DNA of 64,000 nucleotides from NCBI GenBank assembly GCA_036526135.1, contig DATCZA010000011.1:17570-81569 (forward strand), read 5' to 3'. How positions within the stretch are numbered: the first letter of the stretch is position 1; each line of letters starts with the position of its first letter. This DNA is from Pseudomonadales bacterium (GTDB lineage Bacteria; Pseudomonadota; Gammaproteobacteria; Pseudomonadales; Azotimanducaceae). The notes under the pieces are model-generated. The model saw only the letters and a list, made by a program, of their open reading frames with translations. It was not told the DNA's origin and did no database searches. Made by a program: the position numbers and the translations under genes. Below, one piece after another: positions 1 through 64,000 of the stretch.

Positions 1-1200
1 GATGGCGTCCACGCGGGCGCGGATCTGCTCCATGATGCGGAAGTTGGTCTCGAGCTGCTTGTTGATCATCTCCTCGGCGGAGAGCCTGCGCTCGTGCTGC
101 TTGCGCTCCTTGAAGTCGGCCACCTTTCCCGACAGGTAGTCGTCGTTGGCCTTGATGGCCGTCCGCCCGGAGGAGATCTTCGAGAATCGCGCGCGCCGCG
201 CCCGGGCCCAGCCGGGTTCGTGCGACCAGGTCTCGTACTCTTCCGGCGTGGTCTCCCGCTGATCGCGCACGTCGATGGACGACGGCGTCCGCTGAAAGAC
301 GTAGAGCTCCTTCACGATCTTGGCAATCTCGGGGATCACCTGAACGGCCGTGGCGCCGGTGCCGATAATGCCCACCCGTTTGCCGGCCAGATCCACGTGA
401 TAGTTCCAGCGTGATGTGTGGAAGGACTCGCCCTTAAACGTCTCCATACCGTCGATACGCGCGAGCTGGGGCGTGGTGAGGATGCCGTTGGCCAGCACCA
501 CGAAGCGCGCGCGCATGGCGTCGCCGCGATTCGTGTAAACCGTCCAGCGACCGGCCGCCTCATCCCACTCCGTGCGATCCACGGTGGTGTGAAACAGGCA
601 GCGATCGTAGAAGCCGAACTTTTCCGCCATCCGCTGGCAGTACTCGAGGATCTCGAAACCCGAGGCGAACTTCATGCTGGGGATGTAACCCATCTCCTCC
701 AGCAGCGGGAGGTAGCTGTAGGACTCGACGTCGCAGGCGATGCCCGGGTAGCGGTTCCAGTACCAGGTGCCGCCCACGTCGCCGCCCTTCTCGCAGAAGC
801 GCACGTCGGTGAATCCGGCTGCGGAAAGCTTCTGCCAAAGGAGCAGACCGGCGAAACCCGCCCCGACCACGAGCACCTCGCACTCGTCGGTCAACGCTTC
901 CCGGGGCACCGGATCCGCGGAATAGACGTCCTCTAAGTACCTCGCGAACTCGCCTTCCATGGTCATGTAGTCGGCGGCCCCGCGACGGACCTCCTTGAAG
1001 GCCCGGTACTTCGCCTGCTCCTCGGCGTCGAACACCGCGCCCGGCGGAGCGGGCGGCAGCGTCGTCAACGCCTCGTCGGCAATCACCGAATAGCCCTTGC
1101 CCGCGATCTTGTCCGTGGCCTTTGCCGCGCGGGTGGCAAAGCGTTTGACCCCGGTCGCGGGATCCACGCGAACGGCGGGCTCTGTCCGGGCCTCGCTCAC
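1..1200 (-). CDS. Type I Baeyer-Villiger (flavin-dependent) monooxygenase, partial (C-terminus lies beyond nt 1)
   Basis: Absent from the ORF track because the frame is open at the window edge. My translation of the minus strand (codons ending at nt 1) gives ...ECEVLVVGAGFAGLLLWQKL (GxGxxG), GGTWYWNRYPG, FKGESFHTSRW (BVMO fingerprint FxGxxxHxxxW) and KRVGIIGTGATAVQ (second Rossmann motif). GTG at 1200-1198 overlaps the TGA of the upstream acyl-CoA dehydrogenase (GTGA). ATG at 966 is an alternative start. Confidence 0.8.
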   Translation of the reverse strand, partial: MSEARTEPAVRVDPATGVKRFATRAAKATDKIAGKGYSVIADEALTTLPPAPPGAVFDAEEQAKYRAFKEVRRGAADYMTMEGEFARYLEDVYSADPVPREALTDECEVLVVGAGFAGLLLWQKLSAAGFTDVRFCEKGGDVGGTWYWNRYPGIACDVESYSYLPLLEEMGYIPSMKFASGFEILEYCQRMAEKFGFYDRCLFHTTVDRTEWDEAAGRWTVYTNRGDAMRARFVVLANGILTTPQLARIDGMETFKGESFHTSRWNYHVDLAGKRVGIIGTGATAVQVIPEIAKIVKELYVFQRTPSSIDVRDQRETTPEEYETWSHEPGWARARRARFSKISSGRTAIKANDDYLSGKVADFKERKQHERRLSAEEMINKQLETNFRIMEQIRARVDAI

Positions 1201-2423
1201 AGCAGCTCGCCGCCGCAGGCGGGCGCCGTGGTACCGTGCTCCTCGTAGGCCTTGATCACGTTGGCGCCCGTGCGCCAGCGGTGCACCTCGTCCGGGCCGT
1301 CCACGAGCCGCTGGCTGCGGATGCTCGTGTACCAGCTCGCCAGCGGCGTGTCGTGGCTGTAGCCCAGCGCCCCGTGCAGCTGCAGCGCGGTGTCCACCAC
1401 CTGATGCACCATGTGCGCGAGGAACACCTTGGCGATCCCGTTCTCCTGCCTCAAGTCCATGCCTCGCTCGGCCTTGTAGGCGATGTGCAGAAGCATCAGC
1501 CGGGCCTTGTAGATCTCCGCCGCGCAGTCGGCCAGCATCCAGCGAACGCCCTGCCTATCGGCGAGCCGTTTGCCGAAGGTCTCCCGATTGACCACGTGCC
1601 CGGCGGCCAGATCCAGCGCCCGCTGCGCCATGGCCACGTTGTGCATGCCGTGACGCAGCCGGCCGTAGGCAAGCCGGTGCTGGCCCATGGCAAAGCCCTT
1701 GCCCCGGCCGCCGAGGAGGTTCTCGCGCGGTACCACGAGGTTTTCGATCTTCACCTCGGAGTGAGAGTGGCCGAGCTTGAGGCCCAGCTCAGTGTGGGGC
1801 TGCATGGTGTCGATGTTGCGCAGGATCTGATAGCCCGGGTTGGGCAGCTCGACGATGAACGTGCTGTAGCGCTCGTGGCGCGGCGCCTCCGGGTCCGTCT
1901 TGGCCATCACCACGGCGATGTCGGCGACGTCCGCCGACGAGCTGAACCACTTCTCGCCGTTGAGCACCCAGTTGTCGCCCTCCAGAACGGCCGCGGTCTG
2001 CATGCCCGTGGCGTCCGCACCCGCCGCCTTCTCCGTCATCGAGTAGCAGATGCGCTTCTGGCCGTCCAGCAGGGGCTTCAAGAACTTTTCTTTCTGGTGG
2101 TCGGTGCCGTGCTCGAGCAGCGTGAGCATGGTGGCGTCATCCGGACCCTGGGTGTTGAGCGCGAGCGCGCCAAGAAAGCTCTCGCCGAGCTCCATCTGAA
2201 CCAGGGCGTTGGCCAGCGGCTTCAGCCCCATGCCCCCGTGCTCCTCGGGGATGAACGGACACCACAGGCCCTGGGCGCGGGCCTTGCCTCTGAGCTCCGA
2301 AAGCACCTGGTCGAAATTATCCGCCGTGCATTGCGCCTCCGCCGCCACGCATTCCTTCTGCACGAACTCGCGCGCCTTGGCGCGGATGGCTTTGGTCTCG
2401 GCCGGTATCTCGAAATCGATCAT
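1197..2423 (-). CDS. Acyl-CoA dehydrogenase family protein
   Basis: 408-aa ORF. Length and motifs are typical of ACADs (..CYSMTEKAAGADATG.., ..GEKWFSS.., C-terminal ..IRSQRLVDGPDEVHR..). It is translationally coupled to the downstream BVMO. Confidence 0.9.
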   Translation of the reverse strand: MIDFEIPAETKAIRAKAREFVQKECVAAEAQCTADNFDQVLSELRGKARAQGLWCPFIPEEHGGMGLKPLANALVQMELGESFLGALALNTQGPDDATMLTLLEHGTDHQKEKFLKPLLDGQKRICYSMTEKAAGADATGMQTAAVLEGDNWVLNGEKWFSSSADVADIAVVMAKTDPEAPRHERYSTFIVELPNPGYQILRNIDTMQPHTELGLKLGHSHSEVKIENLVVPRENLLGGRGKGFAMGQHRLAYGRLRHGMHNVAMAQRALDLAAGHVVNRETFGKRLADRQGVRWMLADCAAEIYKARLMLLHIAYKAERGMDLRQENGIAKVFLAHMVHQVVDTALQLHGALGYSHDTPLASWYTSIRSQRLVDGPDEVHRWRTGANVIKAYEEHGTTAPACGGELL

Positions 2424-2516
2424 TGGTCCCTTTCCCTATGCAGGTTCGTGTCTGTCGTGACTATATCAGGAGCACGGGCGCGGGAACCACGGCAGGCCCC
2501 GAAAGGGGTGGTGCGT

Positions 2517-3848
2517 TCAGTCGGCTCCAGCCGGAGAACGGACGAGGAAGGGGACGTTGGCGTGCGCCGCGCCGCCATTGCCGTCGTATGCGTAGACGAA
2601 GACGCGATACGCCCCGGGCTCTTCGGGGGCCGTCAGCTGCGCGCGGCTCGACGACGGTTCGTCGATCAGCCCGTCCACGTCGGCGATCGCCCCCTCGAGG
2701 TCTCCTCCGACCTGCCTGGCCCGGCTCTCTGACTTGACGCTCCAGCGATAGCGCAGGGCGTCCCCTTCCGGATCGCGCACCCGGGCGAGAATGGGATACG
2801 TCTGCCCCGGAACGAGGACGATGTCCCGACCCGCCCTGCGACCGTCGAGGCGAACCGATCTGACCGCGGGGCTGCGATTGCTCGGCCATGCGCCGGTCCA
2901 GAGGTGTTGCATGACGTCGACCGACTCCGTTCTCTCACCGGTTTCGGTGAACAGCCCGTACCACGTTGGCGTCCGCTCCTGCTTCTGGCCCCACAGAAAG
3001 ACGTAGTTGCCGATGAGCTGGTCCGGATACGGCTCGATCGCCGTGGCGTGCGCCCGGCGCAGCGCCTTGGCCTTGGCAGAGCTGTCCGGCTCGATCGGCG
3101 CGCCCCAGCTGGTGGTCGCGACTTCCCAGTGTCCGGGCGGTCCCCACTCAGTGAGCACGTACGGCCCCTCGTATCCGGCCTTGCGAACCCGTCGTTGCAG
3201 GTCGAGGACGCCTGCGTAGGACTGGATGCTGAGGAAGTCGATGTCCGGCGCGCGGGCGGAGATGACCTCAGCCATGTCCGCGCTGAAGCCGGCGATGGTG
3301 GTGGTGGTGGGATGATTCCCGTCGATCTCGTGGATCATCCGGGAAATCTCGTTCACCGCGTCGTAGACCCGGGGGTTCTTGAAGTCGTGGTTCAGCTCGT
3401 TGCCAATGATCCAGGCCAGCAGGGCCGGATGATTGCGGTGCGCCAGCACGTCCGCTCTCGCTCGCTCGAACTGCGCGGCCACCGCCGCATCATCGTCGTA
3501 GTCGAAGCCGTGACGTTCCCTGGCAATGTCCAGGCACAGCGCGACCGTGAGGCCCAGACGGTGCGCTTCGTCGAGCAGCTCCCGCGCGGACTGCTCGGGA
3601 GTTCCAACCGACCAGGTCCGGATGGAGTTGCCGCCGGACTCGGCGAGCAGCGCAAGGCGCTCCAGACCGCCGACGCCCTGGATCCGGTAAGGCCGGCCAC
3701 CGCGCTCGAGCGCGTAGCCCCGCGCCGTTCGCACCACCTCGACTTTGACCGGCTCATCTGGCATCGCGCCCGCTTCCGGCACGAGCCCGGCATCGGCCAG
3801 GGACAGCAAAACGAGCACGGCTGGAAAGCGCCCGAGAATTGAAGTCAT
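2517..3848 (-). CDS. Secreted glycoside hydrolase (clan GH-A TIM-barrel type) with C-terminal beta-sandwich-like domain
   Basis: The ORF 2517..3935 was trimmed to ATG 3848 (MTSILGRFPAVLVLLSLADAG signal-like N-terminus), which overlaps the TGA of the upstream GH3 gene (ATGA). IIGNELNHD (acid/base NE) and VLTEWGPPG (nucleophile-like E) motifs are present. GH family not assignable by eye. Confidence 0.7.
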   Translation of the reverse strand: MTSILGRFPAVLVLLSLADAGLVPEAGAMPDEPVKVEVVRTARGYALERGGRPYRIQGVGGLERLALLAESGGNSIRTWSVGTPEQSARELLDEAHRLGLTVALCLDIARERHGFDYDDDAAVAAQFERARADVLAHRNHPALLAWIIGNELNHDFKNPRVYDAVNEISRMIHEIDGNHPTTTTIAGFSADMAEVISARAPDIDFLSIQSYAGVLDLQRRVRKAGYEGPYVLTEWGPPGHWEVATTSWGAPIEPDSSAKAKALRRAHATAIEPYPDQLIGNYVFLWGQKQERTPTWYGLFTETGERTESVDVMQHLWTGAWPSNRSPAVRSVRLDGRRAGRDIVLVPGQTYPILARVRDPEGDALRYRWSVKSESRARQVGGDLEGAIADVDGLIDEPSSSRAQLTAPEEPGAYRVFVYAYDGNGGAAHANVPFLVRSPAGAD

Positions 3849-6298
3849 CCGTCTCCCAGATCGATCCGAAGGTTCGACACCGAAAGACCCAGCACGCCGT
3901 CGGTCCAGATCAACCACGGGGTATCCACCGCGCATAGGTTGTCCGTCCCGCCGGCAAACGCGCTCATCTCGAAAGCGACGTCTTCCCAGGTCCCCAGCGG
4001 CAGCTCGTTGAGCATGGCCGTGATGTCGATGCTCGCCGTCTGAGGATAACCGGAGTCCATCCTGAGCTCGACCCTGCGCTGGGGCCGCACGTCCACCCGC
4101 AGCTTGCAGCGCAGTCGGGCGCCGCGGGAAGCGTGGTCGGAGAGGTCCTGGCCCGCGCTGCGCTGGAAGTAGACCTGAGCGCCTCCGCTCCCGTCCCAGC
4201 TGATGCGGCGCGCGTCCTCCTGGCTGTAGTGGTCGACGTTGGTCACCGAGACCGCGCCCGTGGGAGACCGGCTGGAGCGGCCGCGAACCGGCACTTTCCA
4301 GGCCTGGCTGTCGCCAATGAAGAACTCGAACGGCGGCACCACGCGGCCGGTGAGGATGCCGATGCTCTCGTCGGCCGCAAGGCCGAGCGCCTCGTCTTCC
4401 TCGATGAGCTCGTCACCGAGGGTATCGACGTCTGCGGCACCGAGCCCGAAGCCGTAGGGGAACAGCGGGTCGTAATCCGCATCGTGGCGATTCACCGTGG
4501 CCTGCAGCGAGGAGCGCGGCCAGGAAAAGGCCAGCCGTCCGGTAAAGTCGTGAGCGACCTCGCCACCCACGGTTCGAAAGAGCACGTCGCTCACGCCGGC
4601 GCCCTCCGAGCCCGGAAGCCAGGCCACCACGAAGGCGTCGGAAGCGTTCAGCTCGGGGTTGACCCAGAGAGGCCGGCCCGTGAGAAAGACGCTCACCACC
4701 GGGATGCCGTCGCCCTTCAGTTTCTTGAGCAGCGCAAGCCCTTCGGGAAACAGGGCGGAGAAGCTCAGATGGGCGCGGTCTCCCTGCCCCTCGGCGTACG
4801 GGTCCTCTCCGAACACCACCACCGCCACATCGGGCCGCTCGGACGAGCTGCCGTCAGGTGACAGCGTGGCCCGGCCGCCGGCGTTGGTAACCGCGGCGGA
4901 GATGCCGTCGTATATCGAGCTCGCCCCGGGGAAATCGCCGTTCTCGTTCTCGGTGCCCTGCCAGGTCAGCGTCCAGCCGCCCGACTGCTTGCCGATGTCG
5001 TCCGCCCCGTCGCCCGCTACGAGAACGTGCAGGGAAGGGTCGAGAGGTAGCATGCCGCCGCGATTCTTGAGCATCACCAGGGACTGGCGAACGGCCCGTC
5101 GAGCGACGTCGCGGTGTGCGGCGCAGCCAACCACGGCCGGATCGGTATGTGGCCGGTCGGACGACTCTGCGGGGTCGAGCAGGCCAGCGCGGGCTTTGAC
5201 GCGCAAGATCCGGGTGACCGCATCGTCGATGCGGGACATGGGAATTTGGCCGTCCTCCACCAGAGCCACCAGATCGCCGATGACCTCCTGCCAGTCGTCG
5301 GGGATCATCAGCATGTCGACGCCGGCGTTGATCGACAGCTGGCAGGCTTCCTGGCGGCAATCGGCGACCTGCTTGAAGCCGTTCCAGTCACTGACCACGA
5401 ACCCCTCGAAGCCCATCTGGCCTTTGAGCACGTCGGTGAGCAGGTAACGGTGACCGTGTACCTTTACGCCCCGCCAGCTGTTGAACGTGGCCATGACCGT
5501 CTGGGCGCCGGAGCCCAGGGCCGTGACGTAACCCTGACCGTGAACGTCGCGCAGGGTCGTCTCGTCGGCGTTGTTCTCGCCCTGGTCCACGCCTCCTTCG
5601 GTGCCGCCCTCGCCGAGAAAGTGCTTCGCCGTGGCGACCACGCGCCCGGCCCCGAGGAACGCGTCGGTACCGGCCGGACCCTGCAGGCCGGTGACCATCC
5701 GCCCGGCATAGGCGCGGATGATCTGGGGATCTTCGGAGTAGCTTTCGTAGGTGCGGCCCCAGCGGTCGTCGCGAACCACCGCCAGGGTCGGTGCGAACGT
5801 CCATCCGATGCCGGTGGCGGCAATCTCTCTGGCCGTGGCCGCGCCGATCTCTTCGATCAGGTCGGGGTCCCCGGCGGCTCCCAGGCCGATGTTGTGAGGA
5901 AATATGGTCGCGCGATAGACGTTGTTGTGACCGTGAACCGCATCGGTGCCCCAGATCAACGGGATCCCGAGCCGGCCAGGACCCGCATCGCTGGAGGCCG
6001 CGCGATAACTCTCGGCCAGCGCCACCCAGTCCGCCACCGATGCGTGCTTGTCACCGTTCGGAAACGAACCGCCTCCGTTGAGAACGGACCCAAGATGATG
6101 CTCGGCCGCCTGGGCCGGGGTGACGGCGGCAATCTCCGCCTGGATCATCTGGCCGACCTTCTGTTCCAGGGTCATCCGGGACAGCACGTCGGCGACCCGA
6201 AGCTCCGTTGCGGCATCCTGCCCCACCGGGATGGCGCAGTGCGGCCAGAAATTCGAATCGGCGGGTTTACCGCTGGTCATCGTGATCCTCAAAAACAT
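3845..6298 (-). CDS. Glycoside hydrolase family 3 beta-glucosidase / exo-beta-glucanase
   Basis: 817-aa ORF with GH3 hallmarks: ..LEQKVGQM.., ..GTDAVHGHNN.., ..AKHFLGEGG.., ..GFVVSDWNG (nucleophile Asp motif), plus a long C-terminal extension. ATG 6280 is an alternative start. Confidence 0.9.
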   Translation of the reverse strand: MFLRITMTSGKPADSNFWPHCAIPVGQDAATELRVADVLSRMTLEQKVGQMIQAEIAAVTPAQAAEHHLGSVLNGGGSFPNGDKHASVADWVALAESYRAASSDAGPGRLGIPLIWGTDAVHGHNNVYRATIFPHNIGLGAAGDPDLIEEIGAATAREIAATGIGWTFAPTLAVVRDDRWGRTYESYSEDPQIIRAYAGRMVTGLQGPAGTDAFLGAGRVVATAKHFLGEGGTEGGVDQGENNADETTLRDVHGQGYVTALGSGAQTVMATFNSWRGVKVHGHRYLLTDVLKGQMGFEGFVVSDWNGFKQVADCRQEACQLSINAGVDMLMIPDDWQEVIGDLVALVEDGQIPMSRIDDAVTRILRVKARAGLLDPAESSDRPHTDPAVVGCAAHRDVARRAVRQSLVMLKNRGGMLPLDPSLHVLVAGDGADDIGKQSGGWTLTWQGTENENGDFPGASSIYDGISAAVTNAGGRATLSPDGSSSERPDVAVVVFGEDPYAEGQGDRAHLSFSALFPEGLALLKKLKGDGIPVVSVFLTGRPLWVNPELNASDAFVVAWLPGSEGAGVSDVLFRTVGGEVAHDFTGRLAFSWPRSSLQATVNRHDADYDPLFPYGFGLGAADVDTLGDELIEEDEALGLAADESIGILTGRVVPPFEFFIGDSQAWKVPVRGRSSRSPTGAVSVTNVDHYSQEDARRISWDGSGGAQVYFQRSAGQDLSDHASRGARLRCKLRVDVRPQRRVELRMDSGYPQTASIDITAMLNELPLGTWEDVAFEMSAFAGGTDNLCAVDTPWLIWTDGVLGLSVSNLRIDLGDG

Positions 6299-6346
6299 CA
6301 GGCCAGAGATACGCGACGCGCCGCCGCGACCCCACTGGCCGCGAAT

Positions 6347-6362
6347 ATGACAACGCTGTCAT
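6347..6362. promoter_or_regulatory. LacI-family operator candidate (ATGACAACGCTGTCAT) upstream of the GH3 gene
   Basis: Quasi-palindrome TGACA-ACGC-TGTCA centred about 56 nt upstream of the GH3 ATG. The 14-mer core is the exact reverse complement of the site at 9109-9122. Confidence 0.65.
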
Positions 6363-6395
6363 TTTGACCCGAAGTTAACCCGATTCCCGGCGAGC

Positions 6396-6413
6396 TTGTC
6401 AAACGTTTGCAGG
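6396..6413. promoter_or_regulatory. Second LacI-family operator candidate (core CAAACGTTTG)
   Basis: Perfect 10-bp palindrome CAAACGTTTG (6400-6409) within TTGTCAAACGTTTGCAGG. It resembles the CG-centred LacI/PurR-type consensus. It lies between the lacI stop and the GH3 start. Confidence 0.5.
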
Positions 6414-6479
6414 GCAGATGGCCGGCACACGGCCCGCGGCGGATCTCGGCCAGGCGTCTCGGCCCGCCGTCAGCCCGCT

Positions 6480-7511
6480 TCAGTCGCCGCGCTTGGCGGT
6501 GGAGCGTCGCACGATGAGCTCGCAGGTGAAGATTTCCTCGTCGCCCTCTTCACCCACACCCCGCAGCTGGCCAATGAGCCGCTGGGTCGCTCGTGCAGCC
6601 ATCTCCACGATGGGCTGCTTGACGGTCGTCAGCGGCGGCCAGGTGTGCGACGCCGCCGGAGAGTCGTCGAATCCGGCCACGGAGAGCTCGTCGGGAACGC
6701 CGATGCCGCGCTCACGCGCGGTGAAAATGACGCCCGCCGCCATGTCGTCGTTGCTGGCAAAGATGGCCGTTGGCGGGTTCGGCAGCTCTAGGAGCTTCCG
6801 GGCGCAGCGCTGACCGGACTCGAAATCGAAGTAGCCCTGCATTACCAGGGTTTTGTCGAAGGGCATGTCGTGATCCGCGAGGCAGCGCCTGTAACCCGCC
6901 AGCCGCTTCTCCGTCGCGCCGTGATCGGGATGCCCCTTGATGAAACCGACGCGGCGGTGACCGAGAGAAATCAGGTAATCGGTCATGGCGTAGCTGGCTT
7001 CCTCGTCGTTGCACTGCACCGAGATCCACTCGGATCGGGGCGCTTTCGGGGCGAGCTGAGCAAACGGCACGCCGAGCTCCTTCAGCAGATCGGTGACCTT
7101 GGGCTCGTCGCACACGGGTGCCGTCAACACGGCGCCGTCAACGCGCGTCTGCGCCACGAACTTGCGAACCTCCTCCGAATCCACCTCCTCGCCGCAAGGC
7201 CGCATGAGGAGCGAGTAACCCTCCGCCTCGCAGGTACCGATGACGCCGTTCAGAGCGTCCTTGACGTAACCGAATTCCTGGGGATTTTCGTAAAGCAAAC
7301 CGATCGAGAACGAACGGTTGCCGGCAAGCCCGCGCGCCGAGGGGTTCGGCTGGTAATGCAGGGCCTTGGCGGCCTTGAGCACCTTTTCCCGGGTGTCCGC
7401 ACGCACGTTGGGCTCGCTGTTGAGCACCCGGGACACGGTCTTGATGGACACGCCCGCCCGCTTGGCCACATCGACGATCGTGACCTTCTGGCTGCTCTTC
7501 TGCGATCTCAT
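6480..7511 (-). CDS. LacI family transcriptional regulator
   Basis: N-terminal HTH VTIVDVAKRAGVSIKTVSRVLN followed by a periplasmic-binding-protein-like sugar-binding fold. 343 aa. Confidence 0.92.
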   Translation of the reverse strand: MRSQKSSQKVTIVDVAKRAGVSIKTVSRVLNSEPNVRADTREKVLKAAKALHYQPNPSARGLAGNRSFSIGLLYENPQEFGYVKDALNGVIGTCEAEGYSLLMRPCGEEVDSEEVRKFVAQTRVDGAVLTAPVCDEPKVTDLLKELGVPFAQLAPKAPRSEWISVQCNDEEASYAMTDYLISLGHRRVGFIKGHPDHGATEKRLAGYRRCLADHDMPFDKTLVMQGYFDFESGQRCARKLLELPNPPTAIFASNDDMAAGVIFTARERGIGVPDELSVAGFDDSPAASHTWPPLTTVKQPIVEMAARATQRLIGQLRGVGEEGDEEIFTCELIVRRSTAKRGD

Positions 7512-7575
7512 GCGTACTCCGTTTCCAGGCTCAGCGGTAAAAACCCATCAGCACACTTTCGAAACGCCGCTCATT

Positions 7576-9063
7576 CTATACGGCCGCAGCCGTCCCTGGA
7601 TCGCCGTTCAGGGCACCCCGGCGTTCCTCGAGGCGCGCTCGTACCTGATGTGCACGTTCTTCCGTAATCGGGAAGCCGGCGATAATCCAGATAGCCGCCG
7701 CGGAGCTCAGCATGGGTACGATCACGTCGAACGCGCGCATCATCAGGATCGCGCTGGCCGGCTGAGCGCCGCCGAGCGCCACGTCGAAGCCGGTGGCGTT
7801 CAAGAGAAACCCGCCGCCGGCGAGCGCCAGCGCCATGCCGAGCTTCACGACCCACCAGAAAATCGACCCGAACATGCCTTCGCGCCGTTCATGGCTTGCG
7901 AGCTCGTCCAGGTCGCAGACGTCGGCGATCATGGAGCCCATCAGGGTGAACAGACCGCCCAGGCCGAACGCGATCAGCGGCGCCGGCACGAGCAGCAGCC
8001 ACGGCACCGCCGGGTCGTAGCAGAACCACTTCAGCCCGTACCCCACAATGGAGATTCCCGTGGCGGCAAAGAAAGCCCGCCGCTTGCCGATCTTGGTGGC
8101 AAGCCAGGTGACGATGCCGATGACGACGAACGTGGAGACGGCCGACAGCGTGCCGGACCAGCCCGCGTACTCCGCGCCGGTCACCTGATCACCGGAAAAG
8201 ACGTAGTAGATGATCACGTAGAACTGGAAGGAGGAGACCAGCATGAAGCCGTTGAAGACGAGAAACGTGGCGGCGCACAGCCTGACAAACGGCTTGAACC
8301 TGAGCGTGGCGGCGAAGCCCGCAAAGAAGGACTTCACGTTGGTCAGCAAGGGATGCCGGGGTTCCCCACGGGCCAGCTGCTTTTCCGCGATCTCGGCATG
8401 AGCGACGTCCCGAAACCGCTCGCGAAGCAGCAACGCCGGCAGAACGCCCACGCACATCACCACCACGGCGATGGCTACCGACAACCCCGCGGCGCCCTCC
8501 ACCATGTCATCGAAGACCGGCTCGTACTGCATCATCCACAGGAACCAGGGAGAGATCAGATAGGCCAGCTGGCCGATGAAGTTCTGAACCCCCATGAGCC
8601 GGGTGCGCTCGTGATAGTCGGGCGTCAGCTCGTATCCCAGCGCGACCCAGGGCGTGGCGAAAACCGTGTAGGCCAGGTAGAAGATCAGCGAACCGAAGAG
8701 GAAGTAGTAGAAGTAGAAGCTTTCGCTGCGACCTGGCGGCAACTGCCACAGAAGGGCGAAGCACAACCCGGCGGCGATGGCGCCTGCGAAGATGTAAGGC
8801 CGCCGGCGCCCCCACCGCGTGTTGGTGTGGTCCGAGATGTATCCCATCAGGGGGTCTGTGAGCGCATCGGTGAGTCGCGGCAACGCTCCGAGCAGCCCCA
8901 CCAGAGCCGGGTTCATGCCGAGACCCAGGTTCAGCACGATGGCCATGCCGCCAATGGCGGCTGCCAGCAGGTTGTTGACGAAGGCCCCGAACCCGTAGAC
9001 GACCTTGTGCGCAAAGCTGATCCGGTCTTCCGGTGCGGTGGCGTAGTGCTCGGCGGAACTCAT
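7576..9063 (-). CDS. MFS transporter, glycoside-pentoside-hexuronide (GPH) cation symporter type
   Basis: 495-aa polytopic membrane protein. The N-terminal ..YGFGAF..N.. region and the DHTNTRWGRRRPY motif are typical of the GPH/MelB-like family. Confidence 0.85.
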   Translation of the reverse strand: MSSAEHYATAPEDRISFAHKVVYGFGAFVNNLLAAAIGGMAIVLNLGLGMNPALVGLLGALPRLTDALTDPLMGYISDHTNTRWGRRRPYIFAGAIAAGLCFALLWQLPPGRSESFYFYYFLFGSLIFYLAYTVFATPWVALGYELTPDYHERTRLMGVQNFIGQLAYLISPWFLWMMQYEPVFDDMVEGAAGLSVAIAVVVMCVGVLPALLLRERFRDVAHAEIAEKQLARGEPRHPLLTNVKSFFAGFAATLRFKPFVRLCAATFLVFNGFMLVSSFQFYVIIYYVFSGDQVTGAEYAGWSGTLSAVSTFVVIGIVTWLATKIGKRRAFFAATGISIVGYGLKWFCYDPAVPWLLLVPAPLIAFGLGGLFTLMGSMIADVCDLDELASHERREGMFGSIFWWVVKLGMALALAGGGFLLNATGFDVALGGAQPASAILMMRAFDVIVPMLSSAAAIWIIAGFPITEERAHQVRARLEERRGALNGDPGTAAAV

Positions 9064-9105
9064 CGGTAGGTGCGACCTGTGGGCTTCCGACCGATTAGGC
9101 CCGCT

Positions 9106-9735
9106 CTATGACAGCGTTGTCAATTCAGCCGCGGCCCCGGCCAGGCGGCCAATCGCAGAGAAGTCGCCGGCCCGCAGGCTATCGGCAGGAACGAACCAGG
9201 ATCCACCGATGCAGGCCACCGAGCCCATGTGCAGATACCCGGGGGCCAGTTCCTGGGTTATCCCGCCGGTGGGAAAGAAGCGCACCTCCGGCAGCGGTGC
9301 GGCCAGCGAGCGAAGCGCTCTGGCGCCGCCGCTCGCCTCTGCGGGGAAGAATTTCTGCAGAAAGTAACCGTGCTCCAAAAGCCCGATCATCTCCGTCGCC
9401 GTGACGGCGCCGGGCACGAAGGGCATTTTCAACCGGCGCGAAGCCGCCAGAAGCCCGTCGCTCGAGCCCGGGCTCACGGCAAAGCGGGCGCCGGCATCGC
9501 GCACCTCGAGGAGCTGCTCCGGGCGGCGGATGCTGCCCGCCCCGACCAGCACCTCGGGAACTTCCCGGGCGATCCGCCCGATGGCGTCCACAGCGCAGCC
9601 CGTGCGCAGGGTGACCTCAACGCAGCTGACCCCGGAACCGGCCAGAACTCGCGCCAGCGGCACGGCGGCATCGGCGTCCTCCAGCGCCACCACCGCGACG
9701 ATCCCGACGCCATCGAGCAGATCGCAAGCGTCCAT
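9106..9735 (-). CDS. eda: 2-keto-3-deoxy-6-phosphogluconate (KDPG) aldolase
   Basis: The ORF 9106..9897 was trimmed to ATG 9735 (MDACDLLDG..), 1 nt after the edd stop. Eda-like motifs: ..VEVTLRT.., ..VGAGSI.., ..KFFPAEASGG... Confidence 0.88.
   Translation of the reverse strand: MDACDLLDGVGIVAVVALEDADAAVPLARVLAGSGVSCVEVTLRTGCAVDAIGRIAREVPEVLVGAGSIRRPEQLLEVRDAGARFAVSPGSSDGLLAASRRLKMPFVPGAVTATEMIGLLEHGYFLQKFFPAEASGGARALRSLAAPLPEVRFFPTGGITQELAPGYLHMGSVACIGGSWFVPADSLRAGDFSAIGRLAGAAAELTTLS
9109..9122. promoter_or_regulatory. LacI-family operator candidate (TGACAGCGTTGTCA) upstream of the GPH transporter gene
   Basis: Exact reverse complement of the 14-mer at 6348-6361. It is centred about 52 nt upstream of the transporter ATG (9063) and overlaps the last codons of eda. 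Confidence 0.65.
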
Positions 9736-9736
9736 C

Positions 9737-11542
9737 TCAAAGGGGCCCGAAGATGCTGGCGCCGGACTCGGCCGGGCCGACCTGGGCGCGAAAGGCCGCG
9801 AATAGCTCACGACCGGTGCCGTGGGTTCCGTCGGGCGCATCTGCAGCCGCCCCCGTTCGGCCCTCCAGATCCGCCTCGACGCGCACGACGCCCGCATCGG
9901 CGTCGATGTGGATCAGATCGCCGTCGCGAATCCGACCGATCAGCCCCCCGCTGGCAGCCTCCGGCGTCACCTGAATGGCTGCGAGCACGGCGCCGGAGGC
10001 GCCAGACATGCGGCCGTCGGTCAGCAGAGCGACCCGGTATCCCCGACGCTCCAGCACGCCTAAGTAGGGGGAGAGCCGATGCAGCTCCGGCATGCCGTTG
10101 GCGCGCGGACCCTGCCAGGGCAGCACGGCGACCATGTCGCCCTCGAGCTCTTCGGCCTCGAATGCCTCGGCAAAGGCGTCCTGGGAGACGAACACCCGGG
10201 CGGGGGCCGAGATGCGCCGACGCTCCGCCCGGACCGCGGATACCTTGACCACCGCGCGCCCCACATCGCCCTGAACCACCCGGAGCCCCCCTTCGGCGTC
10301 GAACGGCTCCGCGACCCCGCGCAGCACGCCGGGATCGGCGGACGATTTTTTCGCGGGCCGCCACCTCAAGGCGCCGTCCGCCCGCTCGGGGCATACGACG
10401 AACCGGCTGAGGCCGCGGCCCAGGATGGTTTCCACCTCGTCGTGCAGCAGGCCGTGATCGAGCAGCTCGCCGATCATGAAGCCGAGCCCGCCGGCGTCGT
10501 GGAAGTGATTGACGTCGGCCTCCCCGTTCGGATAGACGCGCGCCATCAGCGGCACGACGCGGGACAGATCGGCGAAGTCGGACCAGTCCAGCCGGATGCC
10601 GGCGGCGGCGGCAACGGCCACAAGGTGCATGGTGTGATTGGTGGAGCCTCCGGAGGCCAGCAGGCCCACCACCGCGTTGACCACCGAAGACTCGTCCACG
10701 ATGCGGCCGATGGGCATATGGCGGTTGCCCAGACGGGTGAGCTCCAGCACCTGTCGGACCGCAGCAGCAGTGAGCAGATCGCGCAGTTCCGAGCCCGGGT
10801 TGACGAAAGATCCCCCTGGAAGCTGCAGGCCCATGAACTCCAAGAGCATCTGATTGCTGTTGGCCGTACCGTAGAAGGTGCAGGTGCCGGGGCTGTGATA
10901 GGCGGCAGACTCGGCCGCGATGAGCTCGACCCTGCCCGCCTCCCCGGCAGCATAGGCTTCTCGAACGCGAGCCTTCTCTTTGTTCGGCAGGCCCGACGGC
11001 ATGGGGCCGGCGGGGACGAACACCGCGGGCAGGTGGCCGAAGGCCAACGCGCCCATGAGCAGACCGGGAACGATCTTGTCGCAGACCCCGAGACAGACCA
11101 CCGCATCGAACATGTCGTGAGAGAGCGCCAGCGCCGTGGACATGGCGATGACGTCGCGGCTGAAGAGCGACAGCTCCATGCCCGGACGGCCCTGGGTGAT
11201 GCCGTCGCACATGGCGGGCACCCCGCCGGCCACCTGGGCAACGGCTCCCGCATCCTCGGCGGCCCTTCGAATCAGCTCCGGATAGCCCTCGTACGGCTGG
11301 TGAGCGCTGAGCATGTCGTTGTAGGCCGACACGATGCCGACGTTGGCGGCGGCTTCCCCGGAGAGGCGCGTCTTGGACCCGGCAGGGCAGGCGGCCATCC
11401 CGTGGGCCAGGTTGCTGCAGGACAGCCGCGCCCGGGTCACTCCGGAGGCGGCGGCCTCTTCGATCCGGCGCAGATAGTCGCTACGGCTCGACGCGCTGCG
11501 CTCGCGTATCCGCTCCGTCACACGTTCAACCAAAGGATTCAT
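9737..11542 (-). CDS. edd: Phosphogluconate dehydratase
   Basis: 601-aa IlvD/Edd family protein (..[19 protein letters not shown].., ..CDKIVPG..), sitting in a zwf-pgl-edd-eda context. Confidence 0.93.
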
Positions 11543-11585
11543 TCACTTTTCCTCGAGCCATCGATTTCCAGCCCACTTCCCCACT

Positions 11586-12227
11586 TCACGGGGCCCACAT
11601 CACCCGAACCGGCAACCGCGTCTGCGCCAGCAGGTGGCCGACCGGATACGCCCCGGGGGCTTCCAGCACACGCCGCTTGGACACGCCGAACGCCAGGAGA
11701 ACCAGCTCATCGCTTTCCAGGAGCCGCGCCAGGGTCATGGAGACCCGGGCGGACGGGCTGGCTTGGGTCCGGACCCGCAGGCAGCACGCGTTGCTTTCCA
11801 GATCCAACGCCTCGTCGAGGTTGTCCGCGTCCGGGAACACCGAGGCGAAATGGCCATCCTCGCCCATGCCGACCAGGGCGCACGCCAACGGCGCCGAGAA
11901 AGCACGCAGCTCCGCACTCTGCAGGGGCAGGAACCGCGCGGCCGCCGCCCTGCCAACGAGCAGCCGGCGCCGGACCATGCCTTCGTTGCTGTCGGGGTGG
12001 TCTGCCGGCACGCATCGTTCGTCCGTCAACGTGACGCGAACCCGGGCCCAGTCCAGCGGATGCGCGGCAAGCTCGCCAAGACACTGCCGCGGGGTCGTCC
12101 CGCCGCTGACCGCCACTACGGCCTCGGTGCTCGTTGCCAACCGCCGTGACAGCGCCATCGCGAGCACGGCGGCCGCCGCGCGGGAGGCCGCCGAACGGTC
12201 AGGAAAGGTCTCGATGCCAGGCATCAT
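11586..12227 (-). CDS. pgl: 6-phosphogluconolactonase
   Basis: The ORF was trimmed to ATG 12227 (MMPGIETFPDR..). This start overlaps the zwf stop. SolR/Pgl-like motifs ..VAVSGGTTP.. and ..LVGMGEDGHFASVFP.. are present. Confidence 0.85.
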   Translation of the reverse strand: MMPGIETFPDRSAASRAAAAVLAMALSRRLATSTEAVVAVSGGTTPRQCLGELAAHPLDWARVRVTLTDERCVPADHPDSNEGMVRRRLLVGRAAAARFLPLQSAELRAFSAPLACALVGMGEDGHFASVFPDADNLDEALDLESNACCLRVRTQASPSARVSMTLARLLESDELVLLAFGVSKRRVLEAPGAYPVGHLLAQTRLPVRVMWAP

Positions 12228-13687
12228 TGGCCGGCAAACCAGTGGCGGCCGTCCCGATCCAGGAGGAGGGACGAGGCCGTCGGGCCCCAGGAACCCGAAA
12301 CGTAAGCGTCGACTTTCTGCCGCGCCTCGGCCCATCCGGCGATGATGTCGTCGATCCATCGCCAGGCGGTCTCGATCTCGTCACGCCGCATGAAAAGGGC
12401 CGGATTACCCCGCATGACCTCGATGAGCAGCCGCTCGTAGGCGTCCGGATAGCGAATGCCGAAGGTCTCCTCGAAGCTGAGATCGAGAGACACGGGCCGC
12501 AGCTCGAACCCGCCGGGCCCGGGCTCTTTGGCCATGATCGCGAGCCGCACTCCCTCGTCGGGCTGCAGCATGATGGAGAGCCGGTTGGGCGCCGCGTCCC
12601 CGCTCACGTCGCCGAACAGGGGGTGGGGCACGGGCCTGAACTGGATGACGATCTCGGAGTGTTTGGCGGGCAGACGCTTGCCGGTGCGCAGGTAGAACGG
12701 CACCCCCGACCAGCGCCAGTTCTCGATACCAAGCTTGAGAGCAACGAAAGTCTCGGTATCGGTGGCGCCACCAAGCTCGTCGACGTACCCGGGCACGGCG
12801 TGCCCCGATATGGCGCCCGCCGTGTACTGGGCCCGGACCGTGGAAGTACGGACGTTGGCGGCGGTGATGGGTTTAAGGGCGCGAAGGACCTTGAGCTTCT
12901 CGTCGCGAACCGCGTCGTCGTCCAGGCTTGCCGGCGGCTCCATGGCGACCAGGCAGACCAGCTGCAGAAGATGGTTCTGCACCATGTCGCGCACGGCCCC
13001 GATCCGGTCGTAAAAGGCCACCCGGTTTCCCACGCCGAGCTCCTCGGCCACCGTGATCTGCACGTGATCCACCACTTCCCGCCGCCACAACGGCTCGAAC
13101 AGCGAGTTGCCGAACCTCAGCGCCAGCAGGTTCTGCACGGTTTCCTTGCCGAGATAGTGATCGATGCGAAAGATCTGGTTCTCGGCGAAGCAGGCGCCTA
13201 CCTCGTCGTTGATGGCTCGCGCCGAGGCGTAGTCGTCGCCAACCGGCTTCTCCAGAACGATGCGCATGTCCGGAACCATCAGAGAGTTGGACTGGAAACC
13301 GCGGGCCACGCTGCCGAAAAGGTGGGGGGGTGTGGCGAGATAGACGATGCGAATCTTGCCCTCATGTCCCCGCAGGCATTCGGCCAGGGGGCCCCAGCCG
13401 GAGTGATCGTCCGCATCCAGGTCGAGATAATCCAGACGTGCGGCGAACGTCTCCCAGATGTCCGGCTCTCTCCCTTCGCCGGCGGCTTCCACGGCGCGCG
13501 CCGCCTCGGCCAGGTATTCCGCCCTGCCCATGGCGCTTCGACCCACCGCGATGATGCGGCTCCCGGGCGGAATCTGCCCATCCCGGTGGCGGTGGTACAA
13601 GGCCGGCAGGAGCTTGCGCAGCGCAAGGTCTCCGGCACCACCGAAGATGATCAGGTCGAACGGATCGACGGGGATGAGCTGCGCCAC
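12224..13687 (-). CDS. zwf: Glucose-6-phosphate 1-dehydrogenase
   Basis: Zwf motifs: DLIIFGGAGDLALRKLLPALY (NADP site), RIDHYLGKE, ..EPGPGGFELRPV... I call the start at GTG 13687 (VAQLIPVDPFDL..). The upstream 262 codons of the 749-aa track ORF overlap hexR on the other strand and have no Zwf similarity. Confidence 0.9.
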   Translation of the reverse strand: MAQLIPVDPFDLIIFGGAGDLALRKLLPALYHRHRDGQIPPGSRIIAVGRSAMGRAEYLAEAARAVEAAGEGREPDIWETFAARLDYLDLDADDHSGWGPLAECLRGHEGKIRIVYLATPPHLFGSVARGFQSNSLMVPDMRIVLEKPVGDDYASARAINDEVGACFAENQIFRIDHYLGKETVQNLLALRFGNSLFEPLWRREVVDHVQITVAEELGVGNRVAFYDRIGAVRDMVQNHLLQLVCLVAMEPPASLDDDAVRDEKLKVLRALKPITAANVRTSTVRAQYTAGAISGHAVPGYVDELGGATDTETFVALKLGIENWRWSGVPFYLRTGKRLPAKHSEIVIQFRPVPHPLFGDVSGDAAPNRLSIMLQPDEGVRLAIMAKEPGPGGFELRPVSLDLSFEETFGIRYPDAYERLLIEVMRGNPALFMRRDEIETAWRWIDDIIAGWAEARQKVDAYVSGSWGPTASSLLLDRDGRHWFAGQ

Positions 13688-13712
13688 TGAGCGCTCCACT
13701 GAACAAGAATTT

Positions 13713-13727
13713 CGTAATTTGACTACA
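13713..13727. promoter_or_regulatory. HexR-type operator candidate (CGTAAT-TTG-ACTACA)
   Basis: Half-sites resemble the TGTAAT/TGTAGT-N3-ACTACA type HexR palindrome, with one mismatch. It lies in the zwf/hexR divergent intergenic region. Confidence 0.5.
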
Positions 13728-13775
13728 TTAATCCCCAGGATCGCAATTATTTCGTGGCCATTTACCAAAATACTA

Positions 13776-13790
13776 TGTAGTTTTACTACA
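13776..13790. promoter_or_regulatory. HexR-type operator candidate (TGTAGT-TTT-ACTACA, perfect 6-3-6 inverted repeat)
   Basis: Perfect palindrome read directly from the sequence. Its last base is the A of the hexR ATG. Confidence 0.7.
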
Positions 13791-14650
13791 TGACTACGGG
13801 AATACTTCGCCAGATCGATCTGGATCTGCCCCGCTTGAGCCGCTCGGAAACCCGCATCGCGGAATGGATCCGGGAAAACCCGCGGCAGACGGTCGACGCC
13901 TCCATCGGCGAAGTCGCCGCCAACGCGGGCGTGAGCGAACCAACGGTGATTCGATTCTGCCGGCGGCTGGGTCTTGCCGGCTTCCGGGATCTCAAGACAC
14001 GGCTGGTCGCCGCGCTGCAGAGCCCGGAGAACTTCCTGCATCGCGACGTCGACGACGCGGACGGGCCTTCCGAGGCCGCCGCCAAGGTGCTCGACGGGTC
14101 CATTCGAACCCTGGTCGACCTTCGCGAGCAGACGCCGACCATGCCGTTCCGTGCCGCCGTGGAAACCATGACGACGGCCCGGGAACTCGTGTTCGTCGGG
14201 CTTGGCGCCTCGGGGCACGTCGCCAGGGATGCAAGCCACAAATTCTTTCGCCTGGGCATTCCCTGCAGCACGGCGGTGGATGCGCAAACGATCCTGCAGC
14301 GGGCCGCCATCGCGTCGGCCCGCGACGTCTTCGTGGTCGTCTCCCACACCGGCACCTGGCCCGAAATCGTCACGGCCATGGCCATCGCCGCCGAACGTCA
14401 CGCCCGGATCGTCGCTCTGACCGATCCCCGCTCCCCCCTGGCGACGACTGCCGACCTCGTCTTCGCCTGCCATCCGGTGGAGGACACCAACGTGTTTACA
14501 CCCATGAGCTCCCGGCTCGCCCAGCTCGCGCTCCTGGACGCGCTGCAGGTTGCGCTCGCGCTGGGCATCGGCGAGCCGGCCAAGCAGAACCTGCGGGCGA
14601 GCAAGGAGGCGCTCTCCGAGATGCGCGCCAGCGCGTGCGGATCCAACTGA
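13790..14650 (+). CDS. hexR: RpiR/HexR family transcriptional regulator of central carbon metabolism
   Basis: N-terminal HTH (..LSRSETRIAEWIRENP..IGEVAANAGVSEPTVIRFCRRLGLAGFRDLK..) plus a SIS domain (..FVGLGASGHVARDASHKF..). It is divergent from zwf, as in other proteobacteria. Confidence 0.9.
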   Translation: MTTGILRQIDLDLPRLSRSETRIAEWIRENPRQTVDASIGEVAANAGVSEPTVIRFCRRLGLAGFRDLKTRLVAALQSPENFLHRDVDDADGPSEAAAKVLDGSIRTLVDLREQTPTMPFRAAVETMTTARELVFVGLGASGHVARDASHKFFRLGIPCSTAVDAQTILQRAAIASARDVFVVVSHTGTWPEIVTAMAIAAERHARIVALTDPRSPLATTADLVFACHPVEDTNVFTPMSSRLAQLALLDALQVALALGIGEPAKQNLRASKEALSEMRASACGSN

Positions 14651-14651
14651 G

Positions 14652-14987
14652 GTGAGCGTGGATCGGATCAGCGGGCGACGGATTTACTGTCGCGTTCTGA
14701 CCGGGGGCGAGCTCGGCGCGGGCAAGGGCATCAACAAACGGGGCGGCGGCCTCTCCGCCCTGGCCGACAACCCACGCACGCTCGCCCGGGTAGCGCTGTT
14801 CCGTGGCGTGCATCCCGAACTCTTCGAGACCGAGCATCTGGACTACGAGCTCATCAACGAAGCCGCCGTCACCTGGCTCGCGCACAAGGGCGCCGTAAGC
14901 AGGGGGGATCGAGTCATTCTCTCCAAAGGCGACTACCGTAACGTGCAGGGCGGCACCAACACACTGAAAATACTGGAGGTCGCCTGA
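14652..14987 (+). pseudogene. pykA: Internally deleted pyruvate kinase (pykA-type) remnant, 111 codons, still an open frame
   Basis: ..RVLTGGELGAGKGINKRGGGLSA matches the PykA segment ..GGPLSNNKGINKLGGGLSA. It joins directly to ..NPRTLARVALFRGVHPELFE...GDRVILSKGDYRNVQGGTNTLKILEV, which matches the PykA C-terminal end (..RTLNLTALYRGVTPVHFD...GDLVIVTQGD..GSTNTTRILTV). The first ~180 residues and ~190 internal residues of a normal PK are missing. hexR-pykA adjacency matches E. coli. The stop overlaps the next ATG (TGATG). Confidence 0.65.
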
Positions 14988-16003
14988 TGCGAAAGCTGCG
15001 CGTAGGCATCATGGGTTTCGGCCGGGTCGGTCGGCAGATTTACCGGCTCGCCCTCAAGGACGAGCGTTTCGAGGTGGTTGCCATATCCGACATCGGGCGC
15101 CCGGAAATCCTGCACCATCTGCTGACCAGGACCGATGACGACGTGGGCGTGACGCTAAGCGGCAACTACCTCGAATCCAGGGGCGTTCGCACCCGCCTGA
15201 TGCCGGCCGATCATCCCACGGAGATTCCCTGGGACGTCTTCGGGGTCGACGTGGTCATCGAGGCGACCGGCAGGTTTCATCGCGCCGACGATCTGCGGCC
15301 TCACCTGCACAACGGCGCTCCGCGCGTCGTCCTGTCGGCACTTCCCCAGGATGACATCGATCGCGTGGTGCTCGTCGGCGTGAACGACTGCGAGGCAAGC
15401 GCGGCCGACGTCATGGTGTCCGCCGGGTCGGCTTCCACCACCGCAACCGCGCTGGCGTGCAAGACGATCACCGAAGTCTGGCCCGTGGAACATGCCACCA
15501 TGACGTCCGTGCACGCCTACACCAGCGATCAGAGCCTGCAGGACTACGCCGGACCGGACTATCGGCGCAGCCGCTCCGGAGCGGAAAACATCATCCCCAA
15601 CGCGACCCCGGCCCTGAAGTGGGTTCAGCGGGCCGTGCCGGCGATGGCAGGCAGAATGACCGGGTACGCGCTCAACGTGCCCGTCCAGGTCGGCTCGATG
15701 CTCGACCTCACCTTCTCGTTCCGGGAATCCGGCATCGGCGCCGACGACGTGAACGACCTGTTCGGCAACGCTGCACGGGTACGGCCGGATCTGATCGCCA
15801 CCACCCGGGACCCCATCGTTTCATCCGACGTCAGGGGCTCCTCCGAGTCTCTCCTCGTCGACATGGAGGGAACCATGGCGGCCGGCAGTCGCATGGTGAA
15901 GGTGCTCGCCTGGCACGAAACCCTCGGGCATGCCCGGCGCATCCTGGACGTCGTCGGCCTCTACGCCGACCTGGACGACGCAACAGCAAAGGAGGCTTCC
16001 TGA
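14987..16003 (+). CDS. GAPDH-family paralog lacking the catalytic cysteine (predicted non-canonical or inactive)
   Basis: NAD motif VGIMGFGRVGRQ. The catalytic-site block reads VSAGSASTTATALACK where canonical GAPDH (and the next gene) has VSNASCTTNCLAPLAK. An ungapped alignment puts Ala (or Ser with a 1-residue shift) at the Cys149 position. The His176 context SVHAYTSDQ is retained. Confidence 0.75.
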   Translation: MRKLRVGIMGFGRVGRQIYRLALKDERFEVVAISDIGRPEILHHLLTRTDDDVGVTLSGNYLESRGVRTRLMPADHPTEIPWDVFGVDVVIEATGRFHRADDLRPHLHNGAPRVVLSALPQDDIDRVVLVGVNDCEASAADVMVSAGSASTTATALACKTITEVWPVEHATMTSVHAYTSDQSLQDYAGPDYRRSRSGAENIIPNATPALKWVQRAVPAMAGRMTGYALNVPVQVGSMLDLTFSFRESGIGADDVNDLFGNAARVRPDLIATTRDPIVSSDVRGSSESLLVDMEGTMAAGSRMVKVLAWHETLGHARRILDVVGLYADLDDATAKEAS

Positions 16004-17004
16004 TGCGAGTCGCCATCAACGGCTTCGGCCGCATCGGCCGCTCGGTCTTCCGCATCGCGGAAACGCTGGGGGACATCGAGATCGTCGCCATCAACGACCT
16101 CTTCGACGACGAGGCGCTTCGCTACCTGCTCACCTACGACACCGTGATGGGTCGATTCGAAGGCGACGTGCGCATCGAGGACGGGCACATGATCACGCCC
16201 AAGAGCCGGGCACGAATGCTCGCGCTTGCAGATCCCACACAGCTGCCATGGGCGGAGCTCGAGATCGACGCGGTGGTGGAGTCCACGGGCGTGTTCCGCA
16301 GCCGCGAGCAGGTTTCCCAGCATCTCGAGGCCGGTGCCGGGCGCGCGCTGCTGACCGTGCCGGCAAAGGACGATATCGACTACACCGTGGTGCTGGGGGT
16401 CAACGGGGAAGGCTTGAAGGCCGAGCACCGGGTCGTTTCCAACGCCAGCTGCACCACCAACTGCCTCGCACCTCTGGCGAAGGTCCTGCACGACGCCTTC
16501 GGCATCCGCGAAGGCGTCATCAACACCGTGCACGCCTACACCAACGACCAGCGGCTGGCCGACGTGCCCCACTCCGACTGGCGCCGCAGCCGGGCCGCAG
16601 CCGAGAACATCATCCCGACCTCCACCGGCGCAGCCAAGGCGGTGGGCGTCGTCCTGCCGGAGCTTGCAGGCAGGCTCGACGGCATCGCTTCCCGCGTTCC
16701 CGTCCCGGACGGCTCGGTGGTGGATCTTTTCGTGGAGCTCGAGAAGAACGTGAGCGTGGACGACGTTCACGAGGTGCTGGAGGCTGCCGCCGGTTCCGAG
16801 CCGATGAGCGGCGTGCTGGAGTTCACGAGGGAGCCCATCGTCTCTTCGGACATCATCGGCAACCCGCACTCGTCGATCTACGATGCGTCGTTTACTCAGG
16901 TGGCCGGGGGGCGGTTCTTAAAGGCGCTTTCCTGGTACGACAACGAGTGGGGTTACTCGAACCGGGTGTGCGACGTCCTGCGGATGATGTCCGCCCTGGA
17001 CTGA
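16003..17004 (+). CDS. gap: Type I glyceraldehyde-3-phosphate dehydrogenase
   Basis: MRVAINGFGRIGR.., SNASCTTNCLAPLAKV, TVHAYTNDQ, WYDNEWGYS. ATG 16003 overlaps the TGA of the upstream paralog. The upstream part of the track ORF 15457.. is an out-of-frame artefact. Confidence 0.93.
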   Translation: MRVAINGFGRIGRSVFRIAETLGDIEIVAINDLFDDEALRYLLTYDTVMGRFEGDVRIEDGHMITPKSRARMLALADPTQLPWAELEIDAVVESTGVFRSREQVSQHLEAGAGRALLTVPAKDDIDYTVVLGVNGEGLKAEHRVVSNASCTTNCLAPLAKVLHDAFGIREGVINTVHAYTNDQRLADVPHSDWRRSRAAAENIIPTSTGAAKAVGVVLPELAGRLDGIASRVPVPDGSVVDLFVELEKNVSVDDVHEVLEAAAGSEPMSGVLEFTREPIVSSDIIGNPHSSIYDASFTQVAGGRFLKALSWYDNEWGYSNRVCDVLRMMSALD

Positions 17005-17065
17005 CCCGCGTCCTCGAAAATCTGAGACGTCTACACCCTTCAAACGCTGAATAGCGCAAGCTTAC

Positions 17066-17083
17066 GGGCCCGTTCCCGGGCCC
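17066..17083 (+). terminator. GC-rich hairpin downstream of gap (weak terminator candidate)
   Basis: GGGCCCG-ttcc-CGGGCCC stem-loop about 60 nt after the gap stop. Only a short CTTT follows, so intrinsic-terminator status is uncertain. Confidence 0.3.
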
Positions 17084-17217
17084 GCGGCCTGCTTTGAGCG
17101 CTCAGTCACACACCGCGCGGCACGATTCGTCAAGACTTGCGCCGGAACAGGGACAAACGCGGGTGGACTGTGGAGACGCGAGAGGCATTCCACGCACCGC
17201 GTCATTAGGTGTTCGAG

Positions 17218-17748
17218 ATGCCAAAGACCCCAATAATCGCATTGCTGACTGCGCTGGCGTGCCTGTGCTGGTCGCCGGTTTCGGCCGACGACGTTTCCCG
17301 CAAGGAGATGCGCAGCCTCGACGAGCAGGTTCAGGAAATCAAATCCGACGTGCTGAGCATCGCCGCGGAACTCGACCAGCTCGAGGAGAGGCTGCTCTTT
17401 CCGTCCAACACCCAGCTGACCGTCTTCGTCGCCATCGGCGACGGGACGGAGTCTTTCCGGCTCGACTCGATCCGGCTCGGCATCAACGATGCGCTCGCCA
17501 CTCACCACATCTACAGCTTCAAGGAACTCGAGGCGCTGCAGCAGGGAGGCGTTCAGCGTCTCTACATGGGCAACCTGCCCATCGGCACTCACGCGCTGGA
17601 GGTTTCCGTGCTGGGCAAGCTGCCGAGCGGCAAGGACTTTGCCCACGCCGAGCGCTTCACCTTCGACAAGGGCATAGACCCGGCTCTGATCGGCATCACC
17701 GTTGACCCGGGCTCCGGCAAGGCCCCGATCGCCCTGAAAGACTGGTAG
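17218..17748 (+). CDS. Secreted protein with N-terminal coiled coil, function unknown (first gene of the Agl/Glt-like operon)
   Basis: MPKTPIIALLTALACLCWSPVSA signal peptide, then a heptad-like segment (MRSLDEQVQEIKSDVLSIAAELDQLEERL) and a beta-rich C-terminus. GTG 17209 is an alternative start. Confidence 0.7.
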   Translation: MPKTPIIALLTALACLCWSPVSADDVSRKEMRSLDEQVQEIKSDVLSIAAELDQLEERLLFPSNTQLTVFVAIGDGTESFRLDSIRLGINDALATHHIYSFKELEALQQGGVQRLYMGNLPIGTHALEVSVLGKLPSGKDFAHAERFTFDKGIDPALIGITVDPGSGKAPIALKDW

Positions 17749-17750
17749 CC

Positions 17751-19631
17751 ATGACCAGACCCCTCGCCTGGACCATCGGGTTGCAGCTGGCCTTGATGCT
17801 GCTTTGCAGCCCGGCGCGCGCCGATGACGTCCGCGACCTGTATTTTGGCGAGGCGTTGTTCCAGGCCGGTCAAGGCAAGTACTTCGAAGCGCTGGAACGA
17901 CTCGACGCGGAACTCGGCCAGCACTACGGTCTCGACGAGCCGGAACTGGACACCCTGCACCACCACATCAGGGAAGCCGAGTTCTTCGTCGGCGACTTCG
18001 AGCTCAACTACCGCATGCATCATCGCGCGGGCCGCGCCATCAGCGCGGTCTTGAACGGCGACGTGGATCAGTCCGTGCGCAACGAAGCCGCCTACAGGCT
18101 GGCACGCATTCACTTTCAGAAAGCCCAGATGGCCGATGCCCTGGAAGCGCTTGCGCGCATCGAGGGATCCATGCCTGCGCGCGTTCGAGACGACGTGGAG
18201 TTTCTCCGCGCCAACGTCTACCTCGCCGTCGGCCGCTCGGCCGAAGCCGCCGAGGTGCTCCGGGAGCTGCAGGGAACGAAGGGGCTCACCGGCTTTTCCG
18301 AGTTCAACCTGGCGGTTGCTCTGCTTCAGGACGGCCGCACGGCCGAGGCCCTGCAGCAGCTCGACCGGGCAGGTCAGGTCGACGCCAGGGACGCCATGAC
18401 CCACTCCATTCGAGACAAGGCGAATCTGGTGCTCGGCGGCATGCTGCTGGAGTCGGGGCGGTTCGAGGAGGCCCGGGCGCCTCTGGAGCGCGTTCGCCTG
18501 GAAGGGCCCATGTCCAACGAGGCGCTCTTAGGGGCCGGCTGGGCCGAGCTATCCGGCGAGAACTTCGAGCGCGCTGTGGTGCCCTGGTCCATTCTGGCCG
18601 ATCGCGACCCGACGGACGCGGCCGTGCAGGAAGCGAAGCTGGCACTGCCATATGCCTACAGCCGCCTGAACGTTCACGGACGAGCGGCCGTTCTCTACGG
18701 GAAGGCGCTCGACACCTTCGGCCGGGAGCTCAACAAGCTCGACGCCTCCATGGGTAGCATCGAGAACGGGTCGTTCCTCGAGGCGCTCGTGCGCGAGGAG
18801 ATCCACCAGGACAAGGATTGGGTGGTTCGCATGCGCAGCCTGCCCGAGACCCCCGAGACCTTCTACCTGGTAGAGCTGCTCGCCTCCCACGATTTCCAGA
18901 CCGCTCTGCAGAACTACCTGGATCTGGAGGACCTGCGAAAGAAACTCGCCACCTGGCAGGCGAGCTTCGACGCCTTCGACAGCGTCATAGCCGCCCGGGC
19001 CGACTACTTCGAGCCCCTGCTCCCCGAGGTCGACCAGACGTTCCGCGAGCTCGACTCCCGCTTTCGCGTTCGCGTGGAGCAGTACGAGCTGCTGGTGAAA
19101 CGCATGCAGGACCTCCTGGTCATGCCCCGTCCCGAGTTTCTGGCCACCACCGAGGAGAAGGTCCTGAGCACGGGTCTGACCGCCATGGACGAGGCTCTTG
19201 GCGGGGTGGGCCGCGACGGGAACGACGAGCTACGTCAGCGCATCCGCCGTCTGGAAGGGATCATCACCTGGACGCTGCACACGCAGTACGACGATCGGCT
19301 GACCCGCTTCTACGAGAATCTCCAGGACATGCAGGGATCCGTCGCCCTGCTCAAAGAACACTACCAGGCGTTCGTCCGCACCCGCCAGGCCGCAACGCTC
19401 AGCTACCAGGGATACGACGCGCCCATCAAGCGCCTTCGCGGGCGGATTCATCAGGCTTCCGCAAAGGTGGACCAGCTCATGGCCCGTCAGGGCCGGATGC
19501 TCGAGCAGGTTGCCATGGCGGAGCTGGAGTCACGGCAGCGGCGCCTGGTGAACTACCAGCACCAGGCACGATACGCCCTGGCAGACAGCTATGACCGCGC
19601 CACCCAGGCGCAGTACGCGGAGGAGCCGTGA
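17751..19631 (+). CDS. Secreted TPR-repeat protein with long C-terminal coiled coil
   Basis: Signal peptide MTRPLAWTIGLQLALMLLCSPARA, TPR-like helical repeats in the N-terminal half, and an extended coiled-coil-like C-terminal half. There is a 2-nt gap from the previous gene. Confidence 0.8.
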   Translation: MTRPLAWTIGLQLALMLLCSPARADDVRDLYFGEALFQAGQGKYFEALERLDAELGQHYGLDEPELDTLHHHIREAEFFVGDFELNYRMHHRAGRAISAVLNGDVDQSVRNEAAYRLARIHFQKAQMADALEALARIEGSMPARVRDDVEFLRANVYLAVGRSAEAAEVLRELQGTKGLTGFSEFNLAVALLQDGRTAEALQQLDRAGQVDARDAMTHSIRDKANLVLGGMLLESGRFEEARAPLERVRLEGPMSNEALLGAGWAELSGENFERAVVPWSILADRDPTDAAVQEAKLALPYAYSRLNVHGRAAVLYGKALDTFGRELNKLDASMGSIENGSFLEALVREEIHQDKDWVVRMRSLPETPETFYLVELLASHDFQTALQNYLDLEDLRKKLATWQASFDAFDSVIAARADYFEPLLPEVDQTFRELDSRFRVRVEQYELLVKRMQDLLVMPRPEFLATTEEKVLSTGLTAMDEALGGVGRDGNDELRQRIRRLEGIITWTLHTQYDDRLTRFYENLQDMQGSVALLKEHYQAFVRTRQAATLSYQGYDAPIKRLRGRIHQASAKVDQLMARQGRMLEQVAMAELESRQRRLVNYQHQARYALADSYDRATQAQYAEEP

Positions 19632-22600
19632 TGCCCGTCGTTCTGGCCGCCATGCTGCTCCTTGCGCTGCTCGCCGGTTGCGCGAGCCGCCCCGATGGCG
19701 GAAAGACCATCGAGCAGCTGCGCGGCGTGAAGCCCGACATGACCGAGGTGGCCATCGACGACAGCCTCAACAAGGCGCTGGCCAGCTACCGGCACTTTCT
19801 CAACGAGACGCCCGTCAACAACAAGACGCCGGACGCGATGCGGCGCCTTGCGGATCTGCAGATCGAGAAAGAATACGGCGTCATCGGCGACGGCAGCGGC
19901 GTGACGCTCGCCGCACCCGCGCGTCTGGCGATGGAGGATGCGGTGGGCGCCAGCACCGAAGGTGATGCCGCCATCGCCGATCACTCCGAGCCGGAAGCGG
20001 AATTCGAGCGCCGCGCGACCGCGCCGTTGGCGCTGCCGTCCGCAAACTGGGCGCGTGCGGCCGAGGCTGGTCTGCCCGACGGGCTGTCTGCAGCAGCCAC
20101 CGCAGGCCCGCTGGAAGCAATCGCCACCTATCAGAAGATCCTCGACCGCTACCCGTACTACGAGCGCAACGATCAGGTTCTCTACCAGATGGCGCGGGCC
20201 TACGACGAGCTTGGCGAGCCGGACAAGGCCATGGAGGTCATGGACTGGTTCATCAACGACTACCGCTACTCTCACTACGCTGACGAGGTGTACTTCCGCC
20301 GCGCCGAGTACTTCTTCGTGAGGAAGCAGTATCTGGAGGCCGAAGAGGCCTACTCGGCCGTGGTCTCCATCGGTTCCGGCTCGCAGTTCTACGAGCTGGC
20401 TTTGTACAAGCTGGGCTGGACGTTCTACAAGCAGGACTTCTACGAGGAAGCCCTGCACCGGTTCATGGCGCTCCTGGACTACAAGCAGTCCATGGGCTAC
20501 GACTTCGACCGGGTGCTGGCCGAGCAGACATCGGATCCCGACGGGGCCGGCGATGAAGAGGCCGCCGAGGATGGCGATCTCGACGGGCAGACGGGCGCCG
20601 CGGTCGCGGCCGTCGACGTGCCGGCCGCCGACGCCACCGGGGAAGCCGAGCCCGACGAGGACGATGACCGCCGCGTGGCGGACACCTTCCGCGTGGTGAG
20701 CCTGTCCTTCTCCAACCTGGGCGGACCGCAAGTCATCAACGAGTATTACGCCACCTACGGCAACCGCAGCTACGAAGACCGGATCTACAGCAACCTCGGC
20801 GAGTTCTTCCTGAGCAAGCTGCGCTACAACGACGCGGCCAAGGTCTATCGTTCCTTCACTGAGCTGCATCCCTTCCACAGGATCGCGCCCCATTTCAGCA
20901 TGCGCGTGGTGGAGATTTACGCCAAGGGCGATTTCGGCCAGCTGGTAGTGGAAGCCAAGAAAGACTTCGCCCGTCGCTACGGCCTCAACGCCGAGTACTG
21001 GCAGCACGCGGAGATCGAGAAGTCGCCCGACGTCCTGAGCTACCTGAAGACGAACCTCAAGGACCTCGCCAGCCACTATCACGCCCTCTACCAGATGGAA
21101 GAGCTCGAAAAGGAGCGGCCCGGGAACTACGCCGAGGCGCTCACCTGGTACCGGGAGCTGCTGGCATCCTTCCCCACCGACGACGACTCCGCGGCCACCA
21201 ACTACCAGCTTGCCGATCTGCAGTTCGAAAACGGCGACTTTACCGAAGCCGCCGTGGAGTATGAGCGCACGGCATACGACTACCCGGCTCACGAGAAGGC
21301 TTCGGCCGCCGGCTACGCTGCCGTCTACGCCCACCGAGAGCACCTGAAGAGCATCGAGGCACCGCCGGGCAGCGAGCTGCGAGTCGCCGCCGTGGACAGC
21401 ACCATGCGCTTCGTCGACGCCTTCCCCGCCCATGACCAGGCGGCCACCGTGCTCGGCGCGGCGACGGAAGACCTCTACCAAATGAAGCGCTTCGAGCCGG
21501 CCATCACCGCGGGCAGGCGGCTCATCGAGTCCTACCCGTCGGCCGGCGAACCGCTGCATCTTTCCGCGTGGACGGTGGTTGCGCACGCTTCGTTCGACCT
21601 GGCCGTCTATCCCGACGCCGAGCAGGCCTACGCGGAGGTGCTGGCTTTGACGCCTGAAGCGGACGAGGGGCGCCAGGAGCTGTTCGAGAACCTGGCCGCC
21701 TCCATCTACAAGCAGGGCGAAGCAGCCAGCGCCATGGACGATCACCGGGCGGCGGCCGATCACTTCCTGCGCGTGCGCACCGCAGCGCCCACCTCGGCGT
21801 TCCGACCCGCCGCAGAGTACGACGCAGCAAGCGCCCTGATGAAGCTGGAGAGCTGGGCCGAGGCAAGCGCCGTGTTCAGGGACTTCCGCGCGGCGCACGA
21901 AGATCACGAGCTTCAGCCCGAGGTGACCAAGCAGCTGGCCTTCGTCTATCGGCAGGCCGGCGAGCTGACCCGATCCGCCGAAGAGTACGAGCGGGTCGCG
22001 GCGGATGCTCTAGCCGACGGCGACGAGACGCTGCGCCGGGAGTCCACCCTGCTGGCGGCAGAGCTCTACGAGGAGGCGGGCAGCCCGAAAGCACTCGCGG
22101 CATTCCAGCACTACGTCGAGACCTTCCCCGAGCCCATGGAGCTCGCGGTGGAGGTCCGCTTCAAGATCGCCGGCATGCACAAGGCCGACGGCGACGAAGC
22201 CGCCTACTCAGGCGAGCTGCGCCAGATCGTCGCCATCGACGCGGACGCCGGTGCTGCACGCACGCCACGCATTCGTTATCTCGCCGCGCAGTCGGCGCTG
22301 GTGCTGACCGAGGAGCGCTTCACCCACTTCACCGAGCTGCGGCTGAGCCAGCCGTTCGAGAAGAGCCTGGCGGAGAAGCGCAAGCGCATGGACGCGGCCA
22401 TGAGCGCCTACGAGGCGCTGGTCGACTACGAGGTGGCAGACGTGACCGCCGCGGCAACCTACTACATGGCAGAGATGTACGGCCACTTCGGCGAGTCGCT
22501 GCTGAGCTCCGAGCGGCCCAAGGACCTCAACGAGGAGGAGCTCGCGGAGTACGAGCTCATCCTGGAAGAAGAGGCGTTTCCGTTCGAAGAGAGCGCCATC

Positions 22601-22813
22601 GAGGTGCACGAGAAGAACATCGAGCTCATGGTTGCGGGGACTTTCAACACCTGGATCGAGCAGAGCCTCGGCCAGCTTTCGCAGCTGATGCCCGGGCGCT
22701 ACGCGAAGAGCGAAATCAGCACCGGCTTCGTGGGGCCCGTCGAAGCCTACGCCTACCGGACGCCCGTTCCGATACCAGCAGAGGAAACAGAAGATGTATC
22801 GGCCGCATTCTGA
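19631..22813 (+). CDS. Large TPR-repeat lipoprotein (GltD/AgmU-position analogue)
   Basis: MPVVLAAMLLLALLAGCAS lipobox, about 1060 aa of TPR-like repeats, and an acidic low-complexity insert (..DPDGAGDEEAAEDGDLDG..EAEPDEDDD..). ATG 19631 overlaps the upstream TGA (TGATG) and follows AGGAG. Confidence 0.85.
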   Translation: MPVVLAAMLLLALLAGCASRPDGGKTIEQLRGVKPDMTEVAIDDSLNKALASYRHFLNETPVNNKTPDAMRRLADLQIEKEYGVIGDGSGVTLAAPARLAMEDAVGASTEGDAAIADHSEPEAEFERRATAPLALPSANWARAAEAGLPDGLSAAATAGPLEAIATYQKILDRYPYYERNDQVLYQMARAYDELGEPDKAMEVMDWFINDYRYSHYADEVYFRRAEYFFVRKQYLEAEEAYSAVVSIGSGSQFYELALYKLGWTFYKQDFYEEALHRFMALLDYKQSMGYDFDRVLAEQTSDPDGAGDEEAAEDGDLDGQTGAAVAAVDVPAADATGEAEPDEDDDRRVADTFRVVSLSFSNLGGPQVINEYYATYGNRSYEDRIYSNLGEFFLSKLRYNDAAKVYRSFTELHPFHRIAPHFSMRVVEIYAKGDFGQLVVEAKKDFARRYGLNAEYWQHAEIEKSPDVLSYLKTNLKDLASHYHALYQMEELEKERPGNYAEALTWYRELLASFPTDDDSAATNYQLADLQFENGDFTEAAVEYERTAYDYPAHEKASAAGYAAVYAHREHLKSIEAPPGSELRVAAVDSTMRFVDAFPAHDQAATVLGAATEDLYQMKRFEPAITAGRRLIESYPSAGEPLHLSAWTVVAHASFDLAVYPDAEQAYAEVLALTPEADEGRQELFENLAASIYKQGEAASAMDDHRAAADHFLRVRTAAPTSAFRPAAEYDAASALMKLESWAEASAVFRDFRAAHEDHELQPEVTKQLAFVYRQAGELTRSAEEYERVAADALADGDETLRRESTLLAAELYEEAGSPKALAAFQHYVETFPEPMELAVEVRFKIAGMHKADGDEAAYSGELRQIVAIDADAGAARTPRIRYLAAQSALVLTEERFTHFTELRLSQPFEKSLAEKRKRMDAAMSAYEALVDYEVADVTAAATYYMAEMYGHFGESLLSSERPKDLNEEELAEYELILEEEAFPFEESAIEVHEKNIELMVAGTFNTWIEQSLGQLSQLMPGRYAKSEISTGFVGPVEAYAYRTPVPIPAEETEDVSAAF

Positions 22814-23498
22814 GCCGGGCCCCCGCATCGTTCTGGGCGGCCTGATCCTGCTGGCCGCGCTGCTGGTCGGCGGCTGCGCCAGCACGGGGCCCGCCACCAG
22901 GCCAGCCCTGTCGAAGGAGGCAGGCCCGACGCCCACCCGGGAACGTCCCGCCCGGCCGGCACGAGTGAAAGTGGAGCCCAACATCGGTTTCACCGTGACG
23001 GAGGTCGTCGCCCTGTCGAGCGACGTCCGGGAGATGTACCACGAGGCGCTGGCCCTGCTGGCGCGGAACGATCTGGAGGCCGGCATCGCGCTGCTTGTCA
23101 CCGTCACGGAAAGGTCTCCCGACGCAACCGCCCCCTTCATCGATCTCGGCATCGCCCATCGCAGGGCGGGCGAGCGCGACAAGGCGATCGCGAGCTTCAC
23201 CGAGGCCCTGGCCTCGACACCCGATCATCCTGTGGCCCATAACGAGCTGGGCATCACCTACCGTGAGCTCGGCCGCTTCGACGAGGCGCGACGCAGCTAC
23301 GAGCAGGCCCTGACCATCTATCCCGGCTTCCATTACGCGCGACGGAACCTCGCCGTGCTCTGCGACATCTACCTGGCCGACCTCGCCTGCGCTCTCGAGC
23401 ACTACGAGCGATACAGCCAGGACATTCCCGACGATCGGGAAGTCGAGATCTGGGTCGGCGACGTCCGCAACCGGATGCCCGTGACGGACGAGGAGTGA
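22794..23498 (+). CDS. TPR-repeat lipoprotein (GltE-position analogue)
   Basis: ..LILLAALLVGGCAS lipobox followed by three clear TPR units (..AIASFTEALASTPDHPVAHNELGITYRELGRFDEARRSYEQALTIYPGF..). It overlaps the previous gene by 20 nt. Confidence 0.85.
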   Translation: MYRPHSEPGPRIVLGGLILLAALLVGGCASTGPATRPALSKEAGPTPTRERPARPARVKVEPNIGFTVTEVVALSSDVREMYHEALALLARNDLEAGIALLVTVTERSPDATAPFIDLGIAHRRAGERDKAIASFTEALASTPDHPVAHNELGITYRELGRFDEARRSYEQALTIYPGFHYARRNLAVLCDIYLADLACALEHYERYSQDIPDDREVEIWVGDVRNRMPVTDEE

Positions 23499-23503
23499 CC
23501 AAG

Positions 23504-23836
23504 ATGAACCGTCTCCTGAAACTGCCCCTGTATTTCTGTCTGAGCGCGCTTCCCGCGGCGGCCTCTGTGGCCCAGGAAGGCGACAAAGCCATGTCGGGCA
23601 TGTCGATCCTCGGCAACAACGATGCTCCCAAGGCGCTGGTCATCGTGCCCTGGAAGAGCTCGGAGATAGGCGACGGCATCGACGTTGCCAACCTGCTCGA
23701 CGGCCGGGCAAGAGCAGTGGACAAAGTCGTGTTCGCAAGAGAGCTCGGCTACTACGAGCTTCGCGTCGACGCGCCCGAGAAATCGCTTTCCATTCGGGAA
23801 GGCGCCCAAATGGTGAACCCGGTCGCCAACCAGTGA
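23504..23836 (+). CDS. Small secreted protein, unknown function (GltF-position analogue)
   Basis: MNRLLKLPLYFCLSALPAAASVAQ signal peptide; 110 aa. GGAGGAG lies 9 nt upstream. GTG 23495 is an alternative start that overlaps the upstream stop. Confidence 0.65.
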   Translation: MNRLLKLPLYFCLSALPAAASVAQEGDKAMSGMSILGNNDAPKALVIVPWKSSEIGDGIDVANLLDGRARAVDKVVFARELGYYELRVDAPEKSLSIREGAQMVNPVANQ

Positions 23837-23973
23837 ACGGCCGGCGTCGAAACGTGAGGCTCATCAACTGGCAGAACAACCGAACGGCGAAGGGTGCGCC
23901 CCATCACGTTCACAATCATCTCAACACTTTAAGTTGCGTCTGATTCAAGGCGTTTTGCGGAGAGGTTTACGCA

Positions 23974-24636
23974 ATGGATTTCGTGTACTCAATCGTTGAA
24001 TTCTTTGCCACTGGCGGTGCTTTCATGTACCCGATCCTGCTGGTCTTTGCGGTAGGCGCGGCGATCGCCATCGAGCGGTTCGTGACGCTGACCCGGGTGA
24101 CCACCAAGAACCAGACGGCATGGAGCGACATTCAGCCGGTGCTGTCCCAGGGTGACTTCGAGAGGGCACGCAAGATGACGGGCCAGGACCAGAGCCCCAT
24201 CTCGCGTCTGCTGTCCATGGGTCTGGCTCTTCAGGGTGCGGTGCGACGCCGAGAGGACGTCGAGATCGCCATGGAAGAGGGCATGATGGAAATCATTCCT
24301 CAGCTGGAAAAGCGCACGCCCTACGTCGCCCTAGCCGCGAGCATCGCAACGCTGCTCGGACTGCTGGGCACGATCATGGGCCTGATCCAGGCATTCACGG
24401 CAGTGGCCAACGCCAACCCGGCGGAGAAAGCCGACCTGCTGTCTGCCAGCATCTCGGTCGCCATGAACACGACGGCGTTCGGGCTGATGGTCGCCATCCC
24501 CCTGATGGTGGTGCACGCCTTCCTGTCGACCAAGACGAACGAGATCGTCGACGGCATGGAAATGGCGTCGGTCAAAGTGCTCACCGCCATCTCGATGCGC
24601 GCGCGTCGCGGCGAGGTAACCGCGAAAGCAGCCTGA
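23974..24636 (+). CDS. MotA/TolQ/ExbB family proton channel protein
   Basis: 220 aa with three TM segments and the ..LGLLGTIMGLIQAF.. / ..AMNTTAFGLMVAIPLMVVHAFL.. family signature. GGAGAGG RBS. Confidence 0.9.
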   Translation: MDFVYSIVEFFATGGAFMYPILLVFAVGAAIAIERFVTLTRVTTKNQTAWSDIQPVLSQGDFERARKMTGQDQSPISRLLSMGLALQGAVRRREDVEIAMEEGMMEIIPQLEKRTPYVALAASIATLLGLLGTIMGLIQAFTAVANANPAEKADLLSASISVAMNTTAFGLMVAIPLMVVHAFLSTKTNEIVDGMEMASVKVLTAISMRARRGEVTAKAA

Positions 24637-24677
24637 AGCGACGCATTCCAACGGGGTAGACGGAGGCTAAGGGACAG

Positions 24678-25199
24678 ATGGCCAGAACCCATCACTATCG
24701 GCGGCGCGTGACGGAGCCTACGGAGCTCGACGTGACCACCTTTCTCAACCTGATGGTCGTGCTGGTGCCGTTTCTGCTCATCACGGCGGTGTTCTCGAGG
24801 ATCACCATCGTAGAGCTGGATCTGCCCACCTCGGCCAGCTCGCCGTCGCCGAACGATCCGACCTTCCGGGTGGAGGTCATCGTGCGTGACAGCGGGCTGG
24901 AGATCACCAACGGGCGGATGGTCATTGCGGCCATACCCAAGGTGGAAGAGGAGTATGACCTTCAGACCCTTGGCGGGCACATGCTCGCGCTGAAGCACGA
25001 TCACCCTGACATCGACGAGGCCTCCGTTCTGCTGGAACCGGAAATTCCCTACGACTATCTGATTCAGGTGATGGACGTGGTGCGCAGCGCCGAGATCCAG
25101 CCGGAAGCTAGCGAAGGTAATGACGGTGACGGCGAAGTCGAGCAGCAGCCGACCCAGCTCGCGCTGTTCACCCAGATCGCCATTGGAGACGCGCCATGA
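24678..25199 (+). CDS. ExbD/TolR family protein, variant with Asn in place of the conserved TM Asp
   Basis: N-terminal TM region LDVTTFLNLMVVLVPFLL aligns with ExbD INVTPFIDVMLVLLIIFM. Asn occupies the Asp25 position. The periplasmic domain is ExbD-like. Confidence 0.85.
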   Translation: MARTHHYRRRVTEPTELDVTTFLNLMVVLVPFLLITAVFSRITIVELDLPTSASSPSPNDPTFRVEVIVRDSGLEITNGRMVIAAIPKVEEEYDLQTLGGHMLALKHDHPDIDEASVLLEPEIPYDYLIQVMDVVRSAEIQPEASEGNDGDGEVEQQPTQLALFTQIAIGDAP

Positions 25200-25708
25200 A
25201 GAGCTCCCGACGCATCAAGCGTATGGACAAGACGCGAAAGCGCTCCAAGTTCGTAACGAAGATGAACCTGACGTCGCTCATGGACGTCTTCACCATCCTG
25301 GTTTTCTTCCTGCTGGTGAACTCGGGCGCAGCCGACCCGCTGGAGTCTCCGAAAGACGTCAAGCTGCCGGAGTCGCGCGCCGAGTCCAAGCCCAAGGAGA
25401 CCGTGGTCATCTACATAAGCCCGGAAACCGTGGTGGTGCAGGGACAGCCCGTGGCCATGGTTGCCGACATTCTTGCAGCATCCGGCGAGGACGTCGTTGC
25501 TATCAGGGACAGGCTGGCGGCCATCAAGGGCCAGATCATCGGTCCGAACACGCAGCAGGTAGCGGGCAGCCAGGAAGTGACGATCATGGCCGACAAGTCC
25601 ATTCCGTTCAGCGTGGTGAAACGAATCATGTCCACCTGCACCAGCGAGGGATACGGGAACATCTCTCTCGCCGTCGTGCAGAAGGACGCCCAGGTCGCGG
25701 CCATCTGA
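25196..25708 (+). CDS. ExbD/TolR family protein (canonical TM Asp present)
   Basis: MNLTSLMDVFTILVFFLLV retains the Asp. There is an ATGA overlap with the previous gene. Confidence 0.88.
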   Translation: MKSSRRIKRMDKTRKRSKFVTKMNLTSLMDVFTILVFFLLVNSGAADPLESPKDVKLPESRAESKPKETVVIYISPETVVVQGQPVAMVADILAASGEDVVAIRDRLAAIKGQIIGPNTQQVAGSQEVTIMADKSIPFSVVKRIMSTCTSEGYGNISLAVVQKDAQVAAI

Positions 25709-25729
25709 TCGGGATGAGCGAAGGTAGTC

Positions 25730-27181
25730 ATGTCTGATCGTAAAACACCCGGCAACCCGGCGACCTCGAAGGATCAGAGCGCTGATCGCCCGTTCGAGGA
25801 ACGGTCGACGGGCGACGCGCTCAGCGAAAGGCGCCGATCAATCACGGCGCAGAAGGAAGAGGCGCAGCACAGGCTCGACCAGCTGGAGGCCGAGGCCACG
25901 GCCGCCCGGCGCGAGCTGAGCGAGCTTGCCGCCCGCAAAGAGCATTTCAAGCTTCTCGAGCAGGCGGTGGCGGGCCTGGAAGCGCTCTCGGAATCCGGTG
26001 CTGCCGATCTCTTCTGGGGGGCCGACGCGCCATCCTCGATGCTGCGCGTCGAGGACGCCAGAGCGCGCATCGCCAGATTCAGCTCCGAGGTCGAGCAGGT
26101 CGAAGCCAAGCATCAGAAATTCGTCAGCGACGTCGCGATGCAGCAACAGGCTCAGGAGGATCTCGAATACGATCTCTTCCAGATCGAGCAGCAGGAAGAG
26201 AGCCGGCGCCAGGAGTGGCAGGTCGAGCGCGACGAAACCGTCCTTCCCGTGCGCCGCATCGCCATGCCGTGGATGCGCGGCTTCGAAGAAGACGAGCGCT
26301 TCAAGAAGACCCTGGCGGGGTCCACCGCAGCGGCGCTGCTGCTCGCGCTCATCATTCCTCTCATCGACCTGCCCATGCCGGAGAAGGAAGAGCTCGTGGA
26401 GGTCCCCGAGCGCTTCGCCAAGCTGATCCGGCAGCCACAGAAACCCGTGACGCCTCCGGTTCAGGAGCAGATCGCCGAGGTCGAGCCGGTCAAGCCCAAA
26501 GAGGTAAAGCCCGAGAAGGTCGTCAAGCCTCAGCCCAAGCGAGAGGTGGCGGTGCAGGCAAAGCCGGCGCCCAAGAAGAACGTGAACGCCGTGGGCATTC
26601 TGGCTTTCCGGAAGAACCTCTCGGATCTGCGTCAGAATCGGCCTTCGGCCAATCTCGGATCCAAGGCCCGGGTCAGCAACGCCGGCGACACCGCCCTGGA
26701 TCGTCCCCAGCGCAACATGGTCACCGCCCAGGGCACCGGTTCCAGCGGCGGCATCAACCTGGCCGACGTGAGCCGGGACATCGGCGGGGGCGGGGTCGGC
26801 CTGTCCGAGGGCGTGATGCTCACCCAGGCGGAGAGTTCCATCGGCGGCGGCGGGCCCGACGGCCGGCCGGGAGGCACCGGTGGCTTCGCAGGACGCACGG
26901 ATGAGGAAATCCAGATCGTCTTCGACCGCTACAAAGCAGCCCTTTATCGCCTATACAACCGCGAGCTCCGGAAGGACCCGACGCTGCGCGGTCAGATGGT
27001 CTTGCGACTGACTATCGAGCCCGACGGCTCGGTGTCGCTGTGCCGCGTGCAGTCCTCTGACATGGATGCGCCGAATCTGGCAGAGCGGGTCGTCTCAAGC
27101 GTTAGCCGCTTCGACTTCGGGCCCAAGGATGTCCCGCCAGTCACCATTCTCTACCCCATCGATTTCCTGCCCACCGCGTGA
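25730..27181 (+). CDS. Bitopic TonB-like protein with AgmX/PglI (GltG/GltJ)-type C-terminal domain
   Basis: About 195-aa cytoplasmic coiled-coil N-terminus, a single TM (..STAAALLLALIIPLI..), a Pro/Lys-rich linker (KPVTPPVQEQIAEVEPVKPKEVKPEKVVKPQPK), a Gly-rich stretch, and a C-terminal YRLYNRELRKDPTLRGQMVLRLTIEPDGSVSLCRV...VTILYPIDF resembling the AgmX/PglI C-terminal (TonB_C-like) family as I recall it. Confidence 0.75.
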   Translation: MSDRKTPGNPATSKDQSADRPFEERSTGDALSERRRSITAQKEEAQHRLDQLEAEATAARRELSELAARKEHFKLLEQAVAGLEALSESGAADLFWGADAPSSMLRVEDARARIARFSSEVEQVEAKHQKFVSDVAMQQQAQEDLEYDLFQIEQQEESRRQEWQVERDETVLPVRRIAMPWMRGFEEDERFKKTLAGSTAAALLLALIIPLIDLPMPEKEELVEVPERFAKLIRQPQKPVTPPVQEQIAEVEPVKPKEVKPEKVVKPQPKREVAVQAKPAPKKNVNAVGILAFRKNLSDLRQNRPSANLGSKARVSNAGDTALDRPQRNMVTAQGTGSSGGINLADVSRDIGGGGVGLSEGVMLTQAESSIGGGGPDGRPGGTGGFAGRTDEEIQIVFDRYKAALYRLYNRELRKDPTLRGQMVLRLTIEPDGSVSLCRVQSSDMDAPNLAERVVSSVSRFDFGPKDVPPVTILYPIDFLPTA

Positions 27182-27508
27182 CCGGCGAGCGCCCGCTCAG
27201 CGCGGGCCCGCCAGCAGCGCGCGGCAATCCAGCAGTCGTATGACTTGTGACGAATGCCGCATGGCGCAGGTGGACTCTGCTCCGGCTTCGACACGCGGGC
27301 TTGGAGACACGCTCAGGGGTGTGAAGGCGATCACCACGGGCGCAGCCCTGGTCGGCAATAGTGCGGTTTCGGGACAGCGCACCGCTAAGCGGTGCGGCAA
27401 CGAACGTAAGCCAGCGTGAGGCTCGCGACGGTGAGGCTTTCAAGGTCGAAGCGCACGGCAACGTGCGGGAAAGATACCTGCAGCCAAACCAAGCGGTGTC
27501 GTGGAGAG

Positions 27509-30500
27509 ATGTCGGCAAGTTCGAAACAAAACGTGAAGCGCAAGCTCGCTCTTGCGGTGATGAGCACCCTCGCCATGTGGGTGCTCGCCGCTGCACCGGC
27601 GTGGGCGGAGAAGTGCTCTGATTACGTCGATGGGATAATCGACGGAAACGCCGTCCCGGCCCCCGGACAGCTCACCGTGGACCGTGACTGCTACATTTCC
27701 AACTACGACCCCCTCGACACCAACATCACCTTCATTCACAACCTGGGCAGCTTCCTGGTCGTGTTCGACAACGTCCGCTTCCGCGGCAACATGTCGTGCG
27801 ACGACGTGGGCGACATTCACAAAGTCTGGTTCTCCGACTCGTCCTCCTACCCCGGCCGGCTGCCCAAATGCTATCGCCTGTGGGAACCCGTGGACGCGGT
27901 CGTCAAAGAGAACCCGCCAGGCCAGACGTTCGTCGTCATCGGCGTTCCGTTCACCTACACCCTGACCATGCCCGTCATGCCGGACGGAGGCCCGGACGTC
28001 CAGGATCTCTACGACCTTCGGATCGTCGACGACCTCACCGCGGGCGGCGCCGACCTGCGGCTGGTCGGCTTCACGAGCTCCATACCTGGTCTGGTGAACA
28101 CGGGCACGGATACGAACCTGGTTCTGGAACACCCTCGCGTGCCCGCCGGGGCGCAGCTGGTGGTCGAGCTCACCGTGGTCGCGGGGGACACGCCGCGCAA
28201 CGCGCCCGGAACCACCTTCACCAACTTCGCTGACTGGACCTTCTACAAGGATCTGCGAAGCGACGGCAGCCCCGTCTTTCTGCCCGGCGACTCGAGCGAG
28301 ACGCCGCCGCTGACCATCGCCGGCCCCGAGCTCACGTTGACGAAGACGGGCCCCGCCACGCTCAACCTGGGCACGTCGGGCGAGTTCACCCTGGACATCC
28401 AGAACGTCGGCAACAGCGACGCCTGGCAGGTGAACGTCGTTGACCTGCTGCCCGACGGCGCCAGCGGCGGCATGTGCGCATCGTCCCCCACGGTGACGAG
28501 CGCGCGGGTATTCGGCCCCAACGGCAACTCGCGGGTCCAGGGCAAAGGCTGGCTGGTGGAGGGCGTCGACTACTTCGTCTCGTTCACCGGCTCCCCGCGC
28601 TGCCAGTTCACCTTCGAGACCCTCTCGCCGGCCGGCGTCATCGCCCCGGACGAGCGCCTGATCATCACCTACGAAGCCGAGCTCGACCCGGACACTCAGG
28701 ACGGCGCGGTGCTCACCAACGTGGCGGGCACCCCCTCCTGGTACGACTCCGACGGCAGCGTTTCAGACCGGCACCTCTACACCGGCTCCCTGACCAACGG
28801 GACCGTCGGCGTGCTTGACAGCGAGGACGCCCACACGCTGACGGCCGAGCTTTCCGGCATCTTCTTCGAGAAGACGGTAGCCAACCTCAGCACCGGCGCG
28901 AACCCTACGGCCACGGCGGCCCCTGGCGATCGGCTGCGCTACACCCTGCGCGTGCAGACGACGGACAGCGCCCTCAACGCGTTCTCCATCGGAGACGACC
29001 TGGGCGCGCTGAACGCCAACGCCGTCTTCGAGCCCGGCTCGCTGGCTCTGGTGGCCAGCTCGATTCCTGCCGGGGCAAGCACCACGAACACCAATCCCAA
29101 CGGCGGGACCAACGGCACCGGGCTGGTCGACGTCAGAAGCCTGAGCCTCGCCGCCGGCAGCGAGCTGACCATTCAGTACGACGTCACCCTGGCGGACGCG
29201 CTGCTCGACGGCTCCGTGGTGTCCAACCAGGCCATACTTTCCGGCGGGTCACTTCAGGTCGACAGCGACGATCCCAACGTGAACGGCCAGTCGGACCCCG
29301 ACGTCTCCGGCGACGAGGATCCCACCCGCGTGCTCATCGAGGTCGCGCCGCCCGCCGCCCTGGTGAAATCGACGACCCAGCCCACCGTGAGCATCGGCGA
29401 GACGTTCACGTACCGGATCACCGTTCCGTCCGCACCCCATGGCACGCCGCTCTTCGACGTCCGGATCACCGACAACCTGGCAGCCGTTGCTGCCGACGTG
29501 GACTACGTGGACGTTTCCCGCGTCTCCGGCCCCGGATCCTGGACCCCGGTAAACACCGGTTCCGGAAACACCCTGGTGATCGAGGATACCGGCGCCGGCA
29601 TCGACATCCCGGCCGGTGAGCAGGTGGTGATCGACATTACCCTCAGATTGACGGACAGCGCTACCAACGTCGCCGGCCTGACGTTCGGCAACACGGCGGC
29701 CTACACGTACAACCAGCTCAACGGCGATGCGAGCAGCGAGCTCGACGGGCTTTCAGGCACCAGCGCGGACATGACCATCGTCGAGCCGCAGCTGACGGTG
29801 ACCAAGACCGGACCGGGGCTGATGCGCGTCGGGCCGCCCGCAACCTTCACCCTGGACGTTCAGAACACCGGCGGAGGCCGTGCGCATTCCGTCGAGCTCA
29901 CCGACGCCCTGCCGAACACCGCCGAGGGCGGCATGTGCGACGCAGCACCCGCAGCCTTCACCGCCCAGATATTTCAGGCAGACGGCGCCACCCCGGTGGG
30001 CCCGGCTCTCGCCCAGGGCGCGGATTTCAGCGTGAGCTTCTCCGGCGCGCCAGCGTGCACGTTCAACGTGGACCTGCTCAGCGCCGCAGCCACCATCGGT
30101 CCCGGTGAGCGGCTGATCATGACCTACCAGGCGCTCCTGGACGCTGACAGCCTGGACGACATCACCCTGACCAACGTGGCGGGCGCCACGGCCTGGTTCA
30201 GCGCGGCCACCAGCCAGGCCCGCGGCTACGCGCCCGAGCTGACCGACGGCTCGGCGGGGATCCTCGACCACGAGGACGAGCACACGATTCTTACCTTCTC
30301 TCCCCTGCTCTCCTTCGAGAAGACGGTCATCAACGTCACCACGGGGGAAAGCCCGGCGATGACGGCCAGCCCCGGAGATCGGCTGAGCTACAGCCTGCGC
30401 GTGATCAATCTGGGTCCGGAACCGCTGGACGATTTCAGCGTCGTCGACGAGCTGGACCGGCTGAACCGGAACCCGGCGTTTCAGCCGGGCACCCTGCAGC

Positions 30501-33500
30501 TCACGGTCGTGCCTGACGGGGCAACGACCGGGGGCACCAGCGCCAGCGGGGGCGCTGCGGGAACGGGATACCTGGAGGTGTCCGGACTGAGCCTTGCCGG
30601 GTCCGGGGGCACCATCGACATCGGCTTCGAGGTCGAGCTCGCGCCCGTGCTCGCCAATGCCAGCCTGGTGAGGAACCAGTCGCAGATCATCGCTCAGGGA
30701 TTCGTCGTCCAGGACAGCGACGACCCGAACAAGAACGACGTGGCAGACCCGGTGATCGTCGGGGACGAGGATCCCACCGAGGTGCAGGTGGAGTCCGCAC
30801 CCGCCTTCGACGTCGACAAGACCTCGACCTACCTGGACGGCGACCCCAACGTGCTGATGGCCGGCGAAACGCTGCGCTACACCATCACCGTGCAGAACGT
30901 CGGTGACGACAACGCGACCAACGCGGTGCTGCGCGATCAGATTCCTGCAAACACCGCCTACGTGGCGGGCAGCACCACGCTGAACGGCGCGTCCGTGGCG
31001 GACGTGGGCGGAACGACGCCCCTGGCCGCCGGCATGACCATCAGCTCGCCTGCCGACAGCGCAGCGGGCGCCATGACGGCGATCGCATCCGGCAGCCGGA
31101 GCAACGTAGCCGTCATCGAGTTCGACGTGGTGGTGGACGCGTCCGCCGTCGACGGCACCGTGCTCACCAACCAGGCCTTCCTTACCGCCACCGCCGGGAT
31201 CATCGACCAGCCCTCCGACGATCCGGACACACCGGTCGCGGACGACCCCACCCGGGACGTGGTCGGCAACCTGCCGCTCATCTACGCGGAGAAATCGGCG
31301 ACGCTGCAAACCGACGGCGGATCTCGCGGCGTCATCGATCCCGGTGACGTGCTCCGCTACACCATCAGCATCTACAACAACGGCTCGGCGGACGCGACGG
31401 ATGCAACGCTCACCGACGCGGTGCCGGTCAACACAACCTACGTGGCCAACACCGTCACGCTGAACGGCCAGCCCGTCGGTCGACCCGATGGGGGCTCGTT
31501 CCCGCTGGCCGGCGGCCTGCCCGTCAGCTCAGCCGACGTGAACCCACCGGTGCCAGGCCCCGGCGCCGGAACGATTACCGCCGGCGAGGTCGCCGTGGTG
31601 CAGTTCGACCTTCGCGTGGACGACGACCTCCCCACGGGGACGCTCATCTCCAACCAGGCCGTCGTGTCTACCGCGGAGGTCGTCGATCAGCTCACGGACG
31701 GCGACGGTGATCCCGCTACGGGGCCCGAGCCCACCGTGGTCGTCGTCGGTCCCGCGCAGCAGCTCAGCATCACCAAGCAGGCGGCCGTGGTGGGAGGCGG
31801 CGCGGCGCTGGCGGGTTCCACGCTCGAATATCTGGTCCGCGTTCGCAACGTGGGCCCGGTGCCCGCGATCGGCGTCAGCCTCGTCGACGACCTGGACTAC
31901 CCCACGGCGAACCAGCTCCAGATGGTGCCCGGCTCGGCAACCGTCAACGGGCAGTCCGTGGCCGCGACCGGCTCGGTGCTGGACATCGCCTTCGGCGACC
32001 TGGACGTGGACGGGACCATCACCCTGCGATTCCAGGCGACGCTCAGCGCAGGGCTAGACGCCGGCACCCGGGTGACCAACCGCGCCGTGGCAACCTGGAA
32101 CGTGAATCAGCAGGTCGAGGCCAGCGTGGCCGTGGACGTCGGCGGCATCGTCGGCGTCGGGGTCCTCAACGGTAGCGTCTGGCACGATGCGAGCTACGAC
32201 GATCAGCTCGACAGCAACGAGCGCGTGCTGGCCGGATGGACCGTGGAGCTGATGCGCAACGGTCAGGTCGTGCACACTACCCAGACCGGCACCGACGGCA
32301 CGTACCGGATCACGGGCCTCGGGCCCAACGCCGCATCCGGCGACAGCCTGTCCCTGACGTTCACCGCGCCCGGCGCGGGGCCCGGCACGGCCCTGCTGGG
32401 TCAGGCCAGCTCGGCAAGCTTCACCAACGGCCTGCAGCGCATCGACGACATCGTCGTGCAGTCCGGCAACAACCTGATGAACCTGGACCTCCCCATCGAT
32501 CCCAACGGGGTGGTTTACGACTCCGTGTCGCGCACCCCCGTTTCCGGCGCGACCCTGACACTGGTGGACGACGTCACCCGCGCGCCGCTGCCGGCCACCT
32601 GCTTCGACGACACGGCCCAGCAGAACCAGGTTACCCGTGCGGACGGCTACTACAAATTCGATCTGAATTTCTCGGACGGCGCCTGCGGCAGCGGCGCGAG
32701 CTACACCATCGAAGTGGCCGCACCCGGCAGCGCGTACACCACGGGCTACTCGGTGCTCATCCCGCCAACGGACCTGAACGCGCCGACGCCGTTCAGCGTG
32801 CCCGGTTGCCCGGGCTCCCTCGACGACGCGGTCCCCGCCACGGGCGAGCACTGCGAGGCTGGACCATCCGAATTCGCACCGCCCACCTCGGTGCAGGCCC
32901 AGAGCTCGGGCACCGCGTACCGGGTGACCGGGCTTGTGTTCGACACCAGGCGCCTACCCGGCTCGGCGCAGATCTTCAACAACCACATACCGCTCGATCC
33001 GATACTCGACGGCGCCGTGGCGATCAGCAAGACCACGCCCATGGTGAACGTCAACCGGGGCCAGCTCGTGCCCTACACCATCACGGTGACCAACACCTTC
33101 GGCGTTTCTCTGCAGGACGTGGCGGTGATCGACCGCTTCCCTCCCGGCTTCCGCTACGTGGAGGGCTCGGCGCGCCTGGACGGGGTGCCGGTGGAGCCGG
33201 CGATGGGCGAGCGCGATCTCGCCTGGGGCGGCCTCACCCTCGCTCCGGACAGCCAGCGCAGCATCAAGATGCTGCTCGGAGTCAGCGCGGGTGTCAGCGA
33301 AGGCGAGTTCGTCAACCGCGCCCAGGCCATCAATACGGTGGGCCAGATCAATCTTTCCGGCGAAGCCACCGCTACCGTGCGGGTGGTGCCCGATCCCACC
33401 TTCGACTGCACGGACGTCACCGGCAAGGTTTACGACGACGGGAACCGCAACGGCCGTCAGGACCTTGACGAGTTCGGCCTGCAGGGCGTTCGCCTGCTCA

Positions 33501-34033
33501 CCCCCCAGGGCCTGGTCGCCACGACGGACGAGCACGGTCGGTTCCACATCACGTGCGCCACCGTGCCGCGCGACGACCGCGGCAGCAACTTCGCGCTGAA
33601 GCTGGACGACCGGACCCTGCCAAGCGGTTTCCGCGCCTCCACCGACCGGGTGCAGATCAAGCGCGCCACCCGGGGTAAGGCCCTTCACTTCGAGTTCGGC
33701 GCTTCGATTCACCGTGTGGTGGGTCTGGAGATCGCCGACGGCGTGTTCTTCCCGGAAAGCAGCGAGATCCGTCCTCAGTGGAAGCACCGCTTCGAGCTCC
33801 TGCTCGAGGAGCTCACCAAGTCGCCCTCGGTGCTGCGGCTGACCTACCTGGCCGACGTCGAGGATCCGAAGCTGGTCAAGCAGCGCCTGCGCGTGGTGAA
33901 GAAGCAGATCGTGCGCAGCTGGCGGGAGCTCGACTGCTGCTACCGGCTCGAGCTCGAGGACGACGTGTTCTGGCGGCTGGGCGCGCCCGCGGGCAAGGCC
34001 GTGAATCGACGGGTGGATGGCGGCGATGAGTAA
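27509..34033 (+). CDS. Giant (2174-aa) secreted DUF11 / SdrD-B-like repeat surface protein (adhesin-like)
   Basis: ATG 27509 follows GGAGAG. Signal peptide MSASSKQNVKRKLALAVMSTLAMWVLAAAPAWA. Multiple TIGR01451/DUF11-type repeats (e.g. LTLTKTGPATLNLGTSGEFTLDIQNVGNSDA.., VDKTSTYLDGDPNVLMAGETLRYTITVQNVGDDNATN.., ISKTTPMVNVNRGQLVPYTITVTNTFG..). Recurring DSDDPN..GDEDPT linkers. Two SdrD-B/Cna-B-like units (GSVWHDASYDDQLDSNERVLAGWTVEL..TDGTYRITGL; GKVYDDGNRNGRQDLDEFGLQGVRLL..DEHGRFHI). Confidence 0.88.
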   Translation: MSASSKQNVKRKLALAVMSTLAMWVLAAAPAWAEKCSDYVDGIIDGNAVPAPGQLTVDRDCYISNYDPLDTNITFIHNLGSFLVVFDNVRFRGNMSCDDVGDIHKVWFSDSSSYPGRLPKCYRLWEPVDAVVKENPPGQTFVVIGVPFTYTLTMPVMPDGGPDVQDLYDLRIVDDLTAGGADLRLVGFTSSIPGLVNTGTDTNLVLEHPRVPAGAQLVVELTVVAGDTPRNAPGTTFTNFADWTFYKDLRSDGSPVFLPGDSSETPPLTIAGPELTLTKTGPATLNLGTSGEFTLDIQNVGNSDAWQVNVVDLLPDGASGGMCASSPTVTSARVFGPNGNSRVQGKGWLVEGVDYFVSFTGSPRCQFTFETLSPAGVIAPDERLIITYEAELDPDTQDGAVLTNVAGTPSWYDSDGSVSDRHLYTGSLTNGTVGVLDSEDAHTLTAELSGIFFEKTVANLSTGANPTATAAPGDRLRYTLRVQTTDSALNAFSIGDDLGALNANAVFEPGSLALVASSIPAGASTTNTNPNGGTNGTGLVDVRSLSLAAGSELTIQYDVTLADALLDGSVVSNQAILSGGSLQVDSDDPNVNGQSDPDVSGDEDPTRVLIEVAPPAALVKSTTQPTVSIGETFTYRITVPSAPHGTPLFDVRITDNLAAVAADVDYVDVSRVSGPGSWTPVNTGSGNTLVIEDTGAGIDIPAGEQVVIDITLRLTDSATNVAGLTFGNTAAYTYNQLNGDASSELDGLSGTSADMTIVEPQLTVTKTGPGLMRVGPPATFTLDVQNTGGGRAHSVELTDALPNTAEGGMCDAAPAAFTAQIFQADGATPVGPALAQGADFSVSFSGAPACTFNVDLLSAAATIGPGERLIMTYQALLDADSLDDITLTNVAGATAWFSAATSQARGYAPELTDGSAGILDHEDEHTILTFSPLLSFEKTVINVTTGESPAMTASPGDRLSYSLRVINLGPEPLDDFSVVDELDRLNRNPAFQPGTLQLTVVPDGATTGGTSASGGAAGTGYLEVSGLSLAGSGGTIDIGFEVELAPVLANASLVRNQSQIIAQGFVVQDSDDPNKNDVADPVIVGDEDPTEVQVESAPAFDVDKTSTYLDGDPNVLMAGETLRYTITVQNVGDDNATNAVLRDQIPANTAYVAGSTTLNGASVADVGGTTPLAAGMTISSPADSAAGAMTAIASGSRSNVAVIEFDVVVDASAVDGTVLTNQAFLTATAGIIDQPSDDPDTPVADDPTRDVVGNLPLIYAEKSATLQTDGGSRGVIDPGDVLRYTISIYNNGSADATDATLTDAVPVNTTYVANTVTLNGQPVGRPDGGSFPLAGGLPVSSADVNPPVPGPGAGTITAGEVAVVQFDLRVDDDLPTGTLISNQAVVSTAEVVDQLTDGDGDPATGPEPTVVVVGPAQQLSITKQAAVVGGGAALAGSTLEYLVRVRNVGPVPAIGVSLVDDLDYPTANQLQMVPGSATVNGQSVAATGSVLDIAFGDLDVDGTITLRFQATLSAGLDAGTRVTNRAVATWNVNQQVEASVAVDVGGIVGVGVLNGSVWHDASYDDQLDSNERVLAGWTVELMRNGQVVHTTQTGTDGTYRITGLGPNAASGDSLSLTFTAPGAGPGTALLGQASSASFTNGLQRIDDIVVQSGNNLMNLDLPIDPNGVVYDSVSRTPVSGATLTLVDDVTRAPLPATCFDDTAQQNQVTRADGYYKFDLNFSDGACGSGASYTIEVAAPGSAYTTGYSVLIPPTDLNAPTPFSVPGCPGSLDDAVPATGEHCEAGPSEFAPPTSVQAQSSGTAYRVTGLVFDTRRLPGSAQIFNNHIPLDPILDGAVAISKTTPMVNVNRGQLVPYTITVTNTFGVSLQDVAVIDRFPPGFRYVEGSARLDGVPVEPAMGERDLAWGGLTLAPDSQRSIKMLLGVSAGVSEGEFVNRAQAINTVGQINLSGEATATVRVVPDPTFDCTDVTGKVYDDGNRNGRQDLDEFGLQGVRLLTPQGLVATTDEHGRFHITCATVPRDDRGSNFALKLDDRTLPSGFRASTDRVQIKRATRGKALHFEFGASIHRVVGLEIADGVFFPESSEIRPQWKHRFELLLEELTKSPSVLRLTYLADVEDPKLVKQRLRVVKKQIVRSWRELDCCYRLELEDDVFWRLGAPAGKAVNRRVDGGDE

Positions 34034-37000
34034 GCAGTACCCAATCATCCCGATGTGGCTCGCCCGTTGGCTGGCGTGCGCCGTGGCCATCCTCTGCGCG
34101 CCCGCGGCGGCCGAGAAGGTGCAGGAAACCACCGCGACCCACGCAGCCGAGCGGCATCTCTCCAGCGACCAGACGTTCACCCAGTGGGCTTTCGATCCGG
34201 ACCGACTGGCCCAGGCCGACGGGGACCGGGTCGAGAAGATCGCGGTTGCAACCGTCGAGCCGCGCACCGTCAAGCTCAAAGACGTCGTCCGCCCGATTTA
34301 TTTCGACTCCGGCGTCGCGGAGATTCCGGCCAGCACCGTCGCCGAGCTGCGCCATGTGCTGGAAAGCATGCGCGAGCGGCGCAACGTACGGCTGAATCTG
34401 GTGGGCCACGCGGACAGCGAGTCGCTTTCCCCGGAGCTCGAGGACGTCTACGGCGACAACTTCGGGCTGTCCCGGGAGCGAGCGGGCCAGGTTGCCGACT
34501 ATCTGCAGGCGGTGCTCGCGCTGCCCGCCGAGGCGCTGTCCATCGAGTGGGCCGGCGACACCCGGCCCGTGGCCTCCAACGACACCGAAGCAGGCCGCGC
34601 GCTCAACCGCCGCGTGGAGGTCGAGGTGTGGTACGACGAGCTCGACGACGGCACTGCCATCGAAGAGAGAGTGGTCATCGACGAGATCGAGCGCGTGAAG
34701 GTGTGTCGCGTCGAAACGGTGTGCAAGCTCCGCTATCTCGATGGACACGACCGACGCGCCCGGGTGCTGAACCTGATCACGCCGCTGCACTACGGCGAGG
34801 AAGGCGTGGAGGTCACCGACGAGTTCACAGCCCAGGTGCAACGCACCATGGCGAGCCTGGGCGACCGCCAGAACGTCACGGTGAAGTTCATCGGCTACAC
34901 GGACAACCAGACGCTGGCAGGCCGCACGGCGAGAATCTACGGGACCCACGAAGTGCTCTCCAAAGCGCGCGCACGACGGGTGGCGCTGGCCATCCAGGAT
35001 CGCCTGGGCCTGGAGACGGCGGCCGTGGCGAGCAACGGGCTCGGCGCATCCAGGCCGCTGGCGTCCAACGAGACCACAGACGGGCGCGCCCTGAACCGGC
35101 GGGTGGAGGTCGAGTTCTGGTACGACGATCCGCTGCAGGATCTGCCAGACGAGCCCCAGCTGTGTCCGGGCGAGCCGGGCGCAGAGACGGTGACGCGGGT
35201 ATACGATCCGCCCTGGGGCGGCATCGGCAATCTCGAGCTCGAAGGCGGCCGTCCCGTCGTGCCCGCCGGCTACACCCAGGCCCTGGCCCGCGCCCTCGGC
35301 GACGTGGCCGACAAGCGCAACCCCCGCCTGCGCATCCTCGGCTACACGCGCAACGAGCGCCTGGACCGCCGCACCGCCTCGGTGTACGGCGACGACATCG
35401 GCCTGTCCGCTGCCAGAGCGCGACGGGCCATGGAAACGCTTTCAGCGGAGATGGGCCTGGCTCCAGAGCAGGCCGAGTTCGAAGGCCGCGGCTACGTGCA
35501 CTCGGCAGACGTGGTCAACGCCGGGTTCGTCCAGGACGAACGCTCCTACGTTGCCGTCCAGGTCGTCTACGACGATCTCGCCGTGGTCGACGACACCGAG
35601 GGAGTGGAGGTCACGCCGCTCACCCGGGAGCTGGAAACGAAGAACCCCTATGCGCTCAATCTCATGCGTATCACCGTGGACGGCGAGCCCATCGACGACC
35701 CGAACCGAAGCTCCGCCGACGTCCAGCGCTGCACGGACGTTGCCATGAAAGGCGCCGACATCCGCTTCGGCTTCGACAACTTAAGCTCGAAGCCGCGGCT
35801 GAGCGTGTCCGCCAGCACCGCGATCCTGGGGGTCACGGAAGCTGCCGAAGATTCCCTCTCCGCCAGCGGGCTGCAGTTCAGCATGTACGCGAACTACTCC
35901 CACTTCATCGACCGCTCGGAGATCCGCATCTTCGACCGGGACGCCTCCACCCAGACCGAGCCCATGGCCGTGATCGCCGTGGGTCCGGACGGCCAGGCGA
36001 CCTGGGAGCCCGTGTTGGATTCGTTTGCCGGCCCGGTGCGGGAGCTGAAGTACCTGCTGCGCGCCTACGATGCGCAGGACCGCTTCGACGAGACCACCAC
36101 GCAGCCCTTGTGGCTGGTGCGTGAGACCGGCAGCGCGGCGGCTGCCGAAGGCCCGGTCGCAGAGGCAGAGGAAGGCGAGCCCACCGACCCGCTCCAGCCG
36201 GAGTTGCTCTCCGGCTACGGCGAGAACGCTCTCGCCATGCACAACATCCGTCTTTCGAGCGGCACGGTTCGGGTCAGCGGCAGCGAGGTTCCCGAAGGCC
36301 ACCGCGTTTACGTCGCGGGTCGGGAAGTGCCCGTGGACGCCAAAGGCAACTTCGTCAGCGAGGAAATCCTGCCGGAGGGCGCCCACACCGTGGAGGTGGC
36401 CGTTCTCGACGATCAGGGCAGCGGGGAGTCCTATCTGCGGGATCTGGCGTTCGAGCCCAGCGACTGGTTCTACGTGGGCATGGCGGATCTGACGTTCTCC
36501 CACAACGAGACCAACGGCCCCATGGAACTGCTCATGGGGGACGATGCACCGTACGACTACGACTCGTCCGCCGACGGCCGGCTGGCCTTCTTCGTCAGCG
36601 GGAAGTTCGGCAACAAGTGGCGCCTCACGGCCAGCGCCGACACCCGTGAGGATTCCCTGGACAAGCTCTTCACGAACTTCCTGAGCAAGACGCCCGACTC
36701 CCTCTTCCGCCGCATGGAGCCGGACGATCACTATCCCACCTTCGGGGACGACGGCACGGTAGAGGAGCTCGCCCCGACCCTCGGCAAGTTCTACGTGAAG
36801 CTCAGCCAGCGCGAGAACCACGTCATGTGGGGCAATTTCAAGGTCGGCTACATGGACAACGAGCTCGCGCAGATCGACCGGGGGCTGTACGGCGCGAACT
36901 TCCACTACCAGGCCGCCGACACCACCAGCTTCGGCGAGCAGAAGTTCAGCGTGGATGCTTTCGCCGCCGAGCCCGGCACGGTGGCGAGCCGCCAGGAGTT

Positions 37001-39155
37001 CCGCGGCACCGGCGGGTCCCTCTACTTCCTGCGCCATCAGGATCTGATGGTGGGCTCCGAGCGGGTTCGGGTCGAGGTGCGGGACCGATCCTCCGGGCTC
37101 GTCACCGGCGTGGTGAACCTCAACCCCGGCTCCGACTACGACGTCGACTACCTCCAGGGCAGCATCATGCTGGCCGAGCCCCTGGCTTCCACGGTGGGCG
37201 ACGACCTGCTCGTGCGCAGCGGCGCGCTGGGCGGCGACGAGGCCTATCTGGTGGTTCGCTACGAGTACACGCCCGGCTTCGACGAGATCGACGCCCTGTC
37301 CGTGGGCGGCCAGATGCACTACTGGATCAACGACCACATCAAGGTGGGGCTCACCGCAAACGCCAACGAGGAAGGCGGCACGGACAGCGGGCTGCACGGT
37401 GCCGACCTCACCCTGCGCAAGAGCGCGGACTCCTGGGTCAAGCTGCAGGTGTCGCAGAGCGAGGGGCTCGTCACCGACACCCTGCGCTCGAGCGACGGCG
37501 GCTTCGAGTTCGCCGGCTACGACCCCTCGTCGTTCTCCGATGCCAGCGCCGGCGGCTACCGGGCCGACGTGAGCGTTGGCCTCGACGACTTCTCGTCCCG
37601 CCTGGACGGCCGAATCACCCTGTACGCCCAGGATCTGGATGCCGGCTACTCCGGCCCCGGTCTGACCACCGTTGGCGGCGCCCGCAACTTCGGCGGCACC
37701 TTCACCATGCCCGTGACGCGCAAGCTGGAAGTCAGCGCCAAGAGCGATCTGAGAAAGCAGCGTCAGGGCGTGGAGACGACGGCCCACGAGCTCGACCTGG
37801 TATACGACCTGACGCAGCGATGGGACATCAGCGCCGGCGTGCGACACGACGAGCTCACCGACCGCTCTCCCGTGGTGGCGCCCACCCAGGATCAGGGCCA
37901 GCGCATCGACGCCGTGATGCAGGTGGGCTACGACTCCCTCGGCCGCTGGAAGGCCTACGGTTTCGTTCAGGATACGGTTTCCTCTGACGGCGACAGGCCA
38001 GACAACGCACGCCTAGGCCTCGGCGGCCAGGTGCGCGTCACGGAGAAGATGACCATCGACTCCGAGTTTTCCACCGGCGATCTCGGCACGGGCGGAAAGC
38101 TCGGCACGACGTACATGCATTCGGAGCGGACCAGCCTTTACCTGAACTACGCCATGGACAACGAGCGAACCGAGCCCATGCTGCGCGCGCCCCGGGGCAG
38201 CGAGGGCAACCTGGTTTCAGGGATCAAGACGCGGCTGTCCGACGCCACGAGCGTGTACGTGGAGAGCCGCTACCGGCACGGCGATACGGCCAACGGCCTC
38301 ACCTACGCCTCCGGCGTGAACTTCACCGCGTCCAACAGCTTCAACATCGGCGCGAACACGGACATCGGCACGCTGAAGGATCTGTCCACGGGAGCGGAGA
38401 CCGACCGCAAGGCCGCCGGCGTCCGGGTCGCTTTCGGCACCGAGCGCCTGCAGCTCTCCAGCGGCATCGAGTACCGGAGCGACGACACCGAGCAGCTGGA
38501 CGACACCACCTCCAACCGCAAGACCTGGCTGTTCAGGAACACGCTGAAGTACCAGCTGAACGAAAGCTCCCGTCTCGTGGGCAAGCTGAACCACGCCGAC
38601 AGCACGAGCTCGCTGGGCAACTTCTTCGCCGGCGGCTACACCGAGGCCGTGTTCGGCTATGCGTACCGACCGGTGCGTCACGACAGGCTCAACACGCTGA
38701 TGAAGTACACGTACTTCTACAACGTCCCGACCACGGATCAGGTCTCGCTCACCCAGACCGCGGCGGACTTCGTCCAGAAGAGCCACATCGCGTCCGTGGA
38801 CGTCACCTACGATCTCACCTCACGCTGGTCCATCGGCGGCAAGTACGCATACCGCCTCGGCGAGATCAGCTACGATCGGGAAAACCCCGAGTTCTTCAGC
38901 AACACCGCCAGCCTCTACGTGGTCCGGCTGGACTGGGAGTTCCGCGAGAACTGGGAAATCATGGCCGAGACGCGCCTGCTGGACATGGCCGATTTTCAAG
39001 AGCAGCGCCAGGGCTATCTCGTTGCCGTCTCGCGCAACTTCGGCGATCACTTCAAGGTCGGCGCCGGCTACAACTTCACGGACTTCTCGTCCGACCTGAC
39101 GGATCTGAGCTTCGATCATCAGGGCATGTTCCTCAACCTCACCGGCGCGTTCTAG
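34026..39155 (+). CDS. Outer-membrane protein with three OmpA-like peptidoglycan-binding domains and a large C-terminal beta-barrel
   Basis: Signal peptide MSKQYPIIPMWLARWLACAVAILCAPAAA. Three OmpA_C-like modules, two with the NRRVEVE motif (..LVGHADSE..GLSRERAGQVADYL..NRRVEVEVWY; ..FIGYTDNQ..SKARARRVALAI..NRRVEVEFWY) and a third without it (..ILGYTRNE..SAARARRAMETL..). The distal ~600 aa have alternating beta-strand character and end ..MFLNLTGAF (terminal Phe beta-signal). The start overlaps the stop of the giant gene (ATG 34026 or 34017 versus TAA 34031-34033). Confidence 0.85.
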   Translation: MSKQYPIIPMWLARWLACAVAILCAPAAAEKVQETTATHAAERHLSSDQTFTQWAFDPDRLAQADGDRVEKIAVATVEPRTVKLKDVVRPIYFDSGVAEIPASTVAELRHVLESMRERRNVRLNLVGHADSESLSPELEDVYGDNFGLSRERAGQVADYLQAVLALPAEALSIEWAGDTRPVASNDTEAGRALNRRVEVEVWYDELDDGTAIEERVVIDEIERVKVCRVETVCKLRYLDGHDRRARVLNLITPLHYGEEGVEVTDEFTAQVQRTMASLGDRQNVTVKFIGYTDNQTLAGRTARIYGTHEVLSKARARRVALAIQDRLGLETAAVASNGLGASRPLASNETTDGRALNRRVEVEFWYDDPLQDLPDEPQLCPGEPGAETVTRVYDPPWGGIGNLELEGGRPVVPAGYTQALARALGDVADKRNPRLRILGYTRNERLDRRTASVYGDDIGLSAARARRAMETLSAEMGLAPEQAEFEGRGYVHSADVVNAGFVQDERSYVAVQVVYDDLAVVDDTEGVEVTPLTRELETKNPYALNLMRITVDGEPIDDPNRSSADVQRCTDVAMKGADIRFGFDNLSSKPRLSVSASTAILGVTEAAEDSLSASGLQFSMYANYSHFIDRSEIRIFDRDASTQTEPMAVIAVGPDGQATWEPVLDSFAGPVRELKYLLRAYDAQDRFDETTTQPLWLVRETGSAAAAEGPVAEAEEGEPTDPLQPELLSGYGENALAMHNIRLSSGTVRVSGSEVPEGHRVYVAGREVPVDAKGNFVSEEILPEGAHTVEVAVLDDQGSGESYLRDLAFEPSDWFYVGMADLTFSHNETNGPMELLMGDDAPYDYDSSADGRLAFFVSGKFGNKWRLTASADTREDSLDKLFTNFLSKTPDSLFRRMEPDDHYPTFGDDGTVEELAPTLGKFYVKLSQRENHVMWGNFKVGYMDNELAQIDRGLYGANFHYQAADTTSFGEQKFSVDAFAAEPGTVASRQEFRGTGGSLYFLRHQDLMVGSERVRVEVRDRSSGLVTGVVNLNPGSDYDVDYLQGSIMLAEPLASTVGDDLLVRSGALGGDEAYLVVRYEYTPGFDEIDALSVGGQMHYWINDHIKVGLTANANEEGGTDSGLHGADLTLRKSADSWVKLQVSQSEGLVTDTLRSSDGGFEFAGYDPSSFSDASAGGYRADVSVGLDDFSSRLDGRITLYAQDLDAGYSGPGLTTVGGARNFGGTFTMPVTRKLEVSAKSDLRKQRQGVETTAHELDLVYDLTQRWDISAGVRHDELTDRSPVVAPTQDQGQRIDAVMQVGYDSLGRWKAYGFVQDTVSSDGDRPDNARLGLGGQVRVTEKMTIDSEFSTGDLGTGGKLGTTYMHSERTSLYLNYAMDNERTEPMLRAPRGSEGNLVSGIKTRLSDATSVYVESRYRHGDTANGLTYASGVNFTASNSFNIGANTDIGTLKDLSTGAETDRKAAGVRVAFGTERLQLSSGIEYRSDDTEQLDDTTSNRKTWLFRNTLKYQLNESSRLVGKLNHADSTSSLGNFFAGGYTEAVFGYAYRPVRHDRLNTLMKYTYFYNVPTTDQVSLTQTAADFVQKSHIASVDVTYDLTSRWSIGGKYAYRLGEISYDRENPEFFSNTASLYVVRLDWEFRENWEIMAETRLLDMADFQEQRQGYLVAVSRNFGDHFKVGAGYNFTDFSSDLTDLSFDHQGMFLNLTGAF

Positions 39156-39180
39156 CCGTGAAGTCGTGCGGGCCAGCCGG

Positions 39181-39438
39181 TCAGCGTGGCAAGGCGGCTC
39201 GGCCGGTGCGGCGATCTCCGTCGCGCTCGGCGAATTCCATTTCCAGGTAGTCGACGCTCGAGCGAAGGGCCCGCTGCTCTTCCCAGTCTTCCAGCCGGCG
39301 CCGCAGTCCCCGGCTGCGCGCCACGTGCTCGCGCCTCAAGCTTTCCCGCCGGTCGATGCGGGCCTGCAGCCGTCGCACCTGCTCGAGAATGTGAGGCGAT
39401 AACCCTTCCTCGTCGTCTTCGTCGAAAATTTCAGTCAT
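39181..39438 (-). CDS. Small acidic/Arg-rich coiled-coil protein (possibly PA3496-like family)
   Basis: 85 aa: MTEIFDEDDEEGLSPHILEQVRRLQARIDRRESLRREHVARSRGLRRRLEDWEEQRAL... It is divergent from an hdfR-like lysR. The family assignment is from memory and tentative. Confidence 0.5.
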   Translation of the reverse strand: MTEIFDEDDEEGLSPHILEQVRRLQARIDRRESLRREHVARSRGLRRRLEDWEEQRALRSSVDYLEMEFAERDGDRRTGRAALPR

Positions 39439-39478
39439 GTCGCTCTCGATGCGGGGCCGCAACGCCCCGGATAACGTC

Positions 39479-39494
39479 GGCGTATATATACGCC
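39479..39494. promoter_or_regulatory. Perfect 16-bp palindrome GGCGTATATATACGCC in a divergent promoter region
   Basis: Read directly from the sequence. It lies between the small gene (start 39438) and the lysR gene (start 39559), in the only AT-rich patch of this region. Confidence 0.4.
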
Positions 39495-39532
39495 CGGCTA
39501 TTTGGCAAATACATCAAATATTTCTGTACTTT

Positions 39533-39553
39533 TTGATAACAGATGTTTATCAA
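39533..39553. promoter_or_regulatory. LysR-type binding site candidate (TTGATAA-N7-TTATCAA, contains T-N11-A)
   Basis: 7-bp inverted arms with a 7-bp spacer, ending 6 nt before the lysR ATG. The inner TAACAGATGTTTA fits T-N11-A. Confidence 0.5.
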
Positions 39554-39558
39554 AAGGC

Positions 39559-40401
39559 ATGGAAACCGAGCTGCTCAGAACTTTCCTGGAAGTCAATCGC
39601 ACCCGCCACTTCGCTCGCGCCGCCAGCAACCTGCACCTGACTCAGGCGGCCGTGAGCGCGCGGGTGCGCCATCTCGAGGAAATCGTCGGCGAGCGGCTGT
39701 TCACCCGCACCAGAAACAACATCCAGCTGACCGTCGCCGGGCACCGGCTGCTCGGACATGCCGAGGCGATCGTCGGGTCCTGGAACCGGGCCCTCCTCGA
39801 AACCGGCGCCCCGGCGAGCACGCGGGCGCTGGTGGCGCTGGGTTGTCTGCCCAGCATCTGGGAAACGTATCTGACCGACTGGCTGAGCCGCACCTACGAG
39901 GACCTGTCGCCGATCTTGTTGCAGATCGAACTGCTCAACACCGAGGCGCTCGTCAGGCGCCTGCGGGAGAACTCCATCACCATCGGGCTTCTCTACGAAC
40001 CGCCCCAAGCGGACGATCTGATTGCCGAGCAGGTCACCGAGGTCAGCGTAAGGCTGGTCTCGTCCAGCCAGGGGCTCAGCGTCTCGGACTCTCTGCCCGG
40101 TTACGTTTACGTCGACTGGGGAACGTCTTTCGCCATCGCGCACGATACGCGCCTGGGGATTTCAACCCCGCCCGCGCTGCGGGTCGACACGCCGGCTATC
40201 GCCTACCGCTTTCTCACCGAGCACGGCGGAACGGCGTATCTGCCGTCGGCCATGGTCGCCGGTGCCCTGTCCGCAGGGCTGCTGTTTCCCGTCGCAGGAG
40301 GGAAGACGTTCACGAGGGCCGCGTTCATCGCGAGGAGCGCGACCGCCAGCGCGGTCGATTCGATCAAGGCCGTGACGGCGAGCCTGCGAGCGCTGGTGTA
40401 G
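39559..40401 (+). CDS. LysR family transcriptional regulator, HdfR-like
   Basis: METELLRTFLEVNRTRHFARAASNLHLTQAAVSARVRHLEEIVGERLFTRTRNNIQLTVAG closely parallels the HdfR N-terminus ([40 protein letters not shown].., from memory). Start trimmed to ATG 39559. Confidence 0.85.
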   Translation: METELLRTFLEVNRTRHFARAASNLHLTQAAVSARVRHLEEIVGERLFTRTRNNIQLTVAGHRLLGHAEAIVGSWNRALLETGAPASTRALVALGCLPSIWETYLTDWLSRTYEDLSPILLQIELLNTEALVRRLRENSITIGLLYEPPQADDLIAEQVTEVSVRLVSSSQGLSVSDSLPGYVYVDWGTSFAIAHDTRLGISTPPALRVDTPAIAYRFLTEHGGTAYLPSAMVAGALSAGLLFPVAGGKTFTRAAFIARSATASAVDSIKAVTASLRALV

Positions 40402-42688
40402 ACGCCGACTCAAACGCCCCCCCATGGGCCAGCAGATGATCCAGCCCGAGCCCGGCCAGCGCCGCGGCGATGGCCACGCGGCTCGACCCGGGATTACGGC
40501 AGGCCAACGCACTGCGGGCCAACGCCTGTGCCTCACGGATCGATATGCCTCGAATCAGCGCCCTGATACGCGGAAGGCTGTATGCGTTCATGCTCAGCGC
40601 CCGATAGCCGAGCCCAAGCAGCACGACCACCCCGACGGGGTCGGCCGCCATCTCCCCGCAGATCGACAAGCGGATGCCGAGATCTTCGACGCGCCGCGCG
40701 ATCACGTCGAGGCAGCCGAGCACGCCGGGATGAAGGTAGTCGTAGCGGCCGACCACCCGGGGGTTGCCGCGGTCGACGGCGAGCAGGTACTGAGCCAGAT
40801 CGTTGGAACCGACACAGGCGAAGTCGATCTCCGGGGCCAGGTCCGGCAGCACGTCGACCACCGCAGGAATTTCGACCATGACGCCCAGCGGAGGCATGCG
40901 GATGTCGAGGCCTTCCGCCGTGAGCGCTGCCGCGACCGTGTTTGCCAGGCGTCTCGCCTCTTGCACTTCGCTTACGTCGCTGATCATCGGGAGCATGATC
41001 TGCAGATTGCCAAGGCCATGATCGGCGCGGAGCATGGCGCGCAGTTGGGAGACCAAGATTGCCGGATTGTCGAGGGCGAAGCGAATGCCCCGCCATCCCA
41101 GCGCAGGGTTCTCCTCCTGGGTCGGCAGGTAAGGCAGCTGCTTGTCACCACCGAGGTCCACGGTGCGAATGGTCACCGGCAACGGATGATAAATCTCGAG
41201 CAGCTCGCGATAGGTCGCATACTGCTCAGCCTCGGTAGGCAGGACGGGGCTCATCAGGAACGGGATTTCCGAGCGATACAGGCCGATGCCTTCCGCGCCC
41301 CGCAGCTTGCCCGGCCGGACATCGGCCATGAGCCCCGTATTCGCCAGCAGAGTGATTCGGCACCCGTCCGTCGTGACGCCCGGGAGATCCTTCTGCGCCA
41401 GCAGTTCGTTCTGCAGCTGACGTTCGGAGGCGACGAGCTCCTCATAGGCCCGCAGCAGCACGCCAGGAGGCTCGAAGATCACCTCGCCGCCATCGCCGTC
41501 GACGATCACGGGCATGCCCTCGACGATGTGGTCAACCGGACCGATCCCGACGACGGCGGGGATGCCCAGCGCCCGGGCAAGCACGGCCGTGTGAGAGTAC
41601 GAAGAGCCCTGCAGGCAGACGATTCCGGCCAGCTGCTCGGGCCTGAACGCGCCCACGTCGGCTATCCCCACCGAGCCGCCGAGCAGCACGACGCCCTCGG
41701 CATGCTCGGGCGACGGCATGGCGCTGCCCAGGATCTCCACGAGCAGCTTGTTTCCAACATGGCGCACGTCCTCGGCACGGGCGCTGAGATAGTCGTCTTC
41801 GATGGCTTCGAATGCGGCAATGGTCTCATCGACCGTCGCGCGAACCGCCGAGAACGCGCTGTGCCCTTCACGCACCCGCCCCGCCGCGGCGGTCACCAGC
41901 CGGTCTCCGGACAGCATGGCGTTGTACAGATCGAAGAGCTCCAGCACGTCGGGGGCCACATGGGCCTCGAGCTGGGACTTGGCGCGCCCGATCTTCTCTC
42001 GGGTCCGCGACACGGCAGTTTCCAGGACGCCGATCTCCTCTTCGGTGCCGGCAGATTGCGGTTCCTCGACCAGCTGCACGGTCTGCTCGCTGAGCACCAG
42101 GTGAACGCGCCCCACAGCCTTGCCGGGCGACCCCGACCGCCCGCGCAGCCTGCGCCCGGACGTCGACGCCGGCGCGCGCAGCGGCAGCAGAATGGGTCCA
42201 AGCTGGGCGGCTACGGTCACCAGGAAAGAGACCTCGTCCTCGCTGAACGCCGAGGGCCGATCGTCCTGCACGATGAGCACGCCGTTGACGGCGCCCAGAT
42301 GGATGATCGGCACCCCGAGGAAGGCGGGAAACGCCTCTTCACCGGACTGCGGGAACAGACGAAAGTCGGGATGGGCCGAAGCATCGGCCAGGTTGAGCGA
42401 CATCCGGTCCCGGGCGATCCTGCCAACGAGCCCCTCACCCATCGGCAGCGCGATACGCCCGACGGACTCGGGAGCGAACCCGCAGTTGGCTACCATCCTG
42501 AGAGTGTCGTCAAAGCGCTGATACAGGCTGCAGGCGCCCGCTGCCATGGCGTCACGGACCTGCGAAACCAGCCGCTCGACCTGCTCCTCCACGGTGTGCG
42601 CCGAGCTGGCATCGACGAGAATCCGCTGCAGGAGCTGCAGGGAAACACGGTTCTCGGGCCGCTTACCCCCCATCGTCGGCATCGTCAT
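40364..42688 (-). CDS. ptsP: Phosphoenolpyruvate-protein phosphotransferase PtsP (EI-Ntr; GAF + PEP-utilizing domains)
   Basis: N-terminal GAF-like region (..ACSLYQRFDDTLRMVANCGF..LGVPIIHLGAVNGVLIVQD..) followed by enzyme I motifs (..GSSYSHTAVLARALGIPAVVG.., ..GLYRSEIPFL.., ..GSNDLAQY..). Start uncertain (ATG 42688, 42682 or 42673). Confidence 0.9.
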   Translation of the reverse strand: MTMPTMGGKRPENRVSLQLLQRILVDASSAHTVEEQVERLVSQVRDAMAAGACSLYQRFDDTLRMVANCGFAPESVGRIALPMGEGLVGRIARDRMSLNLADASAHPDFRLFPQSGEEAFPAFLGVPIIHLGAVNGVLIVQDDRPSAFSEDEVSFLVTVAAQLGPILLPLRAPASTSGRRLRGRSGSPGKAVGRVHLVLSEQTVQLVEEPQSAGTEEEIGVLETAVSRTREKIGRAKSQLEAHVAPDVLELFDLYNAMLSGDRLVTAAAGRVREGHSAFSAVRATVDETIAAFEAIEDDYLSARAEDVRHVGNKLLVEILGSAMPSPEHAEGVVLLGGSVGIADVGAFRPEQLAGIVCLQGSSYSHTAVLARALGIPAVVGIGPVDHIVEGMPVIVDGDGGEVIFEPPGVLLRAYEELVASERQLQNELLAQKDLPGVTTDGCRITLLANTGLMADVRPGKLRGAEGIGLYRSEIPFLMSPVLPTEAEQYATYRELLEIYHPLPVTIRTVDLGGDKQLPYLPTQEENPALGWRGIRFALDNPAILVSQLRAMLRADHGLGNLQIMLPMISDVSEVQEARRLANTVAAALTAEGLDIRMPPLGVMVEIPAVVDVLPDLAPEIDFACVGSNDLAQYLLAVDRGNPRVVGRYDYLHPGVLGCLDVIARRVEDLGIRLSICGEMAADPVGVVVLLGLGYRALSMNAYSLPRIRALIRGISIREAQALARSALACRNPGSSRVAIAAALAGLGLDHLLAHGGAFESASTPALAGSPSRP

Positions 42689-42913
42689 CGCCGGCTCGCG
42701 GCGGTCCGCCTGCCGGTTGTCGTCGGCATTGATCGGACCTCTTGGCGGCAGCGCCCAGCAATCGCCCGAGGCGCACTCTGAGCGCACGCGCCGCGAACCC
42801 ATGAGATTCCGGCATGGCCTGCTCGTAAAGCGTTCTCAGGCCGGCTTCGAGTTTCGAACGATCTTTCACGGGCGCCTATTTGTCCACGGCTCCATAGACA
42901 TTAGACTGCGCGC

Positions 42914-43471
42914 GTGAGCCACGAGTCACAGCGCCGCGTTTCCCTTGCCGACCTCTCCGACGAGGCACTGGCGGCGAGTGCCCGTCACCAATTGCCCGCC
43001 GACACTTCGGCCTATGACGAACTGGTCAGGCGGCACTACGAATCGGTGCGCAGGCTGGCCACGGCGCAGCTCGGCGCTCCCGACGAGGCCGATGCCCTTG
43101 CCCAGGACGTCATGCTGCGGGTGTTCTCCGGCCTGAAGAACTTCCGAGGCGACGCGAAGTTTTCCACCTGGCTGTTCAGGATCGTGGAGAACCTGGCCCG
43201 CACCCGGGTCCGACAGCAGATACGGGAACAGGACAAGCGGGAAGCGCTGGGCATGGCGCAGCACGAGCGGGAGGAAGACGCTCCCGACCAGAGCGACTTT
43301 CAGCGCCTGCTGGCCGTGCTTTCTCCGCAAGAGCGCGCGCTGCTCGCGCTGCGCTTTGTGGAGGACATGGAGCTGCACGAGATCGCGGCCGTGCTAGGAC
43401 TCAGCTTGAGCGCGACGAAGATGCGCTACTACCGCACCCTGGATAAGCTCAAGGACCACATTCCGGGCTGA
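42914..43471 (+). CDS. ECF-type RNA polymerase sigma-70 family factor
   Basis: Region 2 (..DEADALAQDVMLRVFSGLKNFRGDAKFSTWLFRIVENL..) and region 4 (..LSPQERALLALRFVEDMELHEIAAVLGLSLSATKMRYYR..). GTG start. No recognisable anti-sigma gene follows. Confidence 0.88.
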   Translation: MSHESQRRVSLADLSDEALAASARHQLPADTSAYDELVRRHYESVRRLATAQLGAPDEADALAQDVMLRVFSGLKNFRGDAKFSTWLFRIVENLARTRVRQQIREQDKREALGMAQHEREEDAPDQSDFQRLLAVLSPQERALLALRFVEDMELHEIAAVLGLSLSATKMRYYRTLDKLKDHIPG

Positions 43472-43661
43472 TTTTCATCGCCTGCTGTGACTTTTTCGAC
43501 TGGCCGCGAGTCTGATCTGAAGATTTTTTGCACGGCCGGATCCGATCGATGATTACCCGTGAGGAGTCCCTCCTCATAGCACAGGAACTGCGCAACCGAC
43601 AGGCGGCGGCGAAGTGCGGGCGCTCGGTTGCCGGCCGCAACCGGCAACCGAGGAAAACCGC

Positions 43662-45242
43662 ATGAGCGCCAAGCAGATCGTTTTTGCCCATGACGCAAGA
43701 GCCCGGCTCAACCGGGGCGTCGACACCTTGGCCCGGGCCGTCAACGCCACCTTGGGACCTCGGGGACGTAACGTGCTGCTGAGCAAGACCTGGGGCGCAC
43801 CGACGGTGACCAAGGATGGCGTCACCGTCGCCAAGGACATCGAGCTGAAGGACCGATTCGAGGACATGGGCGCGCGAATCGTCCGCCAGGCGGCAACGCG
43901 GACCGCGGACGAGGCCGGGGACGGCACCACAACGGCCACGGTGATCGCTCACTCTCTCTTTCACTGGGGCCGTCGCGCCATTGCGGCAGGATTCAGCCCC
44001 GTTGAAATCAAGCGCGGCATCGACCTGGGCGTGCGCCTGATGACCGATGCCCTGGACGCGATGGCCGTCGAGTGCGAGGCCGGGGACGACATACGCAAGG
44101 TGGCCACGATTTCTGCCAACGGCGACGAGGCCATCGGCGAGCTCATCGCGCAGGCCATGGAGCAGGTGGGTCGCGAGGGTGTGATTACCGTCAAGGACGG
44201 CACCGGCATCGACGACCAGCTCGAAGTATCTGAGGGCATGCAGTTCGATCAGGGTTACCTCTCACCCTACTTCGTCACCAGCACCGAGACCTATGCTGCC
44301 GAGCTCGATCGGCCGGTGATCCTGCTGCGGGACAAGAAGATCTCCAGCTCCCGCGAACTGCTGCCACTGCTGGAGGCGGTCGCCCGGGCCAACCGCTCGC
44401 TGCTCATCGTCGCCGAGACCGTCGAGGCTGACGCGCTGGCGACCCTGGTCGTCAACAGGCTGCGCGGCCGCCTGAAGGTTGCCGCAGTCAAAGCGCCGGG
44501 CTTCGGTGACCGGCGCAAGGCCATGCTGCAGGACCTGGCGATCCTCACCGGCGGAAAGGTCATCTCCAGCGACGCGGGATTCAGCCTGGAAAAGGTGGCG
44601 CTGGAGGATCTCGGCGAGGCGCAACGGGTATTGCTGACCAAAGGGGACACGACGCTCATCGGGGGTCGCGGCGGGACCGACGCTATCGCCGGGCGCATCT
44701 CGCAGATCCGTCGCGAGATCGAGGAGTCCAAGTCCGAGTACGACCGCGAAAAGCTGCAGGAGCGTCTTGCCAAACTGGCAGGCGGCGTGGCGGTGATCAA
44801 CGTCGGCGGCGCCACGGAAGTCGCCATGAAGGAGAGGAAGATGCGCGTGGACGACGCGCTCGCTGCTACTCGCGCTGCCGTGGAAGAGGGCGTCGTGCCG
44901 GGAGGCGGCGTGGCACTGCTGCGCGCCTCAGCCGAGCTCGCAAAGGCCGCGCCCCGAAACCAGGACCAGGCAAGCGGCGTGGACGCGCTTCGGCGGGCTG
45001 CCGAGGCGCCCCTGCGCCAGATCGTCGCCAACGCCGGTCTGCAGCCAGGCGTGGTGCTGAGAAAGATTCAGTCGGAGCAGGGACACTTCGGGTTCAACGC
45101 GCAGACCGAAACGTTCGGCGACATGCTGGAAATGGGCATACTGGACCCCTGCAAGGTCGTGAAGTCGGCGCTGCACAACGCAGCGTCCGTGGCCGGCATG
45201 ATGATGTCGACGGAGGCGCTGGTCGCAGACGCGCCCCGCTAG
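43662..45242 (+). CDS. groEL: Chaperonin GroEL (Cpn60) paralog, no adjacent groES, no Gly-Met C-terminal tail
   Basis: [40 protein letters not shown].., [20 protein letters not shown]. It ends ..[15 protein letters not shown] without a GGM repeat. The 190 nt upstream contain no groES-sized ORF. Confidence 0.88.
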
Positions 45243-45276
45243 AGAGGGCCGCGCTCGGAACACGGTCGGAACGCCG

Positions 45277-45816
45277 TCATTCCGGTGGGGCCTGATTGCC
45301 GCCGGTCAGCCGTTTGACGTAGAAGACTTTGGCGTCACCTGGCGCGTAGAAGTCCGCGAGCTCGGCCGCGCGCAGGTAGCCGCAGGATTCGTAGAAGCTG
45401 TGCGTGGGCGCGTAATCGGCACGTCCGGAGGTCTCCGCAAAAAGCTGGGCACAGCCCGACGCCGCCGCCAGGCTCTCGGCCGCGGCCAGCAGCCGATGAC
45501 CGACCCCGCGGCCCCGGGCCGCCGCATCCACGGCGATCCAGTAAAGGTCGAAGCTCGAGAGCGTCATCTCTATGGGCCCGCCCCAGCAGACGTACCCGAT
45601 CACCCTTCCGGCGGATTCGGCCACGAGATGCTCGTAGCCGGAGTCCTTACCCTGCAATGCCGCATCGAAGACTTCCAACGCCACAGCGACTTCGGCATCA
45701 CTGAAAAATCCCGTCGAGACCAGCACCGAGGCCACGGGTCCACGGTCGCGTGCCGCCGGCTCCCGCAGATGAACCCAGGCGTCCCCGGGGGGATGCTCTT
45801 TGCAGGGTGAGGTCAT
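45277..45816 (-). CDS. GNAT family N-acetyltransferase
   Basis: Trimmed to ATG 45816 (MTSPCKEH..), 2 nt after the upstream stop. Acetyl-CoA site ..YWIAVDAAARGRGVGHRLLAAAE... Confidence 0.85.
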   Translation of the reverse strand: MTSPCKEHPPGDAWVHLREPAARDRGPVASVLVSTGFFSDAEVAVALEVFDAALQGKDSGYEHLVAESAGRVIGYVCWGGPIEMTLSSFDLYWIAVDAAARGRGVGHRLLAAAESLAAASGCAQLFAETSGRADYAPTHSFYESCGYLRAAELADFYAPGDAKVFYVKRLTGGNQAPPE

Positions 45817-45818
45817 GC

Positions 45819-46805
45819 TCAGTCCGTAGCGGCCGTCCTGACCAGTCGCCCGACCATCTCCTCCGCCGGGATCCCGGCCGCATCGAGCGCGGCAGCGAAG
45901 CCGGCATCGGGCGAGAGACACGGATTCGGGTTGATCTCCAGAATCCAGGGTCGGCCGTCCTCGTCGACCCGGAAGTCGACGCGGGCGCAGCCGCGCATCG
46001 CGAAGCACTCCCAGACCTGCATCCCGAGGGTTCCAAGCAGGTCGAGCAACCGGGCATCGGCTGCGGGGAAGTCGAAACGCCGCGGGGTCGCATGATACTC
46101 GAAGGCGCGGCTCGACCACTTGGCGTCATGCCCGACGATGCGGGGTTTGCCCGGCGCAAACGCCGAGAAGTCGATCTCCGCCGGAGGCAGCACCTGGGCG
46201 GGGCCGGTTTCCGAAGCCAGAAGCGCCACGTTGAACTCACGCCCGGCAACGTAGCGTTCGGCGAACTGCTGCGCGCCACTGTGCTTTCCGCGTGCGCGGA
46301 TGCGCCTGGTGAGCTGCCCGGCATCAGCAACCTGAACGACCGACTGGTCGTCCAGGCCAAGGGAGGCGTGCTCAAAGCGTGCCTTGACGATGTAGCACCC
46401 TGCCCCAGGGAAATCCACCTGGGTCTTCTCACAGACGTACCAGTCCGGCGTCGGCAGGCCGAGCCTGCGCATTCGTTCCTTGGCGCCGACCTTATCGGCG
46501 CTGAGCTCCAGCGCCCGCGATCCCGCTCCGGTGTAGGGGACACCGCGGGCGTCGAGGAGCAGCGTCACCAGCACGGCCAGGCGGTCGGTTCCGCCCAGGG
46601 CCTCGACCAGATTGAAGACGACGTCAGGCCGCTGCTTTGCCAGGGCACCATCGAATCCGGCGAGATCCAGCGTGCAGGGCAACGCGCAGACCTGGTGACC
46701 GGCGCCCACGAGGGCAGTCTCAACCGCTTCGACCTGCTCGAGCACGTCGGCTTCCGCGCTGCCCGCAGCGTCTCCCGGCTTGTTGTAAGCGATGGCTACG
46801 CGCAA
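45819..46805 (-). CDS. ATP-grasp enzyme, D-alanine--D-alanine ligase-like (second copy)
   Basis: ..RVAIAYNKPGD.., ..YIVKARFEHASLGLD.., ..AERYVAGREFNVALL.., ..GCARVDFRVDEDGRPWILEINPNPCLS... I propose the start at TTG 46805. Upstream codons of the 431-aa track ORF overlap the genuine C-terminus of the preceding gene in another frame. Confidence 0.75.
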   Translation of the reverse strand: MRVAIAYNKPGDAAGSAEADVLEQVEAVETALVGAGHQVCALPCTLDLAGFDGALAKQRPDVVFNLVEALGGTDRLAVLVTLLLDARGVPYTGAGSRALELSADKVGAKERMRRLGLPTPDWYVCEKTQVDFPGAGCYIVKARFEHASLGLDDQSVVQVADAGQLTRRIRARGKHSGAQQFAERYVAGREFNVALLASETGPAQVLPPAEIDFSAFAPGKPRIVGHDAKWSSRAFEYHATPRRFDFPAADARLLDLLGTLGMQVWECFAMRGCARVDFRVDEDGRPWILEINPNPCLSPDAGFAAALDAAGIPAEEMVGRLVRTAATD

Positions 46806-47809
46806 CGGTTCATTTCCGTAGCGTCCATGGCAAGACGTTCCGAAGCCGAGTCGACGATGGCACGAATGAGCTCTGCATAAGGCATTCCCACCGCGGTAGC
46901 CAGCATGGGCAGATCGGAATGAGCGGGATGCAGCCCTGCCAGGGGGTTTGCCTCGATGAAATTGGGTTCCCCCGCCGAGTCCGCGCGAAGGTCGATGCGC
47001 CCTCCGTCCCGGGCCCCGAGGGCCCGCCAGGCGCCCAGCGCCGCGGCCTCGGCCCGGGCAACGACGGGATCGGCACGACCATCGACGAGTCGGTACAGCA
47101 CACGGGACTCGCACTCCTCCTTGTTGAGGTACGAGTAGACGTTCGCCTCGGCAGTTGCCAGGAGCTCGATCTCGAGAGTCCCGAGCACCCTGGCATTCGG
47201 GCCAGTGCCCAGAAGGCCGACGGTGAACTCTCTGCCAGGGAGGTACGTCTCGACCAGCACGGGCTGCCGGTAGCGCTCGAGCAGGGCCAGGCTCTGCCGT
47301 TCAAGCTCGGCGGCGCTCATGACGACCGAAGCGGCGCTTGTGCCCTTGCCGGTGCCCTCCCCGATCGGCTTGACGAACAGGGGCGGCTCGAGCGCGACCG
47401 TGGCAACGTCAGCGGCCCGGGCGATGACGGCATGCTGCGGGGTCGCCACACCGGCGTCGGCCACCACCGTCTTGGCCCAGGCCTTGTTCAGGCTCAGAGC
47501 CATGACGGCTGTATCGGCAAACGTCACGGGTATGCCGTAGACCTCCAGAATGGCTGGCACCTGGCTCTCCCGCCCGGGACCGCTGAGCCCCTCGCAGATG
47601 TTGAACACCAGATCCCAACGCTGTCCCGCGGCAAGGTGCTCGATGAGCTCGCGGGCGCAGCCGATGCGCACCGTCTCGTGCCCGAGCTGGCGCAACGCCG
47701 CCTCGATGGCGTCGACGGTGTCGTCGCGGTCGAACTCCGCCGTTTCCTCCTCCGAGTAGCCGGCGGCGAGGTACGCGGAACGCAGATCGTAGGTGATACC
47801 GATGCGCAT
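46796..47809 (-). CDS. ATP-grasp enzyme, D-alanine--D-alanine ligase-like (first copy)
   Basis: MRIGITYDLRSAY.., ..LFVKPIGEGTGKGTS.., ..VETYLPGREFTVGLLG.., ..GGRIDLRADSAGEPNFIEANPLAGL... Confidence 0.85.
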   Translation of the reverse strand: MRIGITYDLRSAYLAAGYSEEETAEFDRDDTVDAIEAALRQLGHETVRIGCARELIEHLAAGQRWDLVFNICEGLSGPGRESQVPAILEVYGIPVTFADTAVMALSLNKAWAKTVVADAGVATPQHAVIARAADVATVALEPPLFVKPIGEGTGKGTSAASVVMSAAELERQSLALLERYRQPVLVETYLPGREFTVGLLGTGPNARVLGTLEIELLATAEANVYSYLNKEECESRVLYRLVDGRADPVVARAEAAALGAWRALGARDGGRIDLRADSAGEPNFIEANPLAGLHPAHSDLPMLATAVGMPYAELIRAIVDSASERLAMDATEMNRCA

Positions 47810-47811
47810 GT

Positions 47812-49212
47812 TCAGTTGGTCCCGGCGCCAGGTTGCTGGGGATCCGGATAGCTGAAGACCCGTCCCTCGAAATTGCGGAGTTTGAGCTCGTCGACGTCTC
47901 TGCCGAGCACGTAGTTCGGCTGAATCGGAATCTTGCCCCCACCGCCGGGCGCATCGATGACGTAGGTCGGCACGGCGTAACCCGTGGTGTGGCCGCGCAG
48001 CCCTTCGATGATCTCCAGGCCCTTCTCAACGGTCGTGCGGAAGTGGGCCGAACCACTGATCGGGTCGCACTGGTACAGGTAGTAGGGCCGCACCCGCATC
48101 TTCAGGAGGCCGTGCACGAGGCGCGTCATCACGCCCACGTCGTCATTCACGCCCTTGAGCAGAACGGTCTGGGAGCCGAGCGGTATACCGGCATCGGCCA
48201 GCCGCTCGCAGGCCTGGGTGGACTCCGGCGTGCATTCCTCCGGGTGCAGGAAGTGCAGGCTCATCCAGAGCGGGTGGTACTTGCGAAGCACCCTGGTCAG
48301 ATCCCGGGTGATTCGTTGCGGGAGCACGGCCGGCATCTTGGTGCCGATGCGGACGAATTCGATGTGCTCTATGGCCCGCAGGTTGGAAAGGATGTAGTCG
48401 AGGTTGTCCTCGCCGAGGGCAAGCGCGTCGCCGCCGGAGACGAGCACGTCGCGAACCTGGGTCGCGCCTCGCAGGTAATCGAACATGGCTTCCAGGCGCG
48501 ATGTCTGGGGGGAGAGCTCCCCATGGCCTACTACCCGCGAGCGAGTGCAGTAGCGGCAGTAGGTGGAACAGAAATCGATTGGCAGCATCAGCACCCGGTC
48601 GGGGTAACGGTGCACGAGCCCCGGCACCGGACTGTGGGCGTCCTCCCCGAGCGGGTCGTCGGCTTCCCCCGGCAGGCGAAGAAATTCGTTCTGCGAGGGT
48701 ATGACCGTCCGCCGCAGGGCATGCTGCGGATCAACGGGGTCGAGCAGACTCATGTAGTAGGGCGTGATCCCCACGGGCAGCATCATGCCGCCAACGGTGA
48801 GCGCTGCGCGCTCATCGTCGGACAGTTCGAGCACGCGCTCGATCTGGGCGAGATTCTTGAAGCGGTGCCGGGACTGCCAGCGCCAATCGTTCCACTCCGC
48901 ATCGGAAACGTCCGGGAAATGGCGGATCCGGAACTCGCGTGTGCGGGGGTTGCCGCGCCCTGCGGTCCGCAGCCGGACTACCTTCGCCCGACGCTGCACG
49001 GACTCGACGGCCTTCGATGCAACGGATGTCGAGTCGGTGGACTTTGCAGGGATGACTTTGATGACACGCGCGTCGTCGGCTGGCGCGGTACGGGAGGTGA
49101 TTGGCTTGTTGGATCGGGTATTCGAATGGGGTGGATGCAGGCTGAGGGCTAGATTCTGGCCGTGAATACCTCCCGGAGGCTCCTCTTCGACCGGTGGGGG
49201 GGACTTTTTCAT
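47812..49212 (-). CDS. KamA family radical SAM aminomutase (lysine 2,3-aminomutase-like)
   Basis: CSTYCRYCTRS (CxxxCxxC radical-SAM cluster), ..LLKGVNDD.., YLYQCDPISG and VIDAPGGGGKIPI (PLP-Lys motif). It has a ~100-aa N-terminal extension relative to the minimal KamA core. Confidence 0.9.
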   Translation of the reverse strand: MKKSPPPVEEEPPGGIHGQNLALSLHPPHSNTRSNKPITSRTAPADDARVIKVIPAKSTDSTSVASKAVESVQRRAKVVRLRTAGRGNPRTREFRIRHFPDVSDAEWNDWRWQSRHRFKNLAQIERVLELSDDERAALTVGGMMLPVGITPYYMSLLDPVDPQHALRRTVIPSQNEFLRLPGEADDPLGEDAHSPVPGLVHRYPDRVLMLPIDFCSTYCRYCTRSRVVGHGELSPQTSRLEAMFDYLRGATQVRDVLVSGGDALALGEDNLDYILSNLRAIEHIEFVRIGTKMPAVLPQRITRDLTRVLRKYHPLWMSLHFLHPEECTPESTQACERLADAGIPLGSQTVLLKGVNDDVGVMTRLVHGLLKMRVRPYYLYQCDPISGSAHFRTTVEKGLEIIEGLRGHTTGYAVPTYVIDAPGGGGKIPIQPNYVLGRDVDELKLRNFEGRVFSYPDPQQPGAGTN

Positions 49213-49420
49213 GCGCCTTGGATCTCCTGTGGCGGTCCAACGAAAAACGACAGCCCCTCGGAGCTGCCGAACGGCGCGTAAGTTAAGGCAAACGGGGTTG
49301 AATGCAATAGCCGTGCATCACATCAACCGGACTTTTTTTCATGTAGGCAAACGCCGCCGCGAGCCCATTGTATTTGCCGGATTTTTGGCGCTTACTGCGG
49401 ATCCCCGCCGGTCCCACGCA

Positions 49421-50794
49421 ATGTCTGCGGACCGGCTTTTCTATGACGTTCTTCAGACATTTCAAGGGTCGCGCATGCGCAGCCTGAAAGATCTTCTGGT
49501 GGTCATCCCCCATAGCGGGATACGCATTCCGCCGGAGATACCGAGTTCGAGCCTCACCGAAGAGTTTCCGGCACTGCTTGCCAACGTGGACTGGCACACC
49601 GACCGCCTGTACGACTTTACCGACCTGCTCGAGAATCAGCAGATCGTCTTCCCGTACTGCAGCCTCCTGCTCGAGGCCAATCGCGACCCCGAGTTGCTGG
49701 ACGAGTCGATACCCCTGCGCGACGTCAACGGCAAAGCCGTCTACCGGCCCGGCTGTGAGCCGAGCCTGGACCTGCGCCGCCACCTGTCCTACAAGTACCT
49801 GCGCGGCTTTCATCAGAAGATCAGCGCGAGCATCTCCGCGGGCGCCGAGTTTCTCCTGGACGGCCACTCCACCGTGGTCGCCAGGGGCGTGGCAGCAAAT
49901 CAGATCGATCTCATGAACTTTCAGCATACGCAGCGCGACGGCGAGCCGAAGCTGTACGCGCCGGCGATCTACGCCGAGACATACGCCGAGGCCCTGCAGA
50001 AACGGCTGCCCGAGGTCCACGTCACCGTCAACGCCTCGGAGTACTATCAGGTTCACGGTCACGTCTGTGCCGCCCACTCGGTCAACGGTATCGGCAGAGC
50101 CGGGCAGCTGGCGCCCGCGCTGATTCAGGAAACTTCTCAGGGCCTTTACATGCACCCCGACGGGACGCCGGACGTGCTGGCGGTAGATCACCTGCGCCGG
50201 GTCTTTGCCGAGGCCCTGCGCACAACGCTGGACACCGTCCGACGGTTCACAGCGCCGGCGCAGATCATCGATCTGCATGGCCAACGCCAGACGTTCGATT
50301 TCGACTGCGGGGTGAAAGCGCTGCAGATGGTGCTGGCCTACTACGGCGTCGAGGAGCGCGAAGACAAACTGCTCAAAGCGCTCGCCGCCGACCCCGAACT
50401 CGGCACGCCGCTGGCCAGGATGATCGAGTTCGCTGAGTCCAGGGGCTTCGAGGTCAAGGCCGGAACGGGCTGGTCGCTGGATGACGTGAAGCACTATCTC
50501 GACCGCAACTGCCCGGTCATCGTCCTGGTCCAAGCCTGGGCCGACGGCTACCTCTCGCTGGCCGAATGGCGACGCAACTTCGACGACGGGCACTACGTCG
50601 TGGTGGTGGGCTACGACCGTCAGAATCTCTACTTCGAGGACCCCGCCTCGTTTCACCGCACGTGGCTGAAGGAAAACGAATTCCTCGCCCGCTGGCACGA
50701 CCAGGATCCGGTTACCGGGGAAAAGCTCCTCCAGGCCGGCATGGTGCTGCTGGGCAGGGAGCCGGTGGGCAAGGGCCTGCGGCCCATGTACTGA
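49421..50794 (+). CDS. Fusion protein: N-formylglutamate amidohydrolase-like domain + C39-like (papain-fold) cysteine peptidase domain
   Basis: N-terminal half ..LLVVIPHSGIRIPPE..DWHTDRLY..CSLLLEANRDP..FLLDGHST.. is FGase-like. C-terminal half ..QRQTFDFDCGVKALQMVLAYYG...DDGHYVVVVGYD.. has the Cys/His arrangement of C39-like peptidases. Start uncertain (ATG 49421 or 49475). Confidence 0.7.
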   Translation: MSADRLFYDVLQTFQGSRMRSLKDLLVVIPHSGIRIPPEIPSSSLTEEFPALLANVDWHTDRLYDFTDLLENQQIVFPYCSLLLEANRDPELLDESIPLRDVNGKAVYRPGCEPSLDLRRHLSYKYLRGFHQKISASISAGAEFLLDGHSTVVARGVAANQIDLMNFQHTQRDGEPKLYAPAIYAETYAEALQKRLPEVHVTVNASEYYQVHGHVCAAHSVNGIGRAGQLAPALIQETSQGLYMHPDGTPDVLAVDHLRRVFAEALRTTLDTVRRFTAPAQIIDLHGQRQTFDFDCGVKALQMVLAYYGVEEREDKLLKALAADPELGTPLARMIEFAESRGFEVKAGTGWSLDDVKHYLDRNCPVIVLVQAWADGYLSLAEWRRNFDDGHYVVVVGYDRQNLYFEDPASFHRTWLKENEFLARWHDQDPVTGEKLLQAGMVLLGREPVGKGLRPMY

Positions 50795-51095
50795 CCAGAC
50801 CGCTTTGGCTCATCACCGAAGGCAGCCGCGCCAGGCATCTCCACCGCAGGCGCCCGGATCGACAAGCACGAGCACGCCCACGACTACTTTTTCCTGTTGA
50901 ACGTTGCCGGCATTCGGCGACCGGTGGCACGTTCTTCGTCGACGTTCCAGACGCCGGGACCATCAACTTTTTCACCAGGCCGCTGTCTCACTGACGACAA
51001 CGTCGGGCCGGGTCGGTCAGAGACGGTCTGATCGAGACGGTCGTCCCGACACGGTCCGTTTGACATGGACGCGCTTTCCGAATGAACTTCAACAT

Positions 51096-51851
51096 ATGAT
51101 CGATGACTATTCCGACCGGCATCACCGATTCGAAGGCTGCTTCAACTTTCGCGACATCGGCGGCTACCCGACGACCGAGGGTCGCACGGTGCGATGGGGC
51201 CGCTACTATCGGGCGGGTCGCCAGGACCGCATGTCCGAAGCCGATGTTGCCAGGGCTCGCGATCTGGGCATCGCCACGCAGATCGACCTGCGCAAGCCCG
51301 ACGAGGTCCGAGAGCAGGGCCGGGGTCCTTTGGAGGAGATGGGCGTTGCCTACCACCACATCCCCGTCATCCCGGAGGGCGGCAGCGATGCATTGAGCCG
51401 CCTGGTGGGGGACACCGGCATCTCCGGACGTCGCTACCTCGGCTATCTGGAGTTCGGGCCCGAGCCGTGGCTTGCGATGTTCGAGATATTCGCCGACGCC
51501 GGCCGTCACCCCATCGTGCTGCACTGCACTGCAGGCAAGGACCGCACGGGGGTCTCCACCGCCTTTCTCCTATCCGTGCTGGGCGTGGACCGCGCTCTGA
51601 TCGAGGCAGACTACATTCTCACCAACCGCGACGTGGGCCGGCAGGCGGATTTCATCGAGCGCACCGTCGGCTACCCGGAGGGCATGGATCGGGCAGCGAT
51701 GGTGCACGCCGCAGGGGTGCCCGAGACTGCCATCGGCGACTTCCTGGACGGCCTCGAGGCGCGCTGGGGCGGACCGCTGGGGTACCTTCGCAGCATCGGC
51801 GTGAGCGAGGCCACCATGGACGACGTGCGCCGGGAGTTCCTTGAGGACTGA
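51096..51851 (+). CDS. Protein-tyrosine/dual-specificity phosphatase (Y_phosphatase3-like)
   Basis: CX5R P-loop HCTAGKDRTG. N-terminal ..FNFRDIGGY...RWGRYYRAG.. is typical of this family. Trimmed to ATG 51096. Confidence 0.85.
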   Translation: MIDDYSDRHHRFEGCFNFRDIGGYPTTEGRTVRWGRYYRAGRQDRMSEADVARARDLGIATQIDLRKPDEVREQGRGPLEEMGVAYHHIPVIPEGGSDALSRLVGDTGISGRRYLGYLEFGPEPWLAMFEIFADAGRHPIVLHCTAGKDRTGVSTAFLLSVLGVDRALIEADYILTNRDVGRQADFIERTVGYPEGMDRAAMVHAAGVPETAIGDFLDGLEARWGGPLGYLRSIGVSEATMDDVRREFLED

Positions 51852-51878
51852 GGAGGAAGGACCATCAAACTCGACATC

Positions 51879-52385
51879 GTGCAGGTTGCCTATCACGTCA
51901 CCGACATCCACCGGGCGGCCCGGGAGATGGCTGAGAAGGTGGGGGCCGGGCCGTTTTTCATCAACGAGAACATCACGCTGACCTGGGGCGAGCATCGCGG
52001 CGAGCCCACGGATTTCGTGCACTCGTCGGCCTACGGGCAGTGGGGCGAGCTCATGGTTGAGTTCTTCCAGCAGGAAAACGACACGCCGAACACCCCCTAC
52101 CGGGACATGTACGGGCCCGACGAGGAGGGCCTCCACCACACGGCGATCATGGTTCCCGACATGGAGGAGGCCTTCGAGTACTTCGAGCGCAACGGCATGC
52201 CCGTGGTCACCCGCTGCGGATTGGGGCGCAGCGGCGGCGTGGACTTCGCCTTCATCGACGCGCGCAAACTGCTCGGCCACATGATCGAGATCTACCCGCG
52301 TTCCGACGGCGTGGTCGGTTTCTACCGCCACGTTCGGGAAGCCTCCGTGGGCTGGTCCGGCGAGGATCCGCTGCGCAGCGTCTGA
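51879..52385 (+). CDS. VOC (glyoxalase/bleomycin resistance/dioxygenase) family protein
   Basis: ..VQVAYHVTDIHRAAREM.. and ..LHHTAIMVPDMEEAFEYF.. paired beta-alpha-beta-beta-beta modules. The start is uncertain: GTG 51879 lies about 20 nt from the AGGAGGAAGG RBS. Confidence 0.75.
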   Translation: MQVAYHVTDIHRAAREMAEKVGAGPFFINENITLTWGEHRGEPTDFVHSSAYGQWGELMVEFFQQENDTPNTPYRDMYGPDEEGLHHTAIMVPDMEEAFEYFERNGMPVVTRCGLGRSGGVDFAFIDARKLLGHMIEIYPRSDGVVGFYRHVREASVGWSGEDPLRSV

Positions 52386-52413
52386 GCGAACCGCCATGGA
52401 GGCCGTTCCAATC

Positions 52414-53247
52414 ATGGGAAAACTCGAGGGGAAAGTCGCCATCGTCACCGGTGCGGGCCGCGGCATCGGCCGCGCCATCGCGTTGAAGCTGGCGGCAGAA
52501 GGTGCCCACGTCGTGGTCAATGATCTGGACGAGCAGCCGGCCGGCGCCGTCACCGACGAGATCAACTCGGGCACTGGCCCTCGTGCGCTGGCCTTTCCCG
52601 GGGACGTGACCCTGCCCGAGTTCGGCGACGATCTCGTCGATGCCGCTCTGGACGGCTTCGGCGGCCTGGACGTCTTGGTCAACAACGCCGGCTACATCTG
52701 GAACTCCGCGCTGCTCAACCACAGCGACGAGCAGTGGGAGGCCATGCTTGCCGTGCACGCCACCGCGCCGTTCCGCATTCTGCGGGCCGCGGGCCGCCAC
52801 TTCCGCGAGCAGGCCAAGGCGGCCCAGGCCCGCGGCGAAAGACCGCCCTGTCGCAAGGTGGTGAACGTCTCCTCGATATCGGGGGTGTACGGAGCCGCCA
52901 CCCAGGCGAGCTACGCTGCCGGCAAGGCGGCCGTGATCGGCCTGACCAAGTCCTTGAGCAAGGAGTGGGGTCCCTACAACGTGACCGTGAACGCCGTGGC
53001 TTTCGGGTACATCGAGACACGCCTCACCCAGACGATCGGCGACGAGGTGGAAACCATCGATGTGAAGGGCCGCCAGCACCGGGTGGGCCTCACGCCGGAA
53101 GCCATCGAGGCCTACCGGAGCACGAGCCCGCTGCGCCGGGCCGGAGCTCCGGAGGACGCAGCGAACGCCGTCGCCCTGTTCTGCTTTCCGGAGTCCGATT
53201 TCGTCACCGGCGAGGTGCTGATCGCCAGCGGAGGCACTACGGGTTGA
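52414..53247 (+). CDS. SDR family oxidoreductase (FabG-like)
   Basis: KVAIVTGAGRGIGRAIA (TGxxxGxG), NNAG, and YAAGKAAV (YxxxK). ATG 52396 is an alternative start. Confidence 0.9.
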   Translation: MGKLEGKVAIVTGAGRGIGRAIALKLAAEGAHVVVNDLDEQPAGAVTDEINSGTGPRALAFPGDVTLPEFGDDLVDAALDGFGGLDVLVNNAGYIWNSALLNHSDEQWEAMLAVHATAPFRILRAAGRHFREQAKAAQARGERPPCRKVVNVSSISGVYGAATQASYAAGKAAVIGLTKSLSKEWGPYNVTVNAVAFGYIETRLTQTIGDEVETIDVKGRQHRVGLTPEAIEAYRSTSPLRRAGAPEDAANAVALFCFPESDFVTGEVLIASGGTTG

Positions 53248-53321
53248 CGCGTGGTTCGATTGGGCGCGCCGAACCTGTAGAATCCCGCTCCGAATCCCGA
53301 CACCGCTGAGACCCGCCCGCC

Positions 53322-54941
53322 TTGACGATCCGATTCCTGGGCAAGAACGTATCCGGCCCGTTCACCATCCCATCGGGGATCGTCGCGACCGCCGTGCCGA
53401 TCATCGAGTACCTGTTCAGGCACGTTCCGCAGATCGGTGTGATGACCACCAAGAGCATCGGGCTTGCACCCCGCACCGGCAATCGCGAGCCCATCTACAG
53501 CCAGTACGCGCCCGGCTGCTTCGTCAACGCCGTGGGCCTGACCAACCCGGGCGCCGAACGTTCGGCCGAGCTCTTCGCCGCGCTCGACGTCCCGGAAGAT
53601 CGCTTTCTGCTCACCTCCATCTTCGGCGGCAGCGTCGAGGAGTTCGTGGCGGTGGCGAAGATCCTGGCGCCGGTCTCCGACGGCCTGGAGCTGAACCTGT
53701 CCTGCCCCCACGCCAAGGGGTACGGCATGGAGATGGGCCGGGATCCGGAGCTGGTGCGCGAGATCACCGCGGCGGTGAAAGCAGCCGTGGACGTGCCCGT
53801 GGTGCCGAAGCTCACGCCGAACGCGGACAACATCGGCGAGATTGCGCAAGCCGCCGTGGCCGGCGGGGCGGACGCCCTGTGCGCCATCAACACCGTGGGG
53901 CCCGGCTACTACAGCGCCGCAGGCGAGCCTGTGCTGAGCAACGAGCTCGGCGGCATGTCGGGCAAAGGCATCCTGCCCATCGGCCTGAAGTGCGTTCGGG
54001 AGATCGCCGGAAGAGTCAACGTCCCCGTGATCGGCTGCGGTGGGATCAGCAGCGCGGCCGACGTTAACGCCTACCGCGCGGCAGGGGCCCACATATTCGG
54101 GGTGGGCTCGGCGCTGACCGGCATGACGTCGCCAGAGATCACCCAATACTTCCAGACGCTGGCGGCAGACCTGGCAGACGACGGGAACGACGCGGAAGCC
54201 AGGATCCAGTACCGGCTCGACATGGGCTTCCGCCCGTACACGCTCGTGACGAACACCCGCGTCACCGACGACATCTGCATTCTCACCTTCGACCGGCCGC
54301 TGGACATCAAAGCGGGTGAGTTCGTCTTCCTGTGGATACCCGGTCTGGGCGAAAAGCCTTTCTCGGCGCTGACCGACGATCCGTTCTCGCTGGTGGTCAT
54401 CGACCTGGGGCAGTTCACCCACGCGCTCATGGATCTCGCTCCGGGTACCAGGACCTACGTGCGCGGTCCCCACGGCCTGCCGGCGGAACCGCCCCCAGGC
54501 GCGCGCATCGTCGCGGTCGCGGGGGGCACCGGCCTCGCCGCCGTCTACCAGCTGGCAAGAGACCACGGCAACGCCGATATCTTCATGGGTGCGCGAACGG
54601 CCGAACGGCTCTACTTCATCGACGAGTGCGAAGCGGCGGCCACCCTGCACGTGGCCACCGACGACGGCAGCTGCGGGCACCATGGCCTCGTGACCGAGCT
54701 GCTGGCCAAACACCTGGAAACGCTGTCGGAAAACGAGCTCGCCAACACCGTCTTCTACAACTGCGGCCCGGAGCCCATGGTTCACGCGGCGGTCGAGGTC
54801 CAGCGCCGGTTCTGCCCGGACGAGCAGATCTTCAGCGCCATCGACTACCTCACCAAATGCGGGGTCGGCATCTGCGGCGCCTGCACCGCACCCGACGGCC
54901 GCCGCCTGTGCGTGGACGGCCCGTTCCTGAGCGCGAGCTGA
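53322..54941 (+). CDS. Fusion of class-1 dihydroorotate dehydrogenase-like catalytic domain with PyrK-like FAD/[2Fe-2S] electron-transfer domain
   Basis: N-terminal half: ..NAVGLTNPG.., LELNLSCPHAKG (class-1 Cys loop), ..GGMSGKGI.., ..IGCGGISS... C-terminal half: ferredoxin-reductase-type fold (..RPYTLV.., ..VAGGTGLAAV..) ending CGVGICGACTAPDGRRLCVDGP (Cys cluster). TTG start. Confidence 0.8.
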   Translation: MTIRFLGKNVSGPFTIPSGIVATAVPIIEYLFRHVPQIGVMTTKSIGLAPRTGNREPIYSQYAPGCFVNAVGLTNPGAERSAELFAALDVPEDRFLLTSIFGGSVEEFVAVAKILAPVSDGLELNLSCPHAKGYGMEMGRDPELVREITAAVKAAVDVPVVPKLTPNADNIGEIAQAAVAGGADALCAINTVGPGYYSAAGEPVLSNELGGMSGKGILPIGLKCVREIAGRVNVPVIGCGGISSAADVNAYRAAGAHIFGVGSALTGMTSPEITQYFQTLAADLADDGNDAEARIQYRLDMGFRPYTLVTNTRVTDDICILTFDRPLDIKAGEFVFLWIPGLGEKPFSALTDDPFSLVVIDLGQFTHALMDLAPGTRTYVRGPHGLPAEPPPGARIVAVAGGTGLAAVYQLARDHGNADIFMGARTAERLYFIDECEAAATLHVATDDGSCGHHGLVTELLAKHLETLSENELANTVFYNCGPEPMVHAAVEVQRRFCPDEQIFSAIDYLTKCGVGICGACTAPDGRRLCVDGPFLSAS

Positions 54942-54998
54942 CGCAAAGCCCACTGCGCGTTCCTCCCCAGAGGCCGATCAGCGCCTACCCTTGGGCAG

Positions 54999-55024
54999 AA
55001 AAAAGCCCTCCGAAGAGGGCTTTT
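54999..55024. terminator. Bidirectional rho-independent terminator
   Basis: AAAAAAGCCCTC-CGAA-GAGGGCTTTT: a 7-bp GC-rich stem flanked by an A-tract and a T-tract. It lies between the convergent PyrD-K fusion and the TonB-dependent receptor genes. Confidence 0.8.
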
Positions 55025-55044
55025 CGTGCCGGCACTGCCGAAAG

Positions 55045-57300
55045 CTAGAAGTCCCAGCTGACCACCGCGCCGTAGGTGCGGGGCGGACGGATGGCCGTGT
55101 AGGTCCAGAGCCCGGCAAAGGCGGGGCTGGTACCCACGTCGTAGGCCTGGGTCCAGGAGTCGTCCTCGGTCAGGTTCAGCCCCCAGACGCTGATGCTGAG
55201 CTGGTTCACCGTGTAGGTCAGCGACGCATCCAGCACCGTGTGGGAGCCCACCGAGCTCTGGGGCGAGTTCAGGAACGTCAGCTCCATGTCGTCCACGTAG
55301 CGCAGGGCGGCCCGGGCAATGAGCTGGCCGGGCCCGATGGGAACGGTCACCACCGGCGAGATGGTGGCCGTCATGTCCGGCGCTCGGCGCAGCTTCTTGT
55401 CGGAAAGGTCGAGGGGAGGGTCGAACGCCGGATCCTCGAGCTCGTCGTACTCCGCGTCGAGCAGCCCCAGGTTTCCTTCGATAGTGAAGTTCGCACTGAC
55501 GAGCCAGCTGAAATCGACTTCCACCCCGTTGATGGATGCTTCCGAGGCGTTGACGACCAGGGTCTGCTGGCCGGTGCCCCCGGCGACAGGCACGCTTTGC
55601 TCTTCCTGCTTGTCCTGGTAGTCCATCATGAAGGCGGAGACGTTCAGACGCATGCGGCCGTCGAGCCACTCGCTCTTCATGCCCACCTCGAAGTTGTCCA
55701 CGGTTTCTGGATCGTAAGGGGTAGCCGCGGCCAGATACTGACCGCCACCGGGACGGCCGTTGAAGCCCCCTGCCCGGAAGCCCTTGGAGTAGAGGCCGTA
55801 GAACATGAGGTCGTTGCTGGCCTGGAAGCGCAGGCCGACCTTGGGCGTAAATTCATCCCAGGAAGCCTTGAACGGATCATCCGGATTGCCCTTGATGGCG
55901 AGTTCCGGCGTCAGCGCATCGATCACGCCGCTCTCTTTCTTGTCGTCCGTGTAGCGTCCTCCGACCGTCAGAGTCCAGCGATCTGCAAACTGGTAGTCGG
56001 CCTCCAGGAAGAACGCATAGGATTCCGTCGACTGAATGACCGTCTGGTACACGGGGAAGACGATGGCGTCATCGAAGCCCGCACCCGGCACGCCGAGAAT
56101 CGCTCCAAAGCCGATGTAGCTGGTCAGATCGATACGGTAGTCGGACTCCCAGTAGTAGGCGCCCGCCGTGTAGCTCAGCCGCTCGCCGGCGAAGTTGAGC
56201 CTGGCCTCGAAGCTGTCCTGCTCCCAGGTGGCGGGCCGGTCGGTGTGGTAGAGGGTCAGGGGGGTCGAATCCCAGTCCTGATAGACTTCTTCGTCAGTCT
56301 CGAAACCGCCGTAGACGAAGTCCACGCTGTACTGATCGTTGATGTCCCAGGAGACGTTCAGGATATGGGTCTCGGTGTCGAAGTACGTCTGGTAGGGCGG
56401 ATCGTCGTTCTGCAGCACCGTGTAGTCCTTACCCGACTGGGGCGTCTTCAGCCCCTGGGCACACTGACCGTAATACAGACAGAAGATCTGATCAGGCTGC
56501 GCAATGTTGTGCAGTGTGTTGGCGTCCTGCTCCTGCTCGGTCTTGTCGTAGCGGTAATACAGCTCGATGCTTTCGGTAGGCTGCCAGAGCACGCTGGGGC
56601 TGATGACCCAGTAATCCATCTCCCCGGCGTCGCGATCGAGGGTGGCGTTCTTGAACCAGCCGTCGCTCTCGCGCTTGGCGCCGCCAAGACGGAAGGCGAG
56701 ATTTTCCGTAGCCGTGATGTTGATGTAAGCATCGAGCTGCAGGTCGCCGTGGTTGCCTGCACCGGCTCTGAGCGACCCGGACAGGCCGTCGAAGTCCGGC
56801 CGCGCGCGGGTCACGTTGATGACGCCGCCGATGGAATTACGGCCGAACAGAGTGCCCTGGGGTCCGCGCAGGATCTCCACGCTTTCCAGGTCGATGGCCT
56901 TCAGCATCGCACCCGAGTTCACCCCGATGAAAACGCCGTCGACCACCACACCCACCGTGGGGTCGAAGTTCTTCTCCACGTCCGTGGTGCCGATGCCGCG
57001 AATCGAGATGGCCGCGGGGCTGCCCGGACCCTGCTGAATATCGCTGACGATCAGGTTGGGCGAGGCGTTCTGCAGGGTCTGCAGGTCCGCGTCGAAGCGG
57101 ATCTTCAGATCCTCAGCGCCGAGCGCGCTCAGGGCCATCCCCACTTCCTGCATGCTCTCCTCGCGCTTCCGCGCGGTGACGACGATCTCCTCCAGGGCAA
57201 GCGAGTCGGACTCGGCCAGCGCGGGCCCAGGCATACCGATGCCGAGCCAGATTACCGGTACGAGCAGCGACAGCGCTCGTCCCAAGATTGCTCTCCTCAT
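55045..57300 (-). CDS. TonB-dependent outer-membrane receptor
   Basis: Signal peptide MRRAILGRALSLLVPVIWLGIGMPGPALA, a plug region (..LEEIVVTARKREES...VEILRGPQGTLFGRNSIGG..), and a C-terminal ..RTYGAVVSWDF. Trimmed to ATG 57300, preceded by GGAGAG. Confidence 0.92.
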   Translation of the reverse strand: MRRAILGRALSLLVPVIWLGIGMPGPALAESDSLALEEIVVTARKREESMQEVGMALSALGAEDLKIRFDADLQTLQNASPNLIVSDIQQGPGSPAAISIRGIGTTDVEKNFDPTVGVVVDGVFIGVNSGAMLKAIDLESVEILRGPQGTLFGRNSIGGVINVTRARPDFDGLSGSLRAGAGNHGDLQLDAYINITATENLAFRLGGAKRESDGWFKNATLDRDAGEMDYWVISPSVLWQPTESIELYYRYDKTEQEQDANTLHNIAQPDQIFCLYYGQCAQGLKTPQSGKDYTVLQNDDPPYQTYFDTETHILNVSWDINDQYSVDFVYGGFETDEEVYQDWDSTPLTLYHTDRPATWEQDSFEARLNFAGERLSYTAGAYYWESDYRIDLTSYIGFGAILGVPGAGFDDAIVFPVYQTVIQSTESYAFFLEADYQFADRWTLTVGGRYTDDKKESGVIDALTPELAIKGNPDDPFKASWDEFTPKVGLRFQASNDLMFYGLYSKGFRAGGFNGRPGGGQYLAAATPYDPETVDNFEVGMKSEWLDGRMRLNVSAFMMDYQDKQEEQSVPVAGGTGQQTLVVNASEASINGVEVDFSWLVSANFTIEGNLGLLDAEYDELEDPAFDPPLDLSDKKLRRAPDMTATISPVVTVPIGPGQLIARAALRYVDDMELTFLNSPQSSVGSHTVLDASLTYTVNQLSISVWGLNLTEDDSWTQAYDVGTSPAFAGLWTYTAIRPPRTYGAVVSWDF

Positions 57301-57471
57301 GATTCTCTCCAGTAGGCTAGTTTCCGATTCTGTTATTCGAACACACCGCGCAGCGGCTACCCGCGAACGCTTGTTCCCCTTGGTCCCGCCCACCGGCGGG
57401 CAGTGGCAGATTATAGACTTGAGGCTGAGCGCGCCGAAACCACTCGCTCGGCGGCAGAAAACCTGCGTCGG

Positions 57472-58929
57472 CTACTCGAACAGTCGCCGCAACCAGATGA
57501 CTGCACGGGCCACCGTGCCCAGGAAGGGCTGCTCCACCAGCTCCACCACCGTCCCGTCCGGATCGTAAAACAGGACGATGCTTCCCCACGAATCCGGCCC
57601 CGAGCAGCACGGGGTGATCCCGGAGATGAACTTAACACCCTGGGCCTTGAGCGCAGCCACGTCGGCCTCGATGTCGCCGGTGAGCAGCGCCATGCGATGA
57701 ATGCCCAGGTGGCTGACCGGCGGCGGGTAGGCGGGCTCGGGGTCGAAGGGCGAAAGCCACTGGACCAGCTCGATCTGCGAGCCGTCCACCTCGTGGCTGA
57801 GCACGGCCCCGTTGATCAGGTACGGCGCAGCAAAGCCCATGGCCTCTGCCACCTCGGCGGAGTCCGTCGGGGGCAGCTTCTGCATTGCCGCGTATCCGAA
57901 CATCCGGTACCAGGCTTCGGAGCGTTCGAAGTCGCTCACGTTGACGTTCACCCGACCGAGACCGATGACGGGTTTCTCGGATGCCTCGCCGCCTGGGCCT
58001 TCCAGCTCTACCAGCTCGTAGAAGGTGCCGTCCGGATCGGTGAAGACGGCAAACCGGGTACCGTCCGAGCGGGTGGCAGGCGGAGAGAGAAAGTTTACGC
58101 CGGCTCCCACGAGCTGGTCGTAGGCGGCCGCAATGTCGCCCGTGTGCATGAGAGCCCGCGCCATGCCCAGGTGGTTAAGGCCCGGGTACGGCGGCTCTTC
58201 GTTTCTCGGAATGGTGAACTCGATGAGATCGATGACGCCGCCCCAGAAACCATCGGGGCCCACCAGCTCGCCGTGGAGCAGGTAGCCGCCGGCCTCTTCT
58301 CCCTGGGAGCCGTCGTAGGCCGTCGGCGTCTGGATGCCCAGGGCGTGGGCCATCGCCAGGGTGTTGGTGTCCGGAAAGCCGCTCATGGTTTCGAACCCGA
58401 GCACGCCGTAAAACGCGCGGGCTTCGTTGAAATCGCTCACGTTGGTGTTGAAGTGCACCCAGGAGATGACGTTCAGCGCGACGTCCGCGCGCTGCTTGAC
58501 GCGCACCGACGCCGCTGCGCCGTCCCGGCCGTCGAGGCCAACGGCAATGGTGTTCGCCTCGGCAAGCTCTACCGGGATCTCCAGGGAGGTCGTTTGCCGT
58601 AACGCCTGCCCGTCGAGCACGTCGACGCCGTTCAGCCGGACGGTCACCACCGGCTCACCGGATCGTGCGGTTACGATAACCCGGGCAGGGCCGGCAACCC
58701 CGAAGAACGGCCGCGCCGGCCCGACATCGGGCCCGGGGTGCTGCCCGGCCGCGCTTTCGACCCGTACCAGATGGCGGGTGAAGTCGATCTCAGCGGCGAC
58801 CGCCAAGACGGGCACCTGCAGGCAAACGGCAACCAGCGCGAGGAATATCCCGCGCACGCGCCGCGGCTTTGCCCCGGAGCGATGGTCCGGCAAAAGCCGC
58901 CGCGCGCGTGCGGCGTCGTGCCGGATCAC
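57472..58929 (-). CDS. Secreted protein with tandem VOC/glyoxalase-like domains
   Basis: N-terminal hydrophobic segment (..GIFLALVAVCLQVPVLAVAA..), then two VOC duplications (..VHFNTNVSDFNEARAFY.., ..VNVNVSDFERSEAWY.., ..FYDPDGTVVELVE). The GTG start overlaps the upstream TGA (GTGA). Confidence 0.75.
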   Translation of the reverse strand: MIRHDAARARRLLPDHRSGAKPRRVRGIFLALVAVCLQVPVLAVAAEIDFTRHLVRVESAAGQHPGPDVGPARPFFGVAGPARVIVTARSGEPVVTVRLNGVDVLDGQALRQTTSLEIPVELAEANTIAVGLDGRDGAAASVRVKQRADVALNVISWVHFNTNVSDFNEARAFYGVLGFETMSGFPDTNTLAMAHALGIQTPTAYDGSQGEEAGGYLLHGELVGPDGFWGGVIDLIEFTIPRNEEPPYPGLNHLGMARALMHTGDIAAAYDQLVGAGVNFLSPPATRSDGTRFAVFTDPDGTFYELVELEGPGGEASEKPVIGLGRVNVNVSDFERSEAWYRMFGYAAMQKLPPTDSAEVAEAMGFAAPYLINGAVLSHEVDGSQIELVQWLSPFDPEPAYPPPVSHLGIHRMALLTGDIEADVAALKAQGVKFISGITPCCSGPDSWGSIVLFYDPDGTVVELVEQPFLGTVARAVIWLRRLFE

Positions 58930-59924
58930 GGAGCGACCAGGAGCTTACCCATGTGGCCGCCCGTGAACAGCATGGTCAGCGCTTTGGGGAACTGCTCGAT
59001 GCCCTCGACGACGTGCTCGGGCATCTTGAGCTTTCCTTCGGCCATCCAGCGCGAGATGTCGGCCTCCATCTCCGGAAAGTCCGCCGCAAAGCGGTCCACG
59101 GTGAAGCCCAGCATGCTGGCATTGCGCTCGGGTATCCTGAGATAAAGGCGCGGCCCCCTGACCTCTTCCATGTGGTTGTACTGAGAGATGGCGCCGCAGA
59201 TCACCACCCTGGCTCCCTGGGCAATCTGATCGAGCACGATGTCGAGCAGCTCGCCGCCCACGTTGTCGAAGAACACGTTCACGCCGGCAGGCGCAAGGGC
59301 TCTTAGCTTCTCTGCCACGTCGTCGTTCTTGTAGTCGATGGCACCATCGCAACCGATCTCGTCGATCAGGTAGGCAACCTTGGCCGGCCCGCCGGCGATG
59401 CCGATGACTTTGGCGCCGGCTATCTTGGCCAGCTGGCACGCGATGGTTCCCACCGCACCCGCGGCGGCGGAAACCACCACGGTGTCGCCTTCGGCCACCT
59501 GTCCCACCTTGAGCATGCCGGCATAGGCCGTAAGGCCCGTGGTCATCCCCAGCGCGCCGAGATAGCTGCGCGGCGGCACGTCGCCCTCCTCGAGCTTCCG
59601 GTACATGCCGCCCGGCGCGACGAGGTGAGTCTGTGCCCCCATAGGGCCGAACACGGCATCACCCTGGTTCAGGTCGGGCGAGCGGCTGTCCACGACGCGC
59701 GCCACGCCCAGGGCCATCACGGGCGTATCGATGGCCACCGTGCCATGGAGCCCTTCCTGGGAGTCCAGCATCGTTCTGATGAAGGCGTCGATTGAGAGAT
59801 GCTCCGTCGCCAGCAGCACCTGCCCTTCGGTCAGCTCCGCCAGCTCCTCCTCGATGACCTTGAAATCCGACTCCTTCGGCTGGCCTTCCGGGCGTGATGC
59901 CAGCACTACCTTCTTATTGATCAA
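58926..59924 (-). CDS. NADP-dependent oxidoreductase, medium-chain reductase family (YncB/CurA/alkenal reductase-like)
   Basis: ..VVSAAAGAVGTIACQLAKIAGAKVIGIAGG.. nucleotide fold. Overall similarity to double-bond reductases. I call the start at TTG 59924 (LINKKVVLASRPEG..), 6 nt after GAGGAG. The longer track ORF prefix has no similarity. Confidence 0.8.
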   Translation of the reverse strand: MINKKVVLASRPEGQPKESDFKVIEEELAELTEGQVLLATEHLSIDAFIRTMLDSQEGLHGTVAIDTPVMALGVARVVDSRSPDLNQGDAVFGPMGAQTHLVAPGGMYRKLEEGDVPPRSYLGALGMTTGLTAYAGMLKVGQVAEGDTVVVSAAAGAVGTIACQLAKIAGAKVIGIAGGPAKVAYLIDEIGCDGAIDYKNDDVAEKLRALAPAGVNVFFDNVGGELLDIVLDQIAQGARVVICGAISQYNHMEEVRGPRLYLRIPERNASMLGFTVDRFAADFPEMEADISRWMAEGKLKMPEHVVEGIEQFPKALTMLFTGGHMGKLLVAP

Positions 59925-59964
59925 CGTCGTCTCCTCGTCACGTTGTTGTTCGCCATTAAGGCGG

Positions 59965-61284
59965 CTACTGGGCGTCCGCGACCCAGCTGCCGTGGAATCC
60001 GGCCGGCACCCGCACGGGCAGGTGCACCCTCGCGACGGGGTCGGCGGTGACGTTGCTGGCATCGATGATCACCAGCTCGCTGCGGTTGTCCGCCGGGTCG
60101 TAGACGAAGCTCATGAGATATCCATCGTCTTCGGACGTACCCCCTCGTGCCGGAACGAAGACCGGCTCGCCGCCCGCACGGCCGTCGGCCAGCACGTGCG
60201 CCTCGGATGTTCCCGTGGCCAGGTCGTACTTACGGAAGGCCACCGCGGCGGGAAGCCCACCACCGAACTCCGCCGTGTAGCCGTAGCGATGCTTCTGACC
60301 GACCAGCGCATCGGGCACGCGCGGGAAATCTACCGACCGCTCGTCCAGCTGCGCTTCGCTGACGGTGCCCGCCGACTGATGAATGGTCCAGCGATGCAGC
60401 ATCGGCGGCGCTTCCGGCGCCCCGATCTTCATGTGGTGGGCCATGCGACAGACGTCAATGACGATGTCGTCGCCGTCCTCATAGGCATTCAGCGGGTGGT
60501 AGACGTAGCAGGGATCGATGTCGTACCACACCACGTCGGCGTTGGAGCCGTTGCGGGGCATCACGCCGAGGCGCGCGCCGTACTCGTCGCTCCAGGCCAG
60601 CGGAAGACCGACAGAGGCGGCGTTCTCGAAATTCCACACCACGGGCAGGTCCATGAAGATCACGTAGTTCCGCGTGATGTTGAAGTCGTGGACCATGGTC
60701 GCGCCCTTGACCTCGATGACCTCGCTCTGAACGAGCTCGCCATCGGCGGTCGCGCGGTGATAGGTCATGAAGGGGGGCGTCGCCGCGTAAGCAAAGAAGA
60801 GCAGCTCGCCGGTCTCCGCGCAGATCTTCGGATGGGCCGTCATGCCGGTCTCCAGCCGGCCGCCGAAAGTATAAGGACCAACGGTGTCGAGCTCCGGGGT
60901 CAGCTCGAAGGGCCAGTGTCCTTCTTCCAGCGCCAGAATCCGGCCCGCGTGGCCAATGATGTGGGTGTTGGCAAGGGACTTGGCGCGCTCGTCCACCCCA
61001 TCGCTGTGGTCCCCGTCGCTGAGCAGGGGAGTGCGGACATAGCGGTTGCGGTACCAGTTCGCCCGACCGTCGTTCAGCTCGACGCCGTGAATCATGCCGT
61101 TGCCCAGAAACCAGTGCGGCGTGACGCCGGATTCCGGGTTGGCGCCGTTGCGCAGGTAACGTCCCTTGAGCTCCGGGGGGATGGTCCCGGTCACCTCGAG
61201 CCTGGTCTCGGTCACCTCGTCAAAGGTCGGGGCGAAATTGCCCGAGAGCCAAAAGGGTGCTTCGTTGCTGACTGCTTCGCTCAT
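59965..61284 (-). CDS. Carotenoid/stilbene cleavage oxygenase (RPE65/CCD family)
   Basis: ..FAPTFDEVTE..GTIPPELKGRYLRNGANP.., ..HDFNITRNYVIFMDLP.., conserved His-containing blades. 439 aa. Confidence 0.9.
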   Translation of the reverse strand: MSEAVSNEAPFWLSGNFAPTFDEVTETRLEVTGTIPPELKGRYLRNGANPESGVTPHWFLGNGMIHGVELNDGRANWYRNRYVRTPLLSDGDHSDGVDERAKSLANTHIIGHAGRILALEEGHWPFELTPELDTVGPYTFGGRLETGMTAHPKICAETGELLFFAYAATPPFMTYHRATADGELVQSEVIEVKGATMVHDFNITRNYVIFMDLPVVWNFENAASVGLPLAWSDEYGARLGVMPRNGSNADVVWYDIDPCYVYHPLNAYEDGDDIVIDVCRMAHHMKIGAPEAPPMLHRWTIHQSAGTVSEAQLDERSVDFPRVPDALVGQKHRYGYTAEFGGGLPAAVAFRKYDLATGTSEAHVLADGRAGGEPVFVPARGGTSEDDGYLMSFVYDPADNRSELVIIDASNVTADPVARVHLPVRVPAGFHGSWVADAQ

Positions 61285-61931
61285 GTTGCGTCTCCTCGAC
61301 TGAGTTTCGTTGCGTCCGCCAGCGGCGGTCGTTCCTCGGCTCCGCTCGGGGCCAGCATGGCTTTCATGCAGCCGACCGCTTCGCGGATGTAATCTTCTCT
61401 GCGGTCCGGATCACCGCCGTCCCGCCATGCCTTGTAGGCCGCGTCCACCAGGGCGAACTGCAGCTCGGCCATGATTCCGGCATCCCCTTCCCGGACGATG
61501 CCCTGAGCCATTCCAGCCCGCAGGCTCTTCTCGATGGCCGCGACGATGACAGCGCTGCGGCTGGCGCCACTCGACCCGCCGAGTTCTCGGCTCATCTGCT
61601 CGAGCAGCCGGTACAGTGCCGGATGGGCATCGGCAAAATCGAACGCCCCCCGCACCACCATCTCCTCGCTGAGCTGGCCCGGCGTATCGGGCATGGCCGC
61701 CTGAACGCCGGCGGCCACGAAATCCTCTGCGATGCGCTCGAGCAGCCCTCGTTTCGAACCGAAGTGGTGAAAGAGGATGCCTTCCGAGACCCCCGCCGTC
61801 TTGGCGATCTGCTGAGTCGAAGTGTCTTCGAACCCGCGCTCGGCAAACAGCTCCCGGGCGGCTGCCAGCAATCGCTCCCGCTTTTCCGCAGGGGCCCTGG
61901 TGTAGGTAACCGATTTAGAGTGCGCGACCAT
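61281..61931 (-). CDS. TetR/AcrR family transcriptional regulator
   Basis: ..RERLLAAARELFAERGFEDTSTQQIAKTAGVSEGILFHHFGSKRGLL.. HTH. There is an ATGA overlap with the downstream oxygenase gene. Confidence 0.9.
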   Translation of the reverse strand: MVAHSKSVTYTRAPAEKRERLLAAARELFAERGFEDTSTQQIAKTAGVSEGILFHHFGSKRGLLERIAEDFVAAGVQAAMPDTPGQLSEEMVVRGAFDFADAHPALYRLLEQMSRELGGSSGASRSAVIVAAIEKSLRAGMAQGIVREGDAGIMAELQFALVDAAYKAWRDGGDPDRREDYIREAVGCMKAMLAPSGAEERPPLADATKLSRGDAT

Positions 61932-61934
61932 TTA

Positions 61935-61964
61935 TTGAGTAGCACTTTACAAAGTGTTACTCAA
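61935..61964. promoter_or_regulatory. 30-bp imperfect palindrome, candidate TetR operator
   Basis: TTGAGTAGCACTTT-AC-AAAGTGTTACTCAA, with 13 of 15 positions per arm complementary. It starts 4 nt upstream of the tetR ATG, and no Shine-Dalgarno is visible. Confidence 0.6.
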
Positions 61965-61997
61965 CAAGTAAACCCCCAATTTGCGGCATGCAGGTTT

Positions 61998-63332
61998 TCA
62001 GTCGTTCTGCTGGCCGCGGCCCGCCGAGCGAGCCGCCCCAAGGCGCCGCCGGACGAGGTCGATGTCGCGGCGAAGCTGGTAGAGGTCGTCGGCATAGCCC
62101 TTCGGAACCGCCTCGATAGTCGAGTCCACGTCCAGCCGATCGAGCTCCTCCAGCCGACGGGCCACGTCCTCATCGTCGGCGATGGGCGTTCGAAGCGGAT
62201 CCAGGGCGTGCAGCTTCGTGTAGATGCGCAGCAGCCGCCGACGGATCTGCCATCGATACGCAGGGGGCACCAGCCGCGCCAGCGGCAGGCTCAACCCGAT
62301 CAGCGGGACGAGCATGATCCAGAGCCGGTCAACCAGCGTGGCCGCCCAGAACGGCAGGTAGCGCATGAGAAACGGCGCCCCGTGCCGGTAGTGCCTCTCC
62401 GCCTCCTCGCTGAGCGGCAGGTCGACGAAACGCGGCGTGGGAAACGTGCCCGCATCCGCGAGAATGCTGTGACCACCGTGTATCTCGGCGGCCGCGATGA
62501 GCAGAAGGTCCGTGAGCGCCGGATGGAAATCATCACGGGCCACGAGCATGGCCCCCACGGCAACCGTCTCGGTGTCCTTCGCCGGCAGGTCCGCTTCCAG
62601 ATCCAGAACGCCCCTGGGCAGGACGACTGAAGAGAGGAAGGCGTTGCGCCGCGTGTAAGCCTCGACCCGTTCCATGTCGTGCAGACGAACTCCCGGCAGG
62701 CGGAGAAGCTTCCCGACCGTGGAGGATTGCGGCGCGCCGATGAGAAACGCCGCGTCGATCTCGCCCCCGGCCAGCGCGTCGGGAAGCGCGGCTGACGCCA
62801 CCCCCAGAAGCTTCGAGTTCGCCGCGTCCACCCCGTTGGCCTCGAGCAGCTGCATCACGACGGCGCGTGTTCCGCTGCCTTCCACACCCACCGCCAACCG
62901 CCGGCCCTTCAGATCGCCCAGGTCGTCGAGCACCACGCCCGGTCCAAGGAACAGCCAGAGGGGTTCCAGATACAGGCTGCCCATAGTGACAAGGTTGTCC
63001 ACGGGGGCAGACGACGCGATGCCCCCCTGCACGAAAGCGAGGTCGGCCCCCCCTTCCCTGGCCACCAGATCGAGATTGTCCACGCTGCCACCGGTGGCGC
63101 GCAGTTCGACCACCACCCCGTCCCGGGCCAGAACCTGGGCAAACCGCTCACCGAAATAGTAGTAAGCGCCGGACGGCTCCCCGGTTGCGAGAACGAACCG
63201 TTTCGGCGGCGGCGGCCCGACGAACTGATAGGCGACGATGAGCCCCGCCAGCAGGAGCGCGAGCGCGAGCCCCCAGGTTCCCGCTACGTCCCTGGTCCGG
63301 GCCCAGAATTCAGCTGCACGTTGATTGGACAT
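61998..63332 (-). CDS. TAXI-family (TRAP-associated) solute-binding protein homologue with membrane-anchoring segments
   Basis: N-terminal TM (..WGLALALLLAGLIVAY..), then ..FVLATGEPSGAYYYFGERFAQVL..ATGGSVDNLDLV..ADLAFVQGG.. typical of TAXI/NMT1-like binders. The C-terminal part carries hydrophobic helices (..LPFWAATLVDRLWIMLVPLIGLSL..). Confidence 0.75.
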   Translation of the reverse strand: MSNQRAAEFWARTRDVAGTWGLALALLLAGLIVAYQFVGPPPPKRFVLATGEPSGAYYYFGERFAQVLARDGVVVELRATGGSVDNLDLVAREGGADLAFVQGGIASSAPVDNLVTMGSLYLEPLWLFLGPGVVLDDLGDLKGRRLAVGVEGSGTRAVVMQLLEANGVDAANSKLLGVASAALPDALAGGEIDAAFLIGAPQSSTVGKLLRLPGVRLHDMERVEAYTRRNAFLSSVVLPRGVLDLEADLPAKDTETVAVGAMLVARDDFHPALTDLLLIAAAEIHGGHSILADAGTFPTPRFVDLPLSEEAERHYRHGAPFLMRYLPFWAATLVDRLWIMLVPLIGLSLPLARLVPPAYRWQIRRRLLRIYTKLHALDPLRTPIADDEDVARRLEELDRLDVDSTIEAVPKGYADDLYQLRRDIDLVRRRLGAARSAGRGQQND

Positions 63333-63342
63333 GCTCGAACGG

Positions 63343-63717
63343 TCAACGCTTCTTCTTCAGGCGCTCATGGCCGCGCGAATCCTCGTCGGCCTTCTGAAAT
63401 TCCACCCCGAGCACCTTCAACGTCCCCTCCGACTCCTCGGCTTCCTGCAACTCCCCGGGCGCTTTGGAGGCAGCCTCTTCGGTCGGGTCGGCCGTGCTGA
63501 CCACCCGTCTGGGGCTTTCCGAAATCATGCCGCCGCAGAATTCCCCAAGCACCTCGCGGGCTCGCGTCTGCTGTTCTTCCGACAGCGCGCCCAGCACTTC
63601 GGATTGCAGGCGCTGTAGTACCTGATCGACATCGCAAACCTCTGCGCTTGCCGAAGCCGCGCCGATCGCGAGCCCGAAGACGACGAGAACGGCCCCGGTT
63701 TGAATCGAGCTGGTCAT
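63343..63717 (-). CDS. Small secreted protein, unknown function
   Basis: MTSSIQTGAVLVVFGLAIGAASASA signal peptide, an acidic central region and a basic tail (..RLKKKR). Confidence 0.55.
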   Translation of the reverse strand: MTSSIQTGAVLVVFGLAIGAASASAEVCDVDQVLQRLQSEVLGALSEEQQTRAREVLGEFCGGMISESPRRVVSTADPTEEAASKAPGELQEAEESEGTLKVLGVEFQKADEDSRGHERLKKKR

Positions 63718-63835
63718 GGCGGCATTATGCACCACCGCGGCTCAGACGTGCTGCCGTTCGTGCACGAGAGGCCACCCTTTTCTTCGTTACGCCCACAGTC
63801 ACCACGACGGGCACGGTATTGCTCGAGGAGCCACC

Positions 63836-64000
63836 ATGTACGACCACCTGATCAGGAACGCCACCATCGTCGACGGTCTCGGCGGAAAGCCATGCACGGG
63901 CGACATTGCCATCAAGGATGGCGTCATCGCCGCGGTGGGCGAAGTCTCCGGAAACGCCAGGGAGACCCTGAACGCGGAGGGCGCCTACGCCACTCCCGGC
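63836..64000 (+). CDS. Amidohydrolase family protein (D-aminoacylase-like), 5' partial in this window
   Basis: My translation from ATG 63836 (after GAGGAG) reads MYDHLIRNATIVDGLGGKPCTGDIAIKDGVIAAVGEVSG..AEGAYATPG. This is the typical N-terminal beta-sandwich of metal-dependent amidohydrolases. The frame is open to the window end. Confidence 0.7.
   Translation, partial: MYDHLIRNATIVDGLGGKPCTGDIAIKDGVIAAVGEVSGNARETLNAEGAYATPG

Follow-up and report, generated by a model that had tools for sequence, protein, structure and literature searches.

A gammaproteobacterial gene cluster resembling the Agl/Glt core complex and its linkage to two giant genes

Gene organization and conservation

In the window (the whole 64,000-nucleotide stretch of DNA analysed), an ORF check confirmed nine ORFs on the + strand, p1-p9 (Table 1), with junctions of +2, -4, -20, -4, +137, +41, -4, and +21 nt, as described in the original prediction of nine co-directional and tightly packed genes. 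Downstream of them, p9 and g1 were separated by 327 nt, and g1 and g2 overlapped by 8 nt. The signal peptides and lipoboxes claimed for the secreted proteins (p1, p2, and p5) and lipoproteins (p3 and p4) were seen in the sequence, and Pfam returned the product families that had been named: TPR in p2-p4, MotA_ExbB in p6, and ExbD in p7 and p8. The start codon of g1 was ATG with GGAGAG upstream, and an alternative start of p1 was found at 17209 (GTG).

Table 1. Positions and products of the nine cluster genes and the two giant genes.
Gene	Coordinates	Strand	Product
p1	17218..17748	+	~176-aa secreted protein; short coiled-coil stretch and beta-rich domain
p2	17751..19631	+	Secreted TPR protein, C-terminal half helical
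p3	19628..22813	+	1061-aa TPR lipoprotein, lipobox LLAGC
p4	22794..23498	+	234-aa TPR lipoprotein, lipobox LVGGC
p5	23495..23836	+	Small secreted protein; "additional gene" of the published core
p6	23974..24636	+	AglR-like MotA/TolQ/ExbB channel subunit; PF01618, 95.9 bits
p7	24678..25199	+	First TolR/ExbD-like subunit; PF02472, 47.3 bits
p8	25196..25708	+	Second TolR/ExbD-like subunit; PF02472, 59.1 bits
p9	25730..27181	+	GltG-like bitopic transducer, 483 aa
g1	27509..34033	+	2174-aa secreted giant repeat protein, adhesin-like; DUF11/CLIPPER and isopeptide-forming domains
g2	34026..39155	+	~1709-aa outer-membrane protein: signal peptide, OmpA-type domains, beta-rich linkers, barrel region

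GltG occurred in two forms, a short one of ~320 aa and a long one of ~480 aa that bears a helical hairpin on the cytoplasmic side, and the clusters are referred to here as short-type and long-type. In the survey of gene neighbourhoods that had been proposed, p1-p9 were colinear in 62 of 62 long-type loci (species-level genome loci that extend far enough upstream), and also in short-type loci; the order was kept as well in a second set of more distant metagenome loci, among those of greater length. Because the same genes stood in the same order in all 62 species-level loci, the nine-gene arrangement is not due to chance. Homologues of p1, which matched no Pfam or NCBIfam family, occupied the same position in every one of these loci and were found in short-type loci at 34-43% identity; since p1 is also conserved, the core comprises nine genes.

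Correspondence to the published core complex

The Agl/Glt core complex was described as gltC, gltD, gltE, gltG, aglR, aglQ, aglS, and one extra gene, clustered in several gammaproteobacteria, one betaproteobacterium, Geobacter, and Fibrobacter in the order GltC-GltD-GltE-unnamed small gene-AglR-AglQ-AglS-GltG (Luciano et al. 2011, PMC3169522). The sizes of p2-p9 (626, 1061, 234, 113, 220, 173, 170, and 483 aa) fitted one-for-one with Table S3 of that study, in which the Cellvibrio core is listed as 660, 964, 244, (unlisted gene), 231, 181, 173, and 323 aa, and homologues of GltC, GltD, and GltE as 620-660, 922-964, and 190-244 aa, respectively. Gene order, sizes, and family models (including the AgmX/PglI score of p9, see below) thus supported the predicted assignment of p1-p9 to a gammaproteobacterial Agl/Glt core complex. 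The cluster and the published core share order, sizes, the lipoprotein TPR pair, a TolQ-like channel whose two TolR-like subunits differ from each other, and a C-terminal domain of the GltG type; on the other hand, the conserved upstream p1 was missing from the published list, and p9 was the long form with the hairpin, while the published short GltG forms have 321-334 aa and only that of Thioalkalivibrio (535 aa) was of similar length (PMC3169522).

By size and position, p2, p3, and p4 are the positional counterparts of GltC (MXAN_2541), GltD (MXAN_4870), and GltE (MXAN_4869), respectively. The TPR matches of p2 lay at residues ~90-320 (Pfam); in NCBIfam, the TPR-model matches of p3 were below cut-off (CpoB/YbgF-like, 79.4 bits against 90.1; BamD-like, 70.5 bits), and p4 scored 36.1 bits on the NCBIfam GltE model (cut-off 225). 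The original prediction had drawn a parallel with gltD-gltE-gltF-gltG of Myxococcus xanthus; the positions of gltD, gltE, and gltG held, but p2 had not been named as the GltC counterpart, and the equation of p5 with GltF requires correction. Since gltF was reported from Myxococcales and Bdellovibrionales only, and the small gene at the p5 position was described as lacking a myxobacterial homologue (PMC3169522), p5 is at most a positional analogue of GltF and corresponds to the published "additional gene". A gap in the locus tags of Table S3 exists at this position (e.g., CJA_3316 and Tgr7_0540). The p5 protein had no match to Pfam or NCBIfam families or to the PDB, and contained a conserved motif: MSI.GN...PK.L.IVPWK.

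Motor subunits and transducer

None of the curated NCBIfam models for TolQ, ExbB, TolR, and ExbD was passed by p6-p8, all scores being far below cut-off: p6 gave 55.9 bits on TolQ (cut-off 221) and 36.9 bits on ExbB (cut-off 206), and p7 and p8 gave ~28 bits on TolR (cut-off 127). Together with the unmet TonB cut-offs, this agreed with the view that the system is neither a classical Ton nor a classical Tol system. By sequence, the closest solved structures to p6 were TolQ (37.9 bits) and then ExbB (31.2 bits). A Thr in TM2, a Thr in TM3, and a Pro were invariant in p6, which presumably forms a pentamer. In p7, the usual membrane Asp position was occupied by Asn24, which was invariant in 77 long-type orthologues (in short-type loci, N in 41/47 and D in 6/47); p7 therefore differed from M. 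xanthus AglQ, in which this Asp is essential. The membrane Asp of p8, Asp30, was found in all 79 long-type and all 63 short-type orthologues, and is presumed to be the proton-binding residue.

An AlphaFold2 model and alignment of p9 placed the cytoplasmic helical hairpin at residues ~21-167 and the TM helix at ~184-211, followed by a Pro/Glu-rich, disordered periplasmic linker and the AgmX/PglI C-terminal domain (~390-480), modelled with a TonB-CTD fold. This C-terminus was correctly recognized in the original prediction: p9 passed NF033768 (AgmX/PglI C-terminal domain; 57.4 bits, cut-off 40), but not the generic TonB_C (23.7 against 24.6 bits) and tonB_Cterm (19.4 against 27.1 bits) models. 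The GltG equivalog model (NCBIfam) was also far from its cut-off. The top Foldseek matches were C-terminal domains of the TonB family: 5lw8, 6sly, 2m2k, 7zc8, 2gsk, and 2grx.

Giant partner genes of the long-type clusters

By tblastn, g1 was located 3' of p9 in 61 of the 62 long-type loci, and the remaining locus (L041) carried a divergent homologue. The g2 gene was present in 41 of the 45 long-type loci reaching far enough; the other four, which have a longer g1, are explained by this extension. The conserved unit in the long-type lineage is therefore eleven genes (p1-p9, g1, and g2), not nine. In the short-type loci examined, there was no g1, no g2, and nothing else conserved downstream, and g1/g2 cannot therefore serve as the output in all members of the family. 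In the long-type lineage, the pair may be the target of the motor. The giant genes were not mentioned in the text or the consulted supplements of PMC3169522.

The g1 protein matched DUF11 (152.7 bits), TIGR01451 (210.5 bits over eight stretches), and the isopeptide domain TIGR04226 (94.3 bits); isopeptide and DUF11 domains are characteristic of surface proteins that bear mechanical load. The gene lies beyond the segment on which the original prediction was made, yet is co-conserved with the long-type cluster.

In g2, OmpA was matched in Pfam (91.8 bits) and OmpA-type models in NCBIfam, with two of the peptidoglycan-binding domains significant as Pfam stretches and a third read from the sequence. 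The C-terminal ~880 aa were all-beta, ended in ...LTGAF, and are predicted to form a very large beta-barrel: the AlphaFold2 model contained ~40 long strands at a mean pLDDT of 59.7, and its top Foldseek matches, with low TM-scores, were LptD, SlpA, TonB-dependent transporters, and MtrB. Some g2 homologues matched MtrB_PioB or DUF2490 (Pfam). As for the claim that no TonB-dependent receptor, Pal, TolB, or TolA gene is attached, no TolB-like protein was encoded in the cluster, but the OmpA/Pal-type domains of g2 require that the Pal part be amended.

Possible mechanism

The best hypothesis, which we consider reasonably probable, is that p1-p9 constitute a proton-driven machine of the Agl/Glt core-complex family acting on the g2 barrel and the adhesin-like g1 protein. 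By family assignment, p6 forms a TolQ/ExbB/AglR-type channel, the central plug of which would be a p7-p8 heterodimer with a protonatable Asp only on p8; this stoichiometry and mechanism are modelled on M. xanthus and TolQR. In M. xanthus, AglR binds GltG, and by analogy with this interaction, proton flow may exert force on p9, the TM helix of which would dock on the channel while the disordered Pro-rich linker spans the periplasm. By analogy with an AlphaFold model of the M. xanthus machinery from 2025, the linker and TonB-like domain may engage a TPR scaffold beneath the outer membrane, in which two lipoproteins, the GltD-like p3 and the GltE-like p4, would be joined by the soluble, GltC-like p2, with the small secreted p1 and p5 as possible accessory connectors. 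In the long-type lineage, the linked g2 and g1 would serve as the output module: g2, a giant outer-membrane barrel probably tied to peptidoglycan via its OmpA domains, may be pulled on or gated by the motor, such that g1 is exported, exposed, held under tension, or repositioned at the cell surface, where its role is probably attachment to particles. The long-type hairpin of p9, modelled as cytoplasmic, is a likely docking site for a cytoplasmic regulator or anchor.

The Agl-Glt gliding machinery and the Agl-Nfs spore-coat machinery of M. xanthus have the same general plan: a proton-driven motor of the AglR5-AglQ-AglS type, a TonB/TolA-like transducer of the GltG type whose long periplasmic linker is disordered, TPR proteins of the GltD/E/C type that form a scaffold under the outer membrane, and an output that reaches an adhesin through outer-membrane barrels (in Myxococcus, GltABH and CglB; here, possibly g2 and g1). 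GltG and GltJ have been proposed there to pull the TonB box of the outer-membrane barrels GltA/GltB, thereby unmasking CglB. The cytoplasmic part of p9 differed in being a helical hairpin rather than FHA domains, p4 was half the size of GltE, the candidate outer-membrane partner was a single ~1700-aa OmpA-plus-barrel protein, and the candidate cargo was an isopeptide repeat protein in place of a VWA lipoprotein. In the GldLM/type IX secretion system (T9SS) of Bacteroidota, a MotAB/ExbBD/TolQR-class proton motor is coupled via the periplasm to an outer-membrane complex handling the giant repeat adhesin SprB; this is a conceptual analogy only, with no homology detected beyond the motor superfamily and no T9SS signal or genes here.

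Alternative explanations

The cluster may instead be a Tol-Pal-like paralogue for envelope maintenance, in which the motor and a TolA-like p9 tether or organize the outer membrane relative to peptidoglycan, with g2 as a Pal-like anchor, CpoB-like TPR proteins, and a structural g1, and without secretion or adhesin handling. TolQ was the best match of p6 among solved structures and NCBIfam models, p3 came near the CpoB/YbgF model, and g2 bears three Pal/OmpA-type domains; TolQRA-TolB-Pal-CpoB likewise combines a proton channel from the same superfamily, of the 5:2 type, with a bitopic transducer in which a long linker leads to a small alpha/beta C-terminal domain, with TPR or coiled-coil proteins in the periplasm, and with OmpA-type domains that bind peptidoglycan at the outer membrane. 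The 2025 model paper regards Agl and Tol as evolutionarily related motors bridging inner- and outer-membrane proteins across peptidoglycan. In spite of these similarities, we regard this explanation as unlikely: all Tol equivalog models were far below cut-off, TolB was absent from the cluster, the plug would be a heterodimer instead of the TolR homodimer, and three large TPR proteins occur with giant partners, of which the isopeptide-bonded g1 has no Tol-Pal counterpart. Furthermore, no OmpA partner adjoined the short-type clusters.

That these clusters are complete without g1/g2 also suits a second explanation, in which the core performs the short-type job and g1/g2 travel along as a separate adhesin and anchor module, possibly from a promoter of their own in the p9-g1 gap. 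This is rather improbable, since the adjacency was kept in 62/62 loci at p9 identities of only 45-57%, while the window's own flanking genes were found in none of the compared loci; moreover, every g1/g2 locus had the p9 hairpin, which was absent from all short-type loci examined.

An extra Ton-type system, in which p6-p8 and p9 energize uptake through g2 as an unusual TonB-dependent transporter, appears highly improbable. In its favour, Ton loci commonly show ExbB-ExbD-ExbD-TonB orders together with TPR proteins, the C-terminal domain of p9 was modelled with the TonB-CTD fold, TonB-dependent transporters are among the Foldseek matches of g2, and in both systems a motor of the same superfamily presumably passes force to an outer-membrane barrel. 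Nevertheless, p9 met the AgmX/PglI and not the TonB cut-offs and carries a large cytoplasmic domain with no counterpart in TonB, scores on the ExbB and ExbD equivalog models stayed far below cut-off, g2 had neither a Plug nor a TonB_dep_Rec match in Pfam nor a conserved TonB-box-like strand at its N-terminus, and the only TonB-dependent receptor of the window was 28 kb away on the opposite strand. A Myxococcus-like gliding engine is scarcely credible despite the common motor and core Glt proteins, because the genes by which the core becomes a motility machine (gltA, B, F, H, I, J, and K) were reported from Myxococcales and Bdellovibrionales alone, motility was shown to require more than the core genes, and gliding is not known in most carriers (PMC3169522); moreover, no homologue of these proteins or CglB was detected among the eleven products.

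In papers up to 2025, the function of the gammaproteobacterial core is still called unknown. The Agl/Glt core family itself is neither rare nor newly recognized, but very widespread and already described: the system was carried by at least 555 species genomes, and p9 is already annotated in GenBank as an AgmX/PglI C-terminal domain protein.

Organization and family assignment of the nine-gene cluster

The original prediction described nine co-directional genes with tight junctions and named domains, and this was borne out by the ORFs (p1 to p9), signal peptides, lipoboxes, and Pfam/NCBIfam matches. The translations of p1, p2, and p5 start with Sec signal peptides, those of p3 (LLAGC) and p4 (LVGGC) carry lipoboxes, and that of p9 has one internal hydrophobic helix; TPR repeats were detected in p2-p4 by Pfam. 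The p6 protein matched MotA_ExbB (PF01618; 95.9 bits), and p7 and p8 matched ExbD (PF02472; 47.3 and 59.1 bits, respectively), giving one TolQ/ExbB-like and two non-identical TolR/ExbD-like proteins. Identical proteins are deposited in GenBank under the consecutive accessions HEY5679043-050, from an uncultured 'Pseudomonadales bacterium' MAG, and the p9 entry already bears the name 'AgmX/PglI C-terminal domain-containing protein'. The predicted AgmX/PglI-like nature of the p9 C-terminus was also confirmed by NF033768, the curated cut-off of which was passed.

Coordinates and properties of the features in the window (negative distances are overlaps)
Feature	Position	Strand	Length	Distance to next gene (nt)	Product or property
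HexR/RpiR-type regulator	13790-14650
109-aa ORF	14658-14987	+	109 aa		pyruvate-kinase C-terminal domain alone
Tandem GAPDH genes	14987-16003, 16003-17004
p1-p9	17209/17218-27181	+			nine-gene cluster
p1		+	179 (or 176) codons	+2
p2		+	626 codons	-4	GltC counterpart
p3		+	1061 codons	-20	GltD-like
p4		+	234 codons	-4	GltE-like
p5	23495-23836	+	113 codons	+137	'additional gene'
p6		+	220 codons	+41	AglR-like
p7		+	173 codons	-4	TolR-like subunit
p8		+	170 codons	+21	TolR-like subunit
p9		+	483 codons	+327	GltG-like
g1	27509-34033	+		-8	signal peptide
g2	34026-39155	+			signal peptide
ATP-grasp/radical SAM/fused hydrolase genes	45819-50794
TonB-dependent receptor	55045-57393	-			Plug and barrel

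Luciano et al. [quoted passage not shown] In Table S3 of that study, the Cellvibrio japonicus cluster runs from CJA_3319 (GltC, 660 aa) through 3318 (GltD, 964 aa), 3317 (GltE, 244 aa), 3316 (unlisted), 3315 (AglR, 231 aa), 3314 (181 aa), and 3313 (AglS, 173 aa) to 3312 (GltG, 323 aa), and the Thioalkalivibrio cluster has the same order, but a GltG homologue of 535 aa. The order and product sizes of p2-p9 agreed one for one with this arrangement (gltC-gltD-gltE-extra gene-aglR-aglQ-aglS-gltG), and p2 is therefore the GltC counterpart; the assignments of p3-p9 are listed in the table. The nine-gene cluster is thus a member of the Agl/Glt core complex family (the Group B cluster of 2011), for which orthology to the Myxococcus xanthus proteins is taken from the phylogeny published for identically organised clusters. 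Since the M. xanthus equivalog models for GltG and GltE were far from passed, p9 and p4 are, as judged from sequence, distant relatives and not equivalogs of these proteins.

The identification of p5 as GltF was not supported, because gltF has been reported to be confined to Myxococcales and Bdellovibrionales (PMC3169522), leaving a positional analogy. A strongly conserved strand-like motif, MSI.GN...PK.L.IVPWK, was observed in p5; this strand might pair with the p9 TonB-like domain, as proposed for GltF and GltG of Myxococcus. Searches of p1, p5, and p9 against PDB sequences yielded nothing meaningful, and permissive Pfam searches with p1, p5, the C-terminal half of p2, and the N-terminal domain of p9 returned generic coiled-coil noise only.

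Relationship to Ton, Tol, and gliding systems

The curated cut-offs for TolQ, ExbB, TolR, ExbD, and tonB_Cterm were all missed, in agreement with the original prediction that the cluster is neither a classical Ton nor a classical Tol system. When solved structures were searched by sequence, p6 was about equally far from TolQ (37.9 bits) and ExbB (31.2 bits), and TolQ and ExbB of Escherichia coli matched the cluster genes equally weakly (approximately 55 bits).

Scores of the cluster and downstream products against curated models
Protein	Model	Score (bits)	Cut-off (bits)	Source
p3	CpoB	79.4	90.1	NCBIfam
p4	GltE (NF033758)	36.1	225	NCBIfam
p6	TolQ	55.9	221	NCBIfam
p6	ExbB	36.9 / 40.3	206 / 135	NCBIfam
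p7, p8	TolR	about 28 (27.7)	127	NCBIfam
p7, p8	ExbD	about 24	153	NCBIfam
p9	tonB_Cterm	19.4	27.1	NCBIfam
p9	TonB_C	23.7	24.6 (just missed)	Pfam
p9	NF033768 (AgmX/PglI C-terminal domain)	57.4	40 (passed)	NCBIfam
p9	GltG (NF033760)	32.8	650	NCBIfam
g2	Pal	39.4	125	NCBIfam

Among the eleven products (p1-p9 and the two giant downstream products, g1 and g2), no GltA, B, F, H, I, J, or K and no CglB-type adhesin were detected using NCBIfam and Pfam; the GltJ model matched p9 solely via the shared C-terminal domain (17.4 bits). A defence system (Zorya and others) was rejected, PADLOC having given only superfamily-level ZorA matches (17 bits).

Motor and transducer subunits

In the alignments of 75-79 long-type orthologues (the long and short types are family branches distinguished by the length of the GltG-like p9), Asp30 of p8 was invariant and occupied the position of TolR D23 and ExbD D25, and p7 contained an invariant Asn24 at this usual position of the membrane Asp. 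Among the short-type proteins, Asp was found in 63/63 p8 sequences, and p7 possessed Asn in 41 and Asp in six out of 47. The p6 protein retained the threonines of TolQ TM2 and TM3 and the proline, with Val or Ile at the site of TolQ E173 and ExbB E176. In the model of the M. xanthus motor (AglR5-AglQ-AglS), the plug is a heterodimer, and the D28N mutation of AglQ abolishes function in that bacterium. By analogy with this motor, and with the Asp being present only in p8, p6-p8 most likely form a heteromeric 5:1:1 motor that contains a single protonatable Asp.

An AlphaFold2 model of p9, constructed from 24 homologues (alignment A1), consisted of a confident cytoplasmic helical hairpin (residues 21-167; pLDDT >90), a transmembrane helix (residues 184-211), a disordered Pro/Glu-rich region (residues 212-388), and a C-terminal α-β-β-α-β domain. 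The best PDB matches in Foldseek were TonB-family C-terminal domains: TonB from Helicobacter pylori, HasB, FusB, and E. coli TonB in its complexes with BtuB and FhuA, with target-normalised TM-scores of 0.31-0.62 (0.47-0.62 without HasB) over 62-122 aligned columns. E-values were weak (0.005-0.06) because the query was the whole 483-residue model. The C-terminal domain of p9 is thus predicted to have the TonB-CTD fold. M. xanthus GltG has a similar general layout, except that two FHA domains replace the hairpin on the cytoplasmic side.

Distribution of long- and short-type clusters

Among 8000 candidates scored, 6945 matched the GltG-like protein at E ≤ 0.001. In the representative library, relatives were found in 2859 clusters formed at 50% identity, and at least 555 GTDB species genomes carried such a protein. 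The representatives formed two length classes: long forms of approximately 440-520 aa, aligning from the hairpin onward, and short forms of approximately 300-345 aa, beginning just before the transmembrane helix with a common 'LPW' motif. The gene neighbourhoods of 80 species-level long-type loci and 80 metagenome short-type loci were compared, as the original prediction had called for, and the core order was kept in the informative loci of both types. All matches in the 80 long-type loci were colinear, and p1-p8 were present in each of the 62 with sufficient upstream DNA. The short-type loci long enough to judge contained all nine genes, including p1, in the same order with 25-62% identity. 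Since p1 was kept in both types, the conserved core comprises nine genes, one above the published seven plus one.

Long-type hosts were mostly Woeseiaceae and other uncultured gammaproteobacteria, together with the cultured Lentisalinibacter. Lentisalinibacter possessed a short-type cluster (L167; products of 187, 615, 933, 221, 142, 217, 168, 174, and 315 aa) as well as long-type clusters (L022 and L031), and the long and short types are therefore paralogous systems able to coexist. Two long-type loci, L066 and L078, were located in one MAG. Eight long-type loci (L053, L060, L036, L048, L055, L067, L011, and L054) carried MAG labels outside the gammaproteobacteria: Myxococcota, Deltaproteobacteria, Spirochaetales/Spirochaetaceae, Acidimicrobiia, and Rhodospirillales. 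They matched the window as closely as the Woeseiaceae loci did, and this similarity suggests binning errors or recent transfer.

Giant genes downstream of the cluster

The g1 product contained eight DUF11-type repeats (TIGR01451; 210.5 bits), an isopeptide-forming fimbrial-type domain (TIGR04226; 94.3 bits), and SdrD-B and CarboxypepD_reg-like domains. DUF11 was recently renamed CLIPPER and tied to intramolecular isopeptide bonds. A by-eye reading of the last ~200 residues of g1 as a degenerate OmpA-like domain was not supported by Pfam. The g1 product was 2174 aa long in the window, and those of L055 and L061 reached 3200 aa or more; the added length was an N-terminal extension that opened with a conserved Cys-containing module (L041, L055, and L061).

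The g2 product contained three OmpA-type peptidoglycan-binding domains (two as significant Pfam stretches and the third read from the sequence), followed by an all-β C-terminal region of approximately 880 residues, the last of which read ...LTGAF. Modelled with AlphaFold2, this region consisted of approximately 40 long antiparallel strands (mean pLDDT of 59.7, with many blocks at 70-88), and only large outer-membrane barrels were matched by Foldseek: LptD, Deinococcus SlpA, TonB-dependent transporters, and MtrB. Since the TM-scores were low, the model supported a large outer-membrane barrel at the level of class, but not a specific family. Some g2 homologues had MtrB_PioB or DUF2490 matches in Pfam. 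A candidate TonB-box-like strand at the N-terminus of g2, 'EKIAVATVEP', was not conserved among 47 orthologues.

Of the 62 long-type loci whose sequence extended 1.5 kb or more past the cluster, 61 gave a match to g1, and the remaining locus (L041) contained a divergent g1 with the N-terminal module of other long g1 forms. g2 was present in 41 of the 45 loci reaching 9.5 kb downstream; the other four had a longer g1. Five loci seemed to have insertions of ~5 kb separating g1 from p9; these insertions, and the sequence of the one apparently g1-less locus, were really longer or divergent N-terminal parts of g1. The flanking genes of the window (Entner-Doudoroff genes, hexR, and two GAPDH genes upstream; a hypothetical gene and ptsP downstream) were found beside none of the 160 related loci. 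Short-type loci lacked g1 and g2, and no downstream family was common to more than four of 30 of them; the eleven-gene unit and the p9 hairpin are therefore characters that the long-type branch has together.

In 16500-28000 and 33500-40500, promoter and terminator predictions were no more numerous than expected from shuffles and were therefore uninformative on operon limits. A GC-rich hairpin right after the p9 stop codon was rejected (z = -1.28, not above shuffles), and no Rfam match was found in the whole window.

Possible mechanism and function

The family membership and domain architecture were established by the data above; how the parts are coupled, and what g1 and g2 do, is proposed by analogy, in an order that follows from homology with the M. 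xanthus model. Proton flow via p6 and the p7-p8 plug would drive p9, whose linker would cross the periplasm and, together with the TonB-like domain, contact the GltD-like lipoprotein p3; p4 (GltE-like) and p2 (GltC-like) would complete a scaffold beneath the outer membrane. In Myxococcus, GltC is located beneath the barrels GltA, B, and H, and GltG and GltJ have been proposed to pull a TonB box, unmasking the adhesin CglB. The g2 barrel and the g1 repeat protein would be natural counterparts of these barrels and this adhesin, with g1 as a putative surface-displayed protein with an adhesin-like role. One tentative reading, to which we give only low confidence, is that the eleven-gene long-type system is an undescribed diderm route for giant surface proteins: force from the TolQR-like proton motor would pass through the GltG-type TonB-like arm and the TPR scaffold to a multi-thousand-residue adhesin, resulting in the motor-driven export, unmasking, or tensioning of this isopeptide-bonded protein on or through a peptidoglycan-anchored ~40-strand barrel.

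Among the rival explanations, Tol-Pal-like tethering is consistent with the peptidoglycan-binding domains of g2 and the CpoB score of p3; the Tol-Pal equivalogs (TolQ, TolR, Pal, and CpoB) were all below cut-off, and no TolB-like product was found in the cluster. That the core and g1/g2 are two independent neighbouring modules accords with the short-type loci, in which the core occurs by itself, and has to account for the constant presence of g1 in the long-type loci. Ton-like uptake would fit the predicted fold of the p9 C-terminus; no Plug or TonB_dep_Rec match was found in g2 by Pfam, and the only TonB-dependent receptor of the window, amid dioxygenase and carotenoid-oxygenase-like genes, is not attached to the cluster because it is 28 kb away on the opposite strand. 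Gliding, suggested by kinship with the Myxococcus machinery, is the weakest, since motility by the core alone was called unlikely (PMC3169522).

The Agl/Glt core has been recognised since 2011 as widespread and as the system from which Myxococcus gliding and spore-coat assembly evolved, and its presence here is no surprise. Its function outside myxobacteria was called unknown in that study (PMC3169522) and was still reported as such in papers of 2013, 2020, and 2025. In the literature searched, we found no later paper on gammaproteobacterial core function and none for the locus tags of the gammaproteobacterial clusters published earlier. Nor did that literature mention a ninth conserved gene, a division of the family by length, the hairpin on the cytoplasmic side of p9, or the invariant tie of the long type to both a giant barrel and an isopeptide repeat protein of giant size. 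One large family branch, common in marine-sediment gammaproteobacteria such as Woeseiaceae, is always tied to a predicted outer-membrane barrel and a giant adhesin-like protein, and this linkage provides a concrete, testable output module for a long-standing question, with Lentisalinibacter available as a cultured carrier. If functional, the link would join TonB/Tol-type force transduction to surface-adhesin handling outside myxobacteria, and the giant-adhesin reading, if true, would show the purpose of the ancestral Agl/Glt core before the Myxococcus gliding engine.

Other features of the window

The 109-aa ORF was located between the HexR/RpiR-type regulator and the tandem GAPDH genes, with the Entner-Doudoroff genes further upstream. 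Downstream of g2, genes for an ATP-grasp (D-Ala-D-Ala-ligase-like) protein, a lysine-2,3-aminomutase-like radical SAM protein, and a fused N-formylglutamate-amidohydrolase/peptidase-C39-like protein were clustered, and this trio may be a small peptide or amino-acid modification module.

Follow-up and report, generated by a model that had tools for sequence, protein, structure and literature searches.

A giant CLIPPER/DUF11 repeat protein and a predicted OmpA-module mega-barrel as a candidate outer-membrane output module of the ancestral Glt motor

INTRODUCTION

On what does the Glt "core complex" act in bacteria that do not glide? The core is conserved in many nongliding Proteobacteria, where its function is unknown, and the motors of myxobacterial gliding and of the spore coat are taken to descend from it; for gammaproteobacteria, too, its function has been called unknown (PMC3169522). 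In the window, i.e., the whole 64-kb stretch of DNA that we analyzed, the genes of a giant repeat protein and of a large barrel protein lie behind a Glt-like motor operon, an arrangement that the original prediction, made from the sequence alone, had read as a motor, an adhesin-like giant, and a peptidoglycan-tethered barrel. We put at roughly 55% the probability that the pair is a surface fiber exported through and anchored by the barrel, and that it serves as the outer-membrane output module of an ancestral Glt motor. Literature searches for the pair, for locus tags adjacent to the Geobacter and Saccharophagus cores, and for the riboswitch together with DUF11 found no description of the pair.

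RESULTS

A nine-gene Glt-like core lies upstream of the pair

Judged by their order and size, the nine genes upstream of the pair (Table 1) are predicted to be the core complex gltC-gltD-gltE-X-aglR-aglQ-aglS-gltG (PMC3169522). Both features agree with those of GM21_0438-0445 in Geobacter sp. M21. The GltC-like protein has the size and position of GM21_0438 (626 aa), the homolog of MXAN_2541 gltC in Table S3 of Luciano et al. 2011 (PMC3169522), and the GltD-like and GltE-like proteins resemble GM21_0439 (1,090 aa) and both GM21_0440 (272 aa) and Gura_3075, respectively (sizes from the same table). Of the features that mark a core, one TolQ/ExbB-like and two TolR/ExbD-like genes were present, as were gltC/D/E-like TPR genes clustered with this motor in one locus. 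The 113-aa protein occupies the slot of the core's "additional gene" without a Myxococcus homolog, such an extra gene within the core complex having been mentioned before (PMC3169522), and homologs of the first gene of the operon were found directly 5′ of a gltC-like gene in 12 plus 22 loci, with 44 to 71% identity.

The GltG-like protein consists of a coiled-coil N terminus, one transmembrane helix, a Pro/Lys-rich linker, and a TonB-like C-terminal domain, and carries the conserved motif RTDEEIQIVFD...YPIDFLP. It lacks an FHA domain, its GltG and TonB_C matches are weak, and it scored 32.8 with the full-length GltG equivalog, against a cutoff of 650. The earlier claim of a Glt-like motor operon upstream was borne out by these matches, which cover ExbB, two ExbD proteins, a TonB-like protein with an AgmX/PglI domain, and three TPR proteins. 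Two further open reading frames were rejected as genes: 17094-17705 gave tblastn matches, but its frame is Arg-rich junk and the real gene is the one at 17218-17748, and 15930-17054 is a shadow frame over a second GAPDH gene.

Table 1. Features of the Glt-like core and of the downstream gene pair in the window
Feature	Position	Strand	Remarks
First gene of the nine-gene core, 176-aa secreted protein without family assignment	17218..17748	+	Signal-peptide-like N terminus
GltC-like TPR protein, 626 aa	17751..19631	+	Weak TPR matches, none at the Pfam cutoff
GltD-like TPR protein, 1,061 aa	19628..22813	+	Multiple TPR families
GltE-like TPR protein, 234 aa	22794..23498	+	TPR_2, TPR_16, and others
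Small secreted protein, 113 aa	23495..23836	+	Signal-peptide-like N terminus; position conserved across loci
AglR-like proton channel, MotA/TolQ/ExbB family	23974..24636	+	PF01618, 95.9 bits
AglQ/S-like ExbD/TolR protein	24678..25199	+	PF02472, 47.3 bits
Second AglQ/S-like ExbD/TolR protein	25196..25708	+	PF02472, 59.1 bits
GltG-like TonB/TolA-type predicted force transducer	25730..27181	+	NF033768 AgmX/PglI C-terminal domain, 57.4 bits, cutoff 40
CRP/FNR-family-type palindrome TGTGA-N6-TCAC	27320..27334	+	Center ~41 nt upstream of inferred transcription start
-10-like hexamer AATAGT	27357..27362	+	21-22 nt past the palindrome, conserved; CATAGT or GATAGT in relatives
Giant fibrillar repeat protein	27509..34033	+	2,174 aa; ATG 27509, TAA 34031-34033
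C-terminal β-α-β-α-β "dock" domain of the giant	33710..33988	+	AlphaFold2 pLDDT ~90
Partner protein	34026..39155	+	1,709 aa; alternative in-frame start ATG 34017; C terminus ...FLNLTGAF
OmpA-like peptidoglycan-binding module 1	34269..34640	+	PF00691
OmpA-like module 2	34764..35129	+	PF00691, second stretch; hhalign vs module 1, E 4.9e-40
OmpA-like module 3, divergent, without NRRVEVE tail	35190..35576	+	hhalign vs modules 1 and 2, E 5e-18 and 8e-22
Two Ig-like β-sandwich domains, between OmpA modules and barrel	35763..36443	+	AlphaFold2 model residues 63-182 (pLDDT 66-89) and 229-289
Predicted outer-membrane β-barrel, ~36-40 strands	36465..39146	+	AlphaFold2; C-terminal Phe

The giant protein is built from CLIPPER/DUF11 and SdrD_B repeats

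The giant had been described as a 2,174-aa protein with a Sec signal and with DUF11 and SdrD-B repeats, which its open reading frame and its Pfam and NCBIfam matches confirmed. A signal peptide (N terminus MSASSKQNVKRKLALAVMSTLAMWVLAAAPAWA-EK, judged by eye) is followed by an N-terminal domain of ~270 aa, for which no family was matched, by a stalk of CLIPPER/DUF11 and SdrD_B domains, and by a conserved C-terminal module. DUF11/CLIPPER (PF01345) matched in six stretches with 153 bits, along with DUF7507/CLIPPER_2 and SdrD_B (Pfam), and TIGR01451 matched in eight stretches with 210.7 bits, along with the isopeptide domain TIGR04226 with 94.5 bits (NCBIfam). The protein combines the signal peptide and the tandem CLIPPER domains that define a CLIPPER/DUF11 fibrillar adhesin, and the domain matches predict the formation of a stalk with intramolecular isopeptide bonds. 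With Foldseek, it matched Gram-positive pilins and the CLIPPER structure 9ifr (TM-score of 0.72 on the target). Domains of the CLIPPER, SdrD_B, and pilin-like kinds typify surface fibers. CLIPPER domains build stalks in Gram-negative fibrillar adhesins, and an isopeptide bond is present in a solved example (PMC12617251).

The orthologs range from ~980 to more than 4,000 aa, with a varying stalk and a conserved tip and C-terminal module; the N-terminal part is 34 to 46% and the C-terminal 300 aa are 53 to 68% identical across loci. The "dock" domain in this C-terminal module matched nothing in Pfam or among PDB sequences and was assigned to no family. It is kept even in distant OmpA-less pairs, with 29 to 34% identity, and is directly joined to the partner N terminus in natural fusions. 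An OmpA-like identity of this domain was considered and rejected: the topology is compatible, but its hhalign E values against the OmpA modules of the partner (0.17 to 0.5) are nonsignificant.

The original prediction saw no signal of type I secretion or RTX repeats, autotransporters, POTRA/TpsB partners, sortases, or the T9SS in the giant, and we reached the same result. Pfam searches at an E value of ≤0.01 matched no RTX, autotransporter, POTRA/TPS, sortase, or T9SS-CTD family in either protein, and vWA, OmpA_membrane, Omp85, and autotransporter families such as PF03797 were likewise undetected in both. T1SS RTX, Por_secre_tail, and LPXTG-type features were not found in the giant, whose C terminus is a folded β-α-β-α-β domain instead.

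The partner combines OmpA-like modules with a very large predicted barrel

The partner runs from a signal peptide through a conserved "ERHL" segment, three OmpA-like modules, and two Ig-like sandwiches to a very large β-barrel with a terminal F. NCBI calls the identical protein with 1,709 aa, i.e., with the start at ATG 34026, 8 nt upstream of which lies GGTGGA. The C-terminal 1,192 aa are more than 51% identical across several phyla. As for the three OmpA-like modules claimed earlier, Pfam gave two stretches of PF00691 (91.8 bits versus a gathering cutoff of 27.2) and missed module 3 even at an E value of ≤10; by profile-profile comparison with hhalign, this third module is homologous to modules 1 and 2. 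Among solved structures, module 1 comes closest to the domains with which PomB, MotB, and MotS bind peptidoglycan, those of PomB and MotB being flagellar stator domains, and the modules are predicted to bind peptidoglycan. An NCBIfam scan of the partner matched only models of the OmpA-like (peptidoglycan-binding) domain.

The large barrel ending in LNLTGAF had also been noted from the sequence, and this end was read again here. An AlphaFold2 model of residues 521 to 1712 placed ~39 long antiparallel β-strands behind the two Ig-like sandwiches, with a confidence that is moderate at most (mean pLDDT of 56.8 and pTM of 0.41, with many blocks at pLDDT 70 to 89); the low pTM makes the strand number, the lumen, and a plug uncertain. 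Weak matches were obtained to Glucodextran_B in the Ig-like region and to DUF2490 in the barrel. Foldseek matched the barrel only to generic large barrels (SprA, TonB-dependent transporters, LptD, SlpA, and MtrB) with TM-scores of ≤0.21 on the query, SprA being the top match with 0.19, and the similarity to TonB-dependent transporters is a generic one (≤0.31 normalized on the target). A profile search of PDB sequences for barrel relatives returned only OmpA-like domains. Neither the plug (PF07715) nor the barrel (PF00593) of TonB-dependent transporters was detected in the partner by Pfam, even at an E value of ≤10 on subsegments, and no TonB box or direct contact site for GltG was identified.

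The two genes are invariably paired and naturally fused in some lineages

We picked 80 species-level genomes by the barrel alone, these being the best 80 of at least 580 matches, with a barrel identity of at least 51%; for the locus scan, a 36-sequence alignment (A2) was too divergent, and a 9-sequence alignment (A3) was used. The C-terminal region of the giant was found directly 5′ of the barrel gene in all 71 readable loci of this set, as well as in every more distant relative examined, where the stop and start codons abut or overlap. In the window, the partner was said to start inside the last codons of the giant; this holds, with an 8-nt overlap of ATG 34026 with those codons and the stop, yet such an overlap is common rather than universal (39 of ~70 loci). 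The barrel family as a whole comprises 3,331 clusters (50% identity), and wherever it was examined, its members were paired with CLIPPER/SdrD_B giants or fused to them.

Giant and partner form a single open reading frame in L040 (Acidobacteriota) and in L075 and L081 (Myxococcota), with no partner signal peptide at the junction, and P0242, P0243, P0254, and P0298 are further fused proteins, of 2,134 to 6,889 aa. These natural fusions confirm that the two proteins act as one unit. The C-terminal end of the giant is probably periplasmic, because its C-domain lies ~30 aa from the peptidoglycan-binding OmpA modules in the fusions. In the fusions, the "passenger" is also separated from the barrel by periplasmic OmpA modules that span ~500 aa, an arrangement that is unlike any known autotransporter topology and would fit a wholly periplasmic giant equally well.

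The pair is linked to the Glt-like core across phyla

A Glt-like core adjoined the pair in all 50 informative genome loci (from the best 80 of at least 580 barrel matches), lying upstream in 39 loci of Gammaproteobacteria and Acidobacteriota and downstream in 11 loci of Desulfuromonadales, "delta," and Nitrospirota; the other 30 of the 80 loci were left out of this scoring, the giant gene filling the fetched flank. In the reverse scan from gltG, which covered relatives with at least 42% GltG identity, the best 80 of at least 509 matches, a detectable giant homolog lay directly downstream in 44 of 54 metagenome loci, and a divergent repeat giant with a signal peptide did so in 8 more. Co-occurrence with the motor operon, proposed earlier as a check, was therefore found in both directions within the sampled clade, and chance adjacency is ruled out by these counts. 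Linkage and fusions support the original interpretation of a motor, an adhesin-like giant, and a peptidoglycan-tethered barrel, with the giant as a candidate cargo that is putatively exposed at the surface. Both sets are very highly conserved across phyla, which suggests that pair and core may have moved as one block. Two cultured species contain both, Povalibacter uvarum DSM 26723 (L078) and Lysobacter niastensis (L062).

Among more distant relatives, some pairs and fused giants lack OmpA modules and have no motor within 10 kb. OmpA-like modules were present in the motor-linked partners examined and absent from the motorless P0275, P0279, and P0298, a pattern that fits the need for a fixed reaction point. 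Since the pair family exists without OmpA modules and without a motor, export and anchoring, and with them the basic biogenesis of such pairs, are probably motor independent.

The pair has its own predicted promoter and, in most relatives, a c-di-GMP riboswitch

The palindrome TGTGA-N6-TCAC upstream of the giant gene is the sole such site in the window (0.27 expected). It recurs in 57 of 111 related loci, where its distance from the -10 element is unchanged, and in relatives that have the riboswitch, the latter begins a few bases downstream of the -10-like hexamer. The pair is thus predicted to have its own conserved CRP-like promoter. A c-di-GMP-I riboswitch (RF01051; 71 to 79 bits versus a gathering score of 35 in Rfam) precedes the giant gene in ~80% of relatives, i.e., in 32 of 39 genome loci, and in ~46 metagenome loci; model R1 found it in 32 plus 49 loci. 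In the window, it was matched neither by Rfam at an E value of ≤1 nor by the custom model with filters off, and the leader of the giant gene shows no unusual degree of structure (z = -1.07). RNAalifold gave no structure on the mixed leader alignment; the motif became clear after canonical copies had been gathered. Control by c-di-GMP-I riboswitches is typical for adhesion and biofilm genes.

A second riboswitch was found before the core operon in three loci, which suggests coregulation rather than a single transcript. No intrinsic terminator was found between gltG and the giant gene on the + strand. The original placement of the pair behind the motor operon stands in that the core adjoins it, but the pair is no mere extension of that operon, given its CRP-like promoter and the riboswitch in relatives.

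DISCUSSION

A barrel-anchored fiber as the output module of the Glt core

In the reading that we favor, giant and partner would form one envelope device. The giant would be exported by Sec, and its CLIPPER/DUF11 and SdrD_B stalk and N-terminal tip would pass through, and stay held by, the barrel of the partner, while its β-α-β-α-β domain would remain in the periplasm, docked on the N-terminal region of the partner (the join being covalent in some lineages), and the three OmpA-like modules would anchor the assembly to peptidoglycan. In this OmpA-type subfamily, the device would be the outer-membrane output module of an ancestral Agl/Glt core made up of an ExbB/ExbD-type proton motor, the TonB-like GltG, the TPR proteins GltC, GltD, and GltE, and two small secreted proteins. 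The core would supply force derived from the proton motive force, by which the fiber may be tensioned, retracted, unmasked, or gated, and expression of the pair would be set apart from that of the motor by the CRP-type site and, in most relatives, the c-di-GMP-I riboswitch. The steps that we infer are that the fiber passes through the barrel, that it is exposed at the surface, and that the device is mechanically coupled to GltG.

The pair might instead be a self-sufficient, autotransporter-like adhesin, the motor being colocated as part of one c-di-GMP-controlled surface program or for a general envelope task, with no mechanical action on the fiber. We regard this as unlikely. OmpA-less pairs and fused giants with no motor nearby speak for it, as do the pair's own promoter and leader and the coregulation suggested by the riboswitch before the core, but the linkage persists in all informative loci of several phyla despite a permuted gene order, OmpA-like modules are missing from the motorless relatives examined and present on the motor-linked partners, and the conservation of both sets suggests block transfer.

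Less probable still is that the giant is a periplasmic, peptidoglycan-associated fiber or strut joining the TPR scaffold to the barrel, which would then be a pore or platform for something else. Its C terminus is contiguous with periplasmic OmpA modules in the fusions, Pfam found no recognized outer-membrane translocation signal, and the periplasmic Glt complex of Myxococcus is predicted to lie parallel to the outer membrane (PMC11761067). However, an approximately 4-fold variation in stalk length is difficult to reconcile with the fixed width of the periplasm, the fused relatives of 4,674 to 6,889 aa are far too long for it, the domains are those of surface fibers, and the riboswitch control is that of adhesins. 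The TonB-like transducer and ExbB/ExbD motor next to a large barrel, together with the TonB-dependent transporters among the generic Foldseek matches, would also accord with an energy-dependent importer, i.e., a very large analog of a TonB-dependent transporter gated by GltG, with the giant as a capture line for polymers or particles. This we consider very improbable, as plug and TonB-dependent-receptor families were undetected, the neighborhood of the cluster shows no conserved catabolic or uptake genes, and motorless relatives exist.

Returning to the barrel-anchored fiber, one extension of it is tentative and, in our view, possible rather than probable: the pair might be the original Agl/Glt output module, a "motorized autotransporter" whose peptidoglycan-anchored barrel exports an isopeptide-locked fiber, holds its periplasmic C-terminal domain, and is actuated by the proton motive force through GltG and the TPR scaffold, the myxobacterial gliding and Nfs spore-coat machines having been derived by a swap of the outer-membrane module. 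If true, this would be a new class of energized surface-fiber machine. The Glt core, in any case, gains a concrete and conserved candidate partner in the giant fiber and peptidoglycan-tethered barrel, c-di-GMP becomes a candidate regulatory input through the riboswitch of the relatives, and the cultured carriers of pair and core make the hypothesis testable. The large barrel family, for which no description was found in the literature, may be an unrecognized means by which diderm bacteria display very large adhesins.

Comparison with known systems

TonB-ExbBD and Tol-Pal likewise couple an ExbB/ExbD-type motor and a TonB/TolA-like transducer to an outer-membrane partner, and Pal shares the OmpA-like peptidoglycan-binding modules, but here there is neither a plug domain nor a recognized TonB box, three extra TPR proteins are present, and the barrel family is different. 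The TraA/TraB outer-membrane exchange of Myxococcus uses an operon for a large surface receptor and an OmpA-domain β-barrel partner. Our pair resembles it in joining the gene of a large, putative surface protein to that of an OmpA-domain barrel; however, the match to the TraB model was confined to the OmpA part of the partner (61 bits versus a cutoff of 700), the domain order is reversed, and PA14 and MYXO-CTERM features are missing. The Flavobacterium T9SS/SprB gliding machinery (GldLM, SprA, and SprB) also has a proton-driven motor, a very large barrel, and a giant repetitive adhesin, but no homology to it was found, a T9SS C-terminal domain and Gld/Por genes are absent, and the motor here is of the Tol/Exb/Agl type.

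Type V secretion (Va and Vb) is similar in that a Sec-dependent repeat "passenger" lies N-terminal to, or is encoded directly 5′ of, an outer-membrane barrel in fused and split forms, and in that the motorless relatives need no other secretion genes. Unlike type V barrels of 12 to 16 strands, the predicted barrel is about three times larger, and the pair has no autotransporter, POTRA, or TPS domain; unlike type Va, the barrel of ~39 predicted strands is on a separate protein in the window. Periplasmic OmpA modules and Ig domains also stand between passenger and barrel, with the passenger C terminus in the periplasm. With the CLIPPER/DUF11 adhesins, the giant shares the signal peptide, the nonrepeat N-terminal domain, the CLIPPER stalk with predicted isopeptide domains, and a cell wall anchor at the C-terminal end (PMC12617251). 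One of them, B9T28_05395 of Acinetobacter silvestris, has a C-terminal OmpA-like anchor (PMC12617251), whereas the C-terminal domain of our giant has no significant OmpA-like similarity (hhalign E value of 0.17), the OmpA modules being on a separate protein, predicted to be translationally coupled, that also bears the huge barrel.

Another comparison is with the Agl-Glt system of Myxococcus xanthus, to whose platform the arrangement had been called analogous with unrelated cargo; our searches agree, with no vWA, OmpA_membrane, or autotransporter match. One barrel protein of ~1,700 aa with three OmpA-like modules replaces GltA/B/H/K, a giant CLIPPER fiber replaces the vWA lipoprotein CglB, GltF, GltI, and GltJ lie outside the conserved cluster, and a peptidoglycan-fixed barrel could not travel like a focal adhesion. 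The likeness lies in core genes that agree in order and size (PMC3169522) and in the shared plan of a motor driven by the proton motive force, a TonB-like transducer, a TPR scaffold, an outer-membrane β-barrel platform, and an adhesin, the last being a predicted one here.

The giant repeat protein and its partner form an obligate pair

The original prediction had described a 2174-aa Sec-signal-bearing protein with DUF11 and SdrD_B units, a next gene starting inside its last codons, and a product of that gene with three OmpA-like modules and a large barrel ending in LNLTGAF, and all of these features were recovered. The giant protein matched DUF11 (now CLIPPER in Pfam; 153 bits, 6 stretches), NCBIfam TIGR01451 (210.7 bits, 8 stretches), the isopeptide-forming domain TIGR04226 (94.5 bits), DUF7507/CLIPPER_2, and SdrD_B, with no family match in its first ~270 mature and last ~120 residues. 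Its C-terminal domain is confidently predicted to adopt a β-α-β-α-β fold (pLDDT about 90) and was still recognizable in pairs devoid of OmpA modules, and its last 420 aa were as conserved as the partner. Among the loci of relatives (L numbers), an alternative, conserved N-terminal region (CP.NL...HDF.VSFCELC..GTVR), with no Pfam match over >1400 aa, opens the gene after gltG in L118 (5430-9821), L092, L099, L112, L151, L157, L159, and L169; about 5.3 to 5.8 kb precede the part resembling the window's giant in L095, L141, and L146. A longer or alternative variant of the giant appears to exist in some loci.

With the partner start at 34026, the two reading frames overlap by 8 nt, and GGTGGA lies 8 nt before that start. 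A signal peptide and the OmpA-like modules are followed by a region of ~1190 aa. Pfam detected two of the modules (91.8 bits), and the divergent third was revealed only by profile-profile comparison (hhalign E values of 5e-18 and 8e-22). The C-terminal ~1190 aa had no significant family match; an AlphaFold2 model with 53 homologues as input predicted two Ig-like sandwiches followed by about 39 long antiparallel strands, a count that is tentative because the mean pLDDT was 56.8 and the pTM 0.41, with many blocks at pLDDT 70 to 89. Foldseek matched the barrel to generic large barrels only (SprA, TonB-dependent transporters, LptD, SlpA, and MtrB; TM ≤0.21), and a profile search of PDB sequences returned only OmpA-like domains, topped by the flagellar stator domains of PomB, MotB, and MotS. 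Conservation of the partner is exceptional (>60% identity along 1700 aa in over 120 clusters), and its C-terminal part is predicted to be a large barrel of the outer-membrane type.

When the partner's non-OmpA part served as query, an exhaustive profile search gave 3331 clusters (50% identity); many contain proteins of 2100 to 6900 aa with the ~1150-aa module as their C-terminus. One homologue (P0242) runs from DUF11 through SdrD_B and OmpA to the module; another (P0298, 4674 aa), which lacks OmpA, joins CARDB, 7 CLIPPER and 16 SdrD_B stretches, a segment homologous to the giant's C-terminal region, and the module; P0243 and P0254 are additional fusions. Giant and partner also share a single reading frame in L040 (Acidobacteriota; an ORF of 3099 aa) and in L075 and L081 (Myxococcota); the partner's hydrophobic signal peptide is missing at the junctions, so these fusions are real rather than assembly errors. 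All split relatives that were examined, near and far, had a CLIPPER/SdrD_B giant directly upstream of the partner with stop and start codons abutting or overlapping. The overlap was 4 nt in 39 of ~70 loci. In the delta and Nitrospirota group, gaps of 4 to 250 nt were present instead. Giant and partner are an obligate pair, and a single polypeptide in several lineages.

Coordinates of features in the window and of riboswitch copies in related loci
Feature	Position	Strand	Description
Core operon	17218-27181		176-aa secreted protein, TPR proteins, motor, TonB-like protein
Palindrome TGTGAAGGCGATCAC	27320-27334	+	TGTGA-N6-TCAC type
AATAGT hexamer	27357-27362	+	21 nt after the palindrome
Giant ORF	ATG 27509 to TAA 34031-34033	+	2174 aa, typical Sec signal peptide (predicted)
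Partner start	In-frame ATGs 34017 and 34026	+	Identical GenBank protein of 1709 aa corresponds to ATG 34026
GAF-domain PEP-utilising enzyme (PtsP/EI-Ntr-like)	40364-42802	-	Downstream of the pair
ECF sigma factor	42914-43471	+	Downstream of the pair
Cpn60/GroEL-family chaperonin	43614-45242	+	Downstream of the pair
RF01051 copies	L100:4694-4781; L036:5084-5171; L078:4227-4319; L001:4718-4806; L062:777-866		Rfam, giant-gene 5′ leader

OmpA-bearing pairs are linked to the Glt core

We identified the operon upstream of the pair as the Glt "core complex" that Luciano et al. (2011; PMC3169522) described. In addition to the 176-aa protein, it encodes three TPR proteins (626, 1061, and 234 aa), a second secreted protein of 113 aa, one ExbB-like and two ExbD-like proteins, and a TonB-like protein (483 aa) with a C-terminus matching the AgmX/PglI model. 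Gene order is identical, and sizes are nearly so, to GM21_0438-0445 of Geobacter sp. M21, for which Table S3 of that study lists gltC (GM21_0438, 626 aa), gltD (GM21_0439, 1090 aa), gltE (GM21_0440, 272 aa), ExbB/aglR (GM21_0442), ExbD (GM21_0443 and GM21_0444), and gltG (GM21_0445, 505 aa), omitting GM21_0441. The same authors reported that the core is kept in gammaproteobacteria, probably as a complex "of unknown function," with one extra gene that has no Myxococcus counterpart; they mention neither a giant repeat protein nor an OmpA barrel.

A barrel-profile scan of one genome per GTDB species gave at least 580 relatives, the best 80 of which (≥51% identity) were taken with 10-kb flanks. 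They include Woeseiaceae, Steroidobacteraceae (among them Povalibacter uvarum DSM 26723), Lysobacter niastensis, Alkalilimnicola ehrlichii, Microbulbifer agarilyticus, Thiohalomonas, Acidobacteriota, Desulfuromonadales, Myxococcota, Nitrospirota, and others. In tblastn searches with the window proteins, the giant's C-terminal region lay directly upstream of the barrel in all 71 readable loci, and core genes adjoined the pair in 50 of these best 80 of at least 580. The upstream side was hidden by the giant gene or a contig end in 30 of the 80, among them Alkalilimnicola ehrlichii (L074) and Microbulbifer agarilyticus (L082). In none of the 80 were both sides visible without the core. The core precedes the pair in 39 loci (Gammaproteobacteria and Acidobacteriota) and follows it in 11 (Desulfuromonadales, "delta," Nitrospirota, and one alphaproteobacterial MAG). 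That the linkage survives this block permutation argues for function and against inertia.

The reverse scan, anchored on the GltG-like protein in metagenomes, gave 80 loci, 54 of them with ≥1 kb downstream. A giant homologue was detectable there in 44/54; another 8 had a long reading frame encoding a signal peptide and divergent repeats resembling DUF11, and 2 had something else. The co-occurrence expected from the original prediction, which had relied on adjacency, was therefore found in both directions, each covering the closest 80 matches of a larger set. No core was present within 10 kb of the distant OmpA-less pairs L083 and L084 or of the fused P0298 (L002), suggesting that the generic pair is autonomous; the OmpA-bearing subfamily is the one linked to the Agl/Glt core.

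Several other neighbors were observed. In L088, the gene right after a distant homologue of the partner (44% identity, weak OmpA match), itself preceded by a CLIPPER giant of >4068 aa, encodes a 148-aa TonB_C protein (L088:14343-14789). The full core was not visible in this lineage, and the small protein may act there as a minimal transducer. Tandem glyceraldehyde-3-phosphate dehydrogenase genes (14987-16003 and about 16003-17004) directly precede the cluster in the window; ORFs 15930-17054 and 17094-17705 were rejected as Arg-rich shadow frames. The 748-aa glucose-6-phosphate dehydrogenase ORF (12224-14473, minus strand) has G6PD domains from residue 274 only, reflecting an N-terminal extension or a mis-set start. 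In other loci, the PtsP-like, ECF sigma, and Cpn60 genes are not conserved beside the pair; the fused 6889-aa relative in L090 is likewise followed by an ECF sigma gene.

The pair has its own predicted promoter and, in relatives, a c-di-GMP riboswitch

The 327 nt that separate gltG from the giant gene in the window, in which no plus-strand terminator was found, hold the only TGTGA-N6-TCAC copy in the 64 kb (0.27 expected). The palindrome and a (C/G)ATAGT hexamer recurred at equal spacing (21 to 22 nt) in 57/111 related loci, the predicted layout of a class II CRP/FNR-family-dependent (CRP/Vfr/Clp-type) promoter; in the window, transcription would be expected to begin near 27369. Directly downstream of these elements, most relatives carry a c-di-GMP-I riboswitch (RF01051) in the giant-gene leader, with 71 to 79 bits in the five Rfam-scored loci (gathering score, 35) and about 75 more loci also carrying it. 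Our own model, built from 40 copies, matched 32/39 genome loci showing the gltG-giant junction and 49 metagenome loci. Expression of the pair in these relatives responds to c-di-GMP, the second messenger governing attachment, via the predicted riboswitch. Its own promoter and the relatives' riboswitch indicate that the pair is a separately controlled transcription unit tied to this messenger.

An extra copy precedes the first core gene in three metagenome loci (L110:1473-1570, L140:1343-1441, and L131:1031-1129), where the motor operon itself may be under c-di-GMP control. Neither Rfam nor our model found the riboswitch in the window's giant-gene leader (27363-27508), where it was lost or never present, and the model did not match the window's nearest relatives (L091-L093). 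A weak match at 11117-11205 (plus strand; 15.4 bits, rough E value of 0.009) is probably noise. In L158, a 178-aa ORF (3873-4406) that by eye resembles a transposase interrupts the stretch from gltG to the riboswitch/giant leader.

A motor-actuated surface fibre is the favored reading

With a probability of roughly 0.55, we favor a barrel-held surface fibre, tied to c-di-GMP, fixed by its OmpA modules, and actuated or gated by the Glt-core motor. The giant's C-terminus is placed in the periplasm, as it adjoins peptidoglycan-binding modules, a placement also compatible with the whole giant being a periplasmic fibre. Its stalk and tip would instead lie outside the cell, given the pilin-like and CLIPPER domains, the approximately four-fold length variation between conserved ends, and fused relatives whose length would exceed the periplasm, and we consider the periplasmic fibre improbable. 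The barrel would serve as the giant's conduit and socket, since no other export genes are conserved. A motor-gated importer would suit the TonB-like protein and the transporters among the Foldseek matches; it seems very improbable.

In the surface-fibre reading, GltG and the TPR proteins would pass force to the assembly, and the OmpA modules would be its fixed point because they were present in the motor-linked partners examined and absent from the motor-less relatives examined. The existence of motor-less pairs makes it more likely that the motor actuates or gates the fibre than that it exports it. Such pairs and the separate transcription unit would also accord with a pair that is co-regulated with the motor and mechanically independent of it, which we regard as unlikely beside a linkage that persists in both gene orders.

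Comparison with known systems

Literature searches returned no account of the pair or of its association with the Glt core. The window core falls within the Luciano core complex, the giant among CLIPPER proteins of the fibrillar-adhesin type, and the N-terminal part of the partner within the OmpA-like family; no described family accommodates the barrel, the Ig region, or the giant's C-terminal domain. That pair and core together represent a new class of energised surface-fibre machine is a tentative suggestion. The system shares the passenger-then-barrel logic of autotransporters, the motor, giant barrel, and giant adhesin of T9SS/SprB gliding, and a similar working with TonB systems, but it lacks the defining features of each.

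Follow-up and report, generated by a model that had tools for sequence, protein, structure and literature searches.

A widespread kamA-ATP-grasp-GNAT cassette predicted to derivatise beta-lysine, with an acidic Pro-Pro motif and a fixed CCU codon at the start of kamA

A compact operon of a Pseudomonadales bacterium encodes a lysine-2,3-aminomutase-type enzyme (KamA), two ATP-grasp ligases (AG1 and AG2) and a GNAT acetyltransferase. We suggest that this cassette derivatises beta-lysine to give a small amide or peptide carrying an N-acetyl group, and that the start of kamA acts as a translational gate. From sequence comparisons, the probability of this reading is roughly 0.6. Among the variants of this widespread cassette, the present locus has the minimal set of four genes. 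The acidic Pro-Pro extension with its fixed CCU codon in cassettes beginning with kamA is what is new here. Neither the cassette nor a characterised product was found in the searchable literature, in line with an earlier sequence-only reading that knew of no characterised product for this gene set.

Organization of the locus

The window analyzed is a stretch of 64,000 nucleotides, in which the cassette occupies the minus strand next to a divergent gene. The features are as follows.

49212 (ATG)..47812 (TGA), minus strand: kamA, 466 aa
47809 (ATG)..46796 (TAG), minus strand: AG1, ATP-grasp, 337 aa
46805 (TTG)..45819 (TGA), minus strand: AG2, ATP-grasp, 328 aa
45816 (ATG)..45277 (TGA), minus strand: GNAT, 179 aa
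49171..49188, minus strand: E-E-E-P-P-G motif, codons 9-14 of kamA (GAA GAG GAG CCT CCG GGA), first Pro codon CCT at 49179..49177
49280..49307, minus strand: weak predicted sigma-70-like promoter, TTGCAT - 16 nt - TAACTT
49243..49269, minus strand: leader hairpin from a terminator-like scan, 9-bp stem and then a U5 tract, ~30 nt upstream of the kamA ATG
49421..50794, plus strand: divergent neighbour, N-formylglutamate amidohydrolase-like (FGase) and C39-like peptidase fusion (PF05013 + PF03412/PF13529)

The sequence-only reading had described four tightly packed minus-strand genes, and the layout was confirmed with a 2-nt gap between kamA and AG1, a 10-nt overlap between AG1 and AG2, and a 2-nt gap between AG2 and GNAT. 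By this layout, the four genes are translationally coupled. Metatranscriptome contigs bridge all three junctions at a flat coverage of ~5x, which could include DNA. The putative kamA promoter fell below the threshold in a consensus scan. Its TTGC(A/T)T and TAA elements are kept in five aligned related leaders as well as in locus L118. A hairpin with a U-tract occupies the equivalent leader position in L003, L012, L004, L005 and L118. Its stem comes in four different sequences there, and the element is absent in other phyla. The divergent fusion gene probably has its true start at 49475. The related locus L118 is the one other place where it adjoins the cassette; L115, L116, L117 and the remaining 90-plus loci do not have it there. 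The fusion gene is thus context only and not a conserved member of the cassette.

Conservation of the cassette across bacteria

Of 80 loci in other genomes, most have the same four genes next to each other, as do 12 of 13 further Gammaproteobacteria; in the thirteenth, no kamA was found beside AG1. The gene set first grouped from a single sequence hence recurs as a unit. Synteny follows the order KamA-(CxxCxxCC)-AG1-AG2-(GNAT-HDAC)-GNAT across at least seven phyla (Planctomycetota, Desulfobacterota, Gammaproteobacteria, Acidobacteriota, Fibrobacterota, Krumholzibacteriota and Bacteroidota). Many relatives carry an additional cassette-specific HDAC-type deacetylase gene, which is missing here. 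AG1 is the constant partner of KamA, sharing 57-70% identity across phyla and being equally conserved. A KamA-AG1 sub-module without AG2 occurs in Kuenenia-labelled genomes, and the pair is also found without any GNAT. A second cassette type in Bacteroidota has the order AG1-AG2-GNAT-KamA and encodes the same enzyme families, with a KamA lacking both the extension and the motif described below. The cassette is also present in genomes without EpmA. With out-of-frame shadow ORFs set aside, no other neighbouring gene family was common to more than ~7 of the 80 loci, and no conserved exporter, regulator or target/precursor gene was found near the cassette in this set. The habitats of many carriers are freshwater, soil or groundwater. 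The source organism occurs in marine and estuarine sediments.

KamA as a predicted lysine 2,3-aminomutase

Conserved residues strongly suggest that KamA converts lysine to beta-lysine. The protein contains Radical_SAM and LAM_C domains and passes the KamA-family model TIGR00238 (326.6 bits, cut-off 199.2). Lysine 2,3-aminomutase (LAM; TIGR03820) is the best family model at 477.4 bits, below the curated equivalog cut-off of 525.4. The match spans model positions 3-363 of 417, and the C-terminal tail of LAM is missing. Nine other cassette KamAs score 441-500 bits on this model; for ten cassette KamAs, spanning at least seven phyla, it is the best one. In a 473-bit alignment to the Clostridium LAM structure 2A5H, CSTYCRYCTR aligns to Cys125/129/132 and Arg134 (CxxxCxxC kept), YQCD to Asp293, and VIDAPGGGGK to Asp330 and the PLP lysine Lys337. 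Both aspartates are invariant among 28 cassette KamAs. In LAM, Asp293 and Asp330 bind the epsilon-ammonium group of lysine, with Lys/Asn at these sites in glutamate 2,3-aminomutase, and Arg134 is the carboxylate-binding residue. Free lysine is therefore the likely substrate of KamA. The activity is not certain, given the score below the curated cut-off and the missing tail.

The structural alignment bears out the initial description of a KamA-family radical-SAM aminomutase with CSTYCRYC and the PLP lysine in APGGGGK, and the Asp293/Asp330 numbering given there was right. Placement in the EpmB clade, named there as one outcome that would refute the proposal, is excluded. KamA scores 215 bits on the EpmB model TIGR03821 (cut-off 369.3) and 477 bits on LAM, and the genome encodes a separate EpmB (444 bits) and EpmA (288 bits) elsewhere.

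The ATP-grasp ligases and the acetyltransferase

AG1 and AG2 both match PF07478 (Dala_Dala_lig_C). On the curated Ddl model, with a cut-off of 243, they score 143.9 and 94.9 bits. The best 50 PDB matches of the AG1 AF2 model (pLDDT 90.8) are all Ddl, with TM-scores of 0.67-0.75 normalised by query length and 0.70-0.85 by target length. AG2 matches Ddl structures at E 1e-16. The Ddl residues K97, K144, E180, E187, K215, R255, D257, E270 and N272 are invariant in 81 AG1 sequences, and the same set except E187 is listed as invariant in 65 AG2 sequences. The substrate-site residues differ from those of Ddl. AG1 carries Y216->E231, L282->D299, S150->T and E68->R, each invariant in the 81 sequences, and keeps S at Ddl position S281. 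AG2 carries Y216->W, Y210->V, G276->C, H280->D, S281->A, L282->G and S150->A. With two invariant acidic residues at the Ddl Tyr216 and Leu282 sites, the predicted AG1 pocket is acidic, which would fit a substrate with an extra ammonium group, either beta-lysine itself or another diamine. Databases label AG1 homologues as 'D-alanine--D-alanine ligase'. A true Ddl is encoded on another contig (C79; 281.6 bits, cut-off 245.65), and both cassette ligases carry other residues at the sites that give Ddl its D-Ala specificity. The earlier proposal of two Ddl-like ATP-grasp ligases other than the housekeeping enzyme thus holds, as does that of a GNAT acetyltransferase as the fourth gene.

The GNAT exceeds the Pfam gathering scores for PF13508 (Acetyltransf_7; 50.9 vs 27) and PF00583 (Acetyltransf_1; 45.2 vs 20.7). 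The nearest named family is RimI at 47.1 bits, under the equivalog cut-off of 86.4. PDB entry 2R7H matches over the full length at 91 bits; it was deposited as a 'putative D-alanine N-acetyltransferase of GNAT family' and has no published function. The cassette GNAT does not match the AblB model TIGR03827. AblB is also absent genome-wide at E<=0.001, whereas B. subtilis and M. acetivorans controls exceed the cut-off.

An acidic Pro-Pro motif with a fixed codon

KamA begins with a predicted disordered extension of ~94 aa, and its AF2 model has pLDDT <50 at residues 1-84 and >90 in the core. In cassettes beginning with kamA, the disordered extension carries (D/E)(D/E)E-P-P-(G/S) at about codons 9-30. 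This acidic Pro-Pro motif is present in 61 of 64 cassette KamAs, at a median position of codon 23 across loci. Here, S-P-P-P at codons 4-7 comes before the E-E-E-P-P-G motif. In 51 of 57 sequences, the first Pro codon of the motif ends in T (1.78 bits at this third position), and other third positions hold ~0 bits. Among unique sequences, the first motif Pro codon is CCT in 61 of 70 (p ~1e-27), against an own-genome background of 11.6-12.9%. No RNA structure or alternative frame accounts for the fixed CCU.

CC[C/U]-C has been reported to favour frameshifting and to be avoided where the first Pro of a PP pair is encoded (PMC8129111). N-terminal sequences rich in DE/P are reported to make translation abort (bioRxiv 10.1101/2021.02.02.429294), and EttA to relieve pausing when acidic residues fall in the first 30 aa (PMC11282234). 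The CCU motif may serve something other than frameshifting itself, since CCC, the more slippery codon, is rare at the first Pro (4/70). By analogy with the E. coli literature, the motif resembles a translational gate that depends on EF-P, ABCF factors or Mg. Operon expression would be set within the first 10-30 codons of kamA, where the acidic Pro-Pro stretch includes a normally avoided CCU-C junction. Read-through of such a hard-to-translate site should depend on EF-P, ABCF factors, Mg2+ or polycation levels.

Proposed pathway and alternative explanations

We propose that KamA turns free L-lysine into beta-lysine by radical-SAM/PLP chemistry, the step most strongly suggested by conserved residues. 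AG1 would then form a first amide bond through an acyl-phosphate, and AG2, with its different invariant pocket, a second one. The GNAT would acetylate a remaining amino group. In many relatives, the HDAC-type deacetylase could reverse this acetylation; as the gene is missing here, the acetyl group is probably retained. The pathway would end in a small N-acetylated di- or tri-amide containing beta-lysine, i.e., a peptide or polycation conjugate. This supports the sequence-only reading, which favoured a di- or tripeptide or oligomer with beta-lysine over the AblA/AblB osmolyte. We can only guess at the order of the reactions, at the co-substrates and at the site of acetylation, and the group that is added could be either an acetyl or some longer acyl. 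The product might serve as a compatible solute or as an organic polycation, the two foremost guesses at its role. The many freshwater, soil or groundwater carriers weaken a purely osmotic role.

The cassette might instead modify proteins or peptides, with the ATP-grasp enzymes ligating beta-lysine onto a translation factor, a ribosomal protein or a ribosomal peptide and the RimI-like GNAT acetylating the same target. RimK, LysX and TTL are ATP-grasp enzymes acting on proteins, and EF-P carries beta-lysine as a protein modification. The lack of a conserved exporter nearby and RimI as the nearest named family of the GNAT would fit as well. We consider such a role unlikely. AG1 and AG2 are of the Ddl type rather than the RimK/LysX type, RimI is matched at 47 bits only (cut-off 86.4), and the 80 loci hold no conserved target or precursor gene. 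Moreover, a complete EpmA/EpmB set exists separately here and in other genomes, and the cassette occurs in genomes lacking EpmA.

It is quite improbable that the cassette is a mere variant of the AblA/AblB route. The combination of aminomutase and acetyltransferase follows AblA/AblB logic, the deacetylase is missing from the present gene set, and the organism lives in marine and estuarine sediments. [quoted passage not shown]

The acidic E-P-P tail of KamA could also work like LysW, as a covalent carrier arm bearing the product while the ligases assemble it. The conserved motif at the tip of a long disordered tether and the LysW/LysX precedent are consistent with this idea, which we nevertheless regard as very improbable. 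The Bacteroidota cassettes manage with the same enzyme families and a KamA without extension or motif, the presence of Asp293 and Asp330 implies that lysine is used in its free form, and the ligases are of the Ddl rather than the LysX type. A role at the protein level would also leave the fixed synonymous base of CCU unexplained. Finally, cell-wall Ddl paralogues beside a lysine-fermentation aminomutase, as database names of AG1 homologues and the role of KamA in starting clostridial lysine fermentation might suggest, are already contradicted by the separate true Ddl, the ligase scores (144 and 95 bits vs 243) with replaced D-Ala site residues, the fixed synteny and translational coupling across phyla, and the absence of kamDE, kdd, kce or kal nearby.

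Comparison with known systems

The proposed beta-lysine cassette resembles AblA/AblB in combining, within one operon, a LAM-type aminomutase with the same lysine-binding residues and a subsequent GNAT, with beta-lysine as the predicted committed intermediate. The cassette differs by its two inserted Ddl-like ATP-grasp ligases, which are the most conserved partners, and by a 179-aa GNAT that is RimI-like or 2R7H-like and not AblB. Its KamA has an N-terminal extension and no C-terminal tail, and an HDAC-type deacetylase is added in many cassettes. GNAT acetylation combined with ATP-grasp ligation is also the logic of the Ngg/AsnO (N-acetylglutaminylglutamine amide) and NAT8L/RIMKLA (N-acetylaspartylglutamate) pathways, which produce small N-acetylated dipeptide solutes. 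The likeness is one of logic only, as these pathways use other ATP-grasp subfamilies, alpha-amino-acid substrates and no aminomutase.

AG1 and AG2 resemble Ddl (DdlB; PDB 2DLN, 1IOV) in their three-domain ATP-grasp fold and have all of its residues for ATP, Mg and the transition state, and their mechanism should hence also run via an acyl-phosphate. Their identity to Ddl is 21-28%, under all curated cut-offs, and E68, S150, Y210, Y216, G276, H280, S281 and L282 are replaced in family-specific and invariant ways. The start of kamA is reminiscent of CadC (EF-P-dependent polyproline control) and the Mg2+-sensing MgtL leader, with short acidic and/or Pro-Pro stretches near the N-terminus (PMC8129111, PMC11282234, bioRxiv 10.1101/2021.02.02.429294). 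In these systems, selected rare Pro codons set output via ribosome pausing or destabilisation, to which the kamA motif bears a putative likeness. The putative kamA control element differs in lying inside the coding region of the enzyme itself at the head of a biosynthetic operon, and in being kept in at least seven phyla with CCU fixed at the first Pro.

Gene layout and enzyme assignments

The four genes lie on the minus strand, and the ORF coordinates bear out the junctions claimed by the sequence-only reading, namely a 2-nt gap between kamA and AG1, a 10-nt overlap between AG1 and AG2, and a 2-nt gap between AG2 and the acetyltransferase gene.

49212 (ATG) to 47812 (TGA), minus strand: kamA, aminomutase, 466 aa
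47809 (ATG) to 46796 (TAG), minus strand: AG1, Ddl-like ATP-grasp ligase, 337 aa
46805 (TTG) to 45819 (TGA), minus strand: AG2, Ddl-like ATP-grasp ligase, 328 aa
45816 (ATG) to 45277 (TGA), minus strand: GNAT acetyltransferase, 179 aa

The TTG start of AG2 at 46805 is consistent with the N-termini of its orthologues (e.g. MQVAIVHD, VHIAIVHD). Domain scans found Radical_SAM and LAM_C in KamA, Dala_Dala_lig_C in AG1 and AG2, and Acetyltransf_1/7 in the fourth product.

The only solved relative of KamA is the Clostridium lysine 2,3-aminomutase (LAM; PDB 2A5H), with 473 bits. In the alignment, CSTYCRYC falls on Cys125/129/132, Arg134 is kept, YQCD falls on Asp293, and VIDAPGGGGK covers Asp330 and the PLP lysine Lys337. 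The numbering of the two aspartates in the sequence-only reading is thus correct, and the residues kept relative to 2A5H support lysine rather than glutamate as the expected substrate. Among NCBIfam models, KamA scores best with lysine 2,3-aminomutase (477 bits), followed by glutamate aminomutase (416), arginine aminomutase (358) and EpmB (215). The score remains below the curated lysine 2,3-aminomutase cut-off of 525.4 because the match stops at model position 363 of 417, and KamA therefore lacks the C-terminal tail of LAM. Nine cassette KamAs from other phyla show the same pattern (441-500 bits). The HMM scores, which are the basis for this separation, suggest that cassette KamA is a distinct LAM-like subfamily and not a strict AblA equivalog.

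A role of the cassette in EF-P modification can be rejected. KamA falls outside the EpmB clade, and the genome encodes a separate true EpmB (444 bits against a cut-off of 369.3) as well as a separate EpmA (288 bits), so the possibility that the aminomutase is itself an EpmB does not apply. EpmA and true EpmB are also patchy among seven cassette genomes of other phyla (present in three and two, respectively), hence the cassette is independent of EF-P beta-lysylation.

Among proteins of solved structure, AG1 and AG2 find matches only in D-Ala-D-Ala and D-Ala-D-Lac ligases (E 1e-20 and 1e-16, respectively). Both score far below the curated Ddl cut-off of 243 (144 and 95 bits), and a genuine Ddl is encoded on another contig of the genome (281.6 against a cut-off of 245.65). 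We mapped 81 AG1 and 65 AG2 sequences onto the E. coli DdlB sequence, which was checked against the alignment of residues 56-304. The positions serving ATP, Mg and the transition state (K97, K144, E180, E187, K215, R255, D257, E270, N272) are invariant in both families. The positions governing D-Ala specificity in Ddl are changed in AG1 and AG2 by family-specific, invariant replacements.

Residues of AG1 and AG2 at D-Ala specificity positions of E. coli DdlB
DdlB; AG1; AG2
E68; R; variable
S150; T; A
Y210; Y; V
Y216; E; W
G276; G; C
H280; H; D
S281; S; A
L282; D; G

The low scores, the true Ddl elsewhere and the replaced specificity positions set the two ligases apart from the housekeeping Ddl. 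The AG1 pocket has two additional acidic residues, both invariant, that would fit a substrate with a further ammonium group. All top 50 PDB matches of the AlphaFold model of AG1 (pLDDT 90.8) are Ddl, with TM-scores against Ddl structures of 0.67-0.75 (query-length normalised) and 0.70-0.85 (target-length normalised). AG1 and AG2 are predicted to be Ddl-fold ligases with new specificities and look active.

The nearest named family of the acetyltransferase is RimI, at 47 bits and below the cut-off of 86.4. Neither the GNAT nor any other protein of the genome matches the AblB model, which does find matches in control genomes. The GNAT aligns over its full length to PDB 2R7H (91 bits), a structural-genomics entry named 'putative D-alanine N-acetyltransferase'. 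Our literature search found no functional work on the 2R7H protein, and nothing on Desulfovibrio G20 either.

Distribution and variation of the cassette

AG1 homologues number in the thousands at 57-95% identity, and at least 564 loci encoding an AG1 relative came out of a scan across species-representative genomes. The order KamA-AG1-AG2-GNAT is the rule among 80 fetched loci. Two inserts are optional: a ~175-aa CxxCxxCC protein at the KamA/AG1 junction in Planctomycetes, and a ~580-aa fusion of a GNAT with an HDAC-type deacetylase between AG2 and the terminal GNAT. In Desulfosarcina variabilis the latter is fused with the terminal GNAT; in the related locus L118 it is free-standing. With out-of-frame shadow ORFs set aside, no other neighbour family is common to more than about 7 of the 80 loci. 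Both the GNAT-HDAC fusion and the cassette-type HDAC are absent from the window's genome, so the window carries the minimal four-gene form; the sole HDAC of that genome is generic (31-35% identical). Kuenenia-labelled genomes carry KamA-CxxCxxCC-AG1 only, which makes KamA and AG1 a self-sufficient core, and one such genome lacks an AG2 orthologue genome-wide. Within the window's class, AG1 occurs in 14 of 300 evenly sampled genomes, a patchy distribution as for an accessory trait. The kamA-first order holds in 12 of the 13 other carriers; in the thirteenth, no kamA was found beside AG1.

Other arrangements occur in Bacteroidota. A second type (L143, L144, L149, L151-L153, L163-L165) has the order AG1-AG2-GNAT-KamA and ligases only 26-39% identical to those of the window. 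Its KamA starts MELWQ... and lacks the WNDWRW region and the N-terminal extension; the YLYQCD motif, found in five of the loci, reads YLYQAD in all five. In a third arrangement (L139, L142, L146, L148, L150, L155), an AG1-like ligase with the N-terminus ...GEPPDADAENEPPETVD... accompanies a more distant KamA-family partner without the GGGGK motif. Ddl-like ligases thus seem to be recurrent partners of KamA-type aminomutases. The cassette kamA is split in two other genomes, by a frame change in the linker (L009:3844-5287) or in the core (L026:4340-5456). Both splits could reflect assembly errors or pseudogenes, and both frame changes lie away from the CCU-CCN site discussed below.

The divergent neighbour of the cassette, FGase-C39, fuses an N-formylglutamate amidohydrolase-like domain to a C39-like peptidase.

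49421/49475 to 50794, plus strand: FGase-C39 fusion gene, divergent from the cassette
L118:8001-9320 and L117:8001-9314: relatives of FGase-C39 in two other loci

The fusion belongs to a conserved family of ~437-446 aa (278 matches at E<=1e-10) in Pseudomonadales, Syntrophales/Smithella, Desulfobacterales, Myxococcota and Thermoplasmatota. It adjoins the cassette, divergently, in the window and in L118 only, and is not beside it in one Pseudomonadales, one Desulfobacterales and one Thermoplasmatota genome, nor in the remaining loci. Since the adjacency is limited to the window's lineage, we take FGase-C39 as a neighbour rather than a member. That it hydrolyses the product in this deacetylase-lacking lineage is speculation. 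On an archaeal contig, FGase-C39 stands beside a LysW/LysX lysine-biosynthesis cluster, and the lysine link of the two contexts may or may not be meaningful.

Soil, sediment, marine and estuary metagenomes from twelve studies contain 94-97% of the words sampled from the stretch 45277-49212. Such near-identical matches indicate that the host is a widespread sediment gammaproteobacterium. The stretch also occurs in marine-sediment and seawater metatranscriptomes. Contigs from RNA runs span the KamA/AG1, AG1/AG2 and AG2/GNAT junctions at low, flat coverage, for which DNA carry-over is possible.

The kamA leader and the E-P-P motif

A common leader architecture is confined to one gammaproteobacterial lineage (the window and the loci L003, L004, L005, L012 and L118), in the order promoter-like element, hairpin with U-tract, ribosome-binding site and ATG.

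Leader of kamA, minus strand, first element: weak promoter-like TTGC(A/T)T-N16/17-TAA
49269..49243, minus strand: terminator-like hairpin followed by U5-6

Individual folds of the leaders gave four different stem sequences at a conserved position, and the hairpin may serve for attenuation or stabilise the 5' end. A riboswitch or other known RNA element is rejected, as an Rfam E-value scan of 44800-51200 found none. A sigma-54 promoter is not supported either, since conservation is limited to the TTGCA-like element and a -24 GG is missing. A 19-codon ORF (MKKSPVDVMHGYCIQPRLP, then stop) at 49283-49342 on the minus strand, upstream of kamA, overlaps the promoter-like element. It begins MKKSP as KamA does (ATGAAAAAAAGTCC vs ATGAAAAAGTCC) and may be what is left of a start region that was duplicated.

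Cassette KamAs carry an N-terminal extension of 40-260 residues relative to 2A5H. Residues 1-84 of the window KamA are predicted to be disordered (AlphaFold pLDDT <50, no secondary structure). Near the start of the extension, 61 of 64 loci have the motif (D/E)(D/E)(E/D)-P-P-(G/S/D/A), at codons 9-30 (median 23); in the window it reads E9-E10-E11-P12-P13-G14. Of 57 unique sequences, 51 have T as the third base of the first proline codon (1.78 bits). All other third positions around the motif carry about 0 bits, and the second proline codon is free. An independent test set of ten Gammaproteobacteria has E-P-P in all ten and CCT in eight. Across all type-1 (kamA-first) loci, CCT occurs in 61 of 70 (p ~1e-27 against a generous background of 25%); among Pro-Pro pairs of the genome that holds the window, only 11.6% have CCT as the first proline codon. 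A second polyproline run, S-P-P-P (TCC CCC CCA CCG; 49194-49203, minus strand), covers kamA codons 4-7 and includes a CCC-C junction. It lies five codons ahead of E-P-P-G, which places two stall-prone sites within codons 1-13.

The Bacteroidota sample provides a natural control for the motif. Non-cassette LAM genes there lack the motif, with an N-terminus of 22 residues and a C-tail of ~93, KamA of the AG1-AG2-GNAT-KamA type has neither extension nor motif, and the kamA-first cassette L126 has EEDEPPSG. The motif therefore tracks the kamA-first position and not the chemistry. This association speaks against a covalent carrier arm and in favour of translational gating where the operon begins. 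A programmed +1 frameshift to an alternative product is rejected as a coding device, because the +1 frame meets a stop after 2-172 codons and encodes no conserved peptide; slippage as a route to loss of product is possible. CCUCC as an anti-Shine-Dalgarno or structural RNA element is likewise rejected, with no GGAGG partner at any fixed distance, ordinary pairing in ensemble folds (median percentile 0.44) and a window leader that folds worse than shuffled sequences (z = +1.76).

Several published findings bear on the proposed translational gate. CC[C/U]-C junctions are prone to +1 frameshifting, and genomes avoid them where a Pro-Pro pair has its first proline; the output of CadC is tuned by rare proline codons (PMC8129111). 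The codon in the E site is contacted by EF-P, which prefers G at its first position (PMC12856214); in the motif this codon is GAN. N-terminal sequences rich in Asp, Glu and Pro cause premature abortion of translation, with the highest risk near the N-terminus (bioRxiv 10.1101/2021.02.02.429294), and EttA relieves pausing at acidic residues when these fall in the first 30 positions (PMC11282234). The motif might act as a programmed pause and frame-maintenance checkpoint, with read-through depending on EF-P, ABCF factors and Mg2+ or polycation status.

Significance and comparison with known systems

The sequence-only reading of a beta-lysine operon holds as a candidate: the operon would derivatise beta-lysine and encodes an acetyltransferase and two new ligases of the Ddl fold. 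The cassette is distinct from AblA/AblB, EpmB and cell-wall Ddl, and our literature search found no description of the kamA-AG1-AG2-GNAT gene set. It is a new, widespread variant of known beta-lysine pathways with a sharply defined translational signal. The fuller proposal is tentative, with a probability of roughly 0.2: the cassette would make a new, widespread class of beta-lysine amides (organic polycations or solutes) and be autoregulated at the ribosome through (D/E)(D/E)E-CCU-CCN-(G/S) at kamA codons ~9-30.

The gene set is kept at 57-83% protein identity across at least seven phyla, and such conservation suggests a gap in the current picture of physiology common among anaerobes. Carriers include abundant marine-sediment Gammaproteobacteria, Planctomycetes, anammox bacteria and sulfate reducers. 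Identifying the product would assign a function to thousands of genes mislabelled 'D-alanine--D-alanine ligase' and add two new ATP-grasp specificities for making amides of beta-amino acids. With its fixed synonymous codon, the leader motif would be a simple case of translational control conserved across phyla. Eukaryotes sense polyamines during translation through the antizyme +1 frameshift and the PPW pause in AZIN1. If the proposed reading is true, the kamA gate would be a bacterial counterpart of this polyamine sensing.
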